This document shows, piece by piece, positions 1-64,000 of a DNA stretch of 64,000 bases. The translations under genes and the position numbers were made by a program. The notes beneath the pieces were generated by a model, which ran no database searches, was not told the origin of the DNA, and saw nothing but the letters and a program-made list of their open reading frames with translations. This stretch comes from a plasmid: the sequence record NZ_CP106960.1, one strand, 5' to 3'. Numbering within the stretch: position 1 is the first letter of the stretch; each line of letters starts with the position of its first letter.

Positions 1-61
1 AAAAAGTCTCCAGTACAGATTTTTTGTGAGTCCGGTCTGCTCGAACAGCCCGGAGTGAAGA

Positions 62-88
62 AGCAGAGTTCGCGCTCTGCTTTTTTAT
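62..88 (+). terminator. Rho-independent terminator-like hairpin (GCAGAG-ttcgcg-CTCTGC followed by T6)
   Basis: Perfect 6-bp stem with a T-run read directly in the sequence. Being palindromic it could act on either strand. Confidence 0.45.
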
Positions 89-289
89 TGCCTGAAATCC
101 GGCAATATCCTGCGCGTCGTCTGACGCAAACCTCCCTAGTCGTCCGGCCTCTTCTGCCGTCGTCCTTTTCGGTTTTTTTGCAATGAGTGAAACGCCCTCA
201 TTACGCTTATGCCCTGACGGGGCGACGACGAAAAGCAGGGGTGGAGGCCGGATTATTTGGAGCCTGCGAGAAAAAATCTGGCCGGAAAG

Positions 290-600
290 CGACAGCGGCC
301 CTTGCTGCACGGAGACGCTCCTTCAGCGTGCATAAGTAATGAGAGGCTTTCACGGCAACGACGGACAGGACGGCAGAAGACGCCGGAAACCCGGCGTTCC
401 CTGGCGACCGCCGGGGCGGTCAGTGAAAGCGGCGCTGCCGGAACGGCAGCTGCAAGCGCAAGGGGTTCAGGCATCGCTTGCTATCCGAATGGACGGAGAC
501 GCGAGCGGCTCCGCGTAGCGCGGTGGACACACGTCCACCACGCGAAGTGCAGGCGACGACCCGGCTACGACGGGGAGCCGAAGGTGCCCGCAGTGTAGTT
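290..600. repeat. Partial, diverged copy of the family-A long repeat (shares the ...ccggaacggc(a/t)gctgcaagcg(c/a)(a/t)aaggggtt... core and the agtgtag end)
   Basis: About 60 bp of clear similarity to positions 3020-3080 and 8100-8160, then divergence. GC-rich, no credible ORF. Confidence 0.4.
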
Positions 601-639
601 CGCAAACAGAAAAACTCGTGCAAAACCATCACTGAAAGT

Positions 640-725
640 CGTCGAAATATAAAATTAAAAAAGTGCAGATATTGCACTTTTATGGATTTATTTTTTGCAT
701 AATTTCGCACTAAAATAAGTGCAGT
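640..725. promoter_or_regulatory. AT-rich promoter/operator region with palindromes AAGTGCAGATATTGCACTT and GCACTAAAATAAGTGC upstream of the HTH gene
   Basis: Inverted repeats read directly. They lie immediately 5' of the 736..1014 XRE-like ORF. Confidence 0.35.
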
Positions 726-735
726 TTTTGCAACT

Positions 736-1014
736 TTGGTGGGTTTCCAGATGACGGGTTACGAGCTGCGTTTGTGGCGAAAAGGCATGGGCTGGAGCAG
801 CGATAAAGCGGCGGAAGAGCTTGGCGTAAGCCTGCGCACCTGGAAAGAGTATGAACAGGCGGCAGAAGTAAAACGGGTCGTAGAACTTGCAACGGTTTCA
901 CTGTCCCTCGCTGCGATCTTCCCCACGTGTAGGCTCCGAAAAACAACTAAAGAGCGTGTGCTTAACATGGTTCTTGCACTCCTGAACTCAGCGGGCCTGA
1001 AGGGGCCGCGCTGA
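736..1014 (+). CDS. Small XRE-family helix-turn-helix DNA-binding protein
   Basis: 92-aa ORF. The motif ...SDKAAEELGVSLRTWKEYEQ... is typical of the XRE HTH family. Palindromic operators lie upstream. Confidence 0.5.
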   Translation: MVGFQMTGYELRLWRKGMGWSSDKAAEELGVSLRTWKEYEQAAEVKRVVELATVSLSLAAIFPTCRLRKTTKERVLNMVLALLNSAGLKGPR

Positions 1015-1033
1015 GCGCCGCCCCTGCCCTTCT

Positions 1034-1864
1034 TCAGGCGGCAACGCCTGCGTTGCGCATAAAGTCCATCATGGCCTTGATCCTGCGCTGGCTGTTAAGC
1101 CTTTCTTCGAAGTTATTCAGGTAATAAGCAGGCGTATATCGCACCAGTTTAAACTGCTTCGTCAGGGTGTTGCCTGTAACCACCTCGGCAGCGATTCCCA
1201 GCAACGAAAGCTGTATAAACGCCATATCAGCCGCAATCGGATCGATATCGATACAGCTGGCAAACAGGTGAGCCGATGGATTGACGTCAGCCTCAAGCAG
1301 GCATTCAGCATAGGCAATAATCATCCCGGCAGAGCCGCAGGCCGGATCGCTTATTGTGGCGATACCCTCCCGTGCTATTTTTTCCTGAATACCGGGGATC
1401 AGCATCCGAGCCATCATCGACTGGACGTAATACGGCGTAAAGTATTGCCCCATCCCGCCCGATCCCAGCTCCAGCTCCATGAAAATCGAGCCAATAAAAT
1501 CATGAAATTTTGCATCCAGAGAGTAATACATCAGGGTGAACAGCTCCTGAAGGTTGCGGATATCGGCTGCATCATACCGGGTCAGGATCTTACGACAGTA
1601 CTCCGCTTTCTCCGGTGTTTTAAGACCCACGATGTCCACTTCCCTGGCGGCCAGCCTGATAAAGTCGCTGAAAACATCCCAGCGGTGAAGGTGTCGGGCG
1701 GTCTGATTGAACAGACGAATAAACTGCTTTCGCGCCGTGTCGATAGACATCAGGCGCGGCGCGGCCGGAGGCTGAGGAACGACCGGCGCCGGCTGCACGG
1801 CAGTGCGGACGGCGTCGCTGTGTTTTACCTGGTCAAAGAAGTCTGCAAAGCTCATCTGGGACAC
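1034..1864 (-). CDS. Plasmid leading-region N6-adenine DNA methyltransferase (HsdM-like orphan methylase)
   Basis: 276 aa. Contains the GQYFTPYYV N6-MTase motif (NPPY/DPPY-class context) and PACGSAGMI (AdoMet-binding, motif I-like). Confidence 0.8.
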   Translation of the reverse strand: MSQMSFADFFDQVKHSDAVRTAVQPAPVVPQPPAAPRLMSIDTARKQFIRLFNQTARHLHRWDVFSDFIRLAAREVDIVGLKTPEKAEYCRKILTRYDAADIRNLQELFTLMYYSLDAKFHDFIGSIFMELELGSGGMGQYFTPYYVQSMMARMLIPGIQEKIAREGIATISDPACGSAGMIIAYAECLLEADVNPSAHLFASCIDIDPIAADMAFIQLSLLGIAAEVVTGNTLTKQFKLVRYTPAYYLNNFEERLNSQRRIKAMMDFMRNAGVAA

Positions 1865-1902
1865 GTTTTTCTCCTGCCGCCCCGTCAGGGGCGGCGTTTT
1901 TA

Positions 1903-2157
1903 TCAGTTAAAGGCGCGTTTCAGTTCGAGCGTGCGCAGGACGTGACCCCAGTCGCTTCCGCACATGGCGGGAATGCGAATGCGGCGTTTCTTTTTAAGGC
2001 AGTGCGCGATATGACGACCGAACGCCCGCAGGGTCGGATCGACCTCGGCACTCGGAATGTCTTCCCGGTTGTGGCGGGTTTGTTTGCGTGTAACCGACGC
2101 CGGGGACTGGACAGACAGCGCGGAGGATGTAACAATCTGGACTTCACTGAATTGCAT
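1903..2157 (-). CDS. Hypothetical leading-region protein (about 84 aa counted from an internal Met)
   Basis: ORF co-directional with the methylase and immediately upstream of it. The start is taken at MQFSEVQ. Confidence 0.35.
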   Translation of the reverse strand: MQFSEVQIVTSSALSVQSPASVTRKQTRHNREDIPSAEVDPTLRAFGRHIAHCLKKKRRIRIPAMCGSDWGHVLRTLELKRAFN

Positions 2158-2241
2158 GGTTTGTTCCTTTTGGTGATGGCCGGATTTTCGTTTCGAGGCG
2201 TACAATCCGGCGTGGATGAAGCAGGCGTAAGCCTGCTTTTT

Positions 2242-2601
2242 TCATTTCTGGCTCAGGCTCTCAGGGCAGAACACCGCTTTCACTTTCGCCACGATATCGG
2301 CGTGGTTCAGGTTGCTGAAGTCACGCAGACGGAAATAGCGCTTACCAAAACGCGCAAAAATGTCCGTGACGTTCCCGCAAATCATTTCTGCCATCATGAA
2401 GGTTTCCGTGTCCTGGGCGGTGTCACAGCTCCAGTTGATCATTGGTGGGCGCAGACCCGCCGCGTCGTGGAACTTGTTCACGTCGATCTCGACAGGTGCG
2501 AGAAGCGCCTTCGTCTCACGGCTGCGCCAGTACGCATGCTCAGCTTCGGCGGTGGCGTTCATATCCAGAGAGGCGAATGAATCAGTTGTCTGTAAATGCA
2601 T
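2242..2601 (-). CDS. Hypothetical leading-region protein, 119 aa
   Basis: ORF directly downstream (minus strand) of family-A repeat copy 1. The gene order and the 1-nt spacing to the repeat suggest it is expressed from it. Confidence 0.5.
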   Translation of the reverse strand: MHLQTTDSFASLDMNATAEAEHAYWRSRETKALLAPVEIDVNKFHDAAGLRPPMINWSCDTAQDTETFMMAEMICGNVTDIFARFGKRYFRLRDFSNLNHADIVAKVKAVFCPESLSQK

Positions 2602-2625
2602 GGTTTGTCTCCTTTTCAGTTTTCA

Positions 2626-3148
2626 CATCACCCGTTGAGTTACGGGAGCCGCGGTTTTGACGTTTTGCGGGAACCTGCTGAAGTTTCCCGGGGGATAAAA
2701 CATCACCCGTTTGAGAACCTTCGCCGCAGGTGCGTAAACGCCACGGGCCGAGGCAGATGTCCGGGGCGGACGCCTGAAGTTTTCGCATGCGAAAAGTTTT
2801 GGTGGTCGTGCGCCAGCATTCACCCTGGACAGCCAGGAGGACTGTGGTGTTCTCAGCACCCGGCGGAGGGACTCAAAGGGGTGAAAAGGGACCGGACGGA
2901 ATGGGCAGGGGCCCGCCGCAATGACGGAAAGCCGCGCGCGGCGAAACGGCGTTGCCCCCTACATCACGGCGCGTCTTCTGGTGACGGGATGCAGGGAGCG
3001 CAGGAACGGCGCGACTGAGCGGCGCAGCCGGAACGGCTGCTGCAAGCGATAAGGGGTTGCGTCAGGATGGAAACCCGCTGCCCCGGAGGGGCCGGGCAGA
3101 GACGGCGAAGCTGGCTCTGTGCGTAGCATGACAGCCGCCCGGACGCCC
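2626..3148. repeat. Family-A long direct repeat copy 1 (about 523 bp; ssDNA-promoter/ssi-like element of the leading region)
   Basis: About 97% identical to 7699..8221. GC-rich with internal inverted repeats. Lies upstream of a minus-strand gene block. Confidence 0.7.
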
Positions 3149-3428
3149 AGTGTAGAAAAGAAAAGACGATGAAACGAATTAGGTACTATGCCCTGATCGA
3201 CGGGAGACTCTGTAGGGGGATAGTGCCCGACGCCAGGGAGTGGAGCGACGCGCCGCAGGCGCGTTGCCCTGCCCCGTTCGGCCTTCCGGTTTGTTCATGC
3301 GAGCGGTCGCGACCGTAAGGAAAAAGGGGCTGCCGGTAAACCGGCACCCCCTTCATAAAGGCGCTTGTGGTAAATTAGATCACACCAGAAGCCCTGAAAA
3401 GGCGGGGTTTCCCCCGCCTCACAGGTTG

Positions 3429-3587
3429 CTACTTACCGGATTCGTAGGCTAGCACGGCAGCGACCTCCCGTTTTCCGTCCTTTAAGCGAATTTCGCAAAG
3501 CGATTTCCGCGTCAGGTAAGTGAATGCCAGCAGTGTGAGACACACTATCAGTACGCACCAGATAACGGTACTTCGCGGCAGTTTCAT
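3429..3587 (-). CDS. hok: Hok-family host-killing toxin (52 aa)
   Basis: [52 protein letters not shown] is near-identical in pattern to R1 Hok and F FlmA. Confidence 0.85.
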
Positions 3588-3644
3588 AGCCTTCTTCTCC
3601 TTGCGCAGAGCGCAGTAAGCGGCTAATCTAGATGTGTCTAGCAT
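3429..3644 (-). CDS. mok: Mok (modulation of killing) overlapping reading frame
   Basis: 71-aa ORF in the same frame extending 5' of hok, as in hok/mok/sok loci. Confidence 0.6.
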
Positions 3645-3660
3645 GTAGATCGGCCTCGGG
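3595..3660 (+). ncRNA. sok: Sok-like antisense RNA (position inferred only)
   Basis: By analogy with hok/sok, the antisense RNA overlaps the mok start on the opposite strand. Promoter not verified. Confidence 0.25.
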
Positions 3661-3832
3661 TTAATTTGAAAAAAATTACTCGGGGCTTTTCTCTTTCTGC
3701 CTCACAGCATCCAAACCACTGAAACGTATGAGGCAAAAAGCCTCAAGCGCCAACGCCATTATATCCTTCTGTCGATGTTCTGCCCAGGAATACCCGCCTG
3801 AAACCCGGATAAATCCTCACCTTTTTTCGGCA

Positions 3833-4063
3833 TTATTCCCCGTTACCGGTTCCGTTTGCCCACTCGTCGATCTGCTCATCCAGCGCCTTCAGATGCTGAT
3901 CAACGCTTTCAGCAAGCCGCTCGCTTTCCGTCTCCAGCCAGCCGCTAAGTCCGTCCCATTGACATGACATTTTATTCAGCTTTTCTAACATGCTTTGCAG
4001 CTGTCTACGCTGTCTGCGTGCTGTCTTCAGCTCTGCTTTACAGGGATTGTTTCTTATGGCCAT
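3833..4063 (-). CDS. Hypothetical 76-aa protein between psiA and hok (FlmC-position ORF)
   Basis: ORF only. Its position matches the flm locus of F-like leading regions. Confidence 0.35.
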   Translation of the reverse strand: MAIRNNPCKAELKTARRQRRQLQSMLEKLNKMSCQWDGLSGWLETESERLAESVDQHLKALDEQIDEWANGTGNGE

Positions 4064-4785
4064 ACCGACCTCAGCGTAATTTTATTCGGTACCATCCAGC
4101 GCTCCAGCTCTTTCGCCACCGGTGACGCGTTCTCCGCCACATCCCGCACGTCAGCAACGATTTCATACGCCCGGTCGTACCAGCTTCTGACCAGATGAGA
4201 GAGCGACGGACAGCGTTCTGTCCATGCCCACAGCATCCGCTGCATGTCATAGTCCCGGACATCTTGCTGCGACCACGATTCATACCATGCCTGGAGCGTT
4301 TCCGGCGTCTGGAATGCCAGATCGATCTCAGCCTGACCGACCAGATTCTGGTACGCATCCTCTTTCTCGCGCGCGCGCCGAGTTTCCTGACGGGTGTACA
4401 GGTCCGCTTCTCGCCTGTCCCGCTTTACCCTGCGATCGCTCAGACTGAATGCCTTCTCAGGAAACATGATTTGCACCAGTCGCGTATCCAGCGGCGCATA
4501 GCAGTGGCGACCCCGCGAGCGAATCAGGGTATCAAACGCTTCCTCATAGCGTACCAGGGGGGTCTTGTCCTCTTTCAGCCAGTAGACCCCCGGCACCTGA
4601 TTGATTGATCGAGTACTTAACTTACTGCTGCCGGTCAGAATCCGGAAAAATGCACGAGCATAGGGATACGGCTGCCGGGAACGACGACCAGAATTTTCCG
4701 TCTCCTCTTCCACGATCATGATGGCGCGTAGAGCCGCTTCACGCTCGGGCCGCTGCGTGACGAGTGAGAGATGACGCGGGATCAT
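4054..4785 (-). CDS. psiA: Plasmid SOS inhibition protein A
   Basis: 243 aa, immediately downstream of psiB with a 4-nt overlap. Size and position as in F and R100. Confidence 0.8.
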   Translation of the reverse strand: MIPRHLSLVTQRPEREAALRAIMIVEEETENSGRRSRQPYPYARAFFRILTGSSKLSTRSINQVPGVYWLKEDKTPLVRYEEAFDTLIRSRGRHCYAPLDTRLVQIMFPEKAFSLSDRRVKRDRREADLYTRQETRRAREKEDAYQNLVGQAEIDLAFQTPETLQAWYESWSQQDVRDYDMQRMLWAWTERCPSLSHLVRSWYDRAYEIVADVRDVAENASPVAKELERWMVPNKITLRSVWP

Positions 4786-5210
4786 AATTTCACCTCATGC
4801 TTCAGGAAGGCGATGATGTCGGAAGGGATATAGCCATCACGGTGGCGTACATCTGCCACACTCAGGGCGTGATTCAGTTCTGACACGTTGAAATAGTCGC
4901 ACTGGCGAACGCAAACCACGTGATGGCCCTTTCCTGACATCATCAACAGAAGCCACTGGTCACTGGCCTCTCCCGGACTGCACAGCACCATCTGAAAGAG
5001 ACCGTGGGTCGGTGCGAAACGGACCTGAACCGGGAACAGCCCACCGAACTCGCTACCGTACTCCCCGAGAATGTCCCAGTTATCCGGGAGTCTCAGCGCC
5101 ACCATTACGGTATGAGTCAGTTCGCGGCGGAAGGAATAGCCTGCCGAGCGGGCAGTTTCGAAATCATCGGCGGTCATCTCTGCCAGGCTGAAATTTGTTG
5201 TGCTCATCAT
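4782..5210 (-). CDS. psiB: Plasmid SOS inhibition protein B
   Basis: 142 aa. RRELTHTVMVALRLPDNWDILGEYGSEFGGLFPVQVRFAPTHGLFQMVLCSPGE closely matches PsiB of F. Confidence 0.9.
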   Translation of the reverse strand: MMSTTNFSLAEMTADDFETARSAGYSFRRELTHTVMVALRLPDNWDILGEYGSEFGGLFPVQVRFAPTHGLFQMVLCSPGEASDQWLLLMMSGKGHHVVCVRQCDYFNVSELNHALSVADVRHRDGYIPSDIIAFLKHEVKL

Positions 5211-5248
5211 GTTCTCCTTATTGCCGCCCCGAAGGGCGGCACTCCTTA

Positions 5249-7264
5249 TCAGGCAGCCAGTGTGGTGTTGTCAGCGTCGGTTTCGGTGTCAACGGAAGCG
5301 GTCTCTTTCACAGCGTCAGACTGCGGACCCTGTAGCCATGCCGGAACCCAGCGGGTATCTTTCAGCCAGAACTCAGCATGTTCCGCCGCGTCGCCCTTTT
5401 TCATTTTCTCGGCGTCCTTCGCTGCCCCGACACTTCCGGCATCATTCATTGCGGCCACAATCTGGCTGTGCGTGAGGCTGCTGAAATATCCCACTTTTGT
5501 TGGTTGCCACCAGTCACGCAGATGGAAGCCAATCGCCTTTTCCAGATCGTCGAGTGGGCTGCGCGACGTATGCCCCATATCGCGGGTCTGAACACCGTCA
5601 ACGGAACAGGCCGTGCAATACGCCATGAGCGACATCAGCAAATCACCTTTCAGGCTAAAGAAGGTTGTGAAATCCTTACGCCATCCTTCCGGCAGCAGTT
5701 CTTCCAGTCGGGCCTGTTCTGTCATCAGCGCGGTGTAAGCGAGGCCCTCATTTCCGGATGGGGCTTCGCGCGTCAGCGAGTAGTGCGAGACGTTAACGCT
5801 GATCCCGAAAGGATGCTTTTGTGGGCTGTAGCCGGAGAAAACGCTACAGCACATACGCCAGACCATCAGGGGAACGGCTTTTTCAGGCTGTTGCATCAGC
5901 GCAGCCTGGACAGCGAGAGTACGCTCAGATGACATTTTGGTGAGTAGCGGAACGCTGATCCCTTCTGCGGCATCGGGCTGACTTACATATGTGACGCTGC
6001 CTGACGCTTTCTTATCTTCATTCTCTGCGTCATCCTCCGGCAGATCAGCCTTACGGCACACGCCACGCTGCACGTACAGCTCACCCTCCATAAAGCTGGC
6101 TACCACGCCAGCATTCGACTTAAGCGCATCAGTCCATCCACGCACTTCTGCGGCATGTTCAATGAGGTTCATTTCGCTCAGGGCGGCGTAAGCCTCGTCA
6201 CTGTTCTCGTCGAGTGCATTAAGCTGATCGGTCAGTTCATCCAGACGACGGCTGTCATCCGGGTTGTATACCGCATCCGGCACCGGAAGCAGCAGGTAGT
6301 CGTTATCATTTGTACCGTAACGGCTAATTCTGGACGGACGGCCCATCGCCCATGCCCAGCCCTCTTTCTGCTGGATTTCGAGGGCAATTTTGTCCAGTTT
6401 TTCGGCCATCAGGGTGTCAACAAGCAGCCTGTCGACGGTCCCGTCGCCCTCCTGCGCGCTGAATAAATCTTCACGGACCACACCACCTGCCAGCTCGTAC
6501 GCCTCACGACCGATGAAGCCAAAACGGGCATCCGTAACGGCGATTTCACTCTCGGTGATCTGCCTTTTGACTAAATGGGCTGACGCACAGGAATAAGTCG
6601 CCATCAGGTTTTCATACACGGCGACCTGACGAACCTGATCGCTTTCAAGGCACAGCGCCTGACACTGCTCCATATCAAGCTTGTCTTCTGCCAGCAGTTT
6701 CAGCAGTGACGGTGCGAGGGTGGCGAGTTTCAGCATGCGCTGTACATGGCGGGAGCCGAACCCCAGTTCATCACCAATCTGCGAAGCGGTTTTGCCCATC
6801 TCAGCCAGGGTGCGGAAGCTCGTGATTTGCTCTGCCGGGTGCATTGCCACACGCTGCTCATTTTCCGCATGAGATGCCGCAGCGGCGATTTCGCGCGATA
6901 CGCGTTTAACAGGCACCACGTCGTCCGGCTGGATCAGGTTGTCTTCAAGGAGCAGCGCAAGGGCCGTGGTACGGCGACCGCCACAGGCCACGCCGGATTT
7001 ACAGTCTGGCATATCATGGACAACGAGGTTCTGAAGCAGACCAATCGCAGCAATGGACGCAGCCAGTCCGCGAACGCTCTCCTTTGAATAGGGAATGGTT
7101 CTGGCATTCAGGTCTGAAATGACCAGATTTTTGACTTTCTCATACTCGATCGGTGTGGCATCGAGGATGGATTTCAGCACCTCCGGCGCGATGGCCTGCG
7201 CAGGGCTGGCTTTCTTACGGCTGGATTGTTTAGGGCTTTTTGCTTTAGACTCGGCAACTGACAT
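5249..7264 (-). CDS. ParB-like nuclease-domain protein of the leading region (671 aa)
   Basis: N-terminal ParB/Srx-like region (ISDLNARTIPY..., GGRRTTALA). Size and position as the about 650-aa ParB homologue of IncF leading regions. Confidence 0.8.
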   Translation of the reverse strand: MSVAESKAKSPKQSSRKKASPAQAIAPEVLKSILDATPIEYEKVKNLVISDLNARTIPYSKESVRGLAASIAAIGLLQNLVVHDMPDCKSGVACGGRRTTALALLLEDNLIQPDDVVPVKRVSREIAAAASHAENEQRVAMHPAEQITSFRTLAEMGKTASQIGDELGFGSRHVQRMLKLATLAPSLLKLLAEDKLDMEQCQALCLESDQVRQVAVYENLMATYSCASAHLVKRQITESEIAVTDARFGFIGREAYELAGGVVREDLFSAQEGDGTVDRLLVDTLMAEKLDKIALEIQQKEGWAWAMGRPSRISRYGTNDNDYLLLPVPDAVYNPDDSRRLDELTDQLNALDENSDEAYAALSEMNLIEHAAEVRGWTDALKSNAGVVASFMEGELYVQRGVCRKADLPEDDAENEDKKASGSVTYVSQPDAAEGISVPLLTKMSSERTLAVQAALMQQPEKAVPLMVWRMCCSVFSGYSPQKHPFGISVNVSHYSLTREAPSGNEGLAYTALMTEQARLEELLPEGWRKDFTTFFSLKGDLLMSLMAYCTACSVDGVQTRDMGHTSRSPLDDLEKAIGFHLRDWWQPTKVGYFSSLTHSQIVAAMNDAGSVGAAKDAEKMKKGDAAEHAEFWLKDTRWVPAWLQGPQSDAVKETASVDTETDADNTTLAA

Positions 7265-7336
7265 AGTTAATACCTCCGGTGTTAATGATTGTCCGGCCCT
7301 GCGGAGTGACCGCTCCGGCAGGGCACCTTCATACTG

Positions 7337-7660
7337 CTATTTTCTGAATCCGTAGCTTGCAAGTGCGCGATTCATCCACGCCCCGCCATCTTTCTGGAAA
7401 TTCCATACACGCTCTTTCAACATCCCGTCTTCATCACGGACAACAAGCTGAAAATGCGTTTTCTGATCGTTCTCAATACCGACGTTGGTGTACTGCGCCG
7501 CAACAGCCCTCGCCTCTTCTCGGGTAAATGCCCCTTCAGGCAGCACCACAGGCGCGGTGGCAACGTCAGCGTTCAGCAATGCCGCTAGTTCAAGTTCTTC
7601 AGCGGTCGGTTCGCGTAGCGACACGGACTGATTCAGAAATTCCTGTAATGTTTTGCCCAC
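7337..7660 (-). CDS. Hypothetical leading-region protein, 107 aa
   Basis: First ORF downstream (minus strand) of family-A repeat copy 2. Confidence 0.5.
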
Positions 7661-7698
7661 TGCATTTCTCCTGATAAAAGGGTCTGGCCTTTAAAACC

Positions 7699-8221
7699 CA
7701 TCACCCGTTGAGTTACGGGAGCCGCGGTTTTGACGTTTTGCGGGAACCTGCTGAAGTTTCCCGGGGGATAAAACATCACCCGTTTGAGAACCTTCGCCGC
7801 AGGTGCGTCAACGCCACGGGCCGAGGCAGATGTCCGGGGCGGACGCCTGAAGTTTTCGCATGCGAAAAGTTTTGGTGGCCGTGCGCCAGCATTCACCCTG
7901 GACAGCCAGGAGGACTGTGGTGTTCTCAGCACCCGGCGGAGGGACTCAAAGGGGTGAAAAAGGACCGGACGGAATGGGCAGGGGCCCGCCGCAATGACGG
8001 AAAGCCGCGCGCGGCGAAACGGCGTTGCCCCCTACATCACGGCGCGGTTTCCGGCGACGGGATGCAGGGAGCGCAGGAACGGCGCGACTGAGCGGCGCAG
8101 CCGGAACGGCTGCTGCAAGCGATAAGGGGTTGCGTCAGGATGGAAACCCGCTGCCCCGGAGGGGCCGGGCAGAGACGGCGCAGCCGGCTCTGTGCGGAGC
8201 ATGACAGCCGCCCGGACGCCC
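7699..8221. repeat. Family-A long direct repeat copy 2 (about 523 bp)
   Basis: About 97% identical to 2626..3148 by eye, with a few SNPs. Confidence 0.7.
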
Positions 8222-8271
8222 GGGGCAGCAAAAAAAAGCCGGAAAAACTAACTGTTATCTTGCTGAAAATT

Positions 8272-8526
8272 TTATTTTTTATTCGCTTCAGCCATCTCAG
8301 CATATTGCGGGTCGCTCGCTTTCGGCAACTGCAGGCTCAGCTGGCGGTAGTGGCGCAGCCTTTCCATAAAATACTCGCGAAGATGCACCGGCTGCTCGCG
8401 CGCGATAATTTCAGGTACCACCGGCTGATTCAGGCGCTCTTTAAACGCGACGCCCGACGCGGCCAGATCTACCGCCACCTTGTCCTGATCCTCTTTTGAT
8501 AGTTTTGAAAGATTAATTTCGCTCAT
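8272..8526 (-). CDS. Hypothetical small protein, 84 aa
   Basis: ORF in the operon downstream of ardA. Confidence 0.4.
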   Translation of the reverse strand: MSEINLSKLSKEDQDKVAVDLAASGVAFKERLNQPVVPEIIAREQPVHLREYFMERLRHYRQLSLQLPKASDPQYAEMAEANKK

Positions 8527-8683
8527 ATTTTTACCTTGTTAATTTTTTTACTGACCTGCGCTGCCAGATCATGCAGGGCGGCGTGTCGCGGCGCCGAAGG
8601 CGCAGTGACAGCCGCCGGCAGGCAAGGCCTGCCCGGGTTTTCCCACGGGCTGACAGGCGGAGGTGCCGCCTGCCTGGATCACC

Positions 8684-8872
8684 TTAACGTTGATCCTGCC
8701 GGATAAACTGTCCGCCTATGTATACCGCAGACTGGCAGCTCATAAAATGGCAAATTTCGTCGATCACTTCTTCGGTTCTCAGCTCCCGTAATCCGGCCTC
8801 ACGGCGGCCGGCGTTAATTCGTTTTTTGTACTGACGCAGGATGTCACGGGTTTGTGTATCAAGTTTCATCAT
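8684..8872 (-). CDS. Hypothetical small protein, 62 aa
   Basis: ORF immediately downstream of ardA. Confidence 0.3.
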   Translation of the reverse strand: MMKLDTQTRDILRQYKKRINAGRREAGLRELRTEEVIDEICHFMSCQSAVYIGGQFIRQDQR

Positions 8873-8913
8873 TCTGTCCTTTTATGCAGGGGGACTATCC
8901 CCCTGCCCTTAAA

Positions 8914-9414
8914 TCAGTTCTGAAAAACGTGGCCTTCCAGGAACACCAGACCGTTCATAAACATATCCCGGCCGTAAGCATCATAATCAAAGTAACCGCG
9001 CAGCGATTCAGGCACCTCATTAAGCAAGCCGTGCTCCTGCACGTAGTCATACGCATAATCTTCCTCGCTTGCGGCTTCACCACACCAGGCATCTTCAAAC
9101 GCGTCGTAATCACATTCACCGGTGAACTCCACCCAGGCAATGAAAGCCTCGTCCTTACCGTCATCAACCGCGCGCTTGTAGGCCTCAATAAAAGCCCAGT
9201 CAACCGAGCTTTCTGAAGCAAATTTATCCGGAATGCCCTCCCAGTCCTGGAACATCAGTTCCGGATCGGATTCGTTTGCGTGCAACGCATGGCATGCCTC
9301 CATAAAATCTGACTTATCGTCAAAATCGGTGAGATCGAACCATTTACCGAAGAGACTGCCGCAGTTGTATTTGTGGTAAGTACCAACATAAATCGCCGGG
9401 GTGGTAGTGCTCAT
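8914..9414 (-). CDS. ardA: Antirestriction protein ArdA (type I R-M inhibitor, DNA mimic), 166 aa
   Basis: MSTTTPAIYVGTYHKYNCGSLFGKWFDLTDFDDKSDFMEACHALH...ELMFQDWEGIP is the classic ArdA N-terminus. The ORF-track 5' extension runs into the repeat and is rejected. Confidence 0.9.
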   Translation of the reverse strand: MSTTTPAIYVGTYHKYNCGSLFGKWFDLTDFDDKSDFMEACHALHANESDPELMFQDWEGIPDKFASESSVDWAFIEAYKRAVDDGKDEAFIAWVEFTGECDYDAFEDAWCGEAASEEDYAYDYVQEHGLLNEVPESLRGYFDYDAYGRDMFMNGLVFLEGHVFQN

Positions 9415-9454
9415 AAAAATCCTCCGTTGCCAGTGTCGTCTGAGTTCCGGCTTA

Positions 9455-9680
9455 CGCCGTGCCGACACGACAGCCCGACTTCGAGCGGAAGATGCAAGGG
9501 CGACACCGCAGGCCGCAGCGCAGATAAAAGCGAGGACGTTCTGGACGGTTCTCCCGCGAAACCTGAGCGGGAGAACGACGGGAAGAACGGCATCAGGCGT
9601 AAAAATCTGCGACCGGGCGAGGATGGCGGCGAAGCGACCCCTTGCATCTGGAGCGTTCGGGCTAAAGTGAAGGCACGGCG
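9455..9680. repeat. Family-B hairpin repeat copy 1 (about 226 bp; the ends cgccgtgcc...ggcacggcg form a long imperfect inverted repeat)
   Basis: Three copies in the window. Internal long-stem inverted symmetry. Located 40 nt upstream of ardA. Confidence 0.75.
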
Positions 9681-9803
9681 TTAGCCGCAGACCGCACGGA
9701 TGTTTTTGCCTGCGTGGCCGTAACATCGTGGAGGTCACGCCGGTAAAGCGGAGCGTGCGACATCCTTTTTGCTTAAAAGCGGGGCGCTCTGCCCCGCCTC
9801 AAT

Positions 9804-10583
9804 TCAGGCTGCGATCCGGATCCCGGAAAATGATTTCATCATCACATCGATTTCCGCTCGGGCTGTTTTCACAACATCCCGTAACCAGTGGCGGTCAAAC
9901 CAGACACGTGACGGGCTGTCAGGATGCCGAAGGGCATAGGGAACATGCGTCTGGCCGACGGTGCGCCCGTTACACTCCAGGCGGATCTGCAGACGGCGGA
10001 AGGTTTCTTTCTCGTCGAGCACGGCTTTCAGCCTGGCATCCAGCGTATCGTTGTCCCATTCAGCATCGTCCTGAACCTGCTCCACCTCTGTCACCGTCAG
10101 GGTGAAATTGCGTGTGCGGCGGGTCAGTACCAGCGGTTCTGTGGCAGGCCGCAGCGCTTCGGTCAGGCGATACCCTGCCGACGCCACGCAGCTGCAGACG
10201 TGATTGATTTCGTCTCGCAGTGCTTTCAGCAGGCAGAGGATTTGTGGCGTATTCATCCCGGCAGGACAGTTGTCGTATTCCAGTGAAATGGTTCCGGCAT
10301 GTGCCTTTCGGTGCCCCAGCGAGTTCCTGTAAAGGCGAACGACCAGTTCGCTTCTGTGGATCAGCGGCAGCAGCATCTGCACTGCCTGTTCGCTCATTAA
10401 TCCCCGCAGGGCGATTTCAGGTAACAGTCGCTGCAGTTGCGCGGCATCGAGCTGGCCATAAAACGCCACGCCCTCCCCACGCGAGTAATTCAGGCTGGTA
10501 TCGATATCCATCGTGGCTGGCCAGCCACGCGAAACCAGTGTGTTGCGGGTATGGCGGTGCATAAAGCGATAAGCGGTGGTCAT
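9804..10583 (-). CDS. Hypothetical leading-region protein, 259 aa
   Basis: ORF bracketed by family-B repeats 1 and 2. No recognisable motif. Confidence 0.55.
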   Translation of the reverse strand: MTTAYRFMHRHTRNTLVSRGWPATMDIDTSLNYSRGEGVAFYGQLDAAQLQRLLPEIALRGLMSEQAVQMLLPLIHRSELVVRLYRNSLGHRKAHAGTISLEYDNCPAGMNTPQILCLLKALRDEINHVCSCVASAGYRLTEALRPATEPLVLTRRTRNFTLTVTEVEQVQDDAEWDNDTLDARLKAVLDEKETFRRLQIRLECNGRTVGQTHVPYALRHPDSPSRVWFDRHWLRDVVKTARAEIDVMMKSFSGIRIAA

Positions 10584-10616
10584 GATGTTCTCCTTATACT
10601 GATGCGGCGACGTCTT

Positions 10617-10842
10617 CGCCGTGCCGACACGACAGCCCGACTTCGAGCGGAAGATGCAAGGGCGACACCGCAGGCCGCAGCGCAGATAAAAGCGAGGACG
10701 TTCTGGACGGTTCTCCCGCGAAACCTGAGCGGGAGAACGACGGGAAGAACGGCATCAGGCGTAAAAATCTGCGACCGGGCGAGGATGGCGGCAAAGCGAA
10801 CCCTTGCATCTGGAGCGTTCGGGCTAAAGTGAAGGCACGGCG
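10617..10842. repeat. Family-B hairpin repeat copy 2
   Basis: Near-identical to 9455..9680 and 11770..11994. Confidence 0.75.
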
Positions 10843-10938
10843 CTGATATCCGCCGCGCTGGCGCGGCATAAAAAGCGGAGTAAACGACATCCTTGTGCGT
10901 TGAAAATACCGGCCAGCAAATCCTGGCCGGGCATAGCG

Positions 10939-11274
10939 TTATCGGGTGTACTCCTGCCATTCCATATCAAATCTGTCCCTGACCACCGGCAATTCGGGCG
11001 TACCGGTGACGATCCAACTGTCGAGGAACTTCAGTCCACGCAGCAATGTATTTTCAACTTCATCCAGTAACACTATGCTGCTGAACCAGACCTTTCTCTC
11101 AGGAAATAGCCAGCAGTGATCTGCGCTGTCCTCTTTCACATCTGGCCACCAGGTTCGCCCCATAGACATGGCGCCAGCTTCGGCCAGGGCAAGATTTTCA
11201 GCTTCAATAAGCATATAAACATCGGTTTCAGTGCAGTGGGTTTCGGTCTGAAATCCTGTCAGCCAGGTGTTCAT
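10939..11274 (-). CDS. Hypothetical protein, 111 aa (second gene of a 2-gene operon)
   Basis: Overlaps the upstream ORF by 4 nt (ATGA), indicating translational coupling. Confidence 0.5.
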   Translation of the reverse strand: MNTWLTGFQTETHCTETDVYMLIEAENLALAEAGAMSMGRTWWPDVKEDSADHCWLFPERKVWFSSIVLLDEVENTLLRGLKFLDSWIVTGTPELPVVRDRFDMEWQEYTR

Positions 11275-11738
11275 AGGTCTTTTACCTCATTGATGGCAAA
11301 CCGCAGGTGATCCCAGTTAAATCCATAGTTAGCATCGTGCGCGTAATAAGCGCGCTCCATCGCCGCTGCAATCGTCGCGCTATCAAGCGAGCTATCGACC
11401 GCAAGAAAATCATCTTCAAGCCAGAATGTGCCGGTGCAGAGCGCGTCCTGGGGGTATTCCTGCAGACGGGTCATCATTCCTCCCACAGTCATCTCTCGCC
11501 GCAAAATATGGGACGGGGTAAGCACAGAATCTGCGACATCGTTCCAGCACCATTCTTCATCATCGGGTACAGACTGCTGAATGGTCTGGAGCTGCACACC
11601 CGGCATCCTGGAAAGTCGTTCCAGCACATCCCCCAGATACAGTCTTTCACCGCTACCGTCTTCACTTCCCAGGTAATGGTTATTGAGATAGACGGCAAAC
11701 TCGCCATTATCGAGATCAATACAGGTCAGTCTGAACAT
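11271..11738 (-). CDS. Hypothetical acidic protein, about 155 aa (first gene of a 2-gene operon)
   Basis: ORF track 11271..11783. The start is placed at the Met (MFRLTC...) just outside repeat B3. Confidence 0.5.
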   Translation of the reverse strand: MFRLTCIDLDNGEFAVYLNNHYLGSEDGSGERLYLGDVLERLSRMPGVQLQTIQQSVPDDEEWCWNDVADSVLTPSHILRREMTVGGMMTRLQEYPQDALCTGTFWLEDDFLAVDSSLDSATIAAAMERAYYAHDANYGFNWDHLRFAINEVKDL

Positions 11739-11769
11739 TACGCTCTCATCCTCATTCGGCACCCAGTTG

Positions 11770-11994
11770 CGCCGTGCCGACACGACAGCCCGACTTCGAG
11801 CGGAAGATGCAAGGGCGACACCGCAGGCCGCAGCGCAGATAAAAGCGATGACGTTCTGGACGGTTCTCCCGCGAAAATTGAGCGGGAGAACGACGGGAAG
11901 AACGGCATCAGGCTTAAAATTTGCGACCGGGCGAGGATGGCGGCGAAGCGAACCCTTGCATCTGCAGCGTTCGGGCTAAAGTGAAGGCACGGCG
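11770..11994. repeat. Family-B hairpin repeat copy 3
   Basis: Same as above. It is followed by a conserved about 60-bp tail that is also present after copy 2. Confidence 0.75.
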
Positions 11995-12220
11995 CTGATA
12001 TCTGCCGCCCTGGCGCGGCATAAAAAGCGGAGCAAGCGACGTCTTTCATAAGGCACCAAATTTGAGATACTGCATCATAGCGGTGCCTGTTATGTATATA
12101 TTTTTTGGTAAGAAACTTGTTATAGTCGGTAGACTGTAGTGAAATTTTTGTTCAACCTTCTGAAGTTTTTTCTTATTATCATTCCTAATGCAGATATATT
12201 ATTAATTAACAGGATTTTTT

Positions 12221-12898
12221 ATGGCCGGAAGAGAAGATGGTTTAAAGGCACTTTTTGACACGCGATTTATAAGCGCTTGCAGCTACTTTAAAGGCATGGA
12301 AGTTAGAATGCCACTGAATGGGCTAGATCAATTTTTTAATGCGGACACTTTATTTTCAACATTCGATAAATTTTTCATAGTTGAATTTAAATCTTATCAA
12401 TCCAGCCTGAATGCAGAAAGAAAGAAGCCTACGGCTTGCCAAATTTGTTGCGACTTACCTGTTAGCCCTACAATAATACCTTTACATGATGCCTGTCACT
12501 TTGCTATGTGGGGGAATATAGAAGAGACTTTGCTCTACGGAAATTACGACATATACAGAAAATGCGTCTGCAATTCATCTGTATTACCTACGTGCCGAGG
12601 GGCTGCGCAGTCCATGTTTTCACCAAACCCTAAACATTACGATGTTCTTGCCAGATTAGCAGGGCGAAACAACGCAGGATTAAATGCAGATGACTTTCTG
12701 ATTTATCTTGAATGGCTACTTGGCAGGAGAGGAGGAAGTGGCGAAGGTCGTGGAGATTTCAATGCAGCAATATATGCGACATCAACTACTCATGCTGTTA
12801 ATGGAGTTCCGTTCAAAAGCATGGCTAGCCTACAACGGTGGTCGAAGGGGGTTCGCCCAGGCAAACGGAATGATGACTGGGATAGCTTCAGTTTTTAG
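12221..12898 (+). CDS. Hypothetical protein, 225 aa, AT-rich codon usage (orphan)
   Basis: ORF with an AT-rich 180-bp upstream region. Composition differs from its neighbours. No motif recognised. Confidence 0.5.
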   Translation: MAGREDGLKALFDTRFISACSYFKGMEVRMPLNGLDQFFNADTLFSTFDKFFIVEFKSYQSSLNAERKKPTACQICCDLPVSPTIIPLHDACHFAMWGNIEETLLYGNYDIYRKCVCNSSVLPTCRGAAQSMFSPNPKHYDVLARLAGRNNAGLNADDFLIYLEWLLGRRGGSGEGRGDFNAAIYATSTTHAVNGVPFKSMASLQRWSKGVRPGKRNDDWDSFSF

Positions 12899-12923
12899 AT
12901 AATATTCATTTTATGACGATCTG

Positions 12924-13215
12924 GGTAATGACTCCAACTTACTGATAGTGTTTTATGTTCAGATAATGCCCGATGACCTTGTCATGCAGCTCCACCGATT
13001 TTGAGAACGACAGTGACTTCCGTCCCAGCCTTGCCAGATGTTGTCTCAGATTCAGGTTATGTCGCTCAATGCGCTGAGTGTAACGCTTGCTGATAACGTG
13101 CAGCTTTCCCTTCAGGCGGGATTCATACAGCGGCCAGCCATCCGTCATCCATACCACGACCTCAAAGGCCGACAGCAGGCCCAGAAGACGCTCCAGCGTG
13201 GCCAACGTGCGTTAC
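12924..13215 (-). mobile_element. Truncated IS1 (3' about 290 bp including the IRR and the InsB C-terminus)
   Basis: The IS1 terminal repeat ggtaatgactccaacttactgat is present. The 88-aa ORF equals the C-terminal half of InsB. Confidence 0.75.
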
Positions 13216-13309
13216 CTAACAATAAACCTGTTTAAATATCCAGATAAAAACATTCAATCTGGGTCAAATGAGTGATACAGTTTCACCCATAAGACCCAAT
13301 GGAGGCAAT

Positions 13310-14743
13310 ATGTCTGAATTTGAATTACTGGCGCAGGATCTGCTTGAGAAAGCAGAAGCGGAAGAACAACTGCGACAGGAAAATGATAAAAAGCTGCTCG
13401 GGCAGGTGCTGGAAATCTATGACCAGAAGTACGTGGCTGAACTGCTTAGAAAAGTTGGTAAAAATGAGTGGAGTCGCGAGACTCTTAATCGCTGGATTAA
13501 TGGTAAGTGCTCACCTAAGACGCTGACGTTAGCCGAAGAGGAACTTCTACGAAAAATGCTTCCGGAAGCGCCTGCACATCACCCTGACTATGCCTTCCGG
13601 TTTATTGACCTGTTTGCTGGGATTGGAGGTATACGGAAGGGCTTCGAAACCATCGGTGGCCAGTGCGTTTTTACCAGTGAATGGAATAAAGAGGCTGTGC
13701 GCACATATAAAGCTAACTGGTTTAACGATGCTCAGGAACACACTTTCAATCTCGATATTCGGGAAGTCACGCTCAGTGATAAACCTGAAGTACCTGAAAA
13801 CGATGCCTATGCTTACATTAATGAGCATGTGCCGGATCATGATGTACTTCTAGCAGGTTTCCCCTGTCAACCGTTCAGCCTTGCGGGCGTAAGCAAGAAA
13901 AACTCGCTCGGGCGCGCGCATGGTTTCGAATGTGAGGCTCAGGGAACGCTTTTCTTCGATGTGGCGCGTATTATACGCGCAAAAAAACCTGCCATCTTTG
14001 TTCTTGAAAACGTTAAAAACCTGAAGAGCCATGACAAGGGTAAAACCTTTAAAGTCATCATGGATACCCTCGACGAACTGGGCTATGAAGTTGCGGATGC
14101 AGCTGAGATGGGCAAAAACGATCCTAAAGTTATCGACGGAAAGCACTTTTTACCTCAGCACCGAGAACGTATCGTTTTGGTCGGTTTCCGTCGTGATCTG
14201 AACATTCACCAGGGCTTTACCCTGCGCGATATTAGTCGTTTTTATCCGGAACAGCGTCCGTCATTTGGCGAACTGCTGGAACCCGTGGTTGACAGCAAAT
14301 ATATACTGACGCCGAAACTCTGGGAGTATCTCTATAACTACGCCAAAAAGCACGCAGCTAAGGGTAACGGATTCGGTTTTGGCCTCGTTAATCCTGAAAA
14401 TAAAGAAAGCATTGCCCGTACGCTTTCTGCTCGCTATCACAAAGACGGGTCTGAAATTCTGATAGACCGTGGCTGGGATATGGCCACAGGTGAAACAGAC
14501 TTCGCGAACGAAGAAAATCAGGCGCATCGGCCCCGCAGGCTGACTCCACGAGAGTGCGCGCGCCTTATGGGTTTTGAAAAAGTAGATGGCAGGCCTTTTC
14601 GCATTCCTGTGTCAGACACTCAGTCGTACAGGCAGTTCGGTAACTCCGTAGTGGTGCCCGTGTTTGAAGCCGTAGCCAAACTGCTTGAACCTTATATCCT
14701 GAAAGCGGTTAATGCCGATTCGTGCAAGGTTGAACGAATCTGA
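13310..14743 (+). CDS. ecoRIIM: C5-cytosine DNA methyltransferase M.EcoRII (CCWGG), 477 aa
   Basis: Motif [11 protein letters not shown], motif IV PCQPFS, ENVKNL. Size and convergent partner match the EcoRII system. Start set at MSEFELL. Confidence 0.85.
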
Positions 14744-14776
14744 TCGCTCCTCCCGGTATTTATGCCGGGAGATAAT

Positions 14777-15991
14777 CTATGGAATATCTGCGTAAAGCCC
14801 TGTCAGCTCAGCAATAAACGCACCTAGCGTCATTAGCTCAGCTCTCACCGCCTCCGGGTATTTTTTGTGCAGCGATGATGGCACGACCAATCTGACACCC
14901 GACTCCCGCATCTCCCGATATTGAGCCAGAGAAACTCCCTCTTGGAGTGTAAACAGATGCACCTGATGAATTTTATCGGCCTCATTCAGTATCTGACGCC
15001 AGCGATCCTTACAGGTAGTCTTGACTGCCAGCATGCGCAGATTTTCTACGGGAAACTCAGTATCGTGGTAAGCCCCTGCGGAAGGGAAAAGGAAATCGGG
15101 TTTTTTATTACCTTCTGTGATGGCCTGCGTCGCAAAGTGTCGCAGGCCGTGCTCAATGAATAGATGCTCCAGGTGCAGTTCCAGCGACTTCCCGGCTCTG
15201 GATTTACGGCGATTGCTGACAGAATTGGCCAGCGCAATAAATTCATCCACAGAGCCAAATCCTTTCCGGATGATATCCAGAACATGCAGTTCCTCAACCA
15301 ATAGAAATATGTCGTACTCCACGCGCCGGCGGTCAAGAAGTTGCTCATCCGGATCAAGGGAATTTTTCACATAATGGCTGGCTGCATACTGAATAATTTC
15401 ACTTCCCGACGGAAAGCGCAGGTGCCAGTCTTCAGGTAGAATATATTTATGATTTACTGGCGCTTGCTGTAGAGATAGTCCGCCTAGAATCTGTCCTGCG
15501 GGGCCGGATATAAGCGCTCCGGGTATAACTTCACCAATAGCGGTCTCAATGACGTCCTCTTCATCAGTGCTGGCGCATACCCAAATATTTACTTCCTTAC
15601 AGTCCCCCCCTTGCTCATCAAGCTTGAAAGCCAGGAGCGTCAGAGCCCCTGTATTTTCAGGATTCTGAAGTGGGCTGCCTCTACCCCAGCGGGTAATCCT
15701 TTTTTCATTCCGGGTTTTACCAAAATGACGGCTGTTATAATAAATTGCCCGGGCTTCGCTGTCAGGGCAATCATGCGATGACACATGTGCGGTGAGAAAA
15801 ACCGAAGGGTTCAGTTCACGGGTATGGTTGATAGACGGAAAGAGTTTTTCAACGATACCTGAAGGGATATAAAGCCCTACCTGGTGACCACCTGTTGCGC
15901 CGGTATCGTTGGCGGAAAGGCGTTTGATGTAGACGAAGTAATTCTCACATGCGATCTCAAGTAGCCAGTTGTGGAAAACCGACATAAGCAT
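14777..15991 (-). CDS. ecoRIIR: Type IIE restriction endonuclease R.EcoRII, 404 aa
   Basis: 404 aa, tail to tail with the methylase. The N-terminus (M)SVFHNWLLEIACENYFVYIKRLSANDTG is consistent with EcoRII. Confidence 0.8.
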   Translation of the reverse strand: MLMSVFHNWLLEIACENYFVYIKRLSANDTGATGGHQVGLYIPSGIVEKLFPSINHTRELNPSVFLTAHVSSHDCPDSEARAIYYNSRHFGKTRNEKRITRWGRGSPLQNPENTGALTLLAFKLDEQGGDCKEVNIWVCASTDEEDVIETAIGEVIPGALISGPAGQILGGLSLQQAPVNHKYILPEDWHLRFPSGSEIIQYAASHYVKNSLDPDEQLLDRRRVEYDIFLLVEELHVLDIIRKGFGSVDEFIALANSVSNRRKSRAGKSLELHLEHLFIEHGLRHFATQAITEGNKKPDFLFPSAGAYHDTEFPVENLRMLAVKTTCKDRWRQILNEADKIHQVHLFTLQEGVSLAQYREMRESGVRLVVPSSLHKKYPEAVRAELMTLGAFIAELTGLYADIP

Positions 15992-16230
15992 CCCCTGTTA
16001 CCCTGAAACTCTACTCACCATTTTTTCATGATTATATACAAACAGCCAGAAAGGCTGTTACAGACGATTTGATCTGCAACCTATTGGTTAAATTAATGTA
16101 TCAAAAACGATGGTTTTTGTGACAGTCTTGAAAAGTCCTGACTTCTCCCGAAAAATGACTCCCCTCATGTAACAAAACTCGTTACTGTATCAACATAACA
16201 ATAACCCCATAACTAATTAGCGAGAAAAGA

Positions 16231-16800
16231 ATGAAAATCGGCTATGCACGTAAATCTACGCATCTTCAGGATGTGGCGCACCAGGTTGACGAACTAACAA
16301 AAGCTGGATGTGAGCAAATCTATCAGGATCAGACCTCACGTAGCGGCCCCAAGCGCGACAAAAAAGGTGCGCCGGAACTGGAGAACTGCCTGAAAGCATT
16401 GCGCGAGGGAGATACCCTAGTAGTTTGGGCACTAGATCGGCTCGGCGGTTCATTGGGTCAAGTCATTACTTTACTCGACGACCTGAAGAAACGCGGAATA
16501 ACTTTCATAGCCATCAAGGACAGAATAGACACAAATGCGCCAGTTATAGGGGAAATCTATACTCATCTGATGGCGATATTCTCTAGCTTTGAACGCAACC
16601 GCAATATTGAAAGAACGCGCTCAGGCCTTGCAGCTGCACGCGCAAGGGGCCGTGTGGGAGGGAGAAAACCGTCACTTTCTGAAGAAGATGTTAAACAAAT
16701 TAGAATCTTACTTGCTGATCCTGAAATGACAGTTGGTGCAGTTGCTAAGCGCTTCAACGTTTCTCGCATGACTATTTATCGCTACACCACAAAATCATGA
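16231..16800 (+). CDS. Serine recombinase (Hin/Gin-like resolvase or DNA invertase), 189 aa
   Basis: N-terminal catalytic domain (MKIGYARKST, the serine is in motif-A context). C-terminal HTH ...VSRMTIYRY. Confidence 0.8.
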   Translation: MKIGYARKSTHLQDVAHQVDELTKAGCEQIYQDQTSRSGPKRDKKGAPELENCLKALREGDTLVVWALDRLGGSLGQVITLLDDLKKRGITFIAIKDRIDTNAPVIGEIYTHLMAIFSSFERNRNIERTRSGLAAARARGRVGGRKPSLSEEDVKQIRILLADPEMTVGAVAKRFNVSRMTIYRYTTKS

Positions 16801-17541
16801 ATGACCGCAGCATGGCGGTTTTATTTTCTTATGCCCGTCAGGGCATGGAAGGCGACCACGCCGGACTTAAACGGGCACCGGCCGCAAATCGCCGGAAACC
16901 GCAACGCTGACCGTATCGCCCGGCCCAGCCCCTCCCTGCAAAGCCATAACCCAGCCCGCCGCCACGCAGCTGCCGCACGTCCCCCACGGTGGTGCGCAGT
17001 GGGCGCCGCGCGCCTGCGCGCGGGAACGGCGGCCCGCCTTCGGGTCGCGGCGCCGTACTGCGCGTTAGCGGCCGCACGCGGCCGGTTACGGGGGACACTA
17101 CGCCATACGACCAGCGACCCGCTGAGCTGCACAATCCACGGATAACACAAGCTACATACATGTCGATATGGGAATCGGCCCACCTTGCCGGGCTGCGTAA
17201 TTGCATCGGACTTGACTACCCATTTGCATTTTACTTGGTGACCGTTTGCAGATTACTTGACCATCACCAACTAAATCTGTCCCATTAGATTTAGTTGGCG
17301 TAAGGCCTTACATCTTAACGGCTGCTGTGTGCCAACAGCGGAAGTTGCTAACCGGATTTTTACTGAAGCTTGAGCAGCGATGCCACTTACTGATGCCTAT
17401 CAGTAATGGGGCTCTTGATGATTCAAATAAAAAAGATTAAATTGATTGAGATTATTCCTATTTTATTGATCGTTTTCGCATGAGCTTGGAAAACCATGAA
17501 TCAGATCTTCACTATATAAAACAACGAACTATGGAGGAAGC

Positions 17542-17676
17542 GTGGGCGGCGAAACTAAGAATATTGATGAGATTGCAGGTATCATTTCCAGTAGAATTTT
17601 TGATGAATTAGGCTGGAAAACCCAAAAAACAACGGATATAAGTTGGGACTGTTGTTTGAGATCTCATCTAAACGCT
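17542..17676 (+). pseudogene. 5' remnant (45 codons, GGAGGA RBS plus GTG) of an unknown gene truncated by IS1 insertion
   Basis: The reading frame with a good SD runs straight into the IS1 left end. Confidence 0.35.
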
Positions 17677-17732
17677 AGGTGATGCTGCCAACTTACTGAT
17701 TTAGTGTATGATGGTGTTTTTGAGGTGCTCCA

Positions 17733-18008
17733 GTGGCTTCTGTTTCTATCAGCTGTCCCTCCTGTTCAGCTACTGACGGGGTGGTGCGTAACGGCAAAAG
17801 CACCGCCGGACATCAGCGCTATCTCTGCTCTCACTGCCGTAAAACATGGCAACTGCAGTTCACTTACACCGCTTCTCAACCCGGTACGCACCAGAAAATC
17901 ATTGATATGGCCATGAATGGCGTTGGATGCCGGGCAACCGCCCGCATTATGGGCGTTGGCCTCAACACGATTTTCCGCCATTTAAAAAACTCAGGCCGCA
18001 GTCGGTAA
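17733..18008 (+). CDS. insA: IS1 InsA
   Basis: 91 aa, [23 protein letters not shown]... Confidence 0.9.
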
Positions 18009-18430
18009 CCTCGCGCATACAGCCGGGCAGTGACGTCATCGTCTGCGCGGAAATGGACGAACAGTGGGGATACGTCGGGGCTAAATCGCGCCAGCGCTGG
18101 CTGTTTTACGCGTATGACAGGCTCCGGAAGACGGTTGTTGCGCACGTATTCGGTGAACGCACTATGGCGACGCTGGGGCGTCTTATGAGCCTGCTGTCAC
18201 CCTTTGACGTGGTGATATGGATGACGGATGGCTGGCCGCTGTATGAATCCCGCCTGAAGGGAAAGCTGCACGTAATCAGCAAGCGATATACGCAGCGAAT
18301 TGAGCGGCATAACCTGAATCTGAGGCAGCACCTGGCACGGCTGGGACGGAAGTCGCTGTCGTTCTCAAAATCGGTGGAGCTGCATGACAAAGTCATCGGG
18401 CATTATCTGAACATAAAACACTATCAATAA
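17927..18430 (+). CDS. insB: IS1 InsB (made as an InsAB' fusion by frameshift)
   Basis: 167-aa frame overlapping insA. Confidence 0.85.
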
Positions 18431-18454
18431 GTTGGAGTCATTACCCTGCGGGCG

Positions 18455-19213
18455 TTGCCGGCGGGTTTATTGCTCGTGATGATCGTCCGACAGATTCCAA
18501 CGGGAATCTGGTGGATGCGCATCTTCATCCTCGGCGCACTTAATATTTCGCTATTCTGGAGCTTGTTGTTTATTTCGGTCTACCGCCTGCCGGGCGGGGT
18601 CGCGGCGACGGTAGGCGCTGTGCAGCCGCTGATGGTCGTGTTCATCTCTGCCGCTCTGCTAGGTAGCCCGATACGATTGATGGCGGTCCTGGGGGCTATT
18701 TGCGGAACTGCGGGCGTGGCGCTGTTGGTGTTGACACCAAACGCAGCGCTAGATCCTGTCGGCGTCGCAGCGGGCCTGGCGGGGGCGGTTTCCATGGCGT
18801 TCGGAACCGTGCTGACCCGCAAGTGGCAACCTCCCGTGCCTCTGCTCACCTTTACCGCCTGGCAACTGGCGGCCGGAGGACTTCTGCTCGTTCCAGTAGC
18901 TTTAGTGTTTGATCCGCCAATCCCGATGCCTACAGGAACCAATGTTCTCGGCCTGGCGTGGCTCGGCCTGATCGGAGCGGGTTTAACCTACTTCCTTTGG
19001 TTCCGGGGGATCTCGCGACTCGAACCTACAGTTGTTTCCTTACTGGGCTTTCTCAGCCCGGGGACCGCCGTGTTGCTAGGATGGTTGTTCTTGGATCAGA
19101 CGCTGAGTGCGCTTCAAATCATCGGCGTCCTGCTCGTGATCGGGAGTATCTGGCTGGGCCAACGTTCCAACCGCACTCCTAGGGCGCGTATAGCTTGCCG
19201 GAAGTCGCCTTGA
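18455..19213 (+). pseudogene. pecM: pecM-like EamA/DMT-family transporter, N-terminally truncated by IS1 (Tn1721 tet module)
   Basis: 10-TM-like 252-aa frame starting directly at the IS1 boundary. Convergent with tetA(A), as in Tn1721. Confidence 0.65.
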
Positions 19214-19244
19214 CCCGCATGGCATAGGCCTATCGTTTCCACGA

Positions 19245-20444
19245 TCAGCGATCGGCTCGTTGCCCTGCGCCGCTCCAAAGCCCGCGACGCAGCGCCGGCA
19301 GGCAGAGCAAGTAGAGGGCAGCGCCTGCAATCCATGCCCACCCGTTCCACGTTGTTATAGAAGCCGCATAGATCGCCGTGAAGAGGAGGGGTCCGACGAT
19401 CGAGGTCAGGCTGGTGAGCGCCGCCAGTGAGCCTTGCAGCTGCCCCTGACGTTCCTCATCCACCTGCCTGGACAACATTGCTTGCAGCGCCGGCATTCCG
19501 ATGCCACCCGAAGCAAGCAGGACCATGATCGGGAACGCCATCCATCCCCGTGTCGCGAAGGCAAGCAGGATGTAGCCTGTGCCGTCGGCAATCATTCCGA
19601 GCATGAGTGCCCGCCTTTCGCCGAGCCGGGCGGCTACAGGGCCGGTGATCATTGCCTGGGCGAGTGAATGCAGAATGCCAAATGCGGCAAGCGAAATGCC
19701 GATCGTGGTCGCGTCCCAGTGAAAGCGATCCTCGCCGAAAATGACCCAAAGCGCGGCCGGCACCTGTCCGACAAGTTGCATGATGAAGAAGACCGCCATC
19801 AGGGCGGCGACGACGGTCATGCCCCGGGCCCACCGGAACGAAGCGAGCGGGTTGAGAGCCTCCCGGCGTAACGGCCGGCGTTCGCCTTTGTGCGACTCCG
19901 GCAAAAGGAAACAGCCCGTCAGGAAATTGAGGCCGTTCAAGGCTGCCGCGGCGAAGAACGGAGCGTGGGGGGAGAAACCGCCCATCAGCCCACCGAGCAC
20001 AGGTCCCGCGACCATCCCGAACCCGAAACAGGCGCTCATGAAGCCGAAGTGCCGCGCGCGCTCATCGCCATCAGTGATATCGGCAATATAAGCGCCGGCT
20101 ACCGCCCCAGTCGCCCCGGTGATGCCGGCCACGATCCGCCCGATATAGAGAACCCAAAGGAAAGGCGCCGTCGCCATGATGGCGTAGTCGACAGCAGCGC
20201 CGGCCAGCGAGACGAGCAAGACCGGCCGCCGCCCGAAACGATCCGACAGCGCGCCCAGCACAGGTGCGCAGGCAAATTGCATCAACGCATACAGCGCCAG
20301 CAGAATGCCATAGTGGGCGGTGACGTCGTTCGAGTGAACCAGATCGCGCAGGAGGCCCGGCAGCACCGGCATAATCAGGCCGATGCCGACAGCGTCGAGC
20401 GCGACAGTGCTCAGAATTACGATCAGGGGTCTGTTGGGTTTCAC
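19245..20444 (-). CDS. tetA(A): Tetracycline efflux MFS transporter TetA(A), 399 aa
   Basis: ...KPNRPLIVILSTVALDAVGIGLIMPVLPGLLRDL... The ORF-track upstream extension is rejected. Confidence 0.9.
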   Translation of the reverse strand: MKPNRPLIVILSTVALDAVGIGLIMPVLPGLLRDLVHSNDVTAHYGILLALYALMQFACAPVLGALSDRFGRRPVLLVSLAGAAVDYAIMATAPFLWVLYIGRIVAGITGATGAVAGAYIADITDGDERARHFGFMSACFGFGMVAGPVLGGLMGGFSPHAPFFAAAALNGLNFLTGCFLLPESHKGERRPLRREALNPLASFRWARGMTVVAALMAVFFIMQLVGQVPAALWVIFGEDRFHWDATTIGISLAAFGILHSLAQAMITGPVAARLGERRALMLGMIADGTGYILLAFATRGWMAFPIMVLLASGGIGMPALQAMLSRQVDEERQGQLQGSLAALTSLTSIVGPLLFTAIYAASITTWNGWAWIAGAALYLLCLPALRRGLWSGAGQRADR

Positions 20445-20549
20445 GTCTGGCCTCCGGACCAGCCTCCGCTGGTCCGATTGAACGCGCGGATTCTTTATCA
20501 CTGATAAGTTGGTGGACATATTATGTTTATCAGTGATAAAGTGTCAAGC
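20445..20549. promoter_or_regulatory. Divergent tetA/tetR promoter region with two tet operators (TTTATCACTGATAA / TTTATCAGTGATAAA)
   Basis: Palindromic operators read directly. Confidence 0.7.
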
Positions 20550-21200
20550 ATGACAAAGTTGCAGCCGAATACAGTGATCCGTGCCGCCCTGGACCTGTTG
20601 AACGAGGTCGGCGTAGACGGTCTGACGACACGCAAACTGGCGGAACGGTTGGGGGTTCAGCAGCCGGCGCTTTACTGGCACTTCAGGAACAAGCGGGCGC
20701 TGCTCGACGCACTGGCCGAAGCCATGCTGGCGGAGAATCATACGCATTCGGTGCCGAGAGCCGACGACGACTGGCGCTCATTTCTGATCGGGAATGCCCG
20801 CAGCTTCAGGCAGGCGCTGCTCGCCTACCGCGATGGCGCGCGCATCCATGCCGGCACGCGACCGGGCGCACCGCAGATGGAAACGGCCGACGCGCAGCTT
20901 CGCTTCCTCTGCGAGGCGGGTTTTTCGGCCGGGGACGCCGTCAATGCGCTGATGACAATCAGCTACTTCACTGTTGGGGCCGTGCTTGAGGAGCAGGCCG
21001 GCGACAGCGATGCCGGCGAGCGCGGCGGCACCGTTGAACAGGCTCCGCTCTCGCCGCTGTTGCGGGCCGCGATAGACGCCTTCGACGAAGCCGGTCCGGA
21101 CGCAGCGTTCGAGCAGGGACTCGCGGTGATTGTCGATGGATTGGCGAAAAGGAGGCTCGTTGTCAGGAACGTTGAAGGACCGAGAAAGGGTGACGATTGA
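20550..21200 (+). CDS. tetR(A): Tetracycline repressor TetR(A), 216 aa
   Basis: MTKLQPNTVIRAALDLLNEVGVDGLTTRKLAERLGVQQPALYWHF... Confidence 0.9.
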   Translation: MTKLQPNTVIRAALDLLNEVGVDGLTTRKLAERLGVQQPALYWHFRNKRALLDALAEAMLAENHTHSVPRADDDWRSFLIGNARSFRQALLAYRDGARIHAGTRPGAPQMETADAQLRFLCEAGFSAGDAVNALMTISYFTVGAVLEEQAGDSDAGERGGTVEQAPLSPLLRAAIDAFDEAGPDAAFEQGLAVIVDGLAKRRLVVRNVEGPRKGDD

Positions 21201-21559
21201 TCAGGACCGCTGCCGGAGCGCAACCCACTCACTACAGCAGAGCCATGTAGACAACATCCCCTCCCCCTTTCCACCGCGTCAGACGCCCGTAGCAGCCCGC
21301 TACGGGCTTTTTCATGCCCTGCCCTAGCGTCCAAGCCTCACGGCCGCGCTCGGCCTCTCTGGCGGCCTTCTGGCGCTCCTGCTGCGGCGTCCGCTCGTGG
21401 GCCGTGGCGCGGGTCCGCGCGCCGGCCTCGTGCGCCTGGCGCTCGCGGGCGAGGTCCAGGGCGGCCGTCTTCACGTTCTGCCTTGCGCAGATGAGATAGA
21501 TCTAGCGTGGACTCAAGGCTCTCGCGAATGGCTCGCGTTGGAAACTTTCATTGACACTT

Positions 21560-22240
21560 GAGGGGCACCGCAGGGAAATTCTCGTCCTTGCGAGAACCGG
21601 CTATGTCGTGCTGCGCATCGAGCCTGCGCCCTTGGCTTGTCTCGCCCCTCTCCGCGTCGCTACGGGGCTTCCAGCGCCTTTCCGACGCTCACCGGGCTGG
21701 TTGCCCTCGCCGCTGGGCTGGCGGCCGTCTATGGCCCTGCAAACGCGCCAGAAACGCCGTCGAAGCCGTGTGCGAGACACCGCGGCCGCCGGCGTTGTGG
21801 ATACCTCGCGGAAAACTTGGCCCTCACTGACAGATGAGGGGCGGACGTTGACACTTGAGGGGCCGACTCACCCGGCGCGGCGTTGACAGATGAGGGGCAG
21901 GCTCGATTTCGGCCGGCGACGTGGAGCTGGCCAGCCTCGCAAATCGGCGAAAACGCCTGATTTTACGCGAGTTTCCCACAGATGATGTGGACAAGCCTGG
22001 GGATAAGTGCCCTGCGGTATTGACACTTGAGGGGCGCGACTACTGACAGATGAGGGGCGCGATCCTTGACACTTGAGGGGCAGAGTGCTGACAGATGAGG
22101 GGCGCACCTATTGACATTTGAGGGGCTGTCCACAGGCAGAAAATCCAGCATTTGCAAGGGTTTCCGCCCGTTTTTCGGCCACCGCTAACCTGTCTTTTAA
22201 CCTGCTTTTAAACCAATATTTATAAACCTTGTTTTTAACC
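21560..22240. other. oriV: IncP-1alpha (RK2/RP4-type) oriV: 8 x 17-bp iterons TGACA(C/G)(T/A)TGAGGGGC arranged 1+2+5, followed by an AT-rich then a GC-rich segment
   Basis: Iterons at about 21568, 21846, 21883, 22020, 22042, 22065, 22087 and 22110. AT-rich 22150-22240. The arrangement matches RK2 oriV. Confidence 0.75.
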
Positions 22241-22476
22241 AGGGCTGCGCCCTGTGCGCGTGACCGCGCACGCCGAAGGGGGGTGCCCCCCCTTCTCGAA
22301 CCCTCCCGGCCCGCTAACGCGGGCCTCCCATCCCCCCAGGGGCTGCGCCCCTCGGCCGCGAACGGCCTCACCCCAAAAATGGCAGCGCCTACGGCGCTGA
22401 CTCTTTCGTTGACCAGGCGCAAGCGCCTGGAAATGCTCAATTAGGGGGCACCTCAGAAAACGGAAAATAAAGCACG

Positions 22477-22911
22477 CTAAGGCATAGCTGACCTTGCCAG
22501 GCCTGCTTCGCCCTGTAGTGACGCGATCAACGGGCAGGAAACATTCCCCTTTCGTGCATGGCAGGCGCACACGAGTTCAGACAGCACGGTTTCCATGCGC
22601 GCCAAGTCGGCCATCTTCTCGCGCACGTCCTTGAGCTTGTGTTCGGCCAGGCTGCTGGCCTCCTCGCAGTGGGTGCCATCGTCGAGCCGCAACAGCTCGG
22701 CAATCTCGTCCAGACTGAACCCCAGCCGCTGTGCCGATTTCACGAATTTCACCCGAACCACGTCCGCCTCCCCATAGCGGCGGATGCTGCCGTAAGGCTT
22801 GTCCGGTTCCCGCAACAGGCCCTTGCGCTGATAGAAGCGGATTGTCTCCACGTTGACCCCGGCCGCCTTGGCAAAAACGCCAATGGTCAGGTTTTCCAAA
22901 TTATTTTCCAT
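22477..22911 (-). CDS. merR: Mercury resistance regulator MerR, 144 aa
   Basis: [33 protein letters not shown]... Confidence 0.9.
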
Positions 22912-22982
22912 ATCGCTTGACTCCGTACATGAGTACGGAAGTAAGGTTACGCTATCCAATCCAAATTCAAAAGGGCCAACGT

Positions 22983-23333
22983 ATGTCTGAACCACAAAAC
23001 GGGCGCGGTGCGCTCTTCGCCGGCGGGCTGGCCGCCATTCTTGCATCGACCTGCTGCCTGGGGCCGCTAGTACTGGTCGCCCTGGGCTTCTCCGGTGCTT
23101 GGATCGGCAACCTGACGGTGCTGGAACCCTATCGACCGTTGTTCATCGGCGCGGCGCTAGTGGCGCTGTTCTTCGCCTGGAAGCGGATTTACCGGCCCGT
23201 GCAGGCATGCAAGCCAGGTGAGGTCTGCGCGATTCCGCAGGTGCGCGCCACCTACAAGCTGATTTTCTGGATCGTGGCCGTGCTGGTCCTGGTCGCGCTT
23301 GGATTTCCCTATGTCGTTCCATTTTTCTATTAA
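22983..23333 (+). CDS. merT: Mercuric transport protein MerT, 116 aa
   Basis: [40 protein letters not shown]... Confidence 0.9.
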
Positions 23334-23346
23334 CCAGGAGTTCATC

Positions 23347-23622
23347 ATGAAGAAACTGTTTGCCTCCCTTGCCCTCGCCGCCGCTGTTGCCCCGGTGTGG
23401 GCCGCTACCCAGACCGTCACGCTAGCGGTTCCCGGCATGACTTGCGCCGCCTGCCCGATCACAGTCAAGAAAGCGCTCTCCAAGGTCGAAGGCGTGAGCA
23501 AGGTCGATGTGGGCTTCGAGAAGCGCGAGGCCGTCGTCACTTTTGACGACACCAAGGCCAGCGTACAGAAGCTGACCAAGGCCACCGCAGACGCCGGCTA
23601 TCCGTCCAGCGTCAAGCAGTGA
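23347..23622 (+). CDS. merP: Periplasmic mercury-binding protein MerP
   Basis: Signal peptide plus the GMTCAACP metal-binding motif. Confidence 0.9.
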   Translation: MKKLFASLALAAAVAPVWAATQTVTLAVPGMTCAACPITVKKALSKVEGVSKVDVGFEKREAVVTFDDTKASVQKLTKATADAGYPSSVKQ

Positions 23623-23657
23623 GCCAGCAAGCCAACGACAACAGCGAGAGCCGCTTC

Positions 23658-24080
23658 ATGGGACTGATGACACGCATTGCCGATAAAACCGGCGCGCTCG
23701 GCAGCGTCGTTTCCGCGATGGGCTGCGCCGCCTGCTTTCCAGCCCTCGCCAGCTTCGGCGCGGCCATCGGGCTGGGCTTCTTGAGCCAGTACGAGGGACT
23801 GTTCATCAGCCGCCTGCTGCCGCTGTTTGCCGCGCTGGCCTTCCTGGCGAACGCGCTGGGTTGGTTCAGTCATCGGCAATGGCTGCGCAGTCTGCTCGGC
23901 ATGATCGGCCCGGCCATCGTGTTTGCGGCCACGGTCTGGCTGCTCGGCAACTGGTGGACGGCGAACCTGATGTACGTCGGCCTGGCCTTGATGATTGGGG
24001 TGTCGATCTGGGACTTCGTGTCGCCGGCGCATCGCCGTTGCGGACCGGACGGCTGCGAACTCCCCGCCAAGCGCTTGTGA
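23658..24080 (+). CDS. merC: Mercury transporter MerC, 140 aa
   Basis: MGLMTRIADKTGALGSVVSAMGCAACFPALA... Confidence 0.85.
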   Translation: MGLMTRIADKTGALGSVVSAMGCAACFPALASFGAAIGLGFLSQYEGLFISRLLPLFAALAFLANALGWFSHRQWLRSLLGMIGPAIVFAATVWLLGNWWTANLMYVGLALMIGVSIWDFVSPAHRRCGPDGCELPAKRL

Positions 24081-25826
<1,746 letters not shown>

Positions 25827-25843
25827 GGACAAGGAGGTGTGCG

Positions 25844-26206
25844 ATGAGCGCCTACACGGTATCGCAACTGGCCCATAACGCTGGGGTGAGCGTACATATC
25901 GTGCGCGACTACCTGGTGCGCGGCTTGTTACGGCCGGTGGCCTGCACCACGGGCGGCTACGGCGTGTTCGACGATGCGGCCTTGCAACGGCTGTGCTTCG
26001 TGCGCGCGGCCTTCGAGGCGGGTATCGGCCTGGATGCCCTGGCGCGGCTGTGCCGTGCGCTCGACGCAGCGGACGGCGCACAAGCCGCAGCGCAGCTTGC
26101 CGTGCTGCGCCAGTTGGTCGAGCGGCGGCGCGCGGCGTTGGCCCATCTGGACGCGCAACTGGCCTCCATGCCAGCCGAGCGGGCGCACGAGGAGGCATTG
26201 CCGTGA
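25844..26206 (+). CDS. merD: MerD co-regulator
   Basis: [29 protein letters not shown]... Confidence 0.85.
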
Positions 26207-26439
26207 ACGCCCCTGACAAACTGCCGCCCGAGACGCGCCAACCCGTTTCCGGCTACCTGTGGGGTGCGCTGGCCGTGTTGACCTGCCCCTGCCATCTGCC
26301 GATTCTCGCCGCCGTGCTGGCCGGGACGACCGCCGGTGCCTTCCTTGGCGAGCATTGGGGTGTTGCCGCGCTCGCGCTGACCGGCTTGTTCGTTCTGGCC
26401 GTAACGCGGCTGCTGCGCGCCTTCCGGGGCGGATCATGA
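26203..26439 (+). CDS. merE: MerE (GTG start), 78 aa
   Basis: (V)[32 protein letters not shown]... Confidence 0.8.
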
Positions 26440-27075
26440 CGAGTTCGCAGCCCGCCGGATGGACGGCGGCCGAGTTGGCGCAGGCGGCGGCGCGCGGACA
26501 GCTTGACCTGCATTACCAGCCGCTGGTCGATCTGCGCGATCACCGGATCGCTGGCGCGGAAGCGTTGATGCGCTGGCGGCATCCGAGGCTTGGCCTGTTG
26601 CCGCCCGGCCAGTTCCTGCCGCTGGCCGAGTCGTTCGGCCTGATGCCGGAAATAGGCGCGTGGGTGCTGGGCGAGGCCTGTCGCCAGATGCACAAGTGGC
26701 AAGGACCGGCATGGCAACCGTTCCGTCTTGCCATCAATGTGTCCGCCAGCCAGGTTGGGCCAACGTTCGACGACGAGGTAAAGCGGGTGCTGGCCGATAT
26801 GGCCCTGCCCGCCGAGCTTCTGGAGATCGAACTGACCGAATCGGTCGCATTCGGCAATCCAGCCCTGTTCGCCAGTTTCGACGCCTTGCGCGCCATCGGC
26901 GTGCGCTTCGCCGCCGACGACTTCGGCACCGGCTATTCCTGCCTGCAACATCTGAAATGCTGCCCCATCACCACATTGAAAATCGACCAATCCTTTGTCG
27001 CCAGGCTCCCGGATGATGCCCGTGACCAAACTATCGTGCGGGCGGTGATCCAGCTCGCGCACGGGCTGGGCATGG
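26436..27075 (+). pseudogene. urf2: urf2 5' portion (EAL-domain protein) interrupted by integron IRt
   Basis: MTSSQPAGW... EAL motifs. The frame is broken at IRt, as in Tn21. Confidence 0.75.
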
Positions 27076-27217
27076 ATGTCATTTTCAGAAGACGACTGCA
27101 CCAGTTGATTGGGCGTAATGGCTGTTGTGCAGCCAGCTCCTGACAGTTCAATATCAGAAGTGATCTGCACCAATCTCGACTATGCTCAATACTCGTGTGC
27201 ACCAAAGCGAGGTGAGC

Positions 27218-28469
27218 ATGGCGACGGACACCCCACGGATTCCAGAACAAGGCGTGGCCACTCTGCCTGATGAGGCTTGGGAGCGTGCGCGCCGTCGTGC
27301 GGAGATCATCAGTCCGTTGGCGCAGTCGGAGACGGTCGGGCACGAAGCGGCCGATATGGCGGCTCAGGCGCTGGGCTTGTCTCGGCGCCAGGTATACGTT
27401 CTGATCCGGCGTGCCCGGCAAGGCAGCGGCCTCGTGACGGATCTGGTGCCCGGCCAGTCCGGTGGAGGTAAAGGTAAGGGGCGCTTGCCGGAACCGGTCG
27501 AGCGCGTCATCCACGAGCTACTGCAAAAGCGGTTCCTGACCAAGCAGAAGCGCAGCCTAGCGGCCTTTCACCGCGAAGTCACTCAGGTGTGCAAGGCTCA
27601 AAAACTGCGAGTGCCGGCGCGCAATACCGTGGCCTTACGGATCGCTAGCCTTGACCCGCGCAAGGTCATCCGCCGGCGGGAAGGCCAGGATGCCGCTCGT
27701 GACCTACAAGGTGTGGGCGGCGAGCCTCCTGCCGTGACCGCGCCGCTGGAGCAGGTGCAGATAGACCATACGGTCATCGACCTGATCGTGGTCGATGACC
27801 GCGACCGGCAACCTATTGGCCGCCCGTACCTGACCCTCGCCATCGACGTGTTCACCCGCTGCGTGCTCGGCATGGTCGTCACGCTGGAAGCGCCGTCTGC
27901 CGTTTCGGTTGGCCTGTGCCTCGTGCATGTCGCCTGCGACAAGCGCCCTTGGCTGGAAGGACTGAACGTGGAAATGGATTGGCAGATGAGCGGCAAGCCC
28001 TTGCTGCTCTACCTAGACAACGCGGCCGAGTTCAAGAGCGAGGCCCTGCGCCGGGGTTGCGAGCAGCATGGCATCCGGCTGGACTATCGCCCGCTGGGAC
28101 AGCCGCACTATGGCGGCATCGTGGAACGGATCATCGGCACGGCGATGCAGATGATTCACGACGAACTGCCGGGAACGACCTTCTCCAACCCTGACCAGCG
28201 CGGCGACTACGATTCCGAAAACAAGGCCGCCCTGACGCTGCGCGAGCTAGAGCGCTGGCTCACATTGGCGGTCGGCACCTACCACGGTTCGGTGCACAAC
28301 GGCCTGCTCCAACCGCCGGCCGCGCGCTGGGCCGAGGCCGTGGCGCGTGTCGGCGTACCGGCCGTCGTCACACGCGCTACTTCGTTCCTGGTCGATTTTC
28401 TGCCGATCCTCCGGCGCACGCTGACCCGCACCGGCTTTGTCATCGACCACATCCACTACTACGCCGATG
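27218..28469 (+). pseudogene. tniA: tniA (TnsB-like transposase) 5' part, interrupted by IS26
   Basis: MATDTPRIPEQG... The frame continues at 33783 after the IS26-bounded insert. Confidence 0.85.
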
Positions 28470-29288
28470 GGCACTGTTGCAAATAGTCGGTGGTGATAAA
28501 CTTATCATCCCCTTTTGCTGATGGAGCTGCACATGAACCCATTCAAAGGCCGGCATTTTCAGCGTGACATCATTCTGTGGGCCGTACGCTGGTACTGCAA
28601 ATACGGCATCAGTTACCGTGAGCTGCAGGAGATGCTGGCTGAACGCGGAGTGAATGTCGATCACTCCACGATTTACCGCTGGGTTCAGCGTTATGCGCCT
28701 GAAATGGAAAAACGGCTGCGCTGGTACTGGCGTAACCCTTCCGATCTTTGCCCGTGGCACATGGATGAAACCTACGTGAAGGTCAATGGCCGCTGGGCGT
28801 ATCTGTACCGGGCCGTCGACAGCCGGGGCCGCACTGTCGATTTTTATCTCTCCTCCCGTCGTAACAGCAAAGCTGCATACCGGTTTCTGGGTAAAATCCT
28901 CAACAACGTGAAGAAGTGGCAGATCCCGCGATTCATCAACACGGATAAAGCGCCCGCCTATGGTCGCGCGCTTGCTCTGCTCAAACGCGAAGGCCGGTGC
29001 CCGTCTGACGTTGAACACCGACAGATTAAGTACCGGAACAACGTGATTGAATGCGATCATGGCAAACTGAAACGGATAATCGGCGCCACGCTGGGATTTA
29101 AATCCATGAAGACGGCTTACGCCACCATCAAAGGTATTGAGGTGATGCGTGCACTACGCAAAGGCCAGGCCTCAGCATTTTATTATGGTGATCCCCTGGG
29201 CGAAATGCGCCTGGTAAGCAGAGTTTTTGAAATGTAAGGCCTTTGAATAAGACAAAAGGCTGCCTCATCGCTAACTTTGCAACAGTGC
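28470..29288 (+). mobile_element. IS26 copy 1
   Basis: GGCACTGTTGCAAA terminal repeats. tnp26 at 28533..29237 (MNPFKGRHFQRDIILWAVRWYCKYG...). Confidence 0.95.
28533..29237 (+). CDS. tnp26: IS26 transposase Tnp26, 234 aa
   Basis: The exact hallmark sequence. Confidence 0.95.
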   Translation: MNPFKGRHFQRDIILWAVRWYCKYGISYRELQEMLAERGVNVDHSTIYRWVQRYAPEMEKRLRWYWRNPSDLCPWHMDETYVKVNGRWAYLYRAVDSRGRTVDFYLSSRRNSKAAYRFLGKILNNVKKWQIPRFINTDKAPAYGRALALLKREGRCPSDVEHRQIKYRNNVIECDHGKLKRIIGATLGFKSMKTAYATIKGIEVMRALRKGQASAFYYGDPLGEMRLVSRVFEM

Positions 29289-29426
29289 CAATTTATGAGT
29301 AAAGGATTATGTCCACGATAAGCACCTGGGTCGATTCCTGGGAGGCGGCCATGAGGGTAGGGAAGCGCCGTCCCGTCAAGTCAGCGTAATGCTCTGCCAG
29401 TGTTACAACCAATTAACCAATTCTGA

Positions 29427-30242
29427 TTAGAAAAACTCATCGAGCATCAAATGAAACTGCAATTTATTCATATCAGGATTATCAATACCATATTTTTGAA
29501 AAAGCCGTTTCTGTAATGAAGGAGAAAACTCACCGAGGCAGTTCCATAGGATGGCAAGATCCTGGTATCGGTCTGCGATTCCGACTCGTCCAACATCAAT
29601 ACAACCTATTAATTTCCCCTCGTCAAAAATAAGGTTATCAAGTGAGAAATCACCATGAGTGACGACTGAATCCGGTGAGAATGGCAAAAGCTTATGCATT
29701 TCTTTCCAGACTTGTTCAACAGGCCAGCCATTACGCTCGTCATCAAAATCACTCGCATCAACCAAACCGTTATTCATTCGTGATTGCGCCTGAGCGAGAC
29801 GAAATACGCGATCGCTGTTAAAAGGACAATTACAAACAGGAATCGAATGCAACCGGCGCAGGAACACTGCCAGCGCATCAACAATATTTTCACCTGAATC
29901 AGGATATTCTTCTAATACCTGGAATGCTGTTTTCCCGGGGATCGCAGTGGTGAGTAACCATGCATCATCAGGAGTACGGATAAAATGCTTGATGGTCGGA
30001 AGAGGCATAAATTCCGTCAGCCAGTTTAGTCTGACCATCTCATCTGTAACATCATTGGCAACGCTACCTTTGCCATGTTTCAGAAACAACTCTGGCGCAT
30101 CGGGCTTCCCATACAATCGATAGATTGTCGCACCTGATTGCCCGACATTATCGCGAGCCCATTTATACCCATATAAATCAGCATCCATGTTGGAATTTAA
30201 TCGCGGCCTCGAGCAAGACGTTTCCCGTTGAATATGGCTCAT
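29427..30242 (-). CDS. aph(3')-Ia: Aminoglycoside 3'-phosphotransferase APH(3')-Ia (kanamycin/neomycin resistance), 271 aa
   Basis: MSHIQRETSCSRPRLNSNMDADLYGYKWARDNVGQSGATIYRLYGKPDAPELFLKHGKG... Confidence 0.95.
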   Translation of the reverse strand: MSHIQRETSCSRPRLNSNMDADLYGYKWARDNVGQSGATIYRLYGKPDAPELFLKHGKGSVANDVTDEMVRLNWLTEFMPLPTIKHFIRTPDDAWLLTTAIPGKTAFQVLEEYPDSGENIVDALAVFLRRLHSIPVCNCPFNSDRVFRLAQAQSRMNNGLVDASDFDDERNGWPVEQVWKEMHKLLPFSPDSVVTHGDFSLDNLIFDEGKLIGCIDVGRVGIADRYQDLAILWNCLGEFSPSLQKRLFQKYGIDNPDMNKLQFHLMLDEFF

Positions 30243-30491
30243 AACACCCCTTGTATTACTGTTTATGTAAGCAGACAGTTTTATTGTTCATGATGATATA
30301 TTTTTCCTAGATTCTACGTCAGTACTTCAAAAAGCATAATCAAAGCCTTGATAAATATGCATTCCTTCGAAATTCAGCTTTCACCCATTGGGTGAAAGAA
30401 AAGTGCTCAAAAATATGTTAAATTATCAGCTTTTATGACTCGATATATGGTAAAATAATAGTAAGAAAAGTAGTAAAAAGGGGTTCTAATT

Positions 30492-31754
30492 ATGATTAAT
30501 AAAATTGATTTCAAAGCTAAGAATCTAACATCAAATGCAGGTCTTTTTCTGCTCCTTGAGAATGCAAAAAGCAATGGGATTTTTGATTTTATTGAAAATG
30601 ACCTCGTATTTGATAATGACTCAACAAATAAAATCAAGATGAATCATATAAAGACCATGCTCTGCGGTCACTTCATTGGCATTGATAAGTTAGAACGTCT
30701 AAAGCTACTTCAAAATGATCCCCTCGTCAACGAGTTTGATATTTCCGTAAAAGAACCTGAAACAGTGTCACGGTTTCTAGGAAACTTCAACTTCAAGACA
30801 ACCCAAATGTTTAGAGACATTAATTTTAAAGTCTTTAAAAAACTGCTCACTAAAAGTAAATTGACATCCATTACGATTGATATTGATAGTAGTGTAATTA
30901 ACGTAGAAGGTCATCAAGAAGGTGCGTCAAAAGGATATAATCCTAAGAAACTGGGAAACCGATGCTACAATATCCAATTTGCATTTTGCGACGAATTAAA
31001 AGCATATGTTACCGGATTTGTAAGAAGTGGCAATACTTACACTGCAAACGGTGCTGCGGAAATGATCAAAGAAATTGTTGCTAACATCAAATCAGACGAT
31101 TTAGAAATTTTATTTCGAATGGATAGTGGCTACTTTGATGAAAAAATTATCGAAACGATAGAATCTCTTGGATGCAAATATTTAATTAAAGCCAAAAGTT
31201 ATTCTACACTCACCTCACAAGCAACGAATTCATCAATTGTATTCGTTAAAGGAGAAGAAGGTAGAGAAACTACAGAACTGTATACAAAATTAGTTAAATG
31301 GGAAAAAGACAGAAGATTTGTCGTATCTCGCGTACTGAAACCAGAAAAAGAAAGAGCACAATTATCACTTTTAGAAGGTTCCGAATACGACTACTTTTTC
31401 TTTGTAACAAATACTACCTTGCTTTCTGAAAAAGTAGTTATATACTATGAAAAGCGTGGTAATGCTGAAAACTATATCAAAGAAGCCAAATACGACATGG
31501 CGGTGGGTCATCTCTTGCTAAAGTCATTTTGGGCGAATGAAGCCGTGTTTCAAATGATGATGCTTTCATATAACCTATTTTTGTTGTTCAAGTTTGATTC
31601 CTTGGACTCTTCAGAATACAGACAGCAAATAAAGACCTTTCGTTTGAAGTATGTATTTCTTGCAGCAAAAATAATCAAAACCGCAAGATATGTAATCATG
31701 AAGTTGTCGGAAAACTATCCGTACAAGGGAGTGTATGAAAAATGTCTGGTATAA
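30492..31754 (+). CDS. ISKra4-family (ISKpn19-like) transposase, 420 aa, AT-rich
   Basis: 420-aa AT-rich ORF adjacent to qnrS1, the usual ISKpn19-qnrS1 context. The IS boundaries were not determined. Confidence 0.6.
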   Translation: MINKIDFKAKNLTSNAGLFLLLENAKSNGIFDFIENDLVFDNDSTNKIKMNHIKTMLCGHFIGIDKLERLKLLQNDPLVNEFDISVKEPETVSRFLGNFNFKTTQMFRDINFKVFKKLLTKSKLTSITIDIDSSVINVEGHQEGASKGYNPKKLGNRCYNIQFAFCDELKAYVTGFVRSGNTYTANGAAEMIKEIVANIKSDDLEILFRMDSGYFDEKIIETIESLGCKYLIKAKSYSTLTSQATNSSIVFVKGEEGRETTELYTKLVKWEKDRRFVVSRVLKPEKERAQLSLLEGSEYDYFFFVTNTTLLSEKVVIYYEKRGNAENYIKEAKYDMAVGHLLLKSFWANEAVFQMMMLSYNLFLLFKFDSLDSSEYRQQIKTFRLKYVFLAAKIIKTARYVIMKLSENYPYKGVYEKCLV

Positions 31755-31920
31755 TAAGAATATCATCAATAAAATTGAGTGTTGCTCTGTGGATAACTTG
31801 CAGAGTTTATTAAGTATCATTGCAGCAAAGATGAAATCAATGATTTATCAAAAATGATTGAAAGGTGGTTGTAAATAATGTTACAATGTGTGAGAAGCAG
31901 TCTAAATTCTTCGTGAAATA

Positions 31921-32235
31921 GTGATTTTTGAAGCTAATAAAAAACACACGTGGAATTTAGGTATTTGTATTGAGGATGTCAGTAAACGGGATGACATGGC
32001 TGAAGTTGAGATTATAAATAAGACATGGCTTCATGATTCGGGAGTGGTTATTCGTTGTTCTCGCGAAAATGAATTGGTTAGATATTCATCAAATTCCTGT
32101 CCAGAATGCAGCATTAGATGGCATGTCGTTGATGCGGTAGGTCAGGATATTCGTCCACTGGAGAAAACGTTTCACAATGCTTGCCAGGAGTCGTACTGGT
32201 TAAAAGTAAATCGTCAAACGCATCTCCCGGTGTAA
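31921..32235 (+). CDS. Hypothetical 104-aa ORF between the transposase and qnrS1 (probably part of the IS)
   Basis: ORF only. Confidence 0.3.
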   Translation: MIFEANKKHTWNLGICIEDVSKRDDMAEVEIINKTWLHDSGVVIRCSRENELVRYSSNSCPECSIRWHVVDAVGQDIRPLEKTFHNACQESYWLKVNRQTHLPV

Positions 32236-32243
32236 ACGCTGAA

Positions 32244-32900
32244 CTAACCAATCACAGCGATGCCAAGCCGCTCCATGAGCAACGATGCCTGGTAGCTGTC
32301 TAACTTAACGCCTTGTAAATCAACACCCCGAATATCTAAGTCACCTAACTCCGAATTGGTCAGATCGCAATGTGTGAAGTTTGCTGCTCGCCAGTCGAAA
32401 GTCGAAAACTCGCCGCCGGAGAGATCTGAACCACTGAACGTCGCACCCAGTACCTGAGTCCCCATCCAGCGGTTTTCCCACAGCTCACACTTTTCCAACA
32501 CGACTTTCGAAAAATTGGCGTAGCTTAGATTAGTATTAGTGATATATGCGCTGCAAAACCAGGTGCGCGTGGTGATCATATTCATAAAGCTTGCACCGCG
32601 GAAATCTGCGCCTTGTGCGCGGCAGTGGCGAATTTCAATGCCCAAGGCACTGACGTTGCGGAAATCTGCCATTGATAAATCACAGCTTTTGAAAATGGCA
32701 TCTTTCAGCATTGCGCGACTAAAATTGCACCCTTTCTGACTTTCGCGATCATAGAACTGGCAGCCGATAAATTCAGTGCCGCTCAGGTCGGCACCTGAAA
32801 AATCGCAGTTAAAAAATGTACTATTTTCAACTTTCTCACCGGTGAAGCGATTTCTGTCAATTTTTTCGCCAACTAATGCCAGAGTCATATCTATGCCTGT
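32244..32900 (-). CDS. qnrS1: Pentapeptide-repeat quinolone resistance protein QnrS1-like. The exact start is uncertain: alternative ATGs at 32888 and 32924
   Basis: ...LALVGEKIDRNRFTGEKVENSTFFNCDFSGADLSGTEFIGCQFYDRESQKGCNFSRAML... is a pentapeptide-repeat sequence characteristic of QnrS. Confidence 0.9.
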   Translation of the reverse strand, partial: TGIDMTLALVGEKIDRNRFTGEKVENSTFFNCDFSGADLSGTEFIGCQFYDRESQKGCNFSRAMLKDAIFKSCDLSMADFRNVSALGIEIRHCRAQGADFRGASFMNMITTRTWFCSAYITNTNLSYANFSKVVLEKCELWENRWMGTQVLGATFSGSDLSGGEFSTFDWRAANFTHCDLTNSELGDLDIRGVDLQGVKLDSYQASLLMERLGIAVIG

Positions 32901-32962
32901 GTTTTTATACAGTAATGACGCCATGGTAAACCTTATGACGTTATGCGTCAAACCCGCCAGTA

Positions 32963-33782
32963 GGCACTGTTGCAAATAGTCGGTGGTGATAAACTTATCA
33001 TCCCCTTTTGCTGATGGAGCTGCACATGAACCCATTCAAAGGCCGGCATTTTCAGCGTGACATCATTCTGTGGGCCGTACGCTGGTACTGCAAATACGGC
33101 ATCAGTTACCGTGAGCTGCAGGAGATGCTGGCTGAACGCGGAGTGAATGTCGATCACTCCACGATTTACCGCTGGGTTCAGCGTTATGCGCCTGAAATGG
33201 AAAAACGGCTGCGCTGGTACTGGCGTAACCCTTCCGATCTTTGCCCGTGGCACATGGATGAAACCTACGTGAAGGTCAATGGCCGCTGGGCGTATCTGTA
33301 CCGGGCCGTCGACAGCCGGGGCCGCACTGTCGATTTTTATCTCTCCTCCCGTCGTAACAGCAAAGCTGCATACCGGTTTCTGGGTAAAATCCTCAACAAC
33401 GTGAAGAAGTGGCAGATCCCGCGATTCATCAACACGGATAAAGCGCCCGCCTATGGTCGCGCGCTTGCTCTGCTCAAACGCGAAGGCCGGTGCCCGTCTG
33501 ACGTTGAACACCGACAGATTAAGTACCGGAACAACGTGATTGAATGCGATCATGGCAAACTGAAACGGATAATCGGCGCCACGCTGGGATTTAAATCCAT
33601 GAAGACGGCTTACGCCACCATCAAAGGTATTGAGGTGATGCGTGCACTACGCAAAGGCCAGGCCTCAGCATTTTATTATGGTGATCCCCTGGGCGAAATG
33701 CGCCTGGTAAGCAGAGTTTTTGAAATGTAAGGCCTTTGAATAAGACAAAAGGCTGCCTCATCGCTAACTTTGCAACAGTGCC
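32963..33782 (+). mobile_element. IS26 copy 2 (same orientation as copy 1)
   Basis: 820 bp. tnp26 at 33026..33730. Confidence 0.95.
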
Positions 33783-34218
33783 CGCCGATGCGCTCAAGCC
33801 GTGGATTGCGCGGCGTGAACGCTGGCCGTCCTTTCTGATCCGGCGCGATCCGCGCGACATCAGCCGTATCTGGGTCCTGGAACCGGAGGGACAGCATTAC
33901 CTGGAAATTCCCTACCGTACCTTGTCGCATCCGGCTGTCACCCTCTGGGAACAACGGCAGGCGCTGGCGAAACTGCGGCAGCAAGGGCGCGAACAGGTGG
34001 ATGAGTCGGCGCTGTTCCGCATGATCGGCCAGATGCGTGAGATTGTGACCAGCGCGCAGAAGGCCACACGCAAGGCGCGGCGTGACGCGGATCGCCGCCA
34101 GCACCTCAAGACATCAGCTCGGCCGGACAAGCCCGTTCCGCCGGATACGGATATTGCCGACCCGCAGGCAGACAACTTGCCACCCGCCAAACCGTTCGAC
34201 CAGATTGAGGAGTGGTAG
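33783..34218 (+). pseudogene. tniA: tniA 3' part (continuation after the IS26-bounded insert)
   Basis: ...ADALKPWIARRERWPSFLIRRDPRDISRIWVLEP... continues the 5' frame. The identical 8-bp CGCCGATG flanks both outer IS26 ends. Confidence 0.85.
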
Positions 34219-34796
34219 CCGTGGACGAATATCCCATCATCGACCTGTCCCACCTGCTGCCGGCGGCCCAGGGCTTGGCCCGTCTTCCGGCGGACGAGCG
34301 CATCCAGCGCCTTCGCGCCGACCGCTGGATCGGCTATCCGCGCGCAGTCGAGGCGCTGAACCGGCTGGAAGCCCTTTATGCGTGGCCAAACAAGCAACGC
34401 ATGCCCAACCTGCTGCTGGTTGGCCCGACCAACAATGGCAAGTCGATGATCGTCGAGAAGTTCCGCCGCACCCACCCGGCCAGCTCCGACGCCGACCAGG
34501 AGCACATCCCGGTGTTGGTCGTGCAGATGCCGTCCGAGCCGTCCGTGATCCGCTTCTACGTCGCGCTGCTCGCCGCGATGGGCGCGCCGCTGCGCCCACG
34601 CCCACGGTTGCCGGAAATGGAGCAACTGGCTCTGGCACTGCTGCGCAAGGTCGGCGTGCGCATGCTGGTGATTGTCGACAACCTCTCGCGCAACCAAGAC
34701 ATCGCGGTCGGACTGCAAGTGATCTTGAAGCCACGGGCCCGTCCCACCCCGACATGGACCTCGATGCCCGAACGGACGTTAGATTTCGAGTTCTAG
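34212..34796 (+). pseudogene. tniB: Truncated tniB (NTP-binding transposition protein)
   Basis: Walker A GPTNNGKS. Truncated, as in In2-type 3' conserved segments. Confidence 0.75.
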
Positions 34797-35279
34797 GCGT
34801 TCTGCGATGAAGGTTGGATCCCAGCCGGGATTGAAAGTGTCGACGTGGGTGAATCCGAGCCGCTCGTATAGGCCACGCAGGTTCGGGTGGCAGTCGAGCC
34901 GCAGCTTGGCGCACCCCTGCGTTCGCGCGGCATGGCGGCAAGCCTCGATCAGCGCGGAGCTGACACCCCGGCCCGCATGTGTCCGTCGCACCGCGAGCTT
35001 GTGCAGATATGCGGCCTCCCCCTTGAGGGCGTCGGGCCAGAACTCGGGATCCTCGGCCGACAAGGTGCAACAGCCGACGATGCCGTCGCTGCAACTCGCG
35101 ACTAGGAGCTCGGATCTCAGGACGAAGGTCTCCGCGAATGTCCGGTCGATCCGCGCGACGTCCCAGGCGGGCGTTCCCTTGGCGGACATCCACGCCGCAG
35201 CGTCGTGCATCAGCCGCACAACCTCGTCGATATCACCCGAGCAGGCGACCCGAACGTTCGGAGGCTCCTCGCTGTCCAT
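34779..35279 (-). CDS. orf5: orf5 GNAT-family acetyltransferase of the integron 3'-CS
   Basis: 166 aa, directly downstream of sul1. Confidence 0.8.
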   Translation of the reverse strand: MDSEEPPNVRVACSGDIDEVVRLMHDAAAWMSAKGTPAWDVARIDRTFAETFVLRSELLVASCSDGIVGCCTLSAEDPEFWPDALKGEAAYLHKLAVRRTHAGRGVSSALIEACRHAARTQGCAKLRLDCHPNLRGLYERLGFTHVDTFNPGWDPTFIAERLELEI

Positions 35280-35406
35280 TCGCTCCCCTGGCGCGGTATG
35301 AACCGCCGCCTCATAGTGCAGTTTGATCCTGACGAGCCCAGCATGTCTGCGCCCACCTTCGCGGAACCTGACCAGGGTCCGCTAGCGGGCGGCCGGAAGG
35401 TGAATG

Positions 35407-36246
35407 CTAGGCATGATCTAACCCTCGGTCTCTGGCGTCGCGACTGCGAAATTTCGCGAGGGTTTCCGAGAAGGTGATTGCGCTTCGCAGATCTCCAGGC
35501 GCGTGGGTGCGGACGTAGTCAGCGCCATTGCCGATCGCGTGAAGTTCCGCCGCAAGGCTCGCTGGACCCAGATCCTTTACAGGAAGGCCAACGGTGGCGC
35601 CCAAGAAGGATTTCCGCGACACCGAGACCAATAGCGGAAGCCCCAACGCCGACTTCAGCTTTTGAAGGTTCGACAGCACGTGCAGCGATGTTTCCGGTGC
35701 GGGGCTCAAGAAAAATCCCATCCCCGGATCGAGGATGAGCCGGTCGGCAGCGACCCCGCTCCGTCGCAAGGCGGAAACCCGCGCCTCGAAGAACCGCACA
35801 ATCTCGTCGAGCGCGTCTTCGGGTCGAAGGTGACCGGTGCGGGTGGCGATGCCATCCCGCTGCGCTGAGTGCATAACCACCAGCCTGCAGTCCGCCTCAG
35901 CAATATCGGGATAGAGCGCAGGGTCAGGAAATCCTTGGATATCGTTCAGGTAGCCCACGCCGCGCTTGAGCGCATAGCGCTGGGTTTCCGGTTGGAAGCT
36001 GTCGATTGAAACACGGTGCATCTGATCGGACAGGGCGTCTAAGAGCGGCGCAATACGTCTGATCTCATCGGCCGGCGATACAGGCCTCGCGTCCGGATGG
36101 CTGGCGGCCGGTCCGACATCCACGACGTCTGATCCGACTCGCAGCATTTCGATCGCCGCGGTGACAGCGCCGGCGGGGTCTAGCCGCCGGCTCTCATCGA
36201 AGAAGGAGTCCTCGGTGAGATTCAGAATGCCGAACACCGTCACCAT
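35407..36246 (-). CDS. sul1: Sulfonamide-resistant dihydropteroate synthase Sul1, 279 aa
   Basis: [28 protein letters not shown]... Confidence 0.95.
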
Positions 36247-36587
36247 GGCGTCGGCCTCCGCAGCGACTTCCACGATGGGGATCGGGCGAGCAAAAAGGCA
36301 GCAATTATGAGCCCCATACCTACAAAGCCCCACGCATCAAGCTTTTGCCCATGAAGCAACCAGGCAATGGCTGTAATTATGACGACGCCGAGTCCCGACC
36401 AGACTGCATAAGCAACACCGACAGGGATGGATTTCAGAACCAGAGAAAGAAAATAAAATGCGATGCCATAACCGATTATGACAACGGCGGAAGGGGCAAG
36501 CTTAGTAAAGCCCTCGCTAGATTTTAATGCGGATGTTGCGATTACTTCGCCAACTATTGCGATAACAAGAAAAAGCCAGCCTTTCAT
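36240..36587 (-). CDS. qacEdelta1: QacEdelta1 SMR efflux protein, 115 aa
   Basis: [30 protein letters not shown]... Confidence 0.95.
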
Positions 36588-36750
36588 GATATATCTCCCA
36601 ATTTGTGTAGGGCTTATTATGCACGCTTAAAAATAATAAAAGCAGACTTGACCTGATAGTTTGGCTGTGAGCAATTATGTGCTTAGTGCATCTAACGCTT
36701 GAGTTAAGCCGCGCCGCGAAGCGGCGTCGGCTTGAACGAATTGTTAGACA

Positions 36751-37542
36751 TTATTTGCCGACTACCTTGGTGATCTCGCCTTTCACGTAGTGAACAAATT
36801 CTTCCAACTGATCTGCGCGCGAGGCCAAGCGATCTTCTTCTTGTCCAAGATAAGCCTGTCTAGCTTCAAGTATGACGGGCTGATACTGGGCCGGCAGGCG
36901 CTCCATTGCCCAGTCGGCAGCGACATCCTTCGGCGCGATTCTGCCGGTTACTGCGCTGTACCAAATGCGGGACAACGTAAGCACTACATTTCGCTCATCG
37001 CCAGCCCAGTCGGGCGGCGAGTTCCATAGCGTTAAGGTTTCATTTAGCGCCTCAAATAGATCCTGTTCAGGAACCGGATCAAAGAGTTCCTCCGCCGCTG
37101 GACCTACCAAGGCAACGCTATGTTCTCTTGCTTTTGTCAGCAAGATAGCCAGATCAATGTCGATCGTGGCTGGCTCGAAGATACCTGCAAGAATGTCATT
37201 GCGCTGCCATTCTCCAAATTGCAGTTCGCGCTTAGCTGGATAACGCCACGGAATGATGTCGTCGTGCACAACAATGGTGACTTCTACAGCGCGGAGAATC
37301 TCGCTCTCTCCAGGGGAAGCCGAAGTTTCCAAAAGGTCGTTGATCAAAGCTCGCCGCGTTGTTTCATCAAGCCTTACGGTCACCGTAACCAGCAAATCAA
37401 TATCACTGTGTGGCTTCAGGCCGCCATCCACTGCGGAGCCGTACAAATGTACGGCCAGCAACGTCGGTTCGAGATGGCGCTCGATGACGCCAACTACCTC
37501 TGATAGTTGAGTCGATACTTCGGCGATCACCGCTTCCCTCAT
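36751..37542 (-). CDS. aadA1: Aminoglycoside (3'')(9) adenylyltransferase AadA1 cassette, 263 aa
   Basis: MREAVIAEVSTQLSEVVGVIERHLEPTLLAVHLYGSAVDGGLKPHSDIDLLV... The attC lies at about 36600-36750. Confidence 0.9.
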   Translation of the reverse strand: MREAVIAEVSTQLSEVVGVIERHLEPTLLAVHLYGSAVDGGLKPHSDIDLLVTVTVRLDETTRRALINDLLETSASPGESEILRAVEVTIVVHDDIIPWRYPAKRELQFGEWQRNDILAGIFEPATIDIDLAILLTKAREHSVALVGPAAEELFDPVPEQDLFEALNETLTLWNSPPDWAGDERNVVLTLSRIWYSAVTGRIAPKDVAADWAMERLPAQYQPVILEARQAYLGQEEDRLASRADQLEEFVHYVKGEITKVVGK

Positions 37543-37634
37543 GATGTTTAACGCCTGGCACAGCGGATCGCAAACCTGGCGCGGCTTTTGGTACAAAAGG
37601 CGTGACAGGTTTGCGAATCCGTTGCTGCCACTTG

Positions 37635-38108
37635 TTAACCCTTTTGCCAGATTTGGTAACTATAATTTATGTTAGAGGCGAAGTCTTGGGTAAAAACTGG
37701 CCTAAAATTGCTGGGGATTTCAGGAAAGTAAACATCACCTTCCGGCTCGATGTCTATTGTAGATATATGTAGTGTATCTACTTGATCGATCAGGCTTTTG
37801 TATATCTCCCCACCACCTGAAACAATGACATGATCCGTTATTTTCTTTAGGTTGGTTAAAGCATCTTTAATTGATGGAAAGATCACTACGTTCTCATTGT
37901 CAGATGTAAAACTTGAACGTGTTACGACCGCATACTTTCGGTTGGGTAATGCTCCCATTGATTCAAAAGTCTTGCGTCCAACCAACAGCCATTGGTTATA
38001 GGTAATAGCTTTAAACAGGAGCTGTTCACCTTTGGCACTCCATGGAATATCAGGGCCATTCCCGATAACTCCATTCTTCGATATAGCTACCATTAGTGAT
38101 AGTTTCAC
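37635..38108 (-). CDS. dfrA1: Trimethoprim-resistant dihydrofolate reductase DfrA1 cassette, 157 aa
   Basis: [52 protein letters not shown]... Confidence 0.95.
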
Positions 38109-38264
38109 AATTCTTCCTCAGAGGTTAACTTTGTTTTAGGGCGACTGCCCTGCTGCGTAACATCGTTGCTGCTCCATAACATCAAACATCGACCCACGGC
38201 GTAACGCGCTTGCTGCTTGGATGCCCGAGGCATAGACTGTACAAAAAAACAGTCATAACAAGCC
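38109..38264 (-). promoter_or_regulatory. attI1: attI1 recombination site region
   Basis: ...cagggcagtcgccctaa... GTTAGGGC core adjacent to the first cassette. Confidence 0.7.
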
Positions 38265-39278
38265 ATGAAAACCGCCACTGCGCCGTTACCACCGCTGCGT
38301 TCGGTCAAGGTTCTGGACCAGTTGCGTGAGCGCATACGCTACTTGCATTACAGCTTACGAACCGAACAGGCTTATGTCCACTGGGTTCGTGCCTTCATCC
38401 GTTTCCACGGTGTGCGTCACCCGGCAACCTTGGGCAGCAGCGAAGTCGAGGCATTTCTGTCCTGGCTGGCGAACGAGCGCAAGGTTTCGGTCTCCACGCA
38501 TCGTCAGGCATTGGCGGCCTTGCTGTTCTTCTACGGCAAGGTGCTGTGCACGGATCTGCCCTGGCTTCAGGAGATCGGAAGACCTCGGCCGTCGCGGCGC
38601 TTGCCGGTGGTGCTGACCCCGGATGAAGTGGTTCGCATCCTCGGTTTTCTGGAAGGCGAGCATCGTTTGTTCGCCCAGCTTCTGTATGGAACGGGCATGC
38701 GGATCAGTGAGGGTTTGCAACTGCGGGTCAAGGATCTGGATTTCGATCACGGCACGATCATCGTGCGGGAGGGCAAGGGCTCCAAGGATCGGGCCTTGAT
38801 GTTACCCGAGAGCTTGGCACCCAGCCTGCGCGAGCAGCTGTCGCGTGCACGGGCATGGTGGCTGAAGGACCAGGCCGAGGGCCGCAGCGGCGTTGCGCTT
38901 CCCGACGCCCTTGAGCGGAAGTATCCGCGCGCCGGGCATTCCTGGCCGTGGTTCTGGGTTTTTGCGCAGCACACGCATTCGACCGATCCACGGAGCGGTG
39001 TCGTGCGTCGCCATCACATGTATGACCAGACCTTTCAGCGCGCCTTCAAACGTGCCGTAGAACAAGCAGGCATCACGAAGCCCGCCACACCGCACACCCT
39101 CCGCCACTCGTTCGCGACGGCCTTGCTCCGCAGCGGTTACGACATTCGAACCGTGCAGGATCTGCTCGGCCATTCCGACGTCTCTACGACGATGATTTAC
39201 ACGCATGTGCTGAAAGTTGGCGGTGCCGGAGTGCGCTCACCGCTTGATGCGCTGCCGCCCCTCACTAGTGAGAGGTAG
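38265..39278 (+). CDS. intI1: Class 1 integron integrase IntI1, 337 aa
   Basis: [50 protein letters not shown]... Confidence 0.95.
38352..38380 (-). promoter_or_regulatory. Pc: Cassette promoter Pc, weak variant (-35 TGGACA, 17-nt spacer, -10 TAAGCT) inside the 5' end of intI1
   Basis: The plus-strand sequence agcttacgaaccgaacaggcttatgtcca is the reverse complement of TGGACATAAGCCTGTTCGGTTCGTAAGCT. Confidence 0.75.
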
Positions 39279-39480
39279 GGCAGCGCAAGTCAATCCTGGC
39301 GGATTCACTACCCCTGCGCGAAGGCCATCGGTGCCGCATCGAACGGCCGGTTGCGGAAAGTCCTCCCTGCGTCCGCTGATGGCCGGCAGCAGCCCGTCGT
39401 TGCCTGATGGATCCAACCCCTCCGCTGCTATAGTGCAGTCGGCTTCTGACGTTCAGTGCAGCCGTCTTCTGAAAACGACA

Positions 39481-39831
39481 ATGGAGGTGGTAGCCGAGGG
39501 TGTGGAAACACCCGACTGCCTTGCGTGGTTGCGGCAGGCGGGTTGCGACACGGTGCAGGGTTTCCTGTTCGCCAGGCCGATGCCGGCGGCGGCCTTCGTC
39601 GGCTTCGTCAACCAATGGAGGAACACCACCATGAACGCCAATGAACCGAGCACCAGTTGCTGCGTGTGCTGCAAGGAAATCCCGCTCGATGCCGCCTTCA
39701 CGCCGGAAGGGGCCGAGTACGTGGAGCATTTCTGCGGGCTGGAGTGCTATCAGCGCTTCCAGGCGCGGGCCAGCACTGCGACCGAAACCAGCGTCAAACC
39801 GGACGCTTGTGATTCGCCGCCGTCAGGTTGA
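39481..39831 (+). pseudogene. urf2: urf2 3' portion (formerly called tnpM)
   Basis: Frame with ...[14 protein letters not shown]... (EAL C-terminus) beginning immediately after IRi. Confidence 0.7.
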
Positions 39832-39956
39832 GGCATACCCTAACCTGATGTCAGATGCCATGTGTAAATTGCGTCAGGATAGGATTGAATTTTGAATTTA
39901 TTGACATATCTCGTTGAAGGTCATAGAGTCTTCCCTGACATTTTGCAGGGAATTCC
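39832..39956. promoter_or_regulatory. res: Tn21 res site region (resolvase binding and tnpR promoter)
   Basis: Assigned by position between urf2 and tnpR. Imperfect inverted repeats TGTCAGATGCCATGTGTAAATTGCGTCAGGATAGG. Confidence 0.55.
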
Positions 39957-40517
39957 ATGACTGGACAGCGCATTGGGTATATCAGGGTCAGCACCTTCGA
40001 CCAGAACCCGGAACGGCAACTGGAAGGCGTCAAGGTTGATCGCGCTTTTAGCGACAAGGCATCCGGCAAGGATGTCAAGCGTCCGCAACTGGAAGCGCTG
40101 ATAAGCTTCGCCCGCACCGGCGACACCGTGGTGGTGCATAGCATGGATCGCCTGGCGCGCAATCTCGATGATTTGCGCCGGATCGTGCAAACGCTGACAC
40201 AACGCGGCGTGCATATCGAATTCGTCAAGGAACACCTCAGTTTTACTGGCGAAGACTCTCCGATGGCGAACCTGATGCTCTCGGTGATGGGCGCGTTCGC
40301 CGAGTTCGAGCGCGCCCTGATCCGCGAGCGTCAGCGCGAGGGTATTGCGCTCGCCAAGCAACGCGGGGCTTACCGTGGCAGGAAGAAATCCCTGTCGTCT
40401 GAGCGTATTGCCGAACTGCGCCAACGTGTCGAGGCTGGCGAGCAAAAGACCAAGCTTGCTCGTGAATTCGGAATCAGTCGCGAAACCCTGTATCAATACT
40501 TGAGAACGGATCAGTAA
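39957..40517 (+). CDS. tnpR: Tn21 resolvase TnpR, 186 aa
   Basis: [21 protein letters not shown]... serine recombinase. Confidence 0.9.
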
Positions 40518-40519
40518 AT

Positions 40520-41066
40520 ATGCCACGTCGTTCCATCCTGTCCGCCGCCGAGCGGGAAAGCCTGCTGGCGTTGCCGGACTCCAAGGACGACCTGATCCGA
40601 CATTACACATTCAACGATACCGACCTCTCGATCATCCGACAGCGGCGCGGGCCAGCCAATCGGCTGGGCTTCGCGGTGCAGCTCTGTTACCTGCGCTTTC
40701 CCGGCGTCATCCTGGGCGTCGATGAACTACCGTTCCCGCCCTTGTTGAAGCTGGTCGCCGACCAGCTCAAGGTCGGCGTCGAAAGCTGGAACGAGTACGG
40801 CCAGCGGGAGCAGACCCGGCGCGAGCACCTGAGCGAGCTGCAAACCGTGTTCGGTTTCCGGCCCTTCACCATGAGCCATTACCGGCAGGCCGTCCAGATG
40901 CTGACCGAGCTGGCGATGCAAACCGACAAAGGCATCGTGCTGGCCAGCGCCTTGATCGGGCACCTGCGGCGGCAGTCGGTCATTCTGCCCGCCCTCAACG
41001 CCGTCGAGCGGGCGAGTGCCGAGGCGATCACCCGTGCTAACCGGCGCATCTACGACGCCTTGGCCG
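40520..41066 (+). pseudogene. tnpA: Tn21 transposase TnpA truncated after about 183 codons by IS1
   Basis: [31 protein letters not shown]... The frame ends at the IS1 boundary. Confidence 0.85.
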
Positions 41067-41834
41067 GGTGATGCTGCCAACTTACTGATTTAGTGTATGA
41101 TGGTGTTTTTGAGGTGCTCCAGTGGCTTCTGTTTCTATCAGCTGTCCCTCCTGTTCAGCTACTGACGGGGTGGTGCGTAACGGCAAAAGCACCGCCGGAC
41201 ATCAGCGCTATCTCTGCTCTCACTGCCGTAAAACATGGCAACTGCAGTTCACTTACACCGCTTCTCAACCCGGTACGCACCAGAAAATCATTGATATGGC
41301 CATGAATGGCGTTGGATGCCGGGCAACCGCCCGCATTATGGGCGTTGGCCTCAACACGATTTTCCGCCATTTAAAAAACTCAGGCCGCAGTCGGTAACCT
41401 CGCGCATACAGCCGGGCAGTGACGTCATCGTCTGCGCGGAAATGGACGAACAGTGGGGATACGTCGGGGCTAAATCGCGCCAGCGCTGGCTGTTTTACGC
41501 GTATGACAGGCTCCGGAAGACGGTTGTTGCGCACGTATTCGGTGAACGCACTATGGCGACGCTGGGGCGTCTTATGAGCCTGCTGTCACCCTTTGACGTG
41601 GTGATATGGATGACGGATGGCTGGCCGCTGTATGAATCCCGCCTGAAGGGAAAGCTGCACGTAATCAGCAAGCGATATACGCAGCGAATTGAGCGGCATA
41701 ACCTGAATCTGAGGCAGCACCTGGCACGGCTGGGACGGAAGTCGCTGTCGTTCTCAAAATCGGTGGAGCTGCATGACAAAGTCATCGGGCATTATCTGAA
41801 CATAAAACACTATCAATAAGTTGGAGTCATTACC
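41067..41834 (+). mobile_element. IS1 copy 2 (768 bp, same orientation as copy 1)
   Basis: Identical terminal repeats and the insA/insB ORFs (41122..41397, 41316..41819). Confidence 0.9.
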
Positions 41835-42243
41835 AGGGCTGGCCAGCTATTTTTTTGCAGAATCTGGAGTCCACGGGTTGCCGTCAGAAGTGTGTATAGA
41901 TCCATTGCTTTCTCCTTTTTACCTTTATCAAAAAATTTCTTTTGCCGTCCTCCTTTCGGAGGTTGGTCGTTATCTCCCGCCATGAGCGAAGGGAGGCAAC
42001 GTGCCATGAGGTAAAAGTCATGCCCCGGATGCAAAGCCGCAGCGCAAGCGACTGACCAAGGGGAAGGAGTGCGAACGGGTGCCGCAGCTGGCGGCTTGAA
42101 TTTTGCCGGCACGGTGCGACCTTTTAAGCGATGGCAGGAGATAACCAGCACACGGAGTCTGGGAGACAAATGGTGGTTTTGGCGATAAGCAGCAGAGCTA
42201 AGCTGTAAATCAAAACTTGAAAGTGCGCTCAATAAGTCAATAA

Positions 42244-42263
42244 TACTGTATATAAAAACAGTA
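42244..42263. promoter_or_regulatory. LexA (SOS) box TACTGTATATAAAAACAGTA upstream of mucA
   Basis: CTGT-N8-ACAG palindrome 1 nt from the mucA start codon region. Confidence 0.8.
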
Positions 42264-42703
42264 TGGAGGTAACTATGTTTGACTTAATGCATGCAGCGCG
42301 CGAACCGGATTTCACAGCAATTCCACTTTATATTGACCGTTGCCCGGCGGGGTTCCCATCACCGGCACAAGACTACGTCGAAGCAGAACTCGACCTCAAT
42401 CAATACTGTATTTCCCGGCCTAGCTCGACATACTTTGTGCGGGCCATCGGTAACTCTATGACAGATATTGGGCTGCACTCTGGAGATCTATTGATCGTGG
42501 ATAAAGGCGAACAGGCGCGCCACGGCGACATAGTCATTGCTGAAGTTGAGGGAGAATTTACGGTTAAAAGGCTACTACTAAAACCGCGACTTGGGCTGCA
42601 GGCAATGAACCCTACCTACCCTACCCTATGGCCAGACCCTGAGCACCTCCAGATATTCGGCGTCGTAACCGCCTTTGTACACAAAACCCGGGGACATGAC
42701 TGA
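42263..42703 (+). CDS. mucA: Error-prone repair protein MucA (UmuD homologue), 146 aa
   Basis: LexA-like self-cleaving C-terminal domain (GNSMTDIGLHSGDLLIVDK). Confidence 0.85.
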   Translation: MEVTMFDLMHAAREPDFTAIPLYIDRCPAGFPSPAQDYVEAELDLNQYCISRPSSTYFVRAIGNSMTDIGLHSGDLLIVDKGEQARHGDIVIAEVEGEFTVKRLLLKPRLGLQAMNPTYPTLWPDPEHLQIFGVVTAFVHKTRGHD

Positions 42704-43974
42704 TGTTCGCGCTGGCAGATGTAAACAGCTTCTACGCGAGCTGCGAGAAGGTTTTCCGTCCGGACCTGAGAAATAAACCTATTGTCTGCCTTAGTAATAA
42801 TGATGGCTGCGTGATCGCACGCTCGAAAGAAGCAAAGCAGCTGGGTATCAAAATGGGGATCCCCTGGTTCCAGCTGAAAGCAATGAAGTTCCCTGAGCCC
42901 GTCATCACGTTCTCCAGTAACTACGAGCTGTACGCCAGCATGAGCAACCGGGTCATGGCACATTTGGAAGAGCTGGCACCATGCGTGGAACAGTATTCAA
43001 TTGACGAAATGTTTCTATATATCAAAGGAATAGATAGATGCATCAATTTTGAAGACTTTGGCCGGCAGGTGCGCGAACACGTCCTAAGCGGAACAGGACT
43101 GACGGTCGGTGTCGGTATGGGGCCAACGAAAACGTTGGCCAAGTCTGCACAATGGGCTTCAAAAGAGTGGCCACAATTTGGAGGGGTGCTGGCCCTAACC
43201 ATCGACAATCCCCGACGGACGGAAAAACTGCTTTCTTTGCAGCCGGTAGAGGAGATTTGGGGCGTTGGGCGCCGCATAGGCAAAAAATTGAATACGTTCG
43301 GTGTAACAACTGCTTTGCAGCTTGCCCGCATGAACCCTGCCTTTGTACGCAAAAACTTTACCGTGGTGCTGGAGCGAACCGTGCGTGAACTGAACGGTGA
43401 GGCCTGTATATCTCTTGAAGAGACACCGCCTGCAAAGCAGCAGATAGTCTGCAGCCGTTCATTCGGGGAGCGCATCACCACTTACGAATCACTGCGGCAG
43501 GCTATTTGCCAGTACGCTGAACGCGCGGCCGAAAAGCTACGGGGGGAGCAACAGTTCTGCCGGCACATATCGGTGTTTATCAAAACTTCCCCTTTCGCAG
43601 TCAACGAAGCGTATCACGGCAACGTGGCCAGCGAAAAACTTCTCCTACCTACCCGTGATACCCGGGACATCATTAATGCCGCAGTTAAGGCCCTTGACCG
43701 TATCTGGCTCGATGGGCATCGATATGCAAAGGCAGGCGTAATACTTAATGACTTCACCCCCTCGGGAGTAGCACAGTTAAATCTGTTCGATGACATTAAG
43801 CCGCAGAAGCGAAGCGAGGAGTTAATGAAAGCCCTGGATGGCATAAACCATTCAGGGCTCGGGAGGGTATGGTTTGCTGGTCGCGGAATTGCGCCAGAAT
43901 GGCAAATGAAAAGAGAGATGCTTTCCCCGGCATATACGACCAGATGGTCTGATATCCCCAGAGCCTCAATTTGA
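42703..43974 (+). CDS. mucB: Translesion DNA polymerase V subunit MucB (UmuC homologue), 423 aa
   Basis: MFALADVNSFYASCEKVFRPDLRNKPIVCLSNNDGCVIARS... Y-family polymerase. Confidence 0.85.
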   Translation: MFALADVNSFYASCEKVFRPDLRNKPIVCLSNNDGCVIARSKEAKQLGIKMGIPWFQLKAMKFPEPVITFSSNYELYASMSNRVMAHLEELAPCVEQYSIDEMFLYIKGIDRCINFEDFGRQVREHVLSGTGLTVGVGMGPTKTLAKSAQWASKEWPQFGGVLALTIDNPRRTEKLLSLQPVEEIWGVGRRIGKKLNTFGVTTALQLARMNPAFVRKNFTVVLERTVRELNGEACISLEETPPAKQQIVCSRSFGERITTYESLRQAICQYAERAAEKLRGEQQFCRHISVFIKTSPFAVNEAYHGNVASEKLLLPTRDTRDIINAAVKALDRIWLDGHRYAKAGVILNDFTPSGVAQLNLFDDIKPQKRSEELMKALDGINHSGLGRVWFAGRGIAPEWQMKREMLSPAYTTRWSDIPRASI

Positions 43975-43977
43975 GTA

Positions 43978-44367
43978 TCACATAAAGTTTTTCATTTTCT
44001 TTCGAGCCTCGTCCAGGCGTTGCTGCTCATCATCTTCAACAGCTTCAGGCTGGGGCGCGGGGGCTAACTGCCCCGCCCCCAGTTCTGCCAGTATGTCTCG
44101 AATATTGGCCTGTGAAGGTTTCCATCCCGTAGTCTGGCTGAGCAACCCAACCAGCTGATCCGCTGTGAAGTCATGGTTCAGCAATATCGTGAGTAAACCA
44201 GGAAGCCGCGAATCAAGCTGATGAAGGGCTAACCCGGAGATAAGCGCCCTTCGATACAGTTCTCCCCTCTCGTTCCGTGGGACAGACTCGATAATGTCTA
44301 ATGACAAGTTGTCTGCTGCCTGTTCCGGATGAAGATAAACAGTAAACTTCTTCCGTTCTTCACTCAC
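43978..44367 (-). CDS. ParR/StbB-like partition adaptor, 129 aa
   Basis: Small acidic protein immediately downstream of the actin-like ATPase. Confidence 0.55.
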   Translation of the reverse strand: MSEERKKFTVYLHPEQAADNLSLDIIESVPRNERGELYRRALISGLALHQLDSRLPGLLTILLNHDFTADQLVGLLSQTTGWKPSQANIRDILAELGAGQLAPAPQPEAVEDDEQQRLDEARKKMKNFM

Positions 44368-44371
44368 AGCA

Positions 44372-45382
44372 TTACTCCCCTTTAAATGCGGCGATTGCTT
44401 CTACAAGTGACGTTTGAGGAGAGTCCATCATCACAACTTTGGAACCCAGGTGATGCCATGCGGCTTTAATCGCATCCTCGATCAGCGGGGCACCTCCGCC
44501 AACAATGTAAACCCGGTTCACGTGACGGAACTCGGCAAGGTCATCGACAACACGGGCTCCAAGGTTAGCAATCGCGCTTTCGATAGTATCTAGTACAAGT
44601 GCGATTTTGCTTTCATCATTCACAATCTGGCGAACAAAGTCAGGATCTTTACGCTGCTTGATTAGCTCATCAGCGATCATAGAACTCGTATCACTGGATG
44701 CCATTTTTAATGCTGTGAGTGCAGCGTTCGTCACCATTGATACGCCAATATCTGAATTTCCGTGAATCGCACTAACCGAATCGAACTGACCAACGATAAC
44801 GCCAACATCGAGAGTCGTGCCGCCAAGGTCAATCACAAGAGATTTTTCGTACTGCCCCACATTATCTTTAACCAGGCGAGCAAATACGGCAGGCAGTGAT
44901 TCTGGCATGACTTCAACATGCTCAATGGTAAACACCTCACCTTTGTTCAGCTTTACCGGACGCATCAGGTTGTCGATTTTACGTTGAATATTGAGCTCAT
45001 TCTTCTGGCATTCTTTGTTGTAGAACTCGCTGATGGGTAATGTCACCGTCAAAGATACCGGCTGGGGCTTCAATCCACTGTTCAGGAGAGCATGGTGAAC
45101 TGCAAGGACGTTCACGTCGGTATACTGATACTCAATATGAGTCGTCAGAATAGATTCGTTGCTCACTTCGTCGTAGGTATACTTTTTCCCTTCCAGCTCA
45201 TAATTGTAGGTTTGGCGCATACCCATCCCTTCTACTTTCCACCCCTGGCGGAACGAGTTGGCTGATAAGGATGTAGATAATTTACCTTTCTCACAGAACC
45301 ACGCGAGCTTAACTGTGGTAGAGCCATCATCACAAAAAATATTCATACCATCTCCATTGTTACTCATTTTGAGTACATTCAC
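44372..45382 (-). CDS. Actin-like segregation ATPase (ParM/StbA family), 336 aa
   Basis: Actin-fold phosphate motifs (VIDLGGTTLDVGV, YIVGGGA). Confidence 0.75.
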   Translation of the reverse strand: MNVLKMSNNGDGMNIFCDDGSTTVKLAWFCEKGKLSTSLSANSFRQGWKVEGMGMRQTYNYELEGKKYTYDEVSNESILTTHIEYQYTDVNVLAVHHALLNSGLKPQPVSLTVTLPISEFYNKECQKNELNIQRKIDNLMRPVKLNKGEVFTIEHVEVMPESLPAVFARLVKDNVGQYEKSLVIDLGGTTLDVGVIVGQFDSVSAIHGNSDIGVSMVTNAALTALKMASSDTSSMIADELIKQRKDPDFVRQIVNDESKIALVLDTIESAIANLGARVVDDLAEFRHVNRVYIVGGGAPLIEDAIKAAWHHLGSKVVMMDSPQTSLVEAIAAFKGE

Positions 45383-45419
45383 CTAAACGATTTTGAATTG
45401 TCACGCCCAAAGGCTCTGA

Positions 45420-45610
45420 AATACGACTTAAAACTCAGTTTGAGTCTTTAGGTTGCGTTAACTAATACTCACTTTGAGTATCATACTAATTTTTCTTTCA
45501 GCAATCTAGCAGATTGATTGCTTTTAGCTTGCTGCAATCTTGCGGAGTGATTGCCGTTTGATTGCTGCAAGATTGCAGCAAGATAATTAACAGAAAAAGA
45601 TAGCAGCAAT
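45420..45610. repeat. Centromere-like parC repeat cluster (TTGCTGCAAGATTGC and CAATCTAGCAG motifs, direct and inverted)
   Basis: Repeats read directly upstream of the ParM-like gene. Confidence 0.6.
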
Positions 45611-45626
45611 CATGCTGCTATCTGGC

Positions 45627-46037
45627 TTAGTAACCTTTTTGCTGCTTGTAAGCAGCCAGTGCGTTTTCTAAAACTTCTACAAGTTTAATACCTTCTCGAT
45701 CTGCAATGTCCCGGACCTCATTATCGAATTCAGGAGTAACCCGGGTCGCAAAGGCAATTATTCGGTTTGTTTTTCTTGCAGAACGGCCGTCACGTCTGAC
45801 ATACGGAACAGCATTGCTTTCCTGCGAAGCAACTGGCGAAGCCAATTCATGATTCCCAGAAGGCATGGACGTCGCTTGGATGGCTTGTTCCTTAGTTATC
45901 GACTCGGGTTCAACTTCTGCCGCTTCTGCAGCAGGAGCTATTTCTGGTGAGTTCAGACTGGTAGCAACCTCGTCCGGCCCAGGAGGAACGCCCAGGCTAT
46001 TACGCGGTCTCTTTTTTAGTTTCGATGCATCAGCCAT
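45627..46037 (-). CDS. ParG-like ribbon-helix-helix partition protein, 136 aa
   Basis: C-terminal RHH-like region RIIAFATRVTPEFDNEVRDIADREGIKLVEVLENAL. Follows the ParA gene. Confidence 0.55.
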   Translation of the reverse strand: MADASKLKKRPRNSLGVPPGPDEVATSLNSPEIAPAAEAAEVEPESITKEQAIQATSMPSGNHELASPVASQESNAVPYVRRDGRSARKTNRIIAFATRVTPEFDNEVRDIADREGIKLVEVLENALAAYKQQKGY

Positions 46038-46669
46038 TACTCTTCTCCAATCTTATCAATCAGAGCCTGGATAAGCTCATCAGCTCTTTCGTTCAGGCCC
46101 TTGTAGCGTGTTTCAGTGACAGCTAAACCAGAATTCATTGCCTTTCTGTACGCAGGTTTCTCAAATAAACAGCCAGCGAGTGTTTCATAGCCAGCTTCAC
46201 TGATATATGCACGAGCATCAGCTTCTTCAGCCTCAGTCCCAACCCTGCTTAATGAGAAGACCAACCTGGAGCGTGGGATACCATCTTTAACAAGTGCGTT
46301 AAATACCTTAATGGCAGGGATTAAGTCATCGAGTGAAGCTCCGGTCGGTTGAACGACGAGATCGGCTACCTTAGCTATTTCTAAAGTTCCCTTACTTGCA
46401 CGCGCAGGACCATCAAGTATAAGAAGATCTGCATCTCCCGCAGATTCTATAGCTTGCTTTGCCGTAGCGAATACCTCAACAGAGGCTGCGGGAGGCAAGC
46501 CAGCCGCCAGGCGACGACGATGCCAATCAGAACTCGTACCCTGTTCAAGATCGAGATCAGCGAGTTTAGTTTTAATACCACAGGAGGTAGCTTCGCGAGC
46601 CAATGCCCTTGATTTAGTACTCTTACCAACTCCGCCTTTCTGCGAGATAAATCCGACTGTCCAGGCCAT
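46037..46669 (-). CDS. parA: ParA-family (type Ib) partition ATPase, about 210 aa
   Basis: Deviant Walker A KGGVGKST. The start is set at MAWTVGF. Confidence 0.8.
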   Translation of the reverse strand: MAWTVGFISQKGGVGKSTKSRALAREATSCGIKTKLADLDLEQGTSSDWHRRRLAAGLPPAASVEVFATAKQAIESAGDADLLILDGPARASKGTLEIAKVADLVVQPTGASLDDLIPAIKVFNALVKDGIPRSRLVFSLSRVGTEAEEADARAYISEAGYETLAGCLFEKPAYRKAMNSGLAVTETRYKGLNERADELIQALIDKIGEE

Positions 46670-46679
46670 AAAGCCTCCG

Positions 46680-46830
46680 TTATTGCTGCAAGATTGCTGC
46701 AATCTTAATTTACAACCTCTCCAATAGAGGTTGATATATGAGCATCAATCTAGCAGCTTGCAGCTAGATTGCAACAAATAAAGCTGCAAGATTGCTGCTA
46801 GATTTATAATACTCTAGCTACAATAACCTC
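46680..46830. repeat. Second repeat cluster with the same TTGCTGCAAGATTGC / CAATCTAGCAG motifs upstream of parA
   Basis: Shares the exact 15-mer with the 45420..45610 cluster. Confidence 0.6.
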
Positions 46831-47219
46831 TGGTCAGCGCCAAAGCCTCATTGATGCGAGCACGGCTGTTCTGCAGCATCCCGAGCAACATTTAGGGTGC
46901 AGGTCGAACGTAGTCGAGGAGGGTTCTAACTTCCGTTGCCAGCAGGTATTTCGGCAGATCTTTCTGAACAAGACCCATCTGGCGTAAGGCAAGCGCGGCA
47001 GGGCAATCGATGGCCACCGGCGGCTGCGCGCCGGAATAACGTTCCCACTGTCCGGCGCTCCGGGTCGCCCAGATGCCTCGCTTAATTCCTCGCGCCGTTA
47101 GACATACAGGTCATTAAGTCCAGTTGCATCTAGCACTTTTTGGCGCGGCTAATACCTTGAAAAATTATGTTTTATCCCAACATTCACAATTCCACTAACC
47201 GATAGCTCTGGGCTTATAT

Positions 47220-47441
47220 ATGACTAATAAAACGTTAACTGCCGCCGACCATAAAGGTATGGAAAATCTGATCAATGCTGCTCTTGATGGTTATAAGAAC
47301 GGAACCTTGTCGCGTGAAAGCGCTATGAGTTCGCTGGCTCACGTCATAGCTGCAATTGATATTGGTAACTATGCAGAAGCGCGGAATTGGTTCAACAATC
47401 CGGAATTACTGGATGACACCGAAAAACGCATTAACCCATGA
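47220..47441 (+). CDS. Hypothetical small protein, 73 aa
   Basis: ORF preceded by a conserved element (see repeats 47085-49770). Confidence 0.4.
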   Translation: MTNKTLTAADHKGMENLINAALDGYKNGTLSRESAMSSLAHVIAAIDIGNYAEARNWFNNPELLDDTEKRINP

Positions 47442-47502
47442 TAAGTAAGGGCCCGTTTGGGGCCTTTTCATCTGTATAACTATATAATTATTAGGACATT
47501 AA

Positions 47503-47715
47503 ATGGAAATTGCTTGTGGTAAATGTGACGTCATAAATAACGTTAACGATGTAGGATGCAGTAACAATGGTTCTTCTGGTAGCCACACTACCTCGTTTAC
47601 TTATACTGCCCGTTTCACTTGCTGGCGCTGTAAGCATGAGAATGATGTCACCATTCACACTGACGAATCTACAGAAACTGACGAAGTGCTGAGTTCTCAC
47701 ACCACGTACAATTAG
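47503..47715 (+). CDS. Hypothetical Cys-rich small protein, 70 aa
   Basis: ORF with CxxC...CxxC. Confidence 0.35.
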   Translation: MEIACGKCDVINNVNDVGCSNNGSSGSHTTSFTYTARFTCWRCKHENDVTIHTDESTETDEVLSSHTTYN

Positions 47716-47826
47716 GTGTACCTTTTTACCAAAGGTCGCGCCAGCGGCCTTTTTTACACCCCTCGTTTAATTCCTCGTGCCGTTAGACATTTAGGTGATT
47801 CTGCCCACTAAAAAAGGAACTGATAT

Positions 47827-48033
47827 ATGACGAATGAACAGCAGCGAATTAACCGAGCGATAGAACTGGCCTGTCGTTTCGGTGGAACTGACGAAATGCA
47901 CCACTTGCAGTGGGTTGTTGATCAAATGGTGCGTGAATTGGCTGGCGAGCGCTACGCCCAGATTGTAGCAGAGGCAACAACCGGTGAAGATGGCCCGAAT
48001 ACTTACACCTGGCATACAGGTATAGCGCCATAA
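47827..48033 (+). CDS. Hypothetical small protein, 68 aa
   Basis: ORF preceded by the conserved element. Confidence 0.4.
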   Translation: MTNEQQRINRAIELACRFGGTDEMHHLQWVVDQMVRELAGERYAQIVAEATTGEDGPNTYTWHTGIAP

Positions 48034-48107
48034 TTTCCCCGCCTACTGGACGTTACAGTTATTCTGCCCAGTAGACAGGCAATTACCCTCCAGATAGGAT
48101 AACCCCC

Positions 48108-48554
48108 ATGATTCAGTCACAAGGTACAATTATGAGTTCGTCTGCTGCCGTAACCGTTCTGACCGGTGTAACCGTTTTTGTTGTCGGTCAGCTCATCGCA
48201 AAAAGATTCATTGAGCCTTATATATCATTCAGAGAACAATTAGGAAGGATTACAGCGCTTTTATTACGTGAGCAAGCGACGATTACAAATTTCAGAGCTA
48301 ATCATGAAACCATCCACGATTTGAAAGATGCTGCTTCTCAGTTAATGGCAAAGTATTCAGGCTTGCCTAGCAGCCTAAAAAGAAGCTATGTAGGTATAAA
48401 GTTTGTACCATCAAAGGCTGAGGTTTTTGGGGCAGCACAAAACATGAATGAAATCACCTCAATACTTGCTGGTAACAGTAAGGAAAATACCTACAATCTC
48501 ATAAAGGACATTGGACTCAAGCTCAATATACCAACTACCTATTCTTCTCATTAA
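48108..48554 (+). CDS. Hypothetical protein with an N-terminal TM helix, 148 aa
   Basis: ORF. The N-terminus is hydrophobic. Confidence 0.4.
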   Translation: MIQSQGTIMSSSAAVTVLTGVTVFVVGQLIAKRFIEPYISFREQLGRITALLLREQATITNFRANHETIHDLKDAASQLMAKYSGLPSSLKRSYVGIKFVPSKAEVFGAAQNMNEITSILAGNSKENTYNLIKDIGLKLNIPTTYSSH

Positions 48555-48789
48555 TTCCTGCTCAATAGTTGACGCTCAGGCAATTCTCTACACTCTAAAT
48601 AAGGGCGCTTCTATGAGAATTTGGATAAAAATTCTTAGTGGCATTTTCATCACTCTAATCGTTTTCGTTTTTTGGCTATCCTTACCTTAGTTAGACATCC
48701 AAGTGATTTAGGCCAAATATTGATATAGCACTTCACATTGTTTCGCTATAACCTCTATACCCCACAACAATCAAATAAAGGAAAAGCGC

Positions 48790-49263
48790 ATGAATAATAA
48801 TACGCTGGGCGGCCAGGAACTTCAGGACAAGATTTTTGCAGGGCTAAAAATCTACGATGGTAAACCCTTCATCGAGCGGTTCGGGCTGTTTATGGGCAAG
48901 GCGCAGTTGCTGGAATTTGGCCTAAAAAAAATCCTCTTTTCTCTACCGGGTTATAATCTTCCTGAAAAGGAATTAGAAAGGTTGTCGTTAGGTCAGACAC
49001 GCGTTGAGCTTGAGAAGCTGGGGCTACGAACAGATTATAATGCTTTCCTGAAATCATTTACGCGTCAACGTAACACGATGGCGCACGAGTTCCTGGCTAA
49101 TTTTGCGGTCACGCAGCAGCTTCTGGATGGAGCCGCGCTTATTCACCCGTTTGAGCGAGAGTTAACTCACGCCTGTTTTGCTGTTGAGCAGTTGATTATC
49201 CTTTTCGACTTCATCAACGGCGCAGATGACATTACCGCCTGGCTTGAACCAGTAGCGCCCTGA
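48790..49263 (+). CDS. Hypothetical protein, 157 aa
   Basis: ORF preceded by the conserved element. Confidence 0.4.
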   Translation: MNNNTLGGQELQDKIFAGLKIYDGKPFIERFGLFMGKAQLLEFGLKKILFSLPGYNLPEKELERLSLGQTRVELEKLGLRTDYNAFLKSFTRQRNTMAHEFLANFAVTQQLLDGAALIHPFERELTHACFAVEQLIILFDFINGADDITAWLEPVAP

Positions 49264-49949
49264 TACTTAATTTGTCGTTTTTCAAAGCTGGACAGAACCG
49301 AAATTCTGTCCAGTTCCGCTGGCAGTGCGCGATCTGGCCTGATATTATTTGTTTAAAGGGAAAACGAAGAGTTATCTAAAAATGAACACGCTTGATAAAA
49401 AAGTCATCAAGGTTTTGAAAAGATAGCAGGAAGGAAGATCGCAAACGGCATAATGATGCCTACTTGGTATTTCAATGATTCTAGTATCAACTGCTGTTCT
49501 TTTAATTCTTTGCAGCGCGGGGATCATGACCGCTATGCGACAACATTCTGGTTACGGGGTCGTTGTTTTCGTGATAATGATATTGATGTGCTCGATAATT
49601 TCCGGAGTCATGCTGAGCGGTACTGTCATTCAACTAGGAAAATACTGACTTAGATTTAGAAGCTAACTAATCTCACTATGGTCGCGTAAGCGGCCTTTTT
49701 TACACCCCTCGTTTAATTCCCCGCGCGGTTAGATATACAGGCAATTATGTCCAGTAGACAATGACATGCAAATAATGCTTTTCACTTTGGATGTTCCGGC
49801 ATTATCGGAATAATTGTCCAGAAAATATGTCTGATGATCGTCTTTATTTTGATTGACATTGATATCAAACCACAGTTCTGTTCAGAACATGTTTCTGAAC
49901 AGAGAAAGGGTTAGACAAGCCTGAAGGGCGCGTCAGCCCGTCATCCACT

Positions 49950-50726
49950 TTAATGTCCGATATTACCTTTCAGCATGGCCACAGCATCGGGGCCGGACAT
50001 ATGGAACTGTACCCGGTGGCGGGCTGCCACATCCAGCGCAAACACTTTCGTGTACACCTCCGTCGAGCTTAGCGATTTATGTCCCATCAGGCTCTGCAGC
50101 ACCTTCAGGGGAATGCCGGCGTAGAGCATGTGCATGGCATAGGAATGCCGGAACGTGTGAGGCGTCACCGGCACCGAGAACGTGACGCCATCAGCGGCAG
50201 CGGCATCAACGGCCTCGTTAATCCACGTGCGCACGGTACGGTCGGTGATCTCCCAGATGCGCGCTTTTTCGTTTCTGCCGGTGCGTTTATTACGGCGCTC
50301 CAGCGGAATTTTCAGGGTGGCCACCATCATATGCAGCTGGCTGACGTACTGATGATCTGACAGCGGCACCAGGCGATGCGCCTGGCTTCCGGCCGGTGCC
50401 CGACCGGCCGTCCGCGCAGCTTTCTCCGCGCGCTGTTTCAAGGTTGCCAGCTGTACGAACGGCAGCGATGACGTCAGCGCAAAATCGGCCCGGGTGAGCG
50501 CCAGCGCCTCGTTGATTCGGGCACCGGTGTTCCACAGTGTGGCCAGAAGCATTTTGCGGTGCAAATCAGGCACGTAATGGAGCAGGGCGCTGACCTCCGG
50601 TGCCAGCAGGTACTTCGGCAGATCATCATGCACCATTGCCATCTGGCGTAGTGCCAGTGCGGCCGGATAATCGATGGCGACGGGTAACGAGGCCGCCTGC
50701 GACGGGAGGGCGGGAAAGTTATTCAT
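49950..50726 (-). CDS. Tyrosine site-specific recombinase (XerC/D / ResD-like), about 258 aa
   Basis: Catalytic residues in the contexts GARINEAL (R), HTFRHSYA (H-x-x-R) and EVYTKV (Y). The start is set at MNNFPAL to avoid the overlap. Confidence 0.75.
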   Translation of the reverse strand: MNNFPALPSQAASLPVAIDYPAALALRQMAMVHDDLPKYLLAPEVSALLHYVPDLHRKMLLATLWNTGARINEALALTRADFALTSSLPFVQLATLKQRAEKAARTAGRAPAGSQAHRLVPLSDHQYVSQLHMMVATLKIPLERRNKRTGRNEKARIWEITDRTVRTWINEAVDAAAADGVTFSVPVTPHTFRHSYAMHMLYAGIPLKVLQSLMGHKSLSSTEVYTKVFALDVAARHRVQFHMSGPDAVAMLKGNIGH

Positions 50727-50736
50727 GGTCACTTTG

Positions 50737-51564
50737 TTATCCTTCATGATCGTCCGTGTGGGTGTTCTTTTGCTGGGCATTCCTGGGAGCATAATGTCGC
50801 TTTACCTGATGAACGAGCCAGGACAGCAGCGTAAACGGGGCGCGGATGGCCCGGATAAGCAGCATATGGGGCTGCCGGCGGGTGAGCCGATCTATCTCAT
50901 CAGATTTGCCCTTAAGCGCACGTGATTTAGCCTCAATATCCAGCCTGTACCTGTCGTTGTCCTCAACAAGTGAAAGCACGCCCCTGTGCAGCAGGACGAC
51001 ATCCGGTTTCGCACCGCTGCCTGCCGGCAGCTGTAGTTCATTAACCGTCAGGGGACGCGACGTTCTGCTGCCGGGCGGAAAGCGGAACCCCATACCGTGC
51101 CAGAAACGGTCACGCCGGGCGTGGTTCACTGCATCTACTTCGTCGCCCGGGTTAGTCCTGATTGTTTTCACCGGCGTATCAGGCGGCAGGGTTTTTGCCC
51201 AGCTGACCAGCTGCTGCATGCACCACGATCCGAGTCCGCGGCCCTGCAGTTCTTTCTCCAGGATAACGTAACCGTTGGTCAGATCCAGCTCAGCAGTATG
51301 GGTATAGGGGCTGACGTTGAAGCTGGCCGGAAAGGATAATGTACCGCCGCGCCAGAAGAGTTTCAGCTCACATACCCGGTTCTTCAGACGACGCGGACCG
51401 CGGTCCTCTATGCCCGCAGGGGAATACTCATCTGAGATGGTCCTGATGGCCACAAGAGTCAGGGGCCGGGGATAGCATGCCCCGTCCTGCTGTTTCGGCA
51501 GGGTGATCAGCCAGGCGTTTTCGTCTTCGCGGTAACGCGTTGTTGCGGAAAGGTGCTCAGTCAT
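50737..51564 (-). CDS. Hypothetical protein, 275 aa, with a GNAT-like Q/R-x-x-G-x-G segment (RGLGSW)
   Basis: ORF directly upstream of the recombinase and co-directional with it. Confidence 0.4.
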   Translation of the reverse strand: MTEHLSATTRYREDENAWLITLPKQQDGACYPRPLTLVAIRTISDEYSPAGIEDRGPRRLKNRVCELKLFWRGGTLSFPASFNVSPYTHTAELDLTNGYVILEKELQGRGLGSWCMQQLVSWAKTLPPDTPVKTIRTNPGDEVDAVNHARRDRFWHGMGFRFPPGSRTSRPLTVNELQLPAGSGAKPDVVLLHRGVLSLVEDNDRYRLDIEAKSRALKGKSDEIDRLTRRQPHMLLIRAIRAPFTLLSWLVHQVKRHYAPRNAQQKNTHTDDHEG

Positions 51565-51737
51565 GGTCAGCGATGATCCCGATAGTCACTGGAGGAGGTG
51601 GATGACAGCAATGAAGGTCACCGGCCAGGGGACGGCGGCCCGGGATGAATCCTTAATGGCCTGTCCTTCATTCACTACAGAAATCATGTCTGAAAACCCT
51701 TTTAATAATGTCAGAGGGTGAAAGCATTATTTTCAGG

Positions 51738-52427
51738 TTAGCTGCGTCTTTGTTTTCTTTCATGACGCAGAACACGCAGCATTACGGGTTGCGCTGACCA
51801 GGCTGACTTATTGAGACGGGAGCGCGGCAGTTTGCAGAGTCTGCGCAGGAGTCTGGCAAGGTGTATGGCTTTCAGCCCCATCCGTGAAGACTCATACTGC
51901 CGTGCACTGAAGTAATATTCGCGATCCGGAGGCCACGAATTTTCCCAGCCATCTTCGATTGCCCGCATTGCCTCATTGCGCATTACCGGCAGCTCCCGGA
52001 TACGATACATGAGATCTGCCGGTAGGCTCCGCCAGTCACCGGACACCGTTTCAAAATTAAGTGGGACGGGAAAACTTGTTTTAGCCACGCGCTCCTCTTG
52101 TCGGTTAGGTTCATAAAACGGCTCACCGTCATCACTGGCAACAGCTGCACAGTCTTCGGCATACTGCTCCAGGAGAGTAATCAGTTCCGTCGCGATAAAC
52201 AGCCGCTCCCGTTCCAGCTTATCGTCTGACGCCTGTCTCTCACGCTGGAGCGTGAACCGGTGCGTCAGCCAGATACCCGTCAGTGTAATACCGCCGGCCA
52301 GCAGACCAGTTATCAGCCCGGTAGCCACGTTTCCCCAAATACCAGTCCCCTGGGTTATCAGCTGCACGGTAACCGGATGGGATATCGCAGTAGCTACGCT
52401 ATCTGCCGTGGCCTGAATATTTTCCAC
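51738..52427 (-). CDS. Hypothetical membrane-anchored protein, 229 aa
   Basis: ORF. The N-terminus carries two hydrophobic helices. Confidence 0.4.
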   Translation of the reverse strand: MENIQATADSVATAISHPVTVQLITQGTGIWGNVATGLITGLLAGGITLTGIWLTHRFTLQRERQASDDKLERERLFIATELITLLEQYAEDCAAVASDDGEPFYEPNRQEERVAKTSFPVPLNFETVSGDWRSLPADLMYRIRELPVMRNEAMRAIEDGWENSWPPDREYYFSARQYESSRMGLKAIHLARLLRRLCKLPRSRLNKSAWSAQPVMLRVLRHERKQRRS

Positions 52428-52486
52428 TGATCTCTTACCCCTTTATATTTCTGAGAAATCCCGCCCGACTGAAACACTTTCGATAA

Positions 52487-52792
52487 TCAGCACAAGTAAA
52501 AGTACGCCCTGAAAGCATAATCAATAAGATGGGCATTATAGGGAGCAGTGCAACTGCCCTGAAACGGAGTCCGGTAATCCCCCATTAACACCCATGAACC
52601 TGACTTTGCCGTTTGTTCAGCCACAATTGTCCCGTTACGTTTAACGATTTTAGCGGACCGCCAAGTATGTCTGAGTCTGACGACATCAAAAGGCTGCTGC
52701 AAAGTGATCCCTGGTGCCAGCCACAATTCCTGATGGCCATGAGTATGGATGAGCTCATCAACGACCTTGTCGAATGAAAGATATGCTGCCAT
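52487..52792 (-). CDS. Hypothetical protein, 101 aa
   Basis: ORF only. Confidence 0.3.
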   Translation of the reverse strand: MAAYLSFDKVVDELIHTHGHQELWLAPGITLQQPFDVVRLRHTWRSAKIVKRNGTIVAEQTAKSGSWVLMGDYRTPFQGSCTAPYNAHLIDYAFRAYFYLC

Positions 52793-53316
52793 TTATTTAA
52801 TTCCTGCCCATAAAGTAAAAGTCCCGCGTCGATACCATCACCCACCGAAGCACCTGGCAGTAACGCCGAATGACTTTACCTGCCGTCATCATTTTCACGA
52901 TGATAATAAGCCTGCGTATAGCAACTTAGTTAAATTACCGGATGGCCGTTCCGATGAGATCCGATTTTCTGCCGTATAACGACTTTCCGGAAGTGTACCA
53001 TGGTAGGGAAATAAGCAAAGCGCTCCGTTTAGCCACCGGGTGAGGGGTCACAATCAGGGCCTGAAACACAACATATGGAAGAAAAAGCAGCTGACGGCGT
53101 GGCATATGTTGTGTTTCCGCGCCTGGGAGTGGGAGGTAACGATCAGGAGATCCGGGACTAGGGGTTTTCGGATCTGAGAAAAGGGTGTGTACAGAAAACA
53201 GACAGCAAAGCATACGTATTTATAAAACGTATGCTCGCAGTATTTAAAGATGCTATAAACCAGGATACAGTATGTGTATTGCAGCAGTGCACCCCTCACA
53301 TGAAAAGGTACGCGGG

Positions 53317-54243
53317 ATGAGTGAAAAAGAATATGACATGGCAAACGACGGTGGAGAGAGCGTAACGTATACCCTGCGGAACATCCCTGCCGAGACCGAC
53401 CGGGTGATCACCGACCTGGCAAACCACGCCCGTAAACCAAAGGCGACGTTTCTGCGCGAATTCCTGGAAGACAGCTTCCGCGACGTTATCGATAGTTTCG
53501 CCCTCAAGAACCCGCTCATCGCCTCCCTGGATGAGGAGCTGGCCAGTTATCTGGGCGCCGAGGTCATGGAGAAGCGCTACCAGAGCCACTTCATCACCCG
53601 CTGGAACCAGGAATACCAGAAGCTGCTGGGGATCTCGACGGAAGAGGAGCTCCGCCGGGTGGTACTGAACAATACCCCCTTCTTGCAGATGCGGGCCGAC
53701 CAGGTGCTGAAAGGCTGGTCACGCATTCCGCGTGGGATTTCCCTGACCTTCTCCCTGTTTGCCGAGATCGCCGGCCGGGACAGGGAAACCATCGACCAGG
53801 CCTGGAAAAATATCTTCTACTCGCAGCTGAGGGAAAAAAAACACCGCTTTTACCAGGATATCGAGGCCATCCGCGCCCTGAAAAAACTGCCTGCCCTCAC
53901 CGGCGACAGCTGGACGCGGGATGGCATCACGGTGCGTATCTACCGCCCGGAAAACTACGATGTAGGCGCATGGCGCGTTGCGCTGAGCCTCCCGGAAAAT
54001 TACGCCGCCCAGATGTGGAACATCCCGTTCCCGGAGCTGGAAGGCCGCCTCTTTACCGCCGATCCGGGCTACAGTGCCCTGATCAGCGCCGAACCCGACA
54101 GGTGGGACAAGGCCTTCCGTTTTGTGGACGGGATGTGTGAGCTTCACCTGTACACCAACGGTGTGGGAGAAGAACACAATCCCACCCCGCTCGGGGATGT
54201 CGCTCAGGCGCTGATCAACGTGGTGGAAGACAACCTGCTGTAA
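53317..54243 (+). CDS. Hypothetical protein with an N-terminal ribbon-helix-helix-like segment (about 308 aa counted from MSEKEY)
   Basis: TYTLRNIPAETDRVITDLANHARKPKATFLREFLE resembles CopG/Arc RHH. A large perfect palindrome GAAACACAACATATG...CATATGTTGTGTTTC lies upstream at about 53065-53135. Confidence 0.45.
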   Translation: MSEKEYDMANDGGESVTYTLRNIPAETDRVITDLANHARKPKATFLREFLEDSFRDVIDSFALKNPLIASLDEELASYLGAEVMEKRYQSHFITRWNQEYQKLLGISTEEELRRVVLNNTPFLQMRADQVLKGWSRIPRGISLTFSLFAEIAGRDRETIDQAWKNIFYSQLREKKHRFYQDIEAIRALKKLPALTGDSWTRDGITVRIYRPENYDVGAWRVALSLPENYAAQMWNIPFPELEGRLFTADPGYSALISAEPDRWDKAFRFVDGMCELHLYTNGVGEEHNPTPLGDVAQALINVVEDNLL

Positions 54244-55483
54244 CGGACCCGGGTCTGCGGGCACAACTGCATCATCAGGAGGGTGCAATGAAAGGACGAC
54301 AGAGCCGCTATGTTACCGGCAGAAAGAGTTTCGCGGAGATCGCCCGTCGCCCTTCAGGGGCGGTGGTGATGCTCTGCCTTAACACCGGTCTTGAGGATGC
54401 GCTGCGCGAGGCGTCCAAATCTCTCAAGTCAGCCTTCACCCGTTCCGGGCGAAAATGCCGGCTTACGGCGGGAACGGCAGAAGGGCCGTTTAACGGACGT
54501 CGGCAGGGCGTGGCCACGCATCTGTTCGTGTCGGTACTCTGAGGGGGCAGGGGGCAAAAAAAGTAAAATTGTATTCGCCAGGTTGCCCGGACGTGGAGGA
54601 AAATAAACATGGAGAAAAACGGAATATAGCACTTTTTGCTAATATTACGGTGGTAATATCATGCTATAGTGATTATTGTGGGTAATTTCAGCTTGACTAA
54701 GAGCCAGATTACTGCTAACCTATCCTTGTATTATTGCTCCGTCCCGTTTCACCCCATTAAAACCGTTTATTTCCCGTCAGAATGGCCGTCACCATTCCGG
54801 CCTGGATTTTTTTGGTTTTTTTTCCCGGGGAGAGCCTGTGACGAGCTTAAAATCAGTTCAGCAATGAGGAGGAAGAGAATGGATACATCATAACAGTACC
54901 CGGAGAGACACCATTCTGTACGGTATCAACAGCGTTCACACCACGTGAGGCGCGGGGGTGCCATTTGACCAAAAAAGAGGTTCACCACATGAAAAACACT
55001 AACACATCCGTGTTATCAACAATTTGCCTACGGAGGCTAAATGAACAATATGTCCGACATCGAGGGAATGTTCGCATTCCCGTTCCAGACTGAACTCTAT
55101 TTTATCTGGAAGATTTATACCATCGCTAAAGACCTTTCCGTCAGTGCCTGTGGGCACATCGGACAGAAGCAATACTGGAGCGCGAGTCTCTGTATTTTGC
55201 TTCTTGTGGCTTACGTGGGACTTTGTGCTACAGCGGTCTGGGTTGTAGTGCCCTGGCTTAAGGCCTTTGTTGTGTCGAAATTTGCAGTTTCGGCACTTTG
55301 GGTCTCGCCAGTAAAAGGTGCACTTCTCTGGGGCATCGGTAAAATGGTTGCAGCCATTAACCGAAAAATGACGCCAGGCAACTAAGAGAAGCAACCTACC
55401 TGAACTGAGGGTGAATGTCAACCGGTATTCACTCTCCTCTCCCGCCAGTGGCCTCCATGGCCACTGGCGTTTCGGCACGCCCG

Positions 55484-56341
55484 TCAACCATTACGCGGCT
55501 CAATATTCGACTCAGGTTCCGGACCAAACCGGGCTGTCAGCCGGTTAACCAGCTGGCGAACCGACTGGGTCGAGCCCGCATAAATTTTTCGCAGAACAAA
55601 CTCGGTGATTAAGAAGGCATGTTCTATGTCCAGCGTCGTCACACGATCAAGATCATGACTGCCGGCATTACCCAGAAACTTTATCACCATAAGGGCCTCC
55701 CTGTGCGCCGCGTACTCTTCCGGCAGGGCCTCAATGCGCTGATGAAGAGAGCGCATTGCCTGCACACCGAGGGCGTCCATCAGCTGCTCCAGCGCAATTC
55801 GTATTGTATTCGCCGCCGCCCCGGGGGCGCCCGGGAACAGAGCAAATGACTGCATCAGAGGCTCAGCAACATTACGCGGACACTGCTCCGGAATGTTGAA
55901 TACAGGAAGCGCAGGTATAAAGCTTCTGGCCTGAAAGAGGTCGAAATACGGGTTTCCGTCTTCCGCCTCATCCTCATCATACGCTGGCTGAACTTCTCCC
56001 GTACCGCTGACGGCCACCACCGCCCCGCAGCGGGCACGTTCACATTTCAGCAGGCAGGAGAACACCAGACGGATGTCTTCAAGACCGCCATCAGGTTCCT
56101 GGTAGCGCACCACCGTTTCCGGAATTGCATCTGAATGAAAGGTATCCGGAATGATGGCCAGCGAAGCCGAATGACAGGAGGGGCAGCTCCAGGCCGGGCA
56201 CTGGTGTTTTGTGAAGAAGGTTAACAAGGAGGGGTTCATAGATTCGCCTGGTTCCGTTTCGTTTAAAGCCACGATGGGATATACGCGGGAAATGACGCGG
56301 TTCTCAAGGCGTATGTTAACCCCGCCCACGGGCGTCATCAA
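55484..56341 (-). CDS. Zn-ribbon plus DUF4145-like protein, 285 aa (about 251 aa counted from MNPSLL)
   Basis: CPAWSCPSCHS near the N-terminus. The C-terminus FLGNAGSHDLDRVTTLDIEHAFLITEFVLRKIY resembles the DUF4145 domain seen in Abi and R-M-associated proteins. Confidence 0.5.
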   Translation of the reverse strand: MMTPVGGVNIRLENRVISRVYPIVALNETEPGESMNPSLLTFFTKHQCPAWSCPSCHSASLAIIPDTFHSDAIPETVVRYQEPDGGLEDIRLVFSCLLKCERARCGAVVAVSGTGEVQPAYDEDEAEDGNPYFDLFQARSFIPALPVFNIPEQCPRNVAEPLMQSFALFPGAPGAAANTIRIALEQLMDALGVQAMRSLHQRIEALPEEYAAHREALMVIKFLGNAGSHDLDRVTTLDIEHAFLITEFVLRKIYAGSTQSVRQLVNRLTARFGPEPESNIEPRNG

Positions 56342-56561
56342 TGTTCTGCAAATGAAATCCGGGACTACCTTTTCTCGGTTCTGTCAGGCGGTAAGCAGGC
56401 AAAGGATATGATAATCAAAAAATGCAGATAAAATCATGCGAGATATTATATTTATCATTAATCATAAAATCATATCTGATATGATGTTTATCAATTTAGT
56501 AGATAAGCATTCTTGATTTAAATCTTTACTTAACCGGACATTATCAGACGGAGCGTGCAGG

Positions 56562-56819
56562 ATGGATGAAGAAATGATGTTTTCACTCAGTTATGAGCAG
56601 CTGACCCGGTTCGTGGAACAACGCATCCGGAGATGTAAACTGGACAGCGAGGGACTGACTTACATCATCGCATCGGCCGAAGCTTCCGCCATTCTGGGCT
56701 TCTGGCATGAACTGGCCATAAATGGCTATGCCTCAATGAATGCCATAAAAAGAGAAGAGCTCATAGACGCCGATCTTCAGCGTCTCAGAAAGCTCATCTG
56801 GCCAGAGACGGGTAAGTAA
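56562..56819 (+). CDS. Hypothetical protein, 85 aa (gene 1 of a 3-gene operon)
   Basis: ORF. Its stop overlaps the next start. Confidence 0.45.
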   Translation: MDEEMMFSLSYEQLTRFVEQRIRRCKLDSEGLTYIIASAEASAILGFWHELAINGYASMNAIKREELIDADLQRLRKLIWPETGK

Positions 56820-57799
56820 TGTTACAGACACGCCGACCATCGCCGCTGCAGAGGCGGGTGCTTATTGTGCTGGCCGCACTTGAGGCACGCCATCCCGGAA
56901 CCCACGTACCTACCCGTCTCATTGAACGGCTGCTGACCGAGGCGGGGGACGCTCCCGTGTACGGGCCAAACCTCCGTGCCTCCTGCCGGCGCATGGAGGC
57001 CGCGGGCTGGCTGCGCACCCTACGCGCACAAAACCTTCAGCTGGCCGTCGAGCTGACGGATGCCGGCCGTGCGCTGGCCGCCCCACTTCTCGCTGACGAA
57101 AAGGCTCGCGTCCTAAAGGAGGAGCGCGCGACGACTGTCCGGGTTCTGCCCCTGTTCCCGCCCAGCCAGACAGATAAGGCTCACGACCGTCCGGTGGCAC
57201 TGGACGATCGCTGGCACCTGGCGTGCCGGGGTGATTACGTTATCCGTCTTGACGGTACTACCTGCCTGCAGCTGTGGAACACGGCCGGGCAAGTGACGCG
57301 CCTGGCGGGCGATCCCCTGCAGGTCGCCACCTGGCTACAGGCCTGCCACGATGCAGATATTGCGGTCCGGATGCAGATCAATGAGAGCGCCACGCCGGAG
57401 GAGGGCACGCCGAACGTTACCGCCCCGGCGGACCGGACCGGCACCTGGTACAGCCAGCTGGACGTCGCGCTGCAGGCAGAGGGGATCACCGGCCTGAACG
57501 AGGAGATCAGGCAGGCCGTTACTATGCCCGTAGAGGCGCTGCGCGCCCTGCCGGCGCCGGCGCGCCTGCTGCACGTTCTGCGCGACAGTCCGGAGGCGTT
57601 CCCGCTCACGGCTACTGGCTATGAGGAGGACACGCAGGCCGCGCTGGCTGATCTGCTGGCACGCGCGGGGTTCACCGTCGCCCAGGCGGAAGAGCTACAA
57701 CTGCACCGCATTCGATGGCCACTAATGAGTGAAGAGGAATTTGTCCGTCAAGAGATGAGCGCCTCTACAGCCCGCGGGAAAACAAGCCATGACAACTAG
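56819..57799 (+). CDS. Hypothetical Ala/Arg-rich protein, 326 aa, GC-rich (gene 2)
   Basis: ORF. The N-terminal RRVLIVLAALEARHPG...RLIERLL segment could be a winged helix. This is weak inference. Confidence 0.5.
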   Translation: MLQTRRPSPLQRRVLIVLAALEARHPGTHVPTRLIERLLTEAGDAPVYGPNLRASCRRMEAAGWLRTLRAQNLQLAVELTDAGRALAAPLLADEKARVLKEERATTVRVLPLFPPSQTDKAHDRPVALDDRWHLACRGDYVIRLDGTTCLQLWNTAGQVTRLAGDPLQVATWLQACHDADIAVRMQINESATPEEGTPNVTAPADRTGTWYSQLDVALQAEGITGLNEEIRQAVTMPVEALRALPAPARLLHVLRDSPEAFPLTATGYEEDTQAALADLLARAGFTVAQAEELQLHRIRWPLMSEEEFVRQEMSASTARGKTSHDN

Positions 57800-58466
57800 A
57801 CCTGTACCCAGCAAGCTCCATCTAATCATTACCTGTACGCGGCGTAAGACGGTTGCAGCAGGCAGTACAGTCTTTCCAGAAGAACGCGACGCCGTTATTG
57901 CGTATGAGGCATGGCTGAAAATTCTGGAACAGGCACTGAGCAAGCAGCCTTTTATGACTGCAGGAGATCTTTATTCAGGTCAGCACTGGCAGCGGGCGGT
58001 GAACGCAACTGAGAGCACTGGTGCTGAAATGTGGGTGTTATCTGCCGGTCTGGGGCTGCTGCACGTCAGCGATCGTGTCGTGCCGTACGAAGCAACATTC
58101 TCCTCGATGCGGTTTTTCCACCGGAGCATGTGGTCACTTCTGACTTCCAGCCCACCAACGGGACGCCGCTGTACCTCCCTGCGGGAGCTTATGCATCAGT
58201 GTCCACACGACCGTTTTATAGTAGCGGCCTCACCAGTGTACCTGAAAGCTGTAGAAGAGGATTTATACGCAGGCAGTAATGAGTTGGCCTCACTTGAGCA
58301 GCTGACGATAGTGACCTCAAAAGGATATCAGGGCTGCTTCGGCAATAACGTCACATTGACCAGCGCAGCGATGATGAACGAGCTGAACACTAATATGACC
58401 GGGCTGAACATCAGTCATGCCGTAAAAACGTTGAAGATGCAAAACGAAAGGCGGCGCGCAGGTTAA
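57789..58466 (+). CDS. Hypothetical protein, 225 aa (gene 3)
   Basis: ORF overlapping gene 2 by 11 nt. Confidence 0.5.
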   Translation: MTTRPVPSKLHLIITCTRRKTVAAGSTVFPEERDAVIAYEAWLKILEQALSKQPFMTAGDLYSGQHWQRAVNATESTGAEMWVLSAGLGLLHVSDRVVPYEATFSSMRFFHRSMWSLLTSSPPTGRRCTSLRELMHQCPHDRFIVAASPVYLKAVEEDLYAGSNELASLEQLTIVTSKGYQGCFGNNVTLTSAAMMNELNTNMTGLNISHAVKTLKMQNERRRAG

Positions 58467-58614
58467 GCGAACGGATGGTGATCCGATAATTGCTCTTTGC
58501 AGGCTAATGAATGAAAGTACTAGGCTGCATCAGGATACCCCACTGGTCTAATTTAACTTAAAAGATCGCGTCTGCGATTGAACGCAGGCCAACTAACAGC
58601 AACAGGAGCAAATA

Positions 58615-58839
58615 ATGGATATTTCATCAGGCTACCGGAAACTCACTTTAAAGGAGCTTCAGGATGCCGAACAATACGTGGACTCGCTATTCAGCCTGCT
58701 CAGGAACGGCAGAATCACCGATGAACAACTCGCTGGCGATATTAAAGAGCTTATTTCCGCCTTCGGTTGTGGTGACACGGCTGCTGCCGTCAATATCTTT
58801 ATGTATCCTGCTGAGAAAGATGTTGCGCAGCGTTTTTAA
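58615..58839 (+). CDS. Hypothetical small protein, 74 aa
   Basis: ORF. Confidence 0.35.
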   Translation: MDISSGYRKLTLKELQDAEQYVDSLFSLLRNGRITDEQLAGDIKELISAFGCGDTAAAVNIFMYPAEKDVAQRF

Positions 58840-58936
58840 AGGAGGGTGAAACACATTCCGATATACTTAACAGCCCGGGATATTTCTCCTAACGTCCCGG
58901 CATCAACGATGACCGAGGACATAGTGAGTACACTGC

Positions 58937-59917
58937 ATGAAAAATAATATTGAATACTTTATTGGGCGCCACGACAGAGATTCCGGCCGGTTCGTTGGCC
59001 CCTACATATTTGAAAACCAGCTGAGTGACATTATCAAGCTGCTTCCTGTCTCCGGGCCTTCACAAGTTCAGTATGTGTTCCCCGATCTCTCACCTTTAAT
59101 TCGTCATATCCACGAACAGATATCTAGCGCATTCCAGACGTACAGTCAGGAGCAACAGGATAAGCAGCTTGCTGAAGAATATGAACTCATTTTTACCCAT
59201 TGGAACCGGGCCTGTGGAATGGAAGACGGTTCGAAAAAGGAACGAGCATGGGAAAAAGTAACCGACAAGGCAGATCCGCTGCTGATTCATTTGCGGCAGG
59301 CATTTCCGAAAGCAAAGCCGCTTAAGGACTGGGACGAAGGACTGATAAAGAAGATTGAAGACACAGGGCGTATATATACTGAAGTATTGCTGTTCATTAT
59401 TTACGCACGTGCAGCTTATGAGTGCGCCTCTCTTGGGCGTGATCCCTCCCTGCGGGAATACTGCCGGCAGATTAAGGAAATGCTGGCCGCCCATACAGGG
59501 GGAAAAAACATTCAGCCGTTGATGCTGAGCGCCGCTTCAGAAGCGAAGCTGGCGCCGTATTACACAATGCTTCGGGACATTAATGGGCTGGGACCAGAAG
59601 ATCCGGATTCATATCTTGCACAACATGTCAGGGGCATAACGGCAGAAACTCTCCCGGATGATCATCGTATGATGCCCATCTTTTATAACTTTGACGTGAA
59701 CACGGTTAAAGTTCGGCAGGTAAAGTTCACCAGTTTCTCCAGTCTACATTGGCGTATGGTCATGGCCCTCAGCCAAATCCACTACCGGGTCAGCCAGCTT
59801 GAGGCGCTGCTTGAGTCGCTGATCGACGGTGACACTAAAGTGGACTTTGACGGAACCGACGCAACCCTCGCACAAGTGGAGATGATGATTGCGCAACTGG
59901 CAGATCCGCAAGCCTGA
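58937..59917 (+). CDS. Hypothetical protein, 326 aa
   Basis: ORF ending 8 nt before the nuclease gene. Confidence 0.45.
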   Translation: MKNNIEYFIGRHDRDSGRFVGPYIFENQLSDIIKLLPVSGPSQVQYVFPDLSPLIRHIHEQISSAFQTYSQEQQDKQLAEEYELIFTHWNRACGMEDGSKKERAWEKVTDKADPLLIHLRQAFPKAKPLKDWDEGLIKKIEDTGRIYTEVLLFIIYARAAYECASLGRDPSLREYCRQIKEMLAAHTGGKNIQPLMLSAASEAKLAPYYTMLRDINGLGPEDPDSYLAQHVRGITAETLPDDHRMMPIFYNFDVNTVKVRQVKFTSFSSLHWRMVMALSQIHYRVSQLEALLESLIDGDTKVDFDGTDATLAQVEMMIAQLADPQA

Positions 59918-59924
59918 ACCAGAG

Positions 59925-60413
59925 ATGATAGTGAAATCTATTAGGTATTCCGCAGTATGTCTTCTGGCAGCTGCCTGGTTTGCCAGAGCGGATATCGATG
60001 GGCATGTTGTTCGCGTTCTTGACGGAGACACGATTGAAGTACTGCAGGAGGACAACGAACTTACACGAGTCAGGCTAAACGGCATCGATGCTCCGGAAAA
60101 AGCGCAGCCATTTGGCCAGCGTTCGCGGCAGGCATTGACCGCTATGATCGCCGGCAAAGTAGTTCACATCGCAGGTAACAACCGTGATCGCTACGGTCGC
60201 CTGCTCGGCACTGTCTGGTATGATTCAGCAGATATCAACGCCATACAGGTCATTCATGGTATGGCCTGGGCTTACCGGTATAAGGGAAAGGCGATGGTAC
60301 AGGCTTACGCAGATAGAGAGGAAAAAGCACGCAAGAACCGGACGGGACTCTGGGGAGAGCCAGCGCCGGTGGAACCCTGGCGCTGGCGTAAGCTGCACAA
60401 CAGCGAAAACTAA
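59925..60413 (+). CDS. Secreted staphylococcal-nuclease-like (SNase/thermonuclease fold) endonuclease, about 162 aa
   Basis: Signal peptide MIVKSIRYSAVCLLAAAWFARA. The SNase core includes ...VVRVLDGDTIEV...RVRLNGIDAPE...RYGRLLG... Confidence 0.7.
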   Translation: MIVKSIRYSAVCLLAAAWFARADIDGHVVRVLDGDTIEVLQEDNELTRVRLNGIDAPEKAQPFGQRSRQALTAMIAGKVVHIAGNNRDRYGRLLGTVWYDSADINAIQVIHGMAWAYRYKGKAMVQAYADREEKARKNRTGLWGEPAPVEPWRWRKLHNSEN

Positions 60414-61429
60414 CCGGCGAGTAAAGAATCCCTTTCATTACCCTTGGCAAGAAGTGCCAGCACCTCCCCAAAATCAGGAAATGCCGATGCGGCCAGCAAG
60501 TTGGCAACGGCATTTGCCCGGCCATTATCGCGCTCCAGCCATACGATACACAGCTCAACATTACTGGCCATCGAATCGTGCATGTTCTCAGGTAACGCTG
60601 ACCAGGCAAAAGGTGTTTTAAAGTCTTTCATGGAATTGTAGAAACTGCCGAACAACTCTTCCTTAGGAATGACATACAAATGCCATTTTTTACAGAGTGC
60701 GGCCGCCATAGCCGCATTCACACTGTAGCGGTAAAGCGTTCCAGTCAGCGGAACTGACTGTTGAAGAAGACAAGCCTGACGGCGTGCAGCGCTAAAGTGA
60801 TGCGCGCCATCTTCATTGAGCCAGTAGAATCGTCGTTCTGTCCATGGATACTCAGCGAATCGCATACGTTCATGGCGCAACCCACTATAAGTTATATTGT
60901 TCTGAAGATGAGCCTGCGTAACTGGCTCCGCCAGACCGGGACGGTGAAGAACAGCCAGCTCGTCAATATCGTGGATATCATAATGCTCTGATTTGGAACT
61001 CGACATCCCTTTTATTAAACTGATATCGCACTGAAAATCATCGATTATCTCTTCATGAATAAGATGTTCAGCTTCAGGGCATGGCATTGCATATGCCGCA
61101 AGCTCCCCATCGGCGTCAGGTTTACGATAATCAAGAGTGTAGGGACGAGCTAAAAAGAAGAGTGATGGGGAAGTTTTCAGCCAGCTATTCCACGCACTCA
61201 CCGAACGCGTCCAGAACGTATCAGCAGGTGGGGTCATAGGATAAGGAACCAGAATTCCTGAGTTAATTGCTCTTTCCAGTCCGGCAGGACGGCCGAGGGT
61301 GTGCATTAACTCCTCACGGGCCCAGTTCCACGCCCGGCCCAGAGCTGAAGGACTGACAGACGTTGGTATTTCAGCTAAATCATTTCTTCCTGAATCATAA
61401 GTCACTGACAACTCCTTTCTGCAGATCAT
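60410..61429 (-). CDS. Hypothetical protein, 339 aa
   Basis: ORF convergent with the nuclease gene. Confidence 0.4.
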   Translation of the reverse strand: MICRKELSVTYDSGRNDLAEIPTSVSPSALGRAWNWAREELMHTLGRPAGLERAINSGILVPYPMTPPADTFWTRSVSAWNSWLKTSPSLFFLARPYTLDYRKPDADGELAAYAMPCPEAEHLIHEEIIDDFQCDISLIKGMSSSKSEHYDIHDIDELAVLHRPGLAEPVTQAHLQNNITYSGLRHERMRFAEYPWTERRFYWLNEDGAHHFSAARRQACLLQQSVPLTGTLYRYSVNAAMAAALCKKWHLYVIPKEELFGSFYNSMKDFKTPFAWSALPENMHDSMASNVELCIVWLERDNGRANAVANLLAASAFPDFGEVLALLAKGNERDSLLAG

Positions 61430-62099
61430 CGATACGGATTAATGAGTCCGCGCCTGAATATTGGCAACAAACATACGTGGACCCGGACAATTCCTTACTG
61501 GGGTGACAGATTGCTCACCTGGCTACTTGGATGAGCATAACGTATTTCATGAAGGATCCTAACGATCAATGTACTGATTTTAAAGATTAAATGTTGGTGG
61601 GTTTGTATGCGCCCTGGCGCATGGAGGCGCCAGCTGTACGCAAATAGTCTTCTGCAGCTGACTGGCGCCGAGACCCGGCGAAGCCGGTTACAGATATGAT
61701 AGTTACCACCTATCCACCCCTTCACCCTGCAAAGCCATACCCGCCTACAGCCTCTCAGGTGCCTCTGTACGCGGTCGGAGTGGTCCCGACAAGGCAGAGC
61801 CGCAGTCGGGGCGTATCTCCGCGTTATGCGGGCCGTGAGGGCCGCTTACGAGCGTGTACTCCTAAACCTGATACGCGAGTAACTGAAGCGGTTCAGATTT
61901 CTAGTTACAACATCCATCATTGAAAGCGATGTCTTCCGGCCCGTTGGGCCGGGCGGCGGCGCTTTTCAGTGGTGGGCTATGGGGTCATGGTTACAGATAT
62001 GCTCGTTCCAGTTCCGACCTTAAAAGATGCTGTAACGTTCTGCACCCTGCCCGCCAGTATGGCGGGTGCTACCTTGAGTCGCTTAGCGACGTAACCGAA

Positions 62100-62497
62100 C
62101 CGGCGCGGACGCAGTCCGCTGCAAGGGCGATCGTTAATTGAGACTGTCCACAGGACAGACGACGAATAGGTTATTTATTTAAATGATAGAAACTTAAGTT
62201 TTTTAAAAGAACTACAGAGCTGGGGTTTAAAAGATATTACGCACCTTGAAACCTATACGTGTAGCGCTCTGTAGCCTGCTCGGTTTTAACCTTACATAAA
62301 GTTCCCTTGCAGTTAAATGTGTATAACCAATATGAGCGGCACAGGAGTACAAAAAACCACAGATTCGGAGAAGATCTGTAGCGTCAAAGGGGGAATGACA
62401 TCAGATAAAATAGACAAAGGTGGTTACTTTACAAACAGGCGGGAGCTTCAGACGTGCGAAATTCTCCGGCGCAGCCGGATGAATTCAAAGCACAGGA
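62100..62497. other. ori: Probable IncFII vegetative origin region (oriR) downstream of repA1. A DnaA-box-like CTGTCCACA is at about 62146
   Basis: Assigned by its position relative to repA1. Only a weak DnaA box was seen. Confidence 0.35.
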
Positions 62498-63361
62498 TCA
62501 GGTTGTAACTGGAGACAGTCTGGTATAGTTGTTATTGCGGGATAAGAGCATTCGCTCCTTCACCCTTCGCTCTACTTCACGTTTAACGGCTTCGTGATCC
62601 CCGAAGAACCGTTTCCGGGCAATGTCACGGGTCAGCTGCTGCTTGACCAGCGTTTCAACATCTTTACGTTGGCGATCGGCATCACGGCGTGCTGTAGCGC
62701 GTTTCTGCCCGTGCGCTTTACGCTCAATCTGGTAACTACGGAAACGCTCACGAACGTACCGCCAGGCTTTTGCTATCAATTCATCCATTTCAAGCGGCTC
62801 TAACCGCTGTTTCTTCCGCTTTTGATTTTCCCATTCCACGCGGCTGCGACGTGCAGCTGCCACAGCAACATCAGAGATATCCAGGGCTGAAAACATAACC
62901 GGTGTAAAAGTGATATCAGTCGGAATATAGCACCCTATCTGCGGATCATATTCAGTCTGGTATGTAATTTGGCCCAGCTCGGCCATAAACTGAAGAGCGC
63001 GGGTAGCACGGGTAATGGATAAATTGCCATTTTTGGATTCGGTGGCCAGGCCGGACTCTATAGCCAGGGTTGTAATAGAGCACTGTACTCGGTTGGCCAG
63101 GGGATCGTAATGGAAACACAATGCCTGCAAAAGCGCATCAATCGCACGCCGACGCAGCAGTGGAGGCATGCGTTTTCGCACCCCTAACGAACGCATGTAT
63201 GCGACATGGATTGCAAAGTCGAAACGGGACGTGAAGCCTTCAGCTTTAGCCATTAGTTTTCGACAGAAAGGCAATGTTTTCTTACCTTCTGAGGGGGTAA
63301 ATACCGGTGTAGGGTTTTTAACCTGACGGTATTGGGTTAAAGGTGCTTGAACCTCAGCCAC
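62498..63361 (-). CDS. repA1: IncFII replication initiator RepA1, 287 aa
   Basis: ...[50 protein letters not shown]...[21 protein letters not shown]... closely matches R100/R1 RepA1. Confidence 0.9.
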
Positions 63362-63660
63362 GCCTTCCTGCGCTTATGTTGCATAGAAGGAGCAGGCACG
63401 GAAAGTCTTGTCTTTTTTCGCGCACGAGTTATACTCCCACACAGAAGCAACAACTTCTGTATGATTTAGTTAGGACCCCGTTAATCTACCGATGCCGCCA
63501 AGTATCTAAGATTATCGGGGTTTTTGCTTTTCTGGGCTCAGCTTTTCAACCTGCCAGACCTGTCACCTTATCAGGCGTGACAACCTCATAAATTCTTTTA
63601 TAACAATAAGTTTGCCGACTCTACCACTACAGACAAAAAGGATCAATTTAGGATCCTTTA
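63362..63660 (-). promoter_or_regulatory. copA: repA1 leader / CopA-CopT antisense control region (inferred by position)
   Basis: Established IncFII organisation. The stem-loops were not individually verified. Confidence 0.35.
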
Positions 63661-63665
63661 CAGCA

Positions 63666-63920
63666 TCATCCTGCTTTTTGTGAACGATGAGCTTCAGCGT
63701 CACGCTTCAGACTCTCGAAGAGCTCCAGTGGGACAAGATAAAACGCCGGCGCGCTACGGTTCAGAATAGCAATCGCATCACCCTCTGCTGACTCGACAGT
63801 CCCTAACGGATCCCTTTTGAACTCCGTGATACCAGCGACTTTCGTGCAATGTATCGGATGTGCCATAACTCCTCCTGATTCACAGATAGCACTTACGAAT
63901 TTTTTTATCCTAGCACACAA
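63666..63920 (-). CDS. Small protein in the RepA2 (CopB) position with a Phd/YefM-antitoxin-like fold signature, 84 aa (66 aa counted from MAHPIH)
   Basis: ...ITEFKRDPLGTVESAEGDAIAILNRSAPAFYLVPLELFESL... matches the Phd/YefM N-domain pattern. No toxin gene is adjacent. Confidence 0.45.
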   Translation of the reverse strand: MCARIKKFVSAICESGGVMAHPIHCTKVAGITEFKRDPLGTVESAEGDAIAILNRSAPAFYLVPLELFESLKRDAEAHRSQKAG

Positions 63921-64000
63921 TCAGACACTTAAAAGCATCATTAACGAATATTATGATCGCAGATCAAATCCAGTTAACTATCATCTCGCATGGTATAGTA

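Follow-up and report, generated by a model that had tools for sequence, protein, structure and literature searches.

Two 523-nt Frpo/ssi-type repeats at the head of leading-region operons in a MOBP plasmid

Two long, G+C-rich direct repeats precede minus-strand gene blocks in the first kilobases of the window, i.e., the whole stretch of 64,000 nucleotides of plasmid record NZ_CP106960.1 analyzed here, and raise the question of what such elements do at this site. A first-pass annotation had proposed that they are single-strand promoters of the Frpo/ssi type upstream of leading-region operons, though possibly a distinct variant; our analysis agrees with the assignment, with the strand deduced from a related plasmid, and disagrees with the idea of a variant. 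We put the probability at roughly 88% that the repeats are class 1 single-stranded DNA promoters (Frpo/ssi/ssp1) and counterparts of Frpo1 and Frpo2 of plasmid F, including the mode of action proposed below. Within this reading, the homology, the conserved hairpin, the strand asymmetry, the position and the gene context are directly supported.

The repeat pair and the operons that it heads

Copy 1 (2626-3148) and copy 2 (7699-8221), both read on the plus strand, lie exactly where they had been placed, are offset by 5073 bp, and share 98.1% identity in a gap-free alignment (10 mismatches over 523 nt, no indels) compared to the ca. 97% first claimed. Their left edges are sharp at 2626 and 7699, while similarity on the right fades past 3148 and 8221, and their G+C content amounts to 64.6% for copy 1 and 65.8% for copy 2 versus 53.7% over the whole window. 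Among F-type members, conservation is highest in the 5' portion of the repeat (2626-2725). At the other end, the unit carries an upstream (3' on the plus strand) extension of small G+C-rich hairpins (2966-3148) that is also part of the Frpo1 and Frpo2 repeats of F and that, as judged by alignment, is kept together with the core in copies from F, Klebsiella, and Lelliottia, with one Lelliottia copy lacking most of it. A supposed third, partial copy at 290-600 shrank to ca. 40 nt of similarity (428-467, 87% to 90%).

Both copies stop 25 to 40 nt short of a minus-strand gene block with its ribosome-binding site and start codon, a distance that fits mRNA leaders. Copy 1 heads an operon of two ORFs of 119 and 84 aa and, based on Pfam, an N6 DNA methylase (N6_Mtase), and copy 2 heads one encoding, again based on Pfam, DUF905, an HTH_ParB protein (671 aa), PsiB, and PsiA. 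The latter operon is followed, within the stretch that separates the repeats, by a toxin-antitoxin locus of the hok/sok type (3427-3752, minus strand), for which we found an Rfam sok match (3585-3752, minus strand, 97.8 bits) and an annotated Hok in a relative. The gene blocks behind both copies had been described in this way before, and the annotation of NZ_MH909330, a 97.5% identical Leclercia plasmid, agrees with the gene calls in the window. Co-oriented early genes, a criterion for class 1 elements, are hence found directly downstream of the repeats by Pfam and by the relative's annotation, and the gene order repeat, DUF905, ParB-like, psiB, psiA, hok/sok, repeat is common to the window and F.

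Homologues of 60% to 80% identity occur at no fewer than 14,916 matching places in at least 5000 enterobacterial plasmid records, at least 4998 of which span 80% or more of the query; there are typically one to three and up to eight per plasmid, mostly without an annotated feature. The first-pass annotation had allowed for the repeat also turning up outside leading regions of other plasmids, for example as an IS fragment, yet the sampled contexts (five of five records as well as F) were all leading-region gene arrays with the same polarity, and no match was found in the phages searched. An IS or transposon fragment was rejected on these grounds and because the window contains the repeat at only two sites, both in the leading region, with no further copy in the other 52 kb. 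The same observations, together with a stem that is kept by compensatory changes (see below), make it hardly credible that the pair is inert duplicated DNA of whichever origin (IS fragment, REP-like element, or recent segmental duplication), even though the 98% identity of the copies is what a recent duplication or gene conversion would be expected to leave behind.

Kinship with known single-strand promoters

Compared by blastn to the published Frpo/ssi set, both copies match F ssiD/Frpo with 70% identity over 343 to 357 nt (E values of 2.5e-32 and 9e-32), far below the E value cut-off of 1e-6 used by Samuel et al. 2024, and their best matches are the 'Frpo' 5/6' candidates (72% over ca. 400 nt, E value of ca. 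1e-54). In a four-way alignment, they are collinear with F Frpo1 and Frpo2 across the entire unit of ca. 520 nt; the F repeat in which each of these elements is embedded is itself ca. 510 to 520 nt long and aligns end to end with the window repeat. The suggestion of a distinct variant had been made because length and sequence did not seem to match a short Frpo, but the element defined as Frpo spans 328 nt (PMC7690428) and the deposited ssiD measures 351 nt; given the full-length alignment with ssiD/Frpo and the collinear F repeat unit, the repeats are no distinct variant. No Rfam family matches them. Judging from sequence, they appear to be an already known kind of element, which makes them a real but ordinary finding.

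Like Frpo1 and Frpo2 of F (ssiD; ssp1a/ssp1b), the window copies form a long, imperfectly paired hairpin that contains a mismatch bubble, lie on the template strand of leading genes, and flank psiB, psiA, and a hok/sok-type locus at a distance of ca. 5 kb, with copy 2 in the place of Frpo2. The two F elements are likewise ca. 5 kb apart with flmAB between them and are needed for early expression in transconjugants (PMC9849209). Apart from an identity of only ca. 70%, the window differs from F in a shorter A/T-rich palindrome at the hairpin tip, in the 98% identity between its copies compared to 92% reported for the F pair, in the lack of an ssb gene directly downstream of copy 2, in the two small ORFs and DNA methylase headed by copy 1 instead of ygeA/ygeB, and in a plasmid with a MOBP instead of a MOBF relaxase.

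The family also comprises ssi1, ssi2, and ssi3 of the IncI1 plasmids ColIb-P9/R64/pESBL (class 1 of Wen et al. 2025), which similarly have a MOBP-type relaxase system. These ssi elements are dispersed repeats ahead of leading operons that include psiB and ardA, and they share with our repeats the upper stem, in which TGTCCGGGG pairs with CCCTGGAC, as well as the bubble and a tail of the form GGGAGCGCAGG..CGGCGCGAC. However, their identity in the core is only ca. 50%, and the ColIb elements lack a 5' segment of ca. 80 nt (CATCACCCGTTGAG...TTGACG...) that is found in the window and F. This F-type 5' segment is present in candidates listed by Samuel et al. 2024 (Supplementary Table 2), namely 'Frpo' 5'/6' of an insect-gut metagenome and the Frpo' sequences of Serratia marcescens, whose match includes the first part of the 3' extension, though insect and Klebsiella-type members show a short GCGCGG...CCGCG hairpin in place of the A/T-rich tip.

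Class 2 elements (ssp2, 'Frpo3'), which precede ardB/klcA in both F and pESBL, are the same kind of device in the same region but differ from the class 1 repeats in their hairpin and candidate hexamers. We rejected an assignment of the repeats to class 2, to which they show no sequence similarity; in the F leading region, they match only Frpo1 and Frpo2. Three class 2-like single-strand promoter copies lie elsewhere in the window (9455-9680, 10617-10842, and 11770-11995) and form a repeat family at 9.4 to 12 kb that matches F 56,488-56,610 at 71%.

Fold, strand, and neighboring structured elements

Folding each strand as single-stranded DNA, as the first-pass annotation had proposed, gave a long imperfect hairpin on the plus strand (-134 kcal/mol, z -4.6, none of 100 shuffles as good) and a much weaker fold on the complement (-108 kcal/mol, z -1.75, within the shuffle range). 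The main hairpin of the consensus structure spans 2667-2916 in copy 1, with its tip at ca. 2785-2795, and its counterpart in copy 2 spans 7740-7989. Across ten family members, the consensus hairpin comprises 76 pairs with 95% of cells paired (slid controls: 37% to 49%) and compensatory changes in 10 pairs, and its covariation score exceeds all 500 shuffles and every slid control. A sliding-window scan (300 nt, following Wen et al. 2025 with a coarser 20-nt step and the criterion of -75 kcal/mol per 300 nt) flagged both copies on the plus strand only, with an advantage of ca. 20 kcal/mol over the minus strand. The long, stable, imperfect stem-loop that defines class 1 is thus present on the strand that we deduce to be transferred.

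This asymmetry also bears on whether the repeats act in RNA, as a 5' UTR or leader that controls translation or stability, or as an ordinary double-stranded promoter or regulatory region. The highly conserved segment at 2626-2725 would indeed be transcribed as a leader, but the mRNA-sense (minus) fold is the one that shuffled sequences match, and the conserved G-T pairs of the plus-strand stem turn into A-C mismatches in the transcript sense. With neither a sigma-70 consensus on the minus strand of the repeats nor an Rfam match, we consider these readings very improbable compared to a class 1 promoter that works in single-stranded DNA.

On its plus strand, beside mobA and the relaxase gene and ca. 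2.75 kb upstream of window position 1, NZ_MH909330 carries an inverted repeat with ACATCCTG|T after it. This site resembles MOBP nick sites, and we take it to be a candidate oriT nick region; no oriT lies within the 64,000-nt window. The 8-nt nick motif alone is not above chance in this locus (4 matches compared to 2.6 expected), and the oriT reading is instead based on the inverted repeat adjoining the motif and on the site beside mobA. Because this candidate site is on the plus strand of a near-identical plasmid, the plus strand would be the transferred strand and the template of the downstream genes. The repeats would then have the position and polarity that had been ascribed to them, i.e., on the template strand of leading genes with the polarity deduced from the relative. 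MOB-suite types the closest relatives as mobilizable and not conjugative.

The short stretch of similarity at 428-467 makes up a conserved module, a small hairpin (GCnnCCGGAACGGnnGC at 434-450, 3024-3040, and 8097-8113). Within the repeat extension, this module (GCAGCCGGAACGGCTGC; plus strand, 3024-3040 in copy 1 and 8097-8113 in copy 2) strongly covaries, with 98.8% pairing and compensatory changes in four of seven pairs, and follows the pattern GCGGCGC-[stem]-GGAAC-[stem]-TGCAAGC. It is always in transferred-strand orientation in the loci examined and lies 40 to 60 nt 3' of a large hairpin wherever the flanking fold was examined, namely at the class 1 copies and at another large, conserved hairpin of ca. 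240 nt (ca. 154-390) beside the 428-467 module. The 154-390 hairpin occupies the site of Frpo1 in F and heads the oriT-proximal operon, which consists of a small ORF followed by DUF5983. It shows no detectable sequence similarity to either repeat copy, to class 1, to class 2, or to the F leading region and is restricted to 41 MOBP-type plasmids (Enterobacter, Leclercia, Lelliottia, Mixta, and related ones). This hairpin might represent a single-strand promoter of a new class, and the small module might serve as a functional signal of its own, e.g., for priming, for protein binding, or as a barrier to the polymerase. That the leading region holds two undescribed single-strand expression parts in this hairpin and this module is a tentative proposal that we consider possible though not probable.

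The conservation of the extension in F, Klebsiella, and Lelliottia, with its strongly covarying hairpin, would also suit a structural roadblock, in that the repeat or its 3' extension might delay complementary-strand synthesis and prolong the single-stranded state like ssp2 of F, to the stem of which polymerase stalling has been mapped. However, the roadblock role in F was assigned to ssp2 and not to ssp1/Frpo. A published Frpo2 construct without the extension and the lower 3' arm still protected its plasmid from Cas9, and one Lelliottia copy does without most of the extension, so that we find a roadblock unlikely.

Candidate hexamers and proposed mode of action

For the class 1 promoter reading, we looked for hexamers in the hairpin; no conventional sigma-70 site exists inside the repeats on either strand, and the following placement of a -35 and an extended -10 element is our own assignment. 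The candidate -35, TGGACA, lies in the 3' arm (plus strand, 2826-2831; 7899-7904 in copy 2) and pairs with 2758-2763. Of 16 family sequences, 15 contain its TGGAC, ColIb-P9 ssi1-3 among them, and the hexamer is part of the truncated Frpo2 that the published acrIIA4 construct carries. After 16 nt follows the candidate extended -10, TGTTCT preceded by TGG (plus strand, 2845-2855; 7918-7928 in copy 2), with C2852, T2853, and A2855 unpaired, and transcription would be predicted to start at template bases ca. 2725-2730. This layout is kept across F-type and ColIb-type members, and a TGTG(G/C) motif followed by the mismatch bubble is conserved in nearly all of the family. Matches of the -10 hexamer to TATAAT are weak, the candidate in the window lacking the A at position 2, and the -35 and -10 elements are 16 to 20 nt apart depending on the family member, the functional Frpo2 of F having 20 nt. 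A second candidate in the 5' arm (TTGAGA, 17 to 18 nt, then GTAAAC or TAAACG) is limited to F-type members, and its partner strand is missing from the acrIIA4 construct.

Experimentally characterized homologues of ca. 70% identity suggest that the repeats are active promoters. F Frpo1/2 are transcribed only from the single-stranded form, in a transient burst in the recipient, and transcription start sites have been mapped for ssi1-3 of pESBL. By analogy, the plus strand of the window would enter the recipient first as single-stranded DNA during conjugation, and each repeat would fold into a stem-loop of ca. 250 nt whose duplex stem imitates a sigma-70 promoter with a mismatched bubble at -10. 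Host RNA polymerase would start inside the stem and transcribe toward the 5' end of the transferred strand, giving an early, transient burst of DUF905, the ParB-like protein, PsiB, and PsiA from copy 2 and of the two small ORFs and the DNA methylase from copy 1, until complementary-strand synthesis abolishes the hairpin and shuts the promoter off.

The same transcripts may also prime complementary-strand synthesis, and the repeats might even be mainly ssi signals at which RNA polymerase makes a primer in the recipient, with mRNA as a secondary product. Frpo was in fact first defined as the ssiD priming signal, whose RNA remains hybridized to the DNA and is elongated by DNA polymerase III (PMC7690428), and a 2026 preprint reported transcription-dependent early conversion near ssp1/Frpo in vivo; homology to ssiD counts equally for priming and for promoter function. 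Nevertheless, such a role is compatible with promoter activity, and the short distance of both copies to a ribosome-binding site and start codon speaks for mRNA leaders, so that priming as the main function seems improbable to us. As Frpo-type promoters, the repeats would belong to the elements by which the first genes of a conjugative plasmid are expressed while it is still single-stranded in its new host.

Identity of the two leading-region repeats

To judge from their sequence, the GC-rich repeats at 2626-3148 (copy 1) and 7699-8221 (copy 2) of the window both belong to the known Frpo/ssi family of class 1 single-strand promoters (also called ssp1) and are not a distinct variant. An ungapped comparison at an offset of 5073 bp gave 98.1% identity with 10 mismatches in 523 nt and no indels, which bears out the two near-identical direct repeats of about 523 bp described in the first-pass annotation. 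Their left edge is abrupt (2626/7699), their right edge decays past 3148/8221, and their G+C content amounts to 64.6% and 65.8% compared to 53.7% for the window. We searched the window by blastn with the known Frpo/ssi sequences and the candidates that Samuel et al. 2024 (PMC11541004) list in their supplement and found that the F plasmid ssiD (Frpo) matches both copies at 70% identity over 343-357 nt (E 2.5e-32 and 9e-32), while the insect-metagenome 'Frpo' 5/6' candidates match them at 72% over ca. 400 nt (E ~1e-54). ColIb-P9 Frpo3 and two 'Frpo*' candidates match the 3' extension of the repeat with their own 3' ends. The BLAST criterion of the same study, applied earlier to thousands of conjugative elements (PMC11541004), would also catch the repeats of this window.

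The first-pass annotation had proposed the repeats as Frpo/ssi-type elements, which homology and collinearity with the F plasmid support, and had wondered whether their length and sequence set them apart as a distinct variant, a doubt that arose because Frpo was taken to be short. Frpo as originally defined comprises 328 nt (PMC7690428), and in the F leading region (NC_002483) Frpo1 and Frpo2 each lie within a repeat of ca. 510-520 nt that extends far past this element. A four-way alignment of F Frpo1 and Frpo2 with the two window copies is collinear over every base of the unit, so that the length does match. The conserved unit around Frpo measures ca. 520 nt in F and in the window, whereas 328 nt is the figure generally cited. 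A further ca. 180 nt upstream (2966-3148; 8100-8270 and 13480-13650 in our F leading-region locus) are common to F, Klebsiella, Lelliottia and this plasmid and are absent in one Lelliottia copy and in the published Frpo2 construct.

The gene blocks proposed to lie behind the repeats were recovered on the minus strand, in agreement with the annotation of the Leclercia adecarboxylata plasmid NZ_MH909330, which is 97.5% identical to the first 12 kb of the window. Copy 1 is followed by the 119-aa ORF, the 84-aa ORF and an N6 DNA methylase, and copy 2 by DUF905, a ParB HTH-domain protein of 671 aa, PsiB and PsiA (all Pfam), after which come a Hok toxin and the associated sok RNA (3585-3752; Rfam, 97.8 bits). 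This arrangement matches the F plasmid, where psiB, psiA and flmAB, a homologue of hok/sok, are enclosed by two copies at a distance of ca. 5 kb (Couturier et al. 2023, PMC9849209). The annotation of NZ_MH909330 has no feature over either repeat, a conventional scan for sigma-70 promoters and terminators found no promoter-like site within them, and Rfam on window positions 1-14000 (E up to 1) returned only sok and a sub-threshold match to AS-pc01, with no family over the repeats. The latter match, to an antisense RNA of plasmid pHK01, lies at 2128-2241 on the + strand (35 bits, E 0.005, gathering score 79), with a promoter-like site 5' of it (TGGACA, 17 nt, AACAAT, with TG; 2108-2136, +) and a terminator-like hairpin at its end (2218-2239). 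The whole stretch (2108-2245, +) is antisense to the interval between the 84-aa and 119-aa ORFs and may be a small antisense RNA.

Hairpin, probable polarity and candidate promoter position

Folded as ssDNA, the + strand of copy 1 reaches -134 kcal/mol (z -4.6; 0 of 100 shuffles as good) in a structure dominated by one long imperfect hairpin, as the first-pass annotation had expected of such an element, compared to only -108 kcal/mol (z -1.75) for the complementary strand. This asymmetry arises because several G-T pairs are conserved in the consensus stem, which we derived from ten members (two each from the window, Lelliottia and an insect metagenome, one each from Klebsiella and Serratia, and F Frpo1 and Frpo2) and which spans 2667-2916 in copy 1 and 7740-7989 in copy 2 (+ strand). 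Its 76 pairs show standard pairing in 95% of cells and compensatory double changes at 10 pairs, with a covariation score above all 500 shuffles, while slid controls were only 37-49% paired. We also ran a homology-free scan after Wen et al. 2025 with 300-nt windows and a threshold of -75 kcal/mol (20-nt step; theirs was 10 nt) whose + strand peaks within the first 12.1 kb number six, namely 241-600, 2641-3000, 7681-8320, 9401-9760, 10581-10900 and 11721-12060. At the class 1 copies, the + strand was ca. 20 kcal/mol more stable than the minus strand, whereas other low-energy scan windows (16-27 kb and 57 kb) are G+C-rich and differ little or not at all between strands.

A sequence search for oriT within the window, which begins just inside the leading region, found none. 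On the + strand of NZ_MH909330, GGCATTTGTAATA...TATTACAAATGC ACATCCTG|T lies between mobC and mobA/relaxase, ca. 2.75 kb 5' of window position 1 and unannotated in the record (3211-3257 of our locus from this plasmid), where the inverted repeat GCATTTGTAATA/TATTACAAATGC is followed by an ATCCTG-type motif. In MOBP plasmids, an inverted repeat and an ATCCTG-type motif adjoining a relaxase accessory gene mark the nick region, and we therefore take the ACATCCTG|T site as a candidate oriT nick region of NZ_MH909330; the 8-nt motif alone has four matches in that locus compared to 2.6 expected, which is not above chance. If this candidate site is the nick, transfer would proceed 5' to 3' from there, so that the + strand would enter the recipient and would serve all minus-strand leading genes as template. 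Published Frpo-like sequences are given in the same orientation as the + strand of the window, and several of the candidates begin with CAT, the complement of a start codon. Separately, the + strand, presumably the transferred one, has a terminator-like hairpin with a T run behind it (GAAGCAGAGTTCGCGCTCTGCTTTTTT) at 61-90, where we see no obvious end of a + strand gene.

When 13 family members were scanned on the transferred strand with position-weight matrices, no -35/-10 pair proved both strong and shared across the family. Candidate A, on the 3' arm, combines TGGACA (2826-2831, paired with 2758-2763) with TGTTCT (2848-2853) 16 nt further on. The latter is a weak match in the scan and follows a TGG, which gives an extended -10 (TGn) motif, and the predicted fold leaves C2852, T2853 and A2855 without partners. 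Of 16 sequences compared, 15 have TGGAC, ColIb-P9 ssi1-3 among them, and the TGTG(G/C) motif and a mismatch bubble recur at the same place across the family. Candidate B, on the 5' arm, consists of TTGAGA (2711-2716) and, after 17-18 nt, GTAAAC or TAAACG. It is conserved in F-type members only and not in ColIb, and its key position (2736 in copy 1) is A in copy 1 and C in copy 2. In Samuel et al. 2024 (PMC11541004), a Frpo2-acrIIA4 construct shielded F against Cas9, provided that it was inserted into the leading region on the strand that is transferred. The 3' arm of this construct ends just past GGCGACAGGGAC; the fragment contains the whole of candidate A, while the strand that would pair with the -35 of candidate B is absent. 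We downgraded candidate B on these grounds and favor candidate A because of the content of this construct and because the best candidate of the class 2 elements in the window likewise lies on the 3' arm. Candidate A predicts starts templated at ca. 2725-2730 and 7798-7803 with leaders of ca. 125 nt. Two other options were rejected, namely a TTGACG near the 5' end that scores best in F-type members and is without a usable -10 and absent from the ColIb ssi elements, and candidates in the A/T-rich tip, which the Klebsiella and insect-metagenome members lack altogether.

Class 2 elements and accompanying hairpins

Three further repeats of ca. 226 nt at 9455-9680, 10617-10842 and 11770-11995, the second and third with 99% and 74% identity to the first, form long + strand hairpins and are, by sequence similarity, class 2 single-strand promoters (ssp2, 'Frpo3'). 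They head minus-strand genes (ardA, a 259-aa ORF and two small ORFs, respectively) and match the F intergenic region upstream of an ardB-like gene at 71% as well as the 'Frpo*1/Frpo'4' candidates. Their candidate hexamers are TTGCAT and, after 15 nt, TAAAGT, of which TAA is unpaired in the predicted fold.

The third partial copy of the class 1 repeat that had been proposed at 290-600 did not hold up, since just ca. 40 nt (428-467) are similar, and we rejected it as a class 1 remnant. The sole real similarity behind it is a small hairpin module in which GCnnCCGGAACGGnnGC lies between GCGGCGC and TGCAAGC with a 7-bp stem and a GAA-type loop. This module is found at 429-457, 3019-3047 and 8092-8120 in the window, at 5060-5088 in the NZ_MH909330 locus, at 8183-8211 and 13572-13600 in the F locus, and in two further loci (558, 1931, 4503 and 9739 in L003; 4398 and 9366 in L004). 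It lies 3' of the large hairpin both in the class 1 copies and at 154-390, at a distance of 40-60 nt in the flanking folds examined, and also upstream of DUF932 in relatives, F and Klebsiella, always in transferred-strand orientation at the loci examined. Five different stems preserve its pairing (98.8% paired, compensatory changes at 4 of 7 pairs). DnaG priming at a CTG beside the module is not supported, as 3 of 12 copies have CAG there. Another small hairpin of the extension holds four of the ten differences between copies 1 and 2 (2974-2982 GTCTTCTGGTG compared to 8047-8055 GGTTTCCGGCG).

The large hairpin itself, long and imperfect at 154-390 on the + strand, heads the oriT-proximal operon of a small ORF and DUF5983. 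Five sequences (four distinct) keep its structure, with 19 compensatory pairs and pairing in 94.5% of cells. Its distribution is limited to 41 plasmids, each of the MOBP mobilizable type, from Enterobacter, Leclercia, Lelliottia, Mixta, Citrobacter and Yokenella. We detected no sequence similarity to class 1, class 2, the F leading region or the published Frpo/ssi set and no convincing -35/-10; the hairpin may represent an undescribed class of single-strand promoter.

Distribution, concerted evolution and meaning

The 523-nt unit is present in at least 5000 plasmid records, with 14,916 places among the matches listed. The match spans 80% or more of the query in 4998 of the records, and identities mostly lie between 60% and 80%. 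Hosts include Escherichia, Klebsiella, Salmonella, Enterobacter, Citrobacter and others, and no match to the unit was found in phages. The first-pass annotation had named non-leading contexts such as IS fragments as evidence against its reading. None of these turned up among the contexts that we inspected (F, Leclercia, Lelliottia, Klebsiella IncF, Salmonella Dublin and Citrobacter IncF), all of which are leading-region arrays with ssb, psiB, psiA, ardA, methylase and DUF905-type genes, always in the same polarity to the element. Across core columns (2626-2965 in the window), class 1 copies within a plasmid are 99% (window), 94% (Lelliottia), 86% (F) and 80-86% (ColIb) identical, compared to 90% between window and Lelliottia and 68-71% between window and F, so that a copy resembles the other copies of its own plasmid more closely than the copy in the equivalent place on another plasmid. 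This pattern suggests concerted evolution by recombination or gene conversion between copies.

For this window, the outcome is mostly annotation. The design of F and IncI1 recurs in a Leclercia-type MOBP plasmid, whose leading region has hairpin promoters of class 1 (two) and class 2 (three), each at the head of an operon on the transferred strand. The ca. 520-nt conserved unit, the concerted evolution of copies within a plasmid and the accompanying small and large hairpins are modest additions. To our knowledge, the small covarying hairpin and the lineage-specific large hairpin beside these promoters have not been described so far, and some novelty lies only in these two, the class 1 repeats themselves being already known. 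Frpo-type elements time the expression of anti-SOS, anti-restriction and methylase functions as a resistance plasmid enters a new host and are therefore real determinants of plasmid spread.

Follow-up and report, generated by a model that had tools for sequence, protein, structure and literature searches.

Results

Three near-identical repeats among leading-region genes

The stretch of DNA analysed here (the window) comprises 64,000 nucleotides of a plasmid (sequence record NZ_CP106960.1). All its leading-region genes are encoded on the - strand, and the + strand is the transferred strand. We placed oriT to the left of the window using the Leclercia plasmid pE61_003 (99.6% identical), in which MobC and oriT lie on the left and are followed by hok/sok, psiA, psiB, ParB, DUF905, theta and ardA, all on the - strand. 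The window is the leading region of a conjugative plasmid, and three repeats lie directly upstream of leading genes that point to oriT:

8914-9414, - strand: ardA, 166 aa, first gene of the copy 1 unit (Pfam ArdA, E = 1.2e-34)
9455-9680, + strand: repeat copy 1, 226 nt, very likely an ssDNA promoter hairpin of the ssp2/class 2 type; the stem extends to 9448-9687
9804-10583, - strand: 259-aa ORF of the copy 2 unit, YffB-like (32% identity to F YffB, E = 1e-22)
10617-10842, + strand: repeat copy 2, 226 nt, very likely an ssDNA promoter hairpin
10939-11274, - strand: 111-aa ORF, second gene of the copy 3 unit
11271-11738, - strand: 155-aa ORF, first gene of the copy 3 unit; likely start ATG 11738
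11770-11994, + strand: repeat copy 3, 225 nt, very likely an ssDNA promoter hairpin

The three copies named in the original prediction are thus all found; they are near-identical direct repeats in the same orientation, with gapped identities of 99.1% between copies 1 and 2 and 96.5% between either of these and copy 3. Copy 3 is shorter because of a 1-nt deletion, which also explains the 74% identity given by an ungapped comparison. The predicted inverted symmetry holds as well: the terminal CGCCGTGCC...GGCACGGCG is an exact inverted match, and the 75 nt at one end are an imperfect complement of the 75 nt at the other (49 matches in an 80-column alignment). Copies 2 and 3 remain homologous for ~50 nt further rightwards beyond the repeat. 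A family profile found no copies beyond these three in the 64-kb window, and Rfam covariance models (E <= 1, positions 1-16000) gave no match at the repeats. The Rfam matches in positions 1-16000 were sok (3585-3752) and a weak AS-pc01, and nothing else.

Copy 1 lies 40 nt upstream of the ATG of ardA (9414) and copy 2 lies 33 nt upstream of the ATG of the 259-aa ORF (10583), both as predicted. Copy 3 had been described as overlapping the start of a 170-aa ORF, an overlap that arose because the longest, GTG-started frame was called. The likely start is ATG 11738, in agreement with the 155 aa called by NCBI, and therefore copy 3 lies 31 nt upstream of its gene, like the other copies. None of the ORFs crossing the repeats on either strand matched Pfam, and owing to the 1-nt indel their frames are not the same from copy to copy. 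We regard them as spurious, and likewise the ORFs that some records annotate over homologues as 'DUF1472' or 'hypothetical'.

The idea of an anti-defence island stands for ardA, a known anti-defence gene, and does not extend to the 259-, 155- and 111-aa products, which had no functional match. Searches of Pfam, NCBIfam, PADLOC and PDB sequences returned nothing informative for these three proteins, and all their protein cluster names read 'hypothetical'. In PHROGs, only the 259-aa protein matched (family 8919, of unknown function), the 155- and 111-aa proteins being without an informative match. A single-sequence AlphaFold model of the 155-aa protein reached a pLDDT of 38, too low to be of use. 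On the - strand, the 259-aa ORF is followed 3' by a hairpin (9780-9798) and TTTT, and the 111-aa ORF by a terminator-like hairpin (10909-10930).

Predicted fold and covariation of the arms

Folded as single-stranded DNA, each copy is predicted to form one long, stable, imperfect stem-loop of about 220 nt, as had been anticipated. For positions 9440-9700, the + strand reaches -72.8 kcal/mol (z = -6.4), with none of 200 shuffled sequences as stable, and the - strand -64.6 kcal/mol (z = -5.3). In copy 1, a perfect 10-bp apical hairpin, GTTCTCCCGC-GAAACCTGA-GCGGGAGAAC, spans positions 9548-9576 of the + strand. This module is present in the ssp2-type members of the family and missing from versions of 159-172 nt.

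Is the stem also preserved among relatives? In an alignment of 19 members reaching down to about 40% identity, 95.4% of the stem cells are paired, against 33-40% when the partner column is slid, and compensatory changes occur in 20 of 42 pairs, against 5-8 in the slid controls. None of 500 shuffles reached the observed pairing and covariation, and the whole 70-nt arms covary, not the tips alone. Covariation supports the predicted stem, while the covariation of a palindrome cannot by itself tell ssDNA from RNA or a cruciform. The wobble pairs suggest that it is the transferred strand that folds, with G.T in 35 cells and A.C in 10; this argument is carried by just these 35 versus 10 cells. Moreover, the fold of the transferred strand was more stable than that of its complement in every member tested.

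Putative promoter motifs on the 3' arm

We assigned putative promoter hexamers ourselves, from the sequence alignment, and derived predicted start sites from sigma-70 geometry:

9460, + strand: copy 1, predicted start (template position); pairs with A9675, 7 nt past the -10 hexamer; 46-nt leader
9642-9647, + strand: copy 1, putative -35 hexamer TTGCAT, on the 3' arm (non-template strand in the hairpin)
9663-9668, + strand: copy 1, putative -10 hexamer TAAAGT, on the 3' arm
10622, + strand: copy 2, predicted template start
10804-10809 and 10825-10830, + strand: copy 2, putative -35 and -10 hexamers
11775, + strand: copy 3, predicted template start
11956-11961 and 11977-11982, + strand: copy 3, putative -35 and -10 hexamers

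The invariant -35 and -10 elements expected from an alignment of the copies emerged as TTGCAT-15-TAAAGT on the 3' arm. Across the family, TTGnnn is found in 18 of 19 members and, 15 nt further on, TAnnnT in all 19. Within the -10 hexamer of copy 1, a 3x3 internal loop takes up positions -11 to -9, flanked by paired bases at T-12 on one side and at -8 and -7 on the other; in all 19 members these three positions fall in a loop of this kind, with the -11 A unpaired. The spacer of 15 nt on the non-template arm is short for sigma-70, while it measures 19 nt on the template arm. The sense strand of the duplex form reads (C/T)TGCAT-19 nt-TGTCGT, without the -11 A, and the combination of A-11 with T-7 never occurs in the duplex-form sense strand of family members. 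A consensus duplex sigma-70 promoter was found in none of the three intergenic regions. The alignment supports a stem that would rebuild -35 and -10 boxes pointing towards the downstream gene.

Relatives in F, pESBL-EA11 and other plasmids

BLAST matched the repeats to pESBL-EA11 (our handle L007) at 7106-7228 and 14053-14175 (E = 3e-10 and 4e-9), just upstream of klcA and ardA, and to F (NC_002483) just upstream of yfgB (E = 2e-12). These matches (70-71% over about 128 nt) cover the 3' half of the element only, and overall the window copies are only about 60% identical to the F and pESBL elements; a full-length family alignment reveals invariant blocks common to all of them. The pESBL sites upstream of klcA and ardA have been described as class 2 ssDNA promoters, with start sites mapped by 5' RACE; the leading-region operons were induced early, with a maximum of about 500-fold (Wen et al., NAR 2025, PMC12672017). 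The F element, ssp2, acts both as a promoter and as a replication roadblock (Fraikin et al. 2026, bioRxiv 10.64898/2026.01.09.698686). It stalls complementary-strand synthesis at the stem end independently of transcription, and UvrD relieves the stall. This roadblock activity was demonstrated for F ssp2 only; ssp3, a shorter relative, is reported to be an equally strong promoter that does not act as a roadblock (Fraikin et al. 2026).

The window copies share the architecture of F ssp2. Both have the closing stem GCCGTGCC/GGCACGGC, TTGCAT-15-TAnnnT on the 3' arm, the conserved strings GCCGCAGC and GACCGGGTGA, and the apical CCGCGAAACCTGAGCGG hairpin. Their lengths (223 nt for ssp2 vs 223-224 nt) and stabilities (-64.7 vs -62.5 to -66.6 kcal/mol) also agree, and both lie on the transferred strand 30-45 nt upstream of a leading-region gene with the same flank box on the 3' side. 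They differ in the -10 hexamer (TAAGAT in ssp2, TAAAGT here), in number and in gene context: F has one ssp2 copy, in front of ardB/klcA, whereas this plasmid has three near-identical copies, preceding ardA, a yffB-like gene and a two-gene unit of unknowns. In pESBL, as here, one class 2 copy precedes ardA and the copies within the plasmid are near-identical, although there are two in pESBL and three in this plasmid. Furthermore, the methylase operon of pESBL ends with its yffB-like gene, whereas the yffB-like gene of this plasmid has its own putative promoter.

Upstream of the methylase operon, pESBL (L007, 3280-3438) and F (our handle L011, 2664-2822) carry 159-nt elements with the same closing stem, TTGCAT-15-TAACGT and two conserved internal strings; unlike the window copies, they have no flank box and no apical extension of about 65 nt. 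These elements probably correspond to class 3 / ssp3, an equation of coordinates that we infer. Also in the family are Frpo' 4, Frpo* 1 and Frpo* 3, from an insect-gut metagenome island, which were proposed on structure and motifs only (Samuel et al., Nature 2024). They align over the whole hairpin, on the same given strand, at 44-54% identity to the window copies.

The original prediction had pointed to the architecture of ssDNA promoters and ssi sites. What is supported is the long hairpin and the type, an ssDNA promoter; a sequence relation to Frpo or ssi does not, and the repeats belong to a separate class. Indeed, the F ssiD and ColIb ssi1-3 references gave no match in 9455-11994 and matched the window at about 2626-2961 and 7697-8034, which are two classical Frpo/ssi copies. 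These class 1 promoters, namely F Frpo1/Frpo2 (ssiD) and ColIb-P9 ssi1-3 (Masai & Arai 1997; Bates et al. 1999; Couturier et al. 2023), share with the repeats a long imperfect transferred-strand hairpin rebuilding -35 and -10 boxes, the region, the orientation and a related 3' flank box, AGCGSAG..CGAC. They differ in their length of about 330 nt and an A/T-rich apical part, and have no sequence similarity to the repeats. The suggestion of a primosome-assembly site fared less well. Nothing supports a PriA-type site, and in F it is ssp1/Frpo to which priming is attributed, whereas ssp2 blocks complementary-strand synthesis and delays conversion (Fraikin et al. 2026).

The element has matches in at least 5000 plasmids. 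In the 10 related plasmid regions that we inspected, the copies keep one orientation with respect to their genes, and most of them directly precede ardA, klcA/ardB, DNA methylase or yffB-like genes. Across 5426 complete E. coli genomes, all 151 places of the element are plasmid-borne and none is chromosomal.

A box 3' of the hairpins

Each copy is followed on its 3' side by a short conserved box:

9745-9766, + strand: flank box of copy 1, AAAGCGGAG..CGACATCCT
10872-10893, + strand: flank box of copy 2, preceded by a small GC hairpin (10851-10866)
12024-12045, + strand: flank box of copy 3

All five AGCGSAG-N(3-12)-CGAC matches in the window lie 3' of the five hairpins, and all three matches in the F plasmid lie 30-70 nt 3' of Frpo1, Frpo2 and ssp2. 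The box is thus common to class 1 and class 2 promoters, which are otherwise unrelated. To our knowledge, it has not been described as a cis signal.

Discussion

Based on homology, covariation, the invariant TTG and TAnnnT and the strand, we conclude that each repeat is very likely a class 2 / ssp2-type ssDNA promoter, which lends support to the original idea of one promoter-presenting hairpin per module. The strand is the correct one for an ssDNA promoter because the + strand is both the transferred and the template strand. During conjugation, the + strand of the window would enter the recipient as the transferred strand, and each 225-nt element would fold on itself so that a sigma-70 promoter is reconstituted at the foot of its hairpin. 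There the 5' arm would be the template, and the 3' arm, carrying TTGCAT and TAAAGT 15 nt apart and an unpaired -11 A, would take the place of the non-template strand. Transcription by RNA polymerase would begin roughly 5 nt into the closing stem and run to the left, giving three transcription units: the 155-aa and 111-aa genes, the 259-aa gene, and ardA with the genes after it. Transcription specific to single-stranded DNA is known from the homologues, where firing of class 2 / ssp2 from the entering single strand was shown in 2025-26 (Wen et al. 2025, PMC12672017; Fraikin et al. 2026). Once the complementary strand is made, the hairpin would be lost and the duplex would read TTGCAT-19 nt-TGTCGT; expression would presumably stop because this duplex form lacks the -11 A.

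An alternative would be that the hairpins are mainly structural roadblocks or timers for complementary-strand synthesis, three in series, with the promoter weak or secondary. The stalling by F ssp2, which is independent of transcription and relieved by UvrD, and the match of the window copies to F ssp2 in length, stability and apical hairpin speak for this reading. On the other hand, the same elements drive transcription in F and pESBL, a mere obstacle would need no invariant TTG, TAnnnT or unpaired -11 A, and the shorter ssp3 promotes equally strongly without roadblock activity. We therefore consider a primarily structural role possible, if rather doubtful; a roadblock function is more likely additional to the promoter than an alternative to it. 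Judging by the length, stability and apical module that they share with F ssp2, the window hairpins probably each hold up complementary-strand synthesis as well, until opened by UvrD. The genes near oriT would then stay single-stranded, and expressed, for longer.

Other explanations are far less compatible with the data. Terminal inverted repeats, three copies and many related plasmid copies could suggest non-autonomous transposable elements (MITEs), or what is left of an IS or transposon end, placed between genes by chance. We looked for a known IS or transposon end of which the repeat would be a fragment and found no such annotation under any match, nor target-site duplications or flanking direct repeats at any copy. 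The constant orientation to the genes in the 10 related regions, mostly a few tens of nucleotides upstream of a gene start, the lack of chromosomal copies in the E. coli genomes and the covariation of whole arms likewise speak against such an origin, which we reject as exceedingly improbable. A role at the RNA level, as an intercistronic hairpin that affects how a polycistronic - strand mRNA is processed, stabilised or terminated, would fit the location between co-oriented genes and the good folding of the - strand. We judge it very unlikely, since the wobble asymmetry and the higher stability in all members favour the + strand, the upstream units already stop at terminator-like hairpins ahead of the element, and the presence of TTG and TAnnnT on one arm only would be left unexplained. 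The repeats could finally be a duplex palindrome, the operator of a leading-region repressor. In the IncN plasmids pKM101/R46, CUP repeats lie in front of several leading-region genes, ardA included, and form a CUP-controlled regulon, which the repeated element before each leading-region unit here resembles. The R46 repeats, which we saw in the sequence, are 430-650 bp long; the family profile (nhmmer) found nothing in R46 at E <= 10, and the R46 CUP region 5' of ardA does not fold into a single long hairpin, so we reject homology to CUP. Operators are also short, whereas here arms of about 70 nt with conserved mismatches covary, and no regulator gene is linked to the repeats, which together make an operator highly improbable.

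Assuming that the repeats are ssDNA promoters, we speculate, with low confidence, that each is a three-part module on the transferred strand, consisting of the promoter hairpin, a small GC hairpin and the AGCGSAG-N(3-12)-CGAC box. If so, the box could have a part in priming, could stall complementary-strand synthesis or release it, or could terminate read-through where the template is single-stranded. The three homogenised copies would then be three serial roadblocks, as well as recombination-prone cassette borders around uncharacterised establishment genes.

In summary, the element is of a kind already described, and our findings leave the current understanding unchanged while extending the findings of 2024-2026 to another plasmid lineage. 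They show that one plasmid can hold three near-identical copies of an element that in F also delays complementary-strand synthesis. In the first minutes that follow conjugation, ahead of host restriction and other defences, ssDNA promoters determine which plasmid genes are expressed. Recognised by its sequence, the family reveals which strand is transferred and how far the leading region reaches in plasmids that lack annotation, and it flags the genes behind its copies, here the YffB-like 259-aa gene and the pair of 155-aa and 111-aa genes, as candidates for early establishment or anti-defence.

Three long hairpins of a plasmid leading region

The window carries three hairpin repeats, copies 1, 2 and 3, located upstream of ardA, of a 259-aa ORF and of a unit encoding a 155-aa and a 111-aa protein, respectively.

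Hairpin repeats in the window
9455-9680, + strand: copy 1, direct repeat
10617-10842, + strand: copy 2, direct repeat
11770-11994, + strand: copy 3, direct repeat with a 1-nt deletion

All copies begin with CGCCGTGCC and end with GGCACGGCG, and the arms of each are imperfectly complementary. Identity in gapped alignment is 99.1% between copies 1 and 2 and 96.5% between copy 3 and either of the others; an ungapped repeat finder scored copy 3 at 74% because of its 1-nt deletion. As single-stranded DNA, the + strand of 9440-9700 folds into one long hairpin (-72.8 kcal/mol, z = -6.4; 0 of 200 shuffles as stable), and the - strand reaches -64.6 kcal/mol. Three repeats with complementary arms that fold into a long hairpin, as the original prediction had proposed, are therefore real, with the copies located and the fold computed. 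A family profile search of the window returned these three copies only. The stated distances to the ATG, 40 nt for ardA and 33 nt for the 259-aa ORF, are correct, and the 155-aa ORF (ATG 11738) lies 31 nt from copy 3. The proposed overlap of copy 3 with a 170-aa ORF proved to be an artefact of the longest, GTG-started reading frame: ATG 11738, the NCBI start for an identical protein, gives 155 aa.

Relation to known ssDNA promoters

Supplementary Table 2 of Samuel et al. 2024 supplied the Frpo/ssi references with which the window was compared. The three repeats were not hit by F ssiD or its relatives; among these references they matched Frpo* 1 and Frpo' 4 only, both of which are unverified candidates. 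Wen et al. (NAR 2025, PMC12672017) profiled early-transconjugant transcripts of pESBL and described six operons with ssDNA-promoter hairpins, the starts of which were mapped by 5' RACE; their class 1 is of the ssi/Frpo type, class 2 is a pair 5' of klcA and ardA, and class 3 is the hairpin that precedes the M.EcoGIX methylase. The matches of the window element in pESBL-EA11 fall precisely on the intergenic regions 5' of klcA and of ardA, with a weaker match in front of the methylase operon. In F the matching region lies upstream of yfgB/ardB and is ssp2 (Fraikin et al. 2026; NAR 2026, PMC13478746); ssp2 and the window copies agree in length (223 and 223-224 nt, respectively) and in predicted stability (-64.7 kcal/mol for ssp2, -62.5 to -66.6 kcal/mol for the copies). 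The family was proposed in 2024 and experimentally characterised in 2025-2026, and the repeats are members of a kind already described.

By sensitive BLAST, at least 5000 PLSDB records match the family. Across 10 related plasmid regions inspected, the orientation of the copies relative to the genes is constant, and most copies directly precede ardA, klcA/ardB, DNA-methylase or yffB-like genes. Hairpins of 159 nt precede the methylase operons of pESBL and F.

Short hairpins taken as class 3/ssp3
L007 (pESBL-EA11) 3280-3438, - strand: 159-nt hairpin upstream of the methylase operon
L011 (F) 2664-2822, - strand: 159-nt hairpin upstream of the methylase operon

These are probably class 3/ssp3. They share with class 2 the closing stem, TTGCAT-15-TAACGT and both conserved internal strings (see below), but lack the apical extension of about 65 nt that bears a perfect CCGCGAAACCTGAGCGG-type hairpin. 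Given this common basal module, the 159-nt hairpin seems to be a short relative and not a separate, unrelated class.

Stem covariation and promoter motifs

In an alignment of 19 diverged members (A2), pairs were counted on the consensus stem. Pairing was found in 95.4% of the cells, against 33-40% when the 3' partner was slid by 1-3 columns, and compensatory double changes in 20 of 42 pairs, against 5-8 in the slid controls; none of 500 shuffles matched the observed values.

The 3' arm carries TTGnnn (18/19) and, after exactly 15 nt, TAnnnT (19/19), i.e. the best-conserved positions of the sigma-70 -35 and -10 hexamers. In the hairpin this arm points 5' to 3' at the gene and so serves as the non-template strand. 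Of the -10 hexamer, T-12, -8 and -7 are paired, and -11 to -9 fall within a 3x3 internal loop in every member, which would leave the key -11 A pre-melted. The duplex would present the complement of the 5' arm, (C/T)TGCAT-19 nt-TGTCGT or TTTTAT, in which A-11 and T-7 never occur together; a G.T wobble in 12 of the 19 members gives TTG in the hairpin where the duplex has CTG. From motif, loop and duplex-form sequence, we expect the promoter to work on single-stranded DNA only. The assignment of the -35 and -10 boxes is our own reading of the alignment, and the spacer is an awkward feature of it, with 15 nt on the 3' arm against 19 nt for the same interval on the template arm. With +1 placed 7 nt after the -10 box, template starts are predicted at 9460, 10622 and 11775, which would give leaders about 37-46 nt long. 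A simple scan of the three intergenic regions revealed no consensus duplex promoter.

Two further strings, GCCGCAGCGC (9512-9521) and GACCGGG(C/T)GAGGA (9611-9623), with counterparts in the other two copies, are invariant and free of covariation. They lie opposite each other in the upper stem, are kept in 220-nt and 159-172-nt members, and may form a recognition site for a protein.

Could the structure act instead as a hairpin in RNA? This is disfavoured, as the wobbles are asymmetric (35 G.T cells in A2, which pair on the + strand only, against 10 A.C), the promoter motifs occupy one arm only, and terminator-like hairpins already precede each element (9780-9798; 10909-10930). The transferred strand also folds more stably than its complement in all members tested; both asymmetries agree with an ssDNA promoter. 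As far as the sequence allows a judgement, descent from a MITE or an IS remnant is excluded: target-site duplications are absent, the orientation is fixed, covariation spans the whole arms, and no copy is chromosomal, all 151 family places in 5426 complete E. coli genomes being plasmid-borne. Nor is a duplex operator resembling the IncN CUP repeats supported: those of R46 have no similarity to the family profile and form no single long hairpin. The original reading of the repeats as ssDNA promoters is, in essence, correct.

Five probable ssDNA promoters and a shared flank box

F ssiD and its relatives match the window at two other sites, which we therefore assign as classical class 1 Frpo elements.

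Class 1 elements and the intervening RNA gene
about 2626-2961, + strand: Frpo/ssiD-type ssDNA promoter, ~70% identity to F ssiD
about 7697-8034, + strand: Frpo/ssiD-type ssDNA promoter, ~70% identity to F ssiD
3585-3752, - strand: sok antisense RNA of the hok/sok toxin-antitoxin locus (Rfam RF01794, 97.8 bits)

They precede the operons of the hok/psiA/psiB side and of DUF905-ParB-psiB, and sok is placed between them, as it is in F. By sequence, the window would thus hold five ssDNA promoters of two classes. The motif AGCGSAG-N(3-12)-CGAC occurs exactly five times in the window, once 3' of each of these hairpins.

Flank-box matches
Window, + strand: 2997-3015, 8070-8088, 9747-9761, 10874-10888, 12026-12040
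F (L011), - strand: 6402-6419, 8216-8235, 13605-13624

Shuffles gave an expectation of 0.98 and never five or more (0/100), for a pattern derived post hoc from the same sequences. As an independent check, 18 kb of F contained only three matches, all on the transferred strand and 30-70 nt 3' of Frpo1, Frpo2 and ssp2. The class 2 box is preceded by a small GC hairpin. Two more peaks of predicted ssDNA folding occur on the + strand of the leading region, at 276-575 (-79.3 kcal/mol per 300 nt) and 1701-2000 (-70.6); 423-457 matches the flank of the Frpo* 5/7 candidates of Samuel et al., and region 230-640 is structured (z = -4.4), although not as one clean hairpin.

Leading-region setting and cargo

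The first 12 kb of the window belong to the leading region of a conjugative plasmid and share 99.6% identity with Leclercia adecarboxylata pE61_003, in which MobC (with oriT beyond; both outside the window), DUF932, an N6-methylase, hok/sok, psiA, psiB, a 671-aa ParB-like protein, DUF905, a Pol III theta homologue and ardA follow from left to right, and then the 259-aa ORF and the 155-aa and 111-aa pair. All leading-region genes are on the - strand and directed at oriT, as in pESBL and F; this makes the + strand both template and transferred strand. Directly to the right of copy 3, an accessory mosaic takes over from the leading region (12221-15991 and beyond), which includes an IS1-like fragment and in which tet(A) and mer genes follow the EcoRII-type pair.

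Accessory mosaic
12221-12898, + strand: 225-aa ORF, no family match
13268-14743: Dcm-type cytosine methyltransferase, EcoRII-type restriction-modification pair
14777-15991: EcoRII-like endonuclease, same pair

A modular anti-defence island had also been proposed. Each module indeed has one ssDNA promoter, while anti-defence holds for one of the three modules: ardA (Pfam, E = 1e-34) is the only known anti-defence gene among the cargo. With 32% identity to the F protein, the 259-aa product is distantly homologous to YffB and falls in a PHROG without assigned function; searches of Pfam, NCBIfam, PHROGs, PADLOC and PDB sequences returned no match for the 155-aa and 111-aa proteins, which all sources label 'hypothetical'. 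In some database records (CP020526.1, CP043768.1, CP051807.1 and others), ORFs over homologous hairpins are annotated as 'DUF1472 domain-containing protein' or 'hypothetical protein'. Those crossing the window copies have no Pfam match and differ in reading frame between copies; such annotations are probably spurious translations of an ssDNA promoter.

Possible repeat exchange and a proposed second function

In other plasmids (L003, L008, L009), the copy upstream of ardA is just 73-76% identical to that of the window. Compared with 96.5-99.1% within the plasmid, this suggests concerted evolution or recent duplication of the window copies. In pE61_003, an IS110 and a DUF2971 gene are inserted between copies 2 and 3. 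As direct repeats 1.15 kb apart, the copies could allow deletion or exchange of cargo by recombination.

F ssp2 also blocks complementary-strand synthesis, with the nascent 3' end at the stem foot; the delay is insensitive to rifampicin and relieved by UvrD, and upon a swap of ssp2 to ssp3 transcription was kept and the block lost (Fraikin et al. 2026; PMC13478746). The apical extension is present in the window copies (9548-9576 and equivalents) and absent from the 159-nt elements, from which we infer that the copies are likely roadblocks as well, forming a series of three. Copy 3 would then be the first obstacle for a replisome travelling from right to left.
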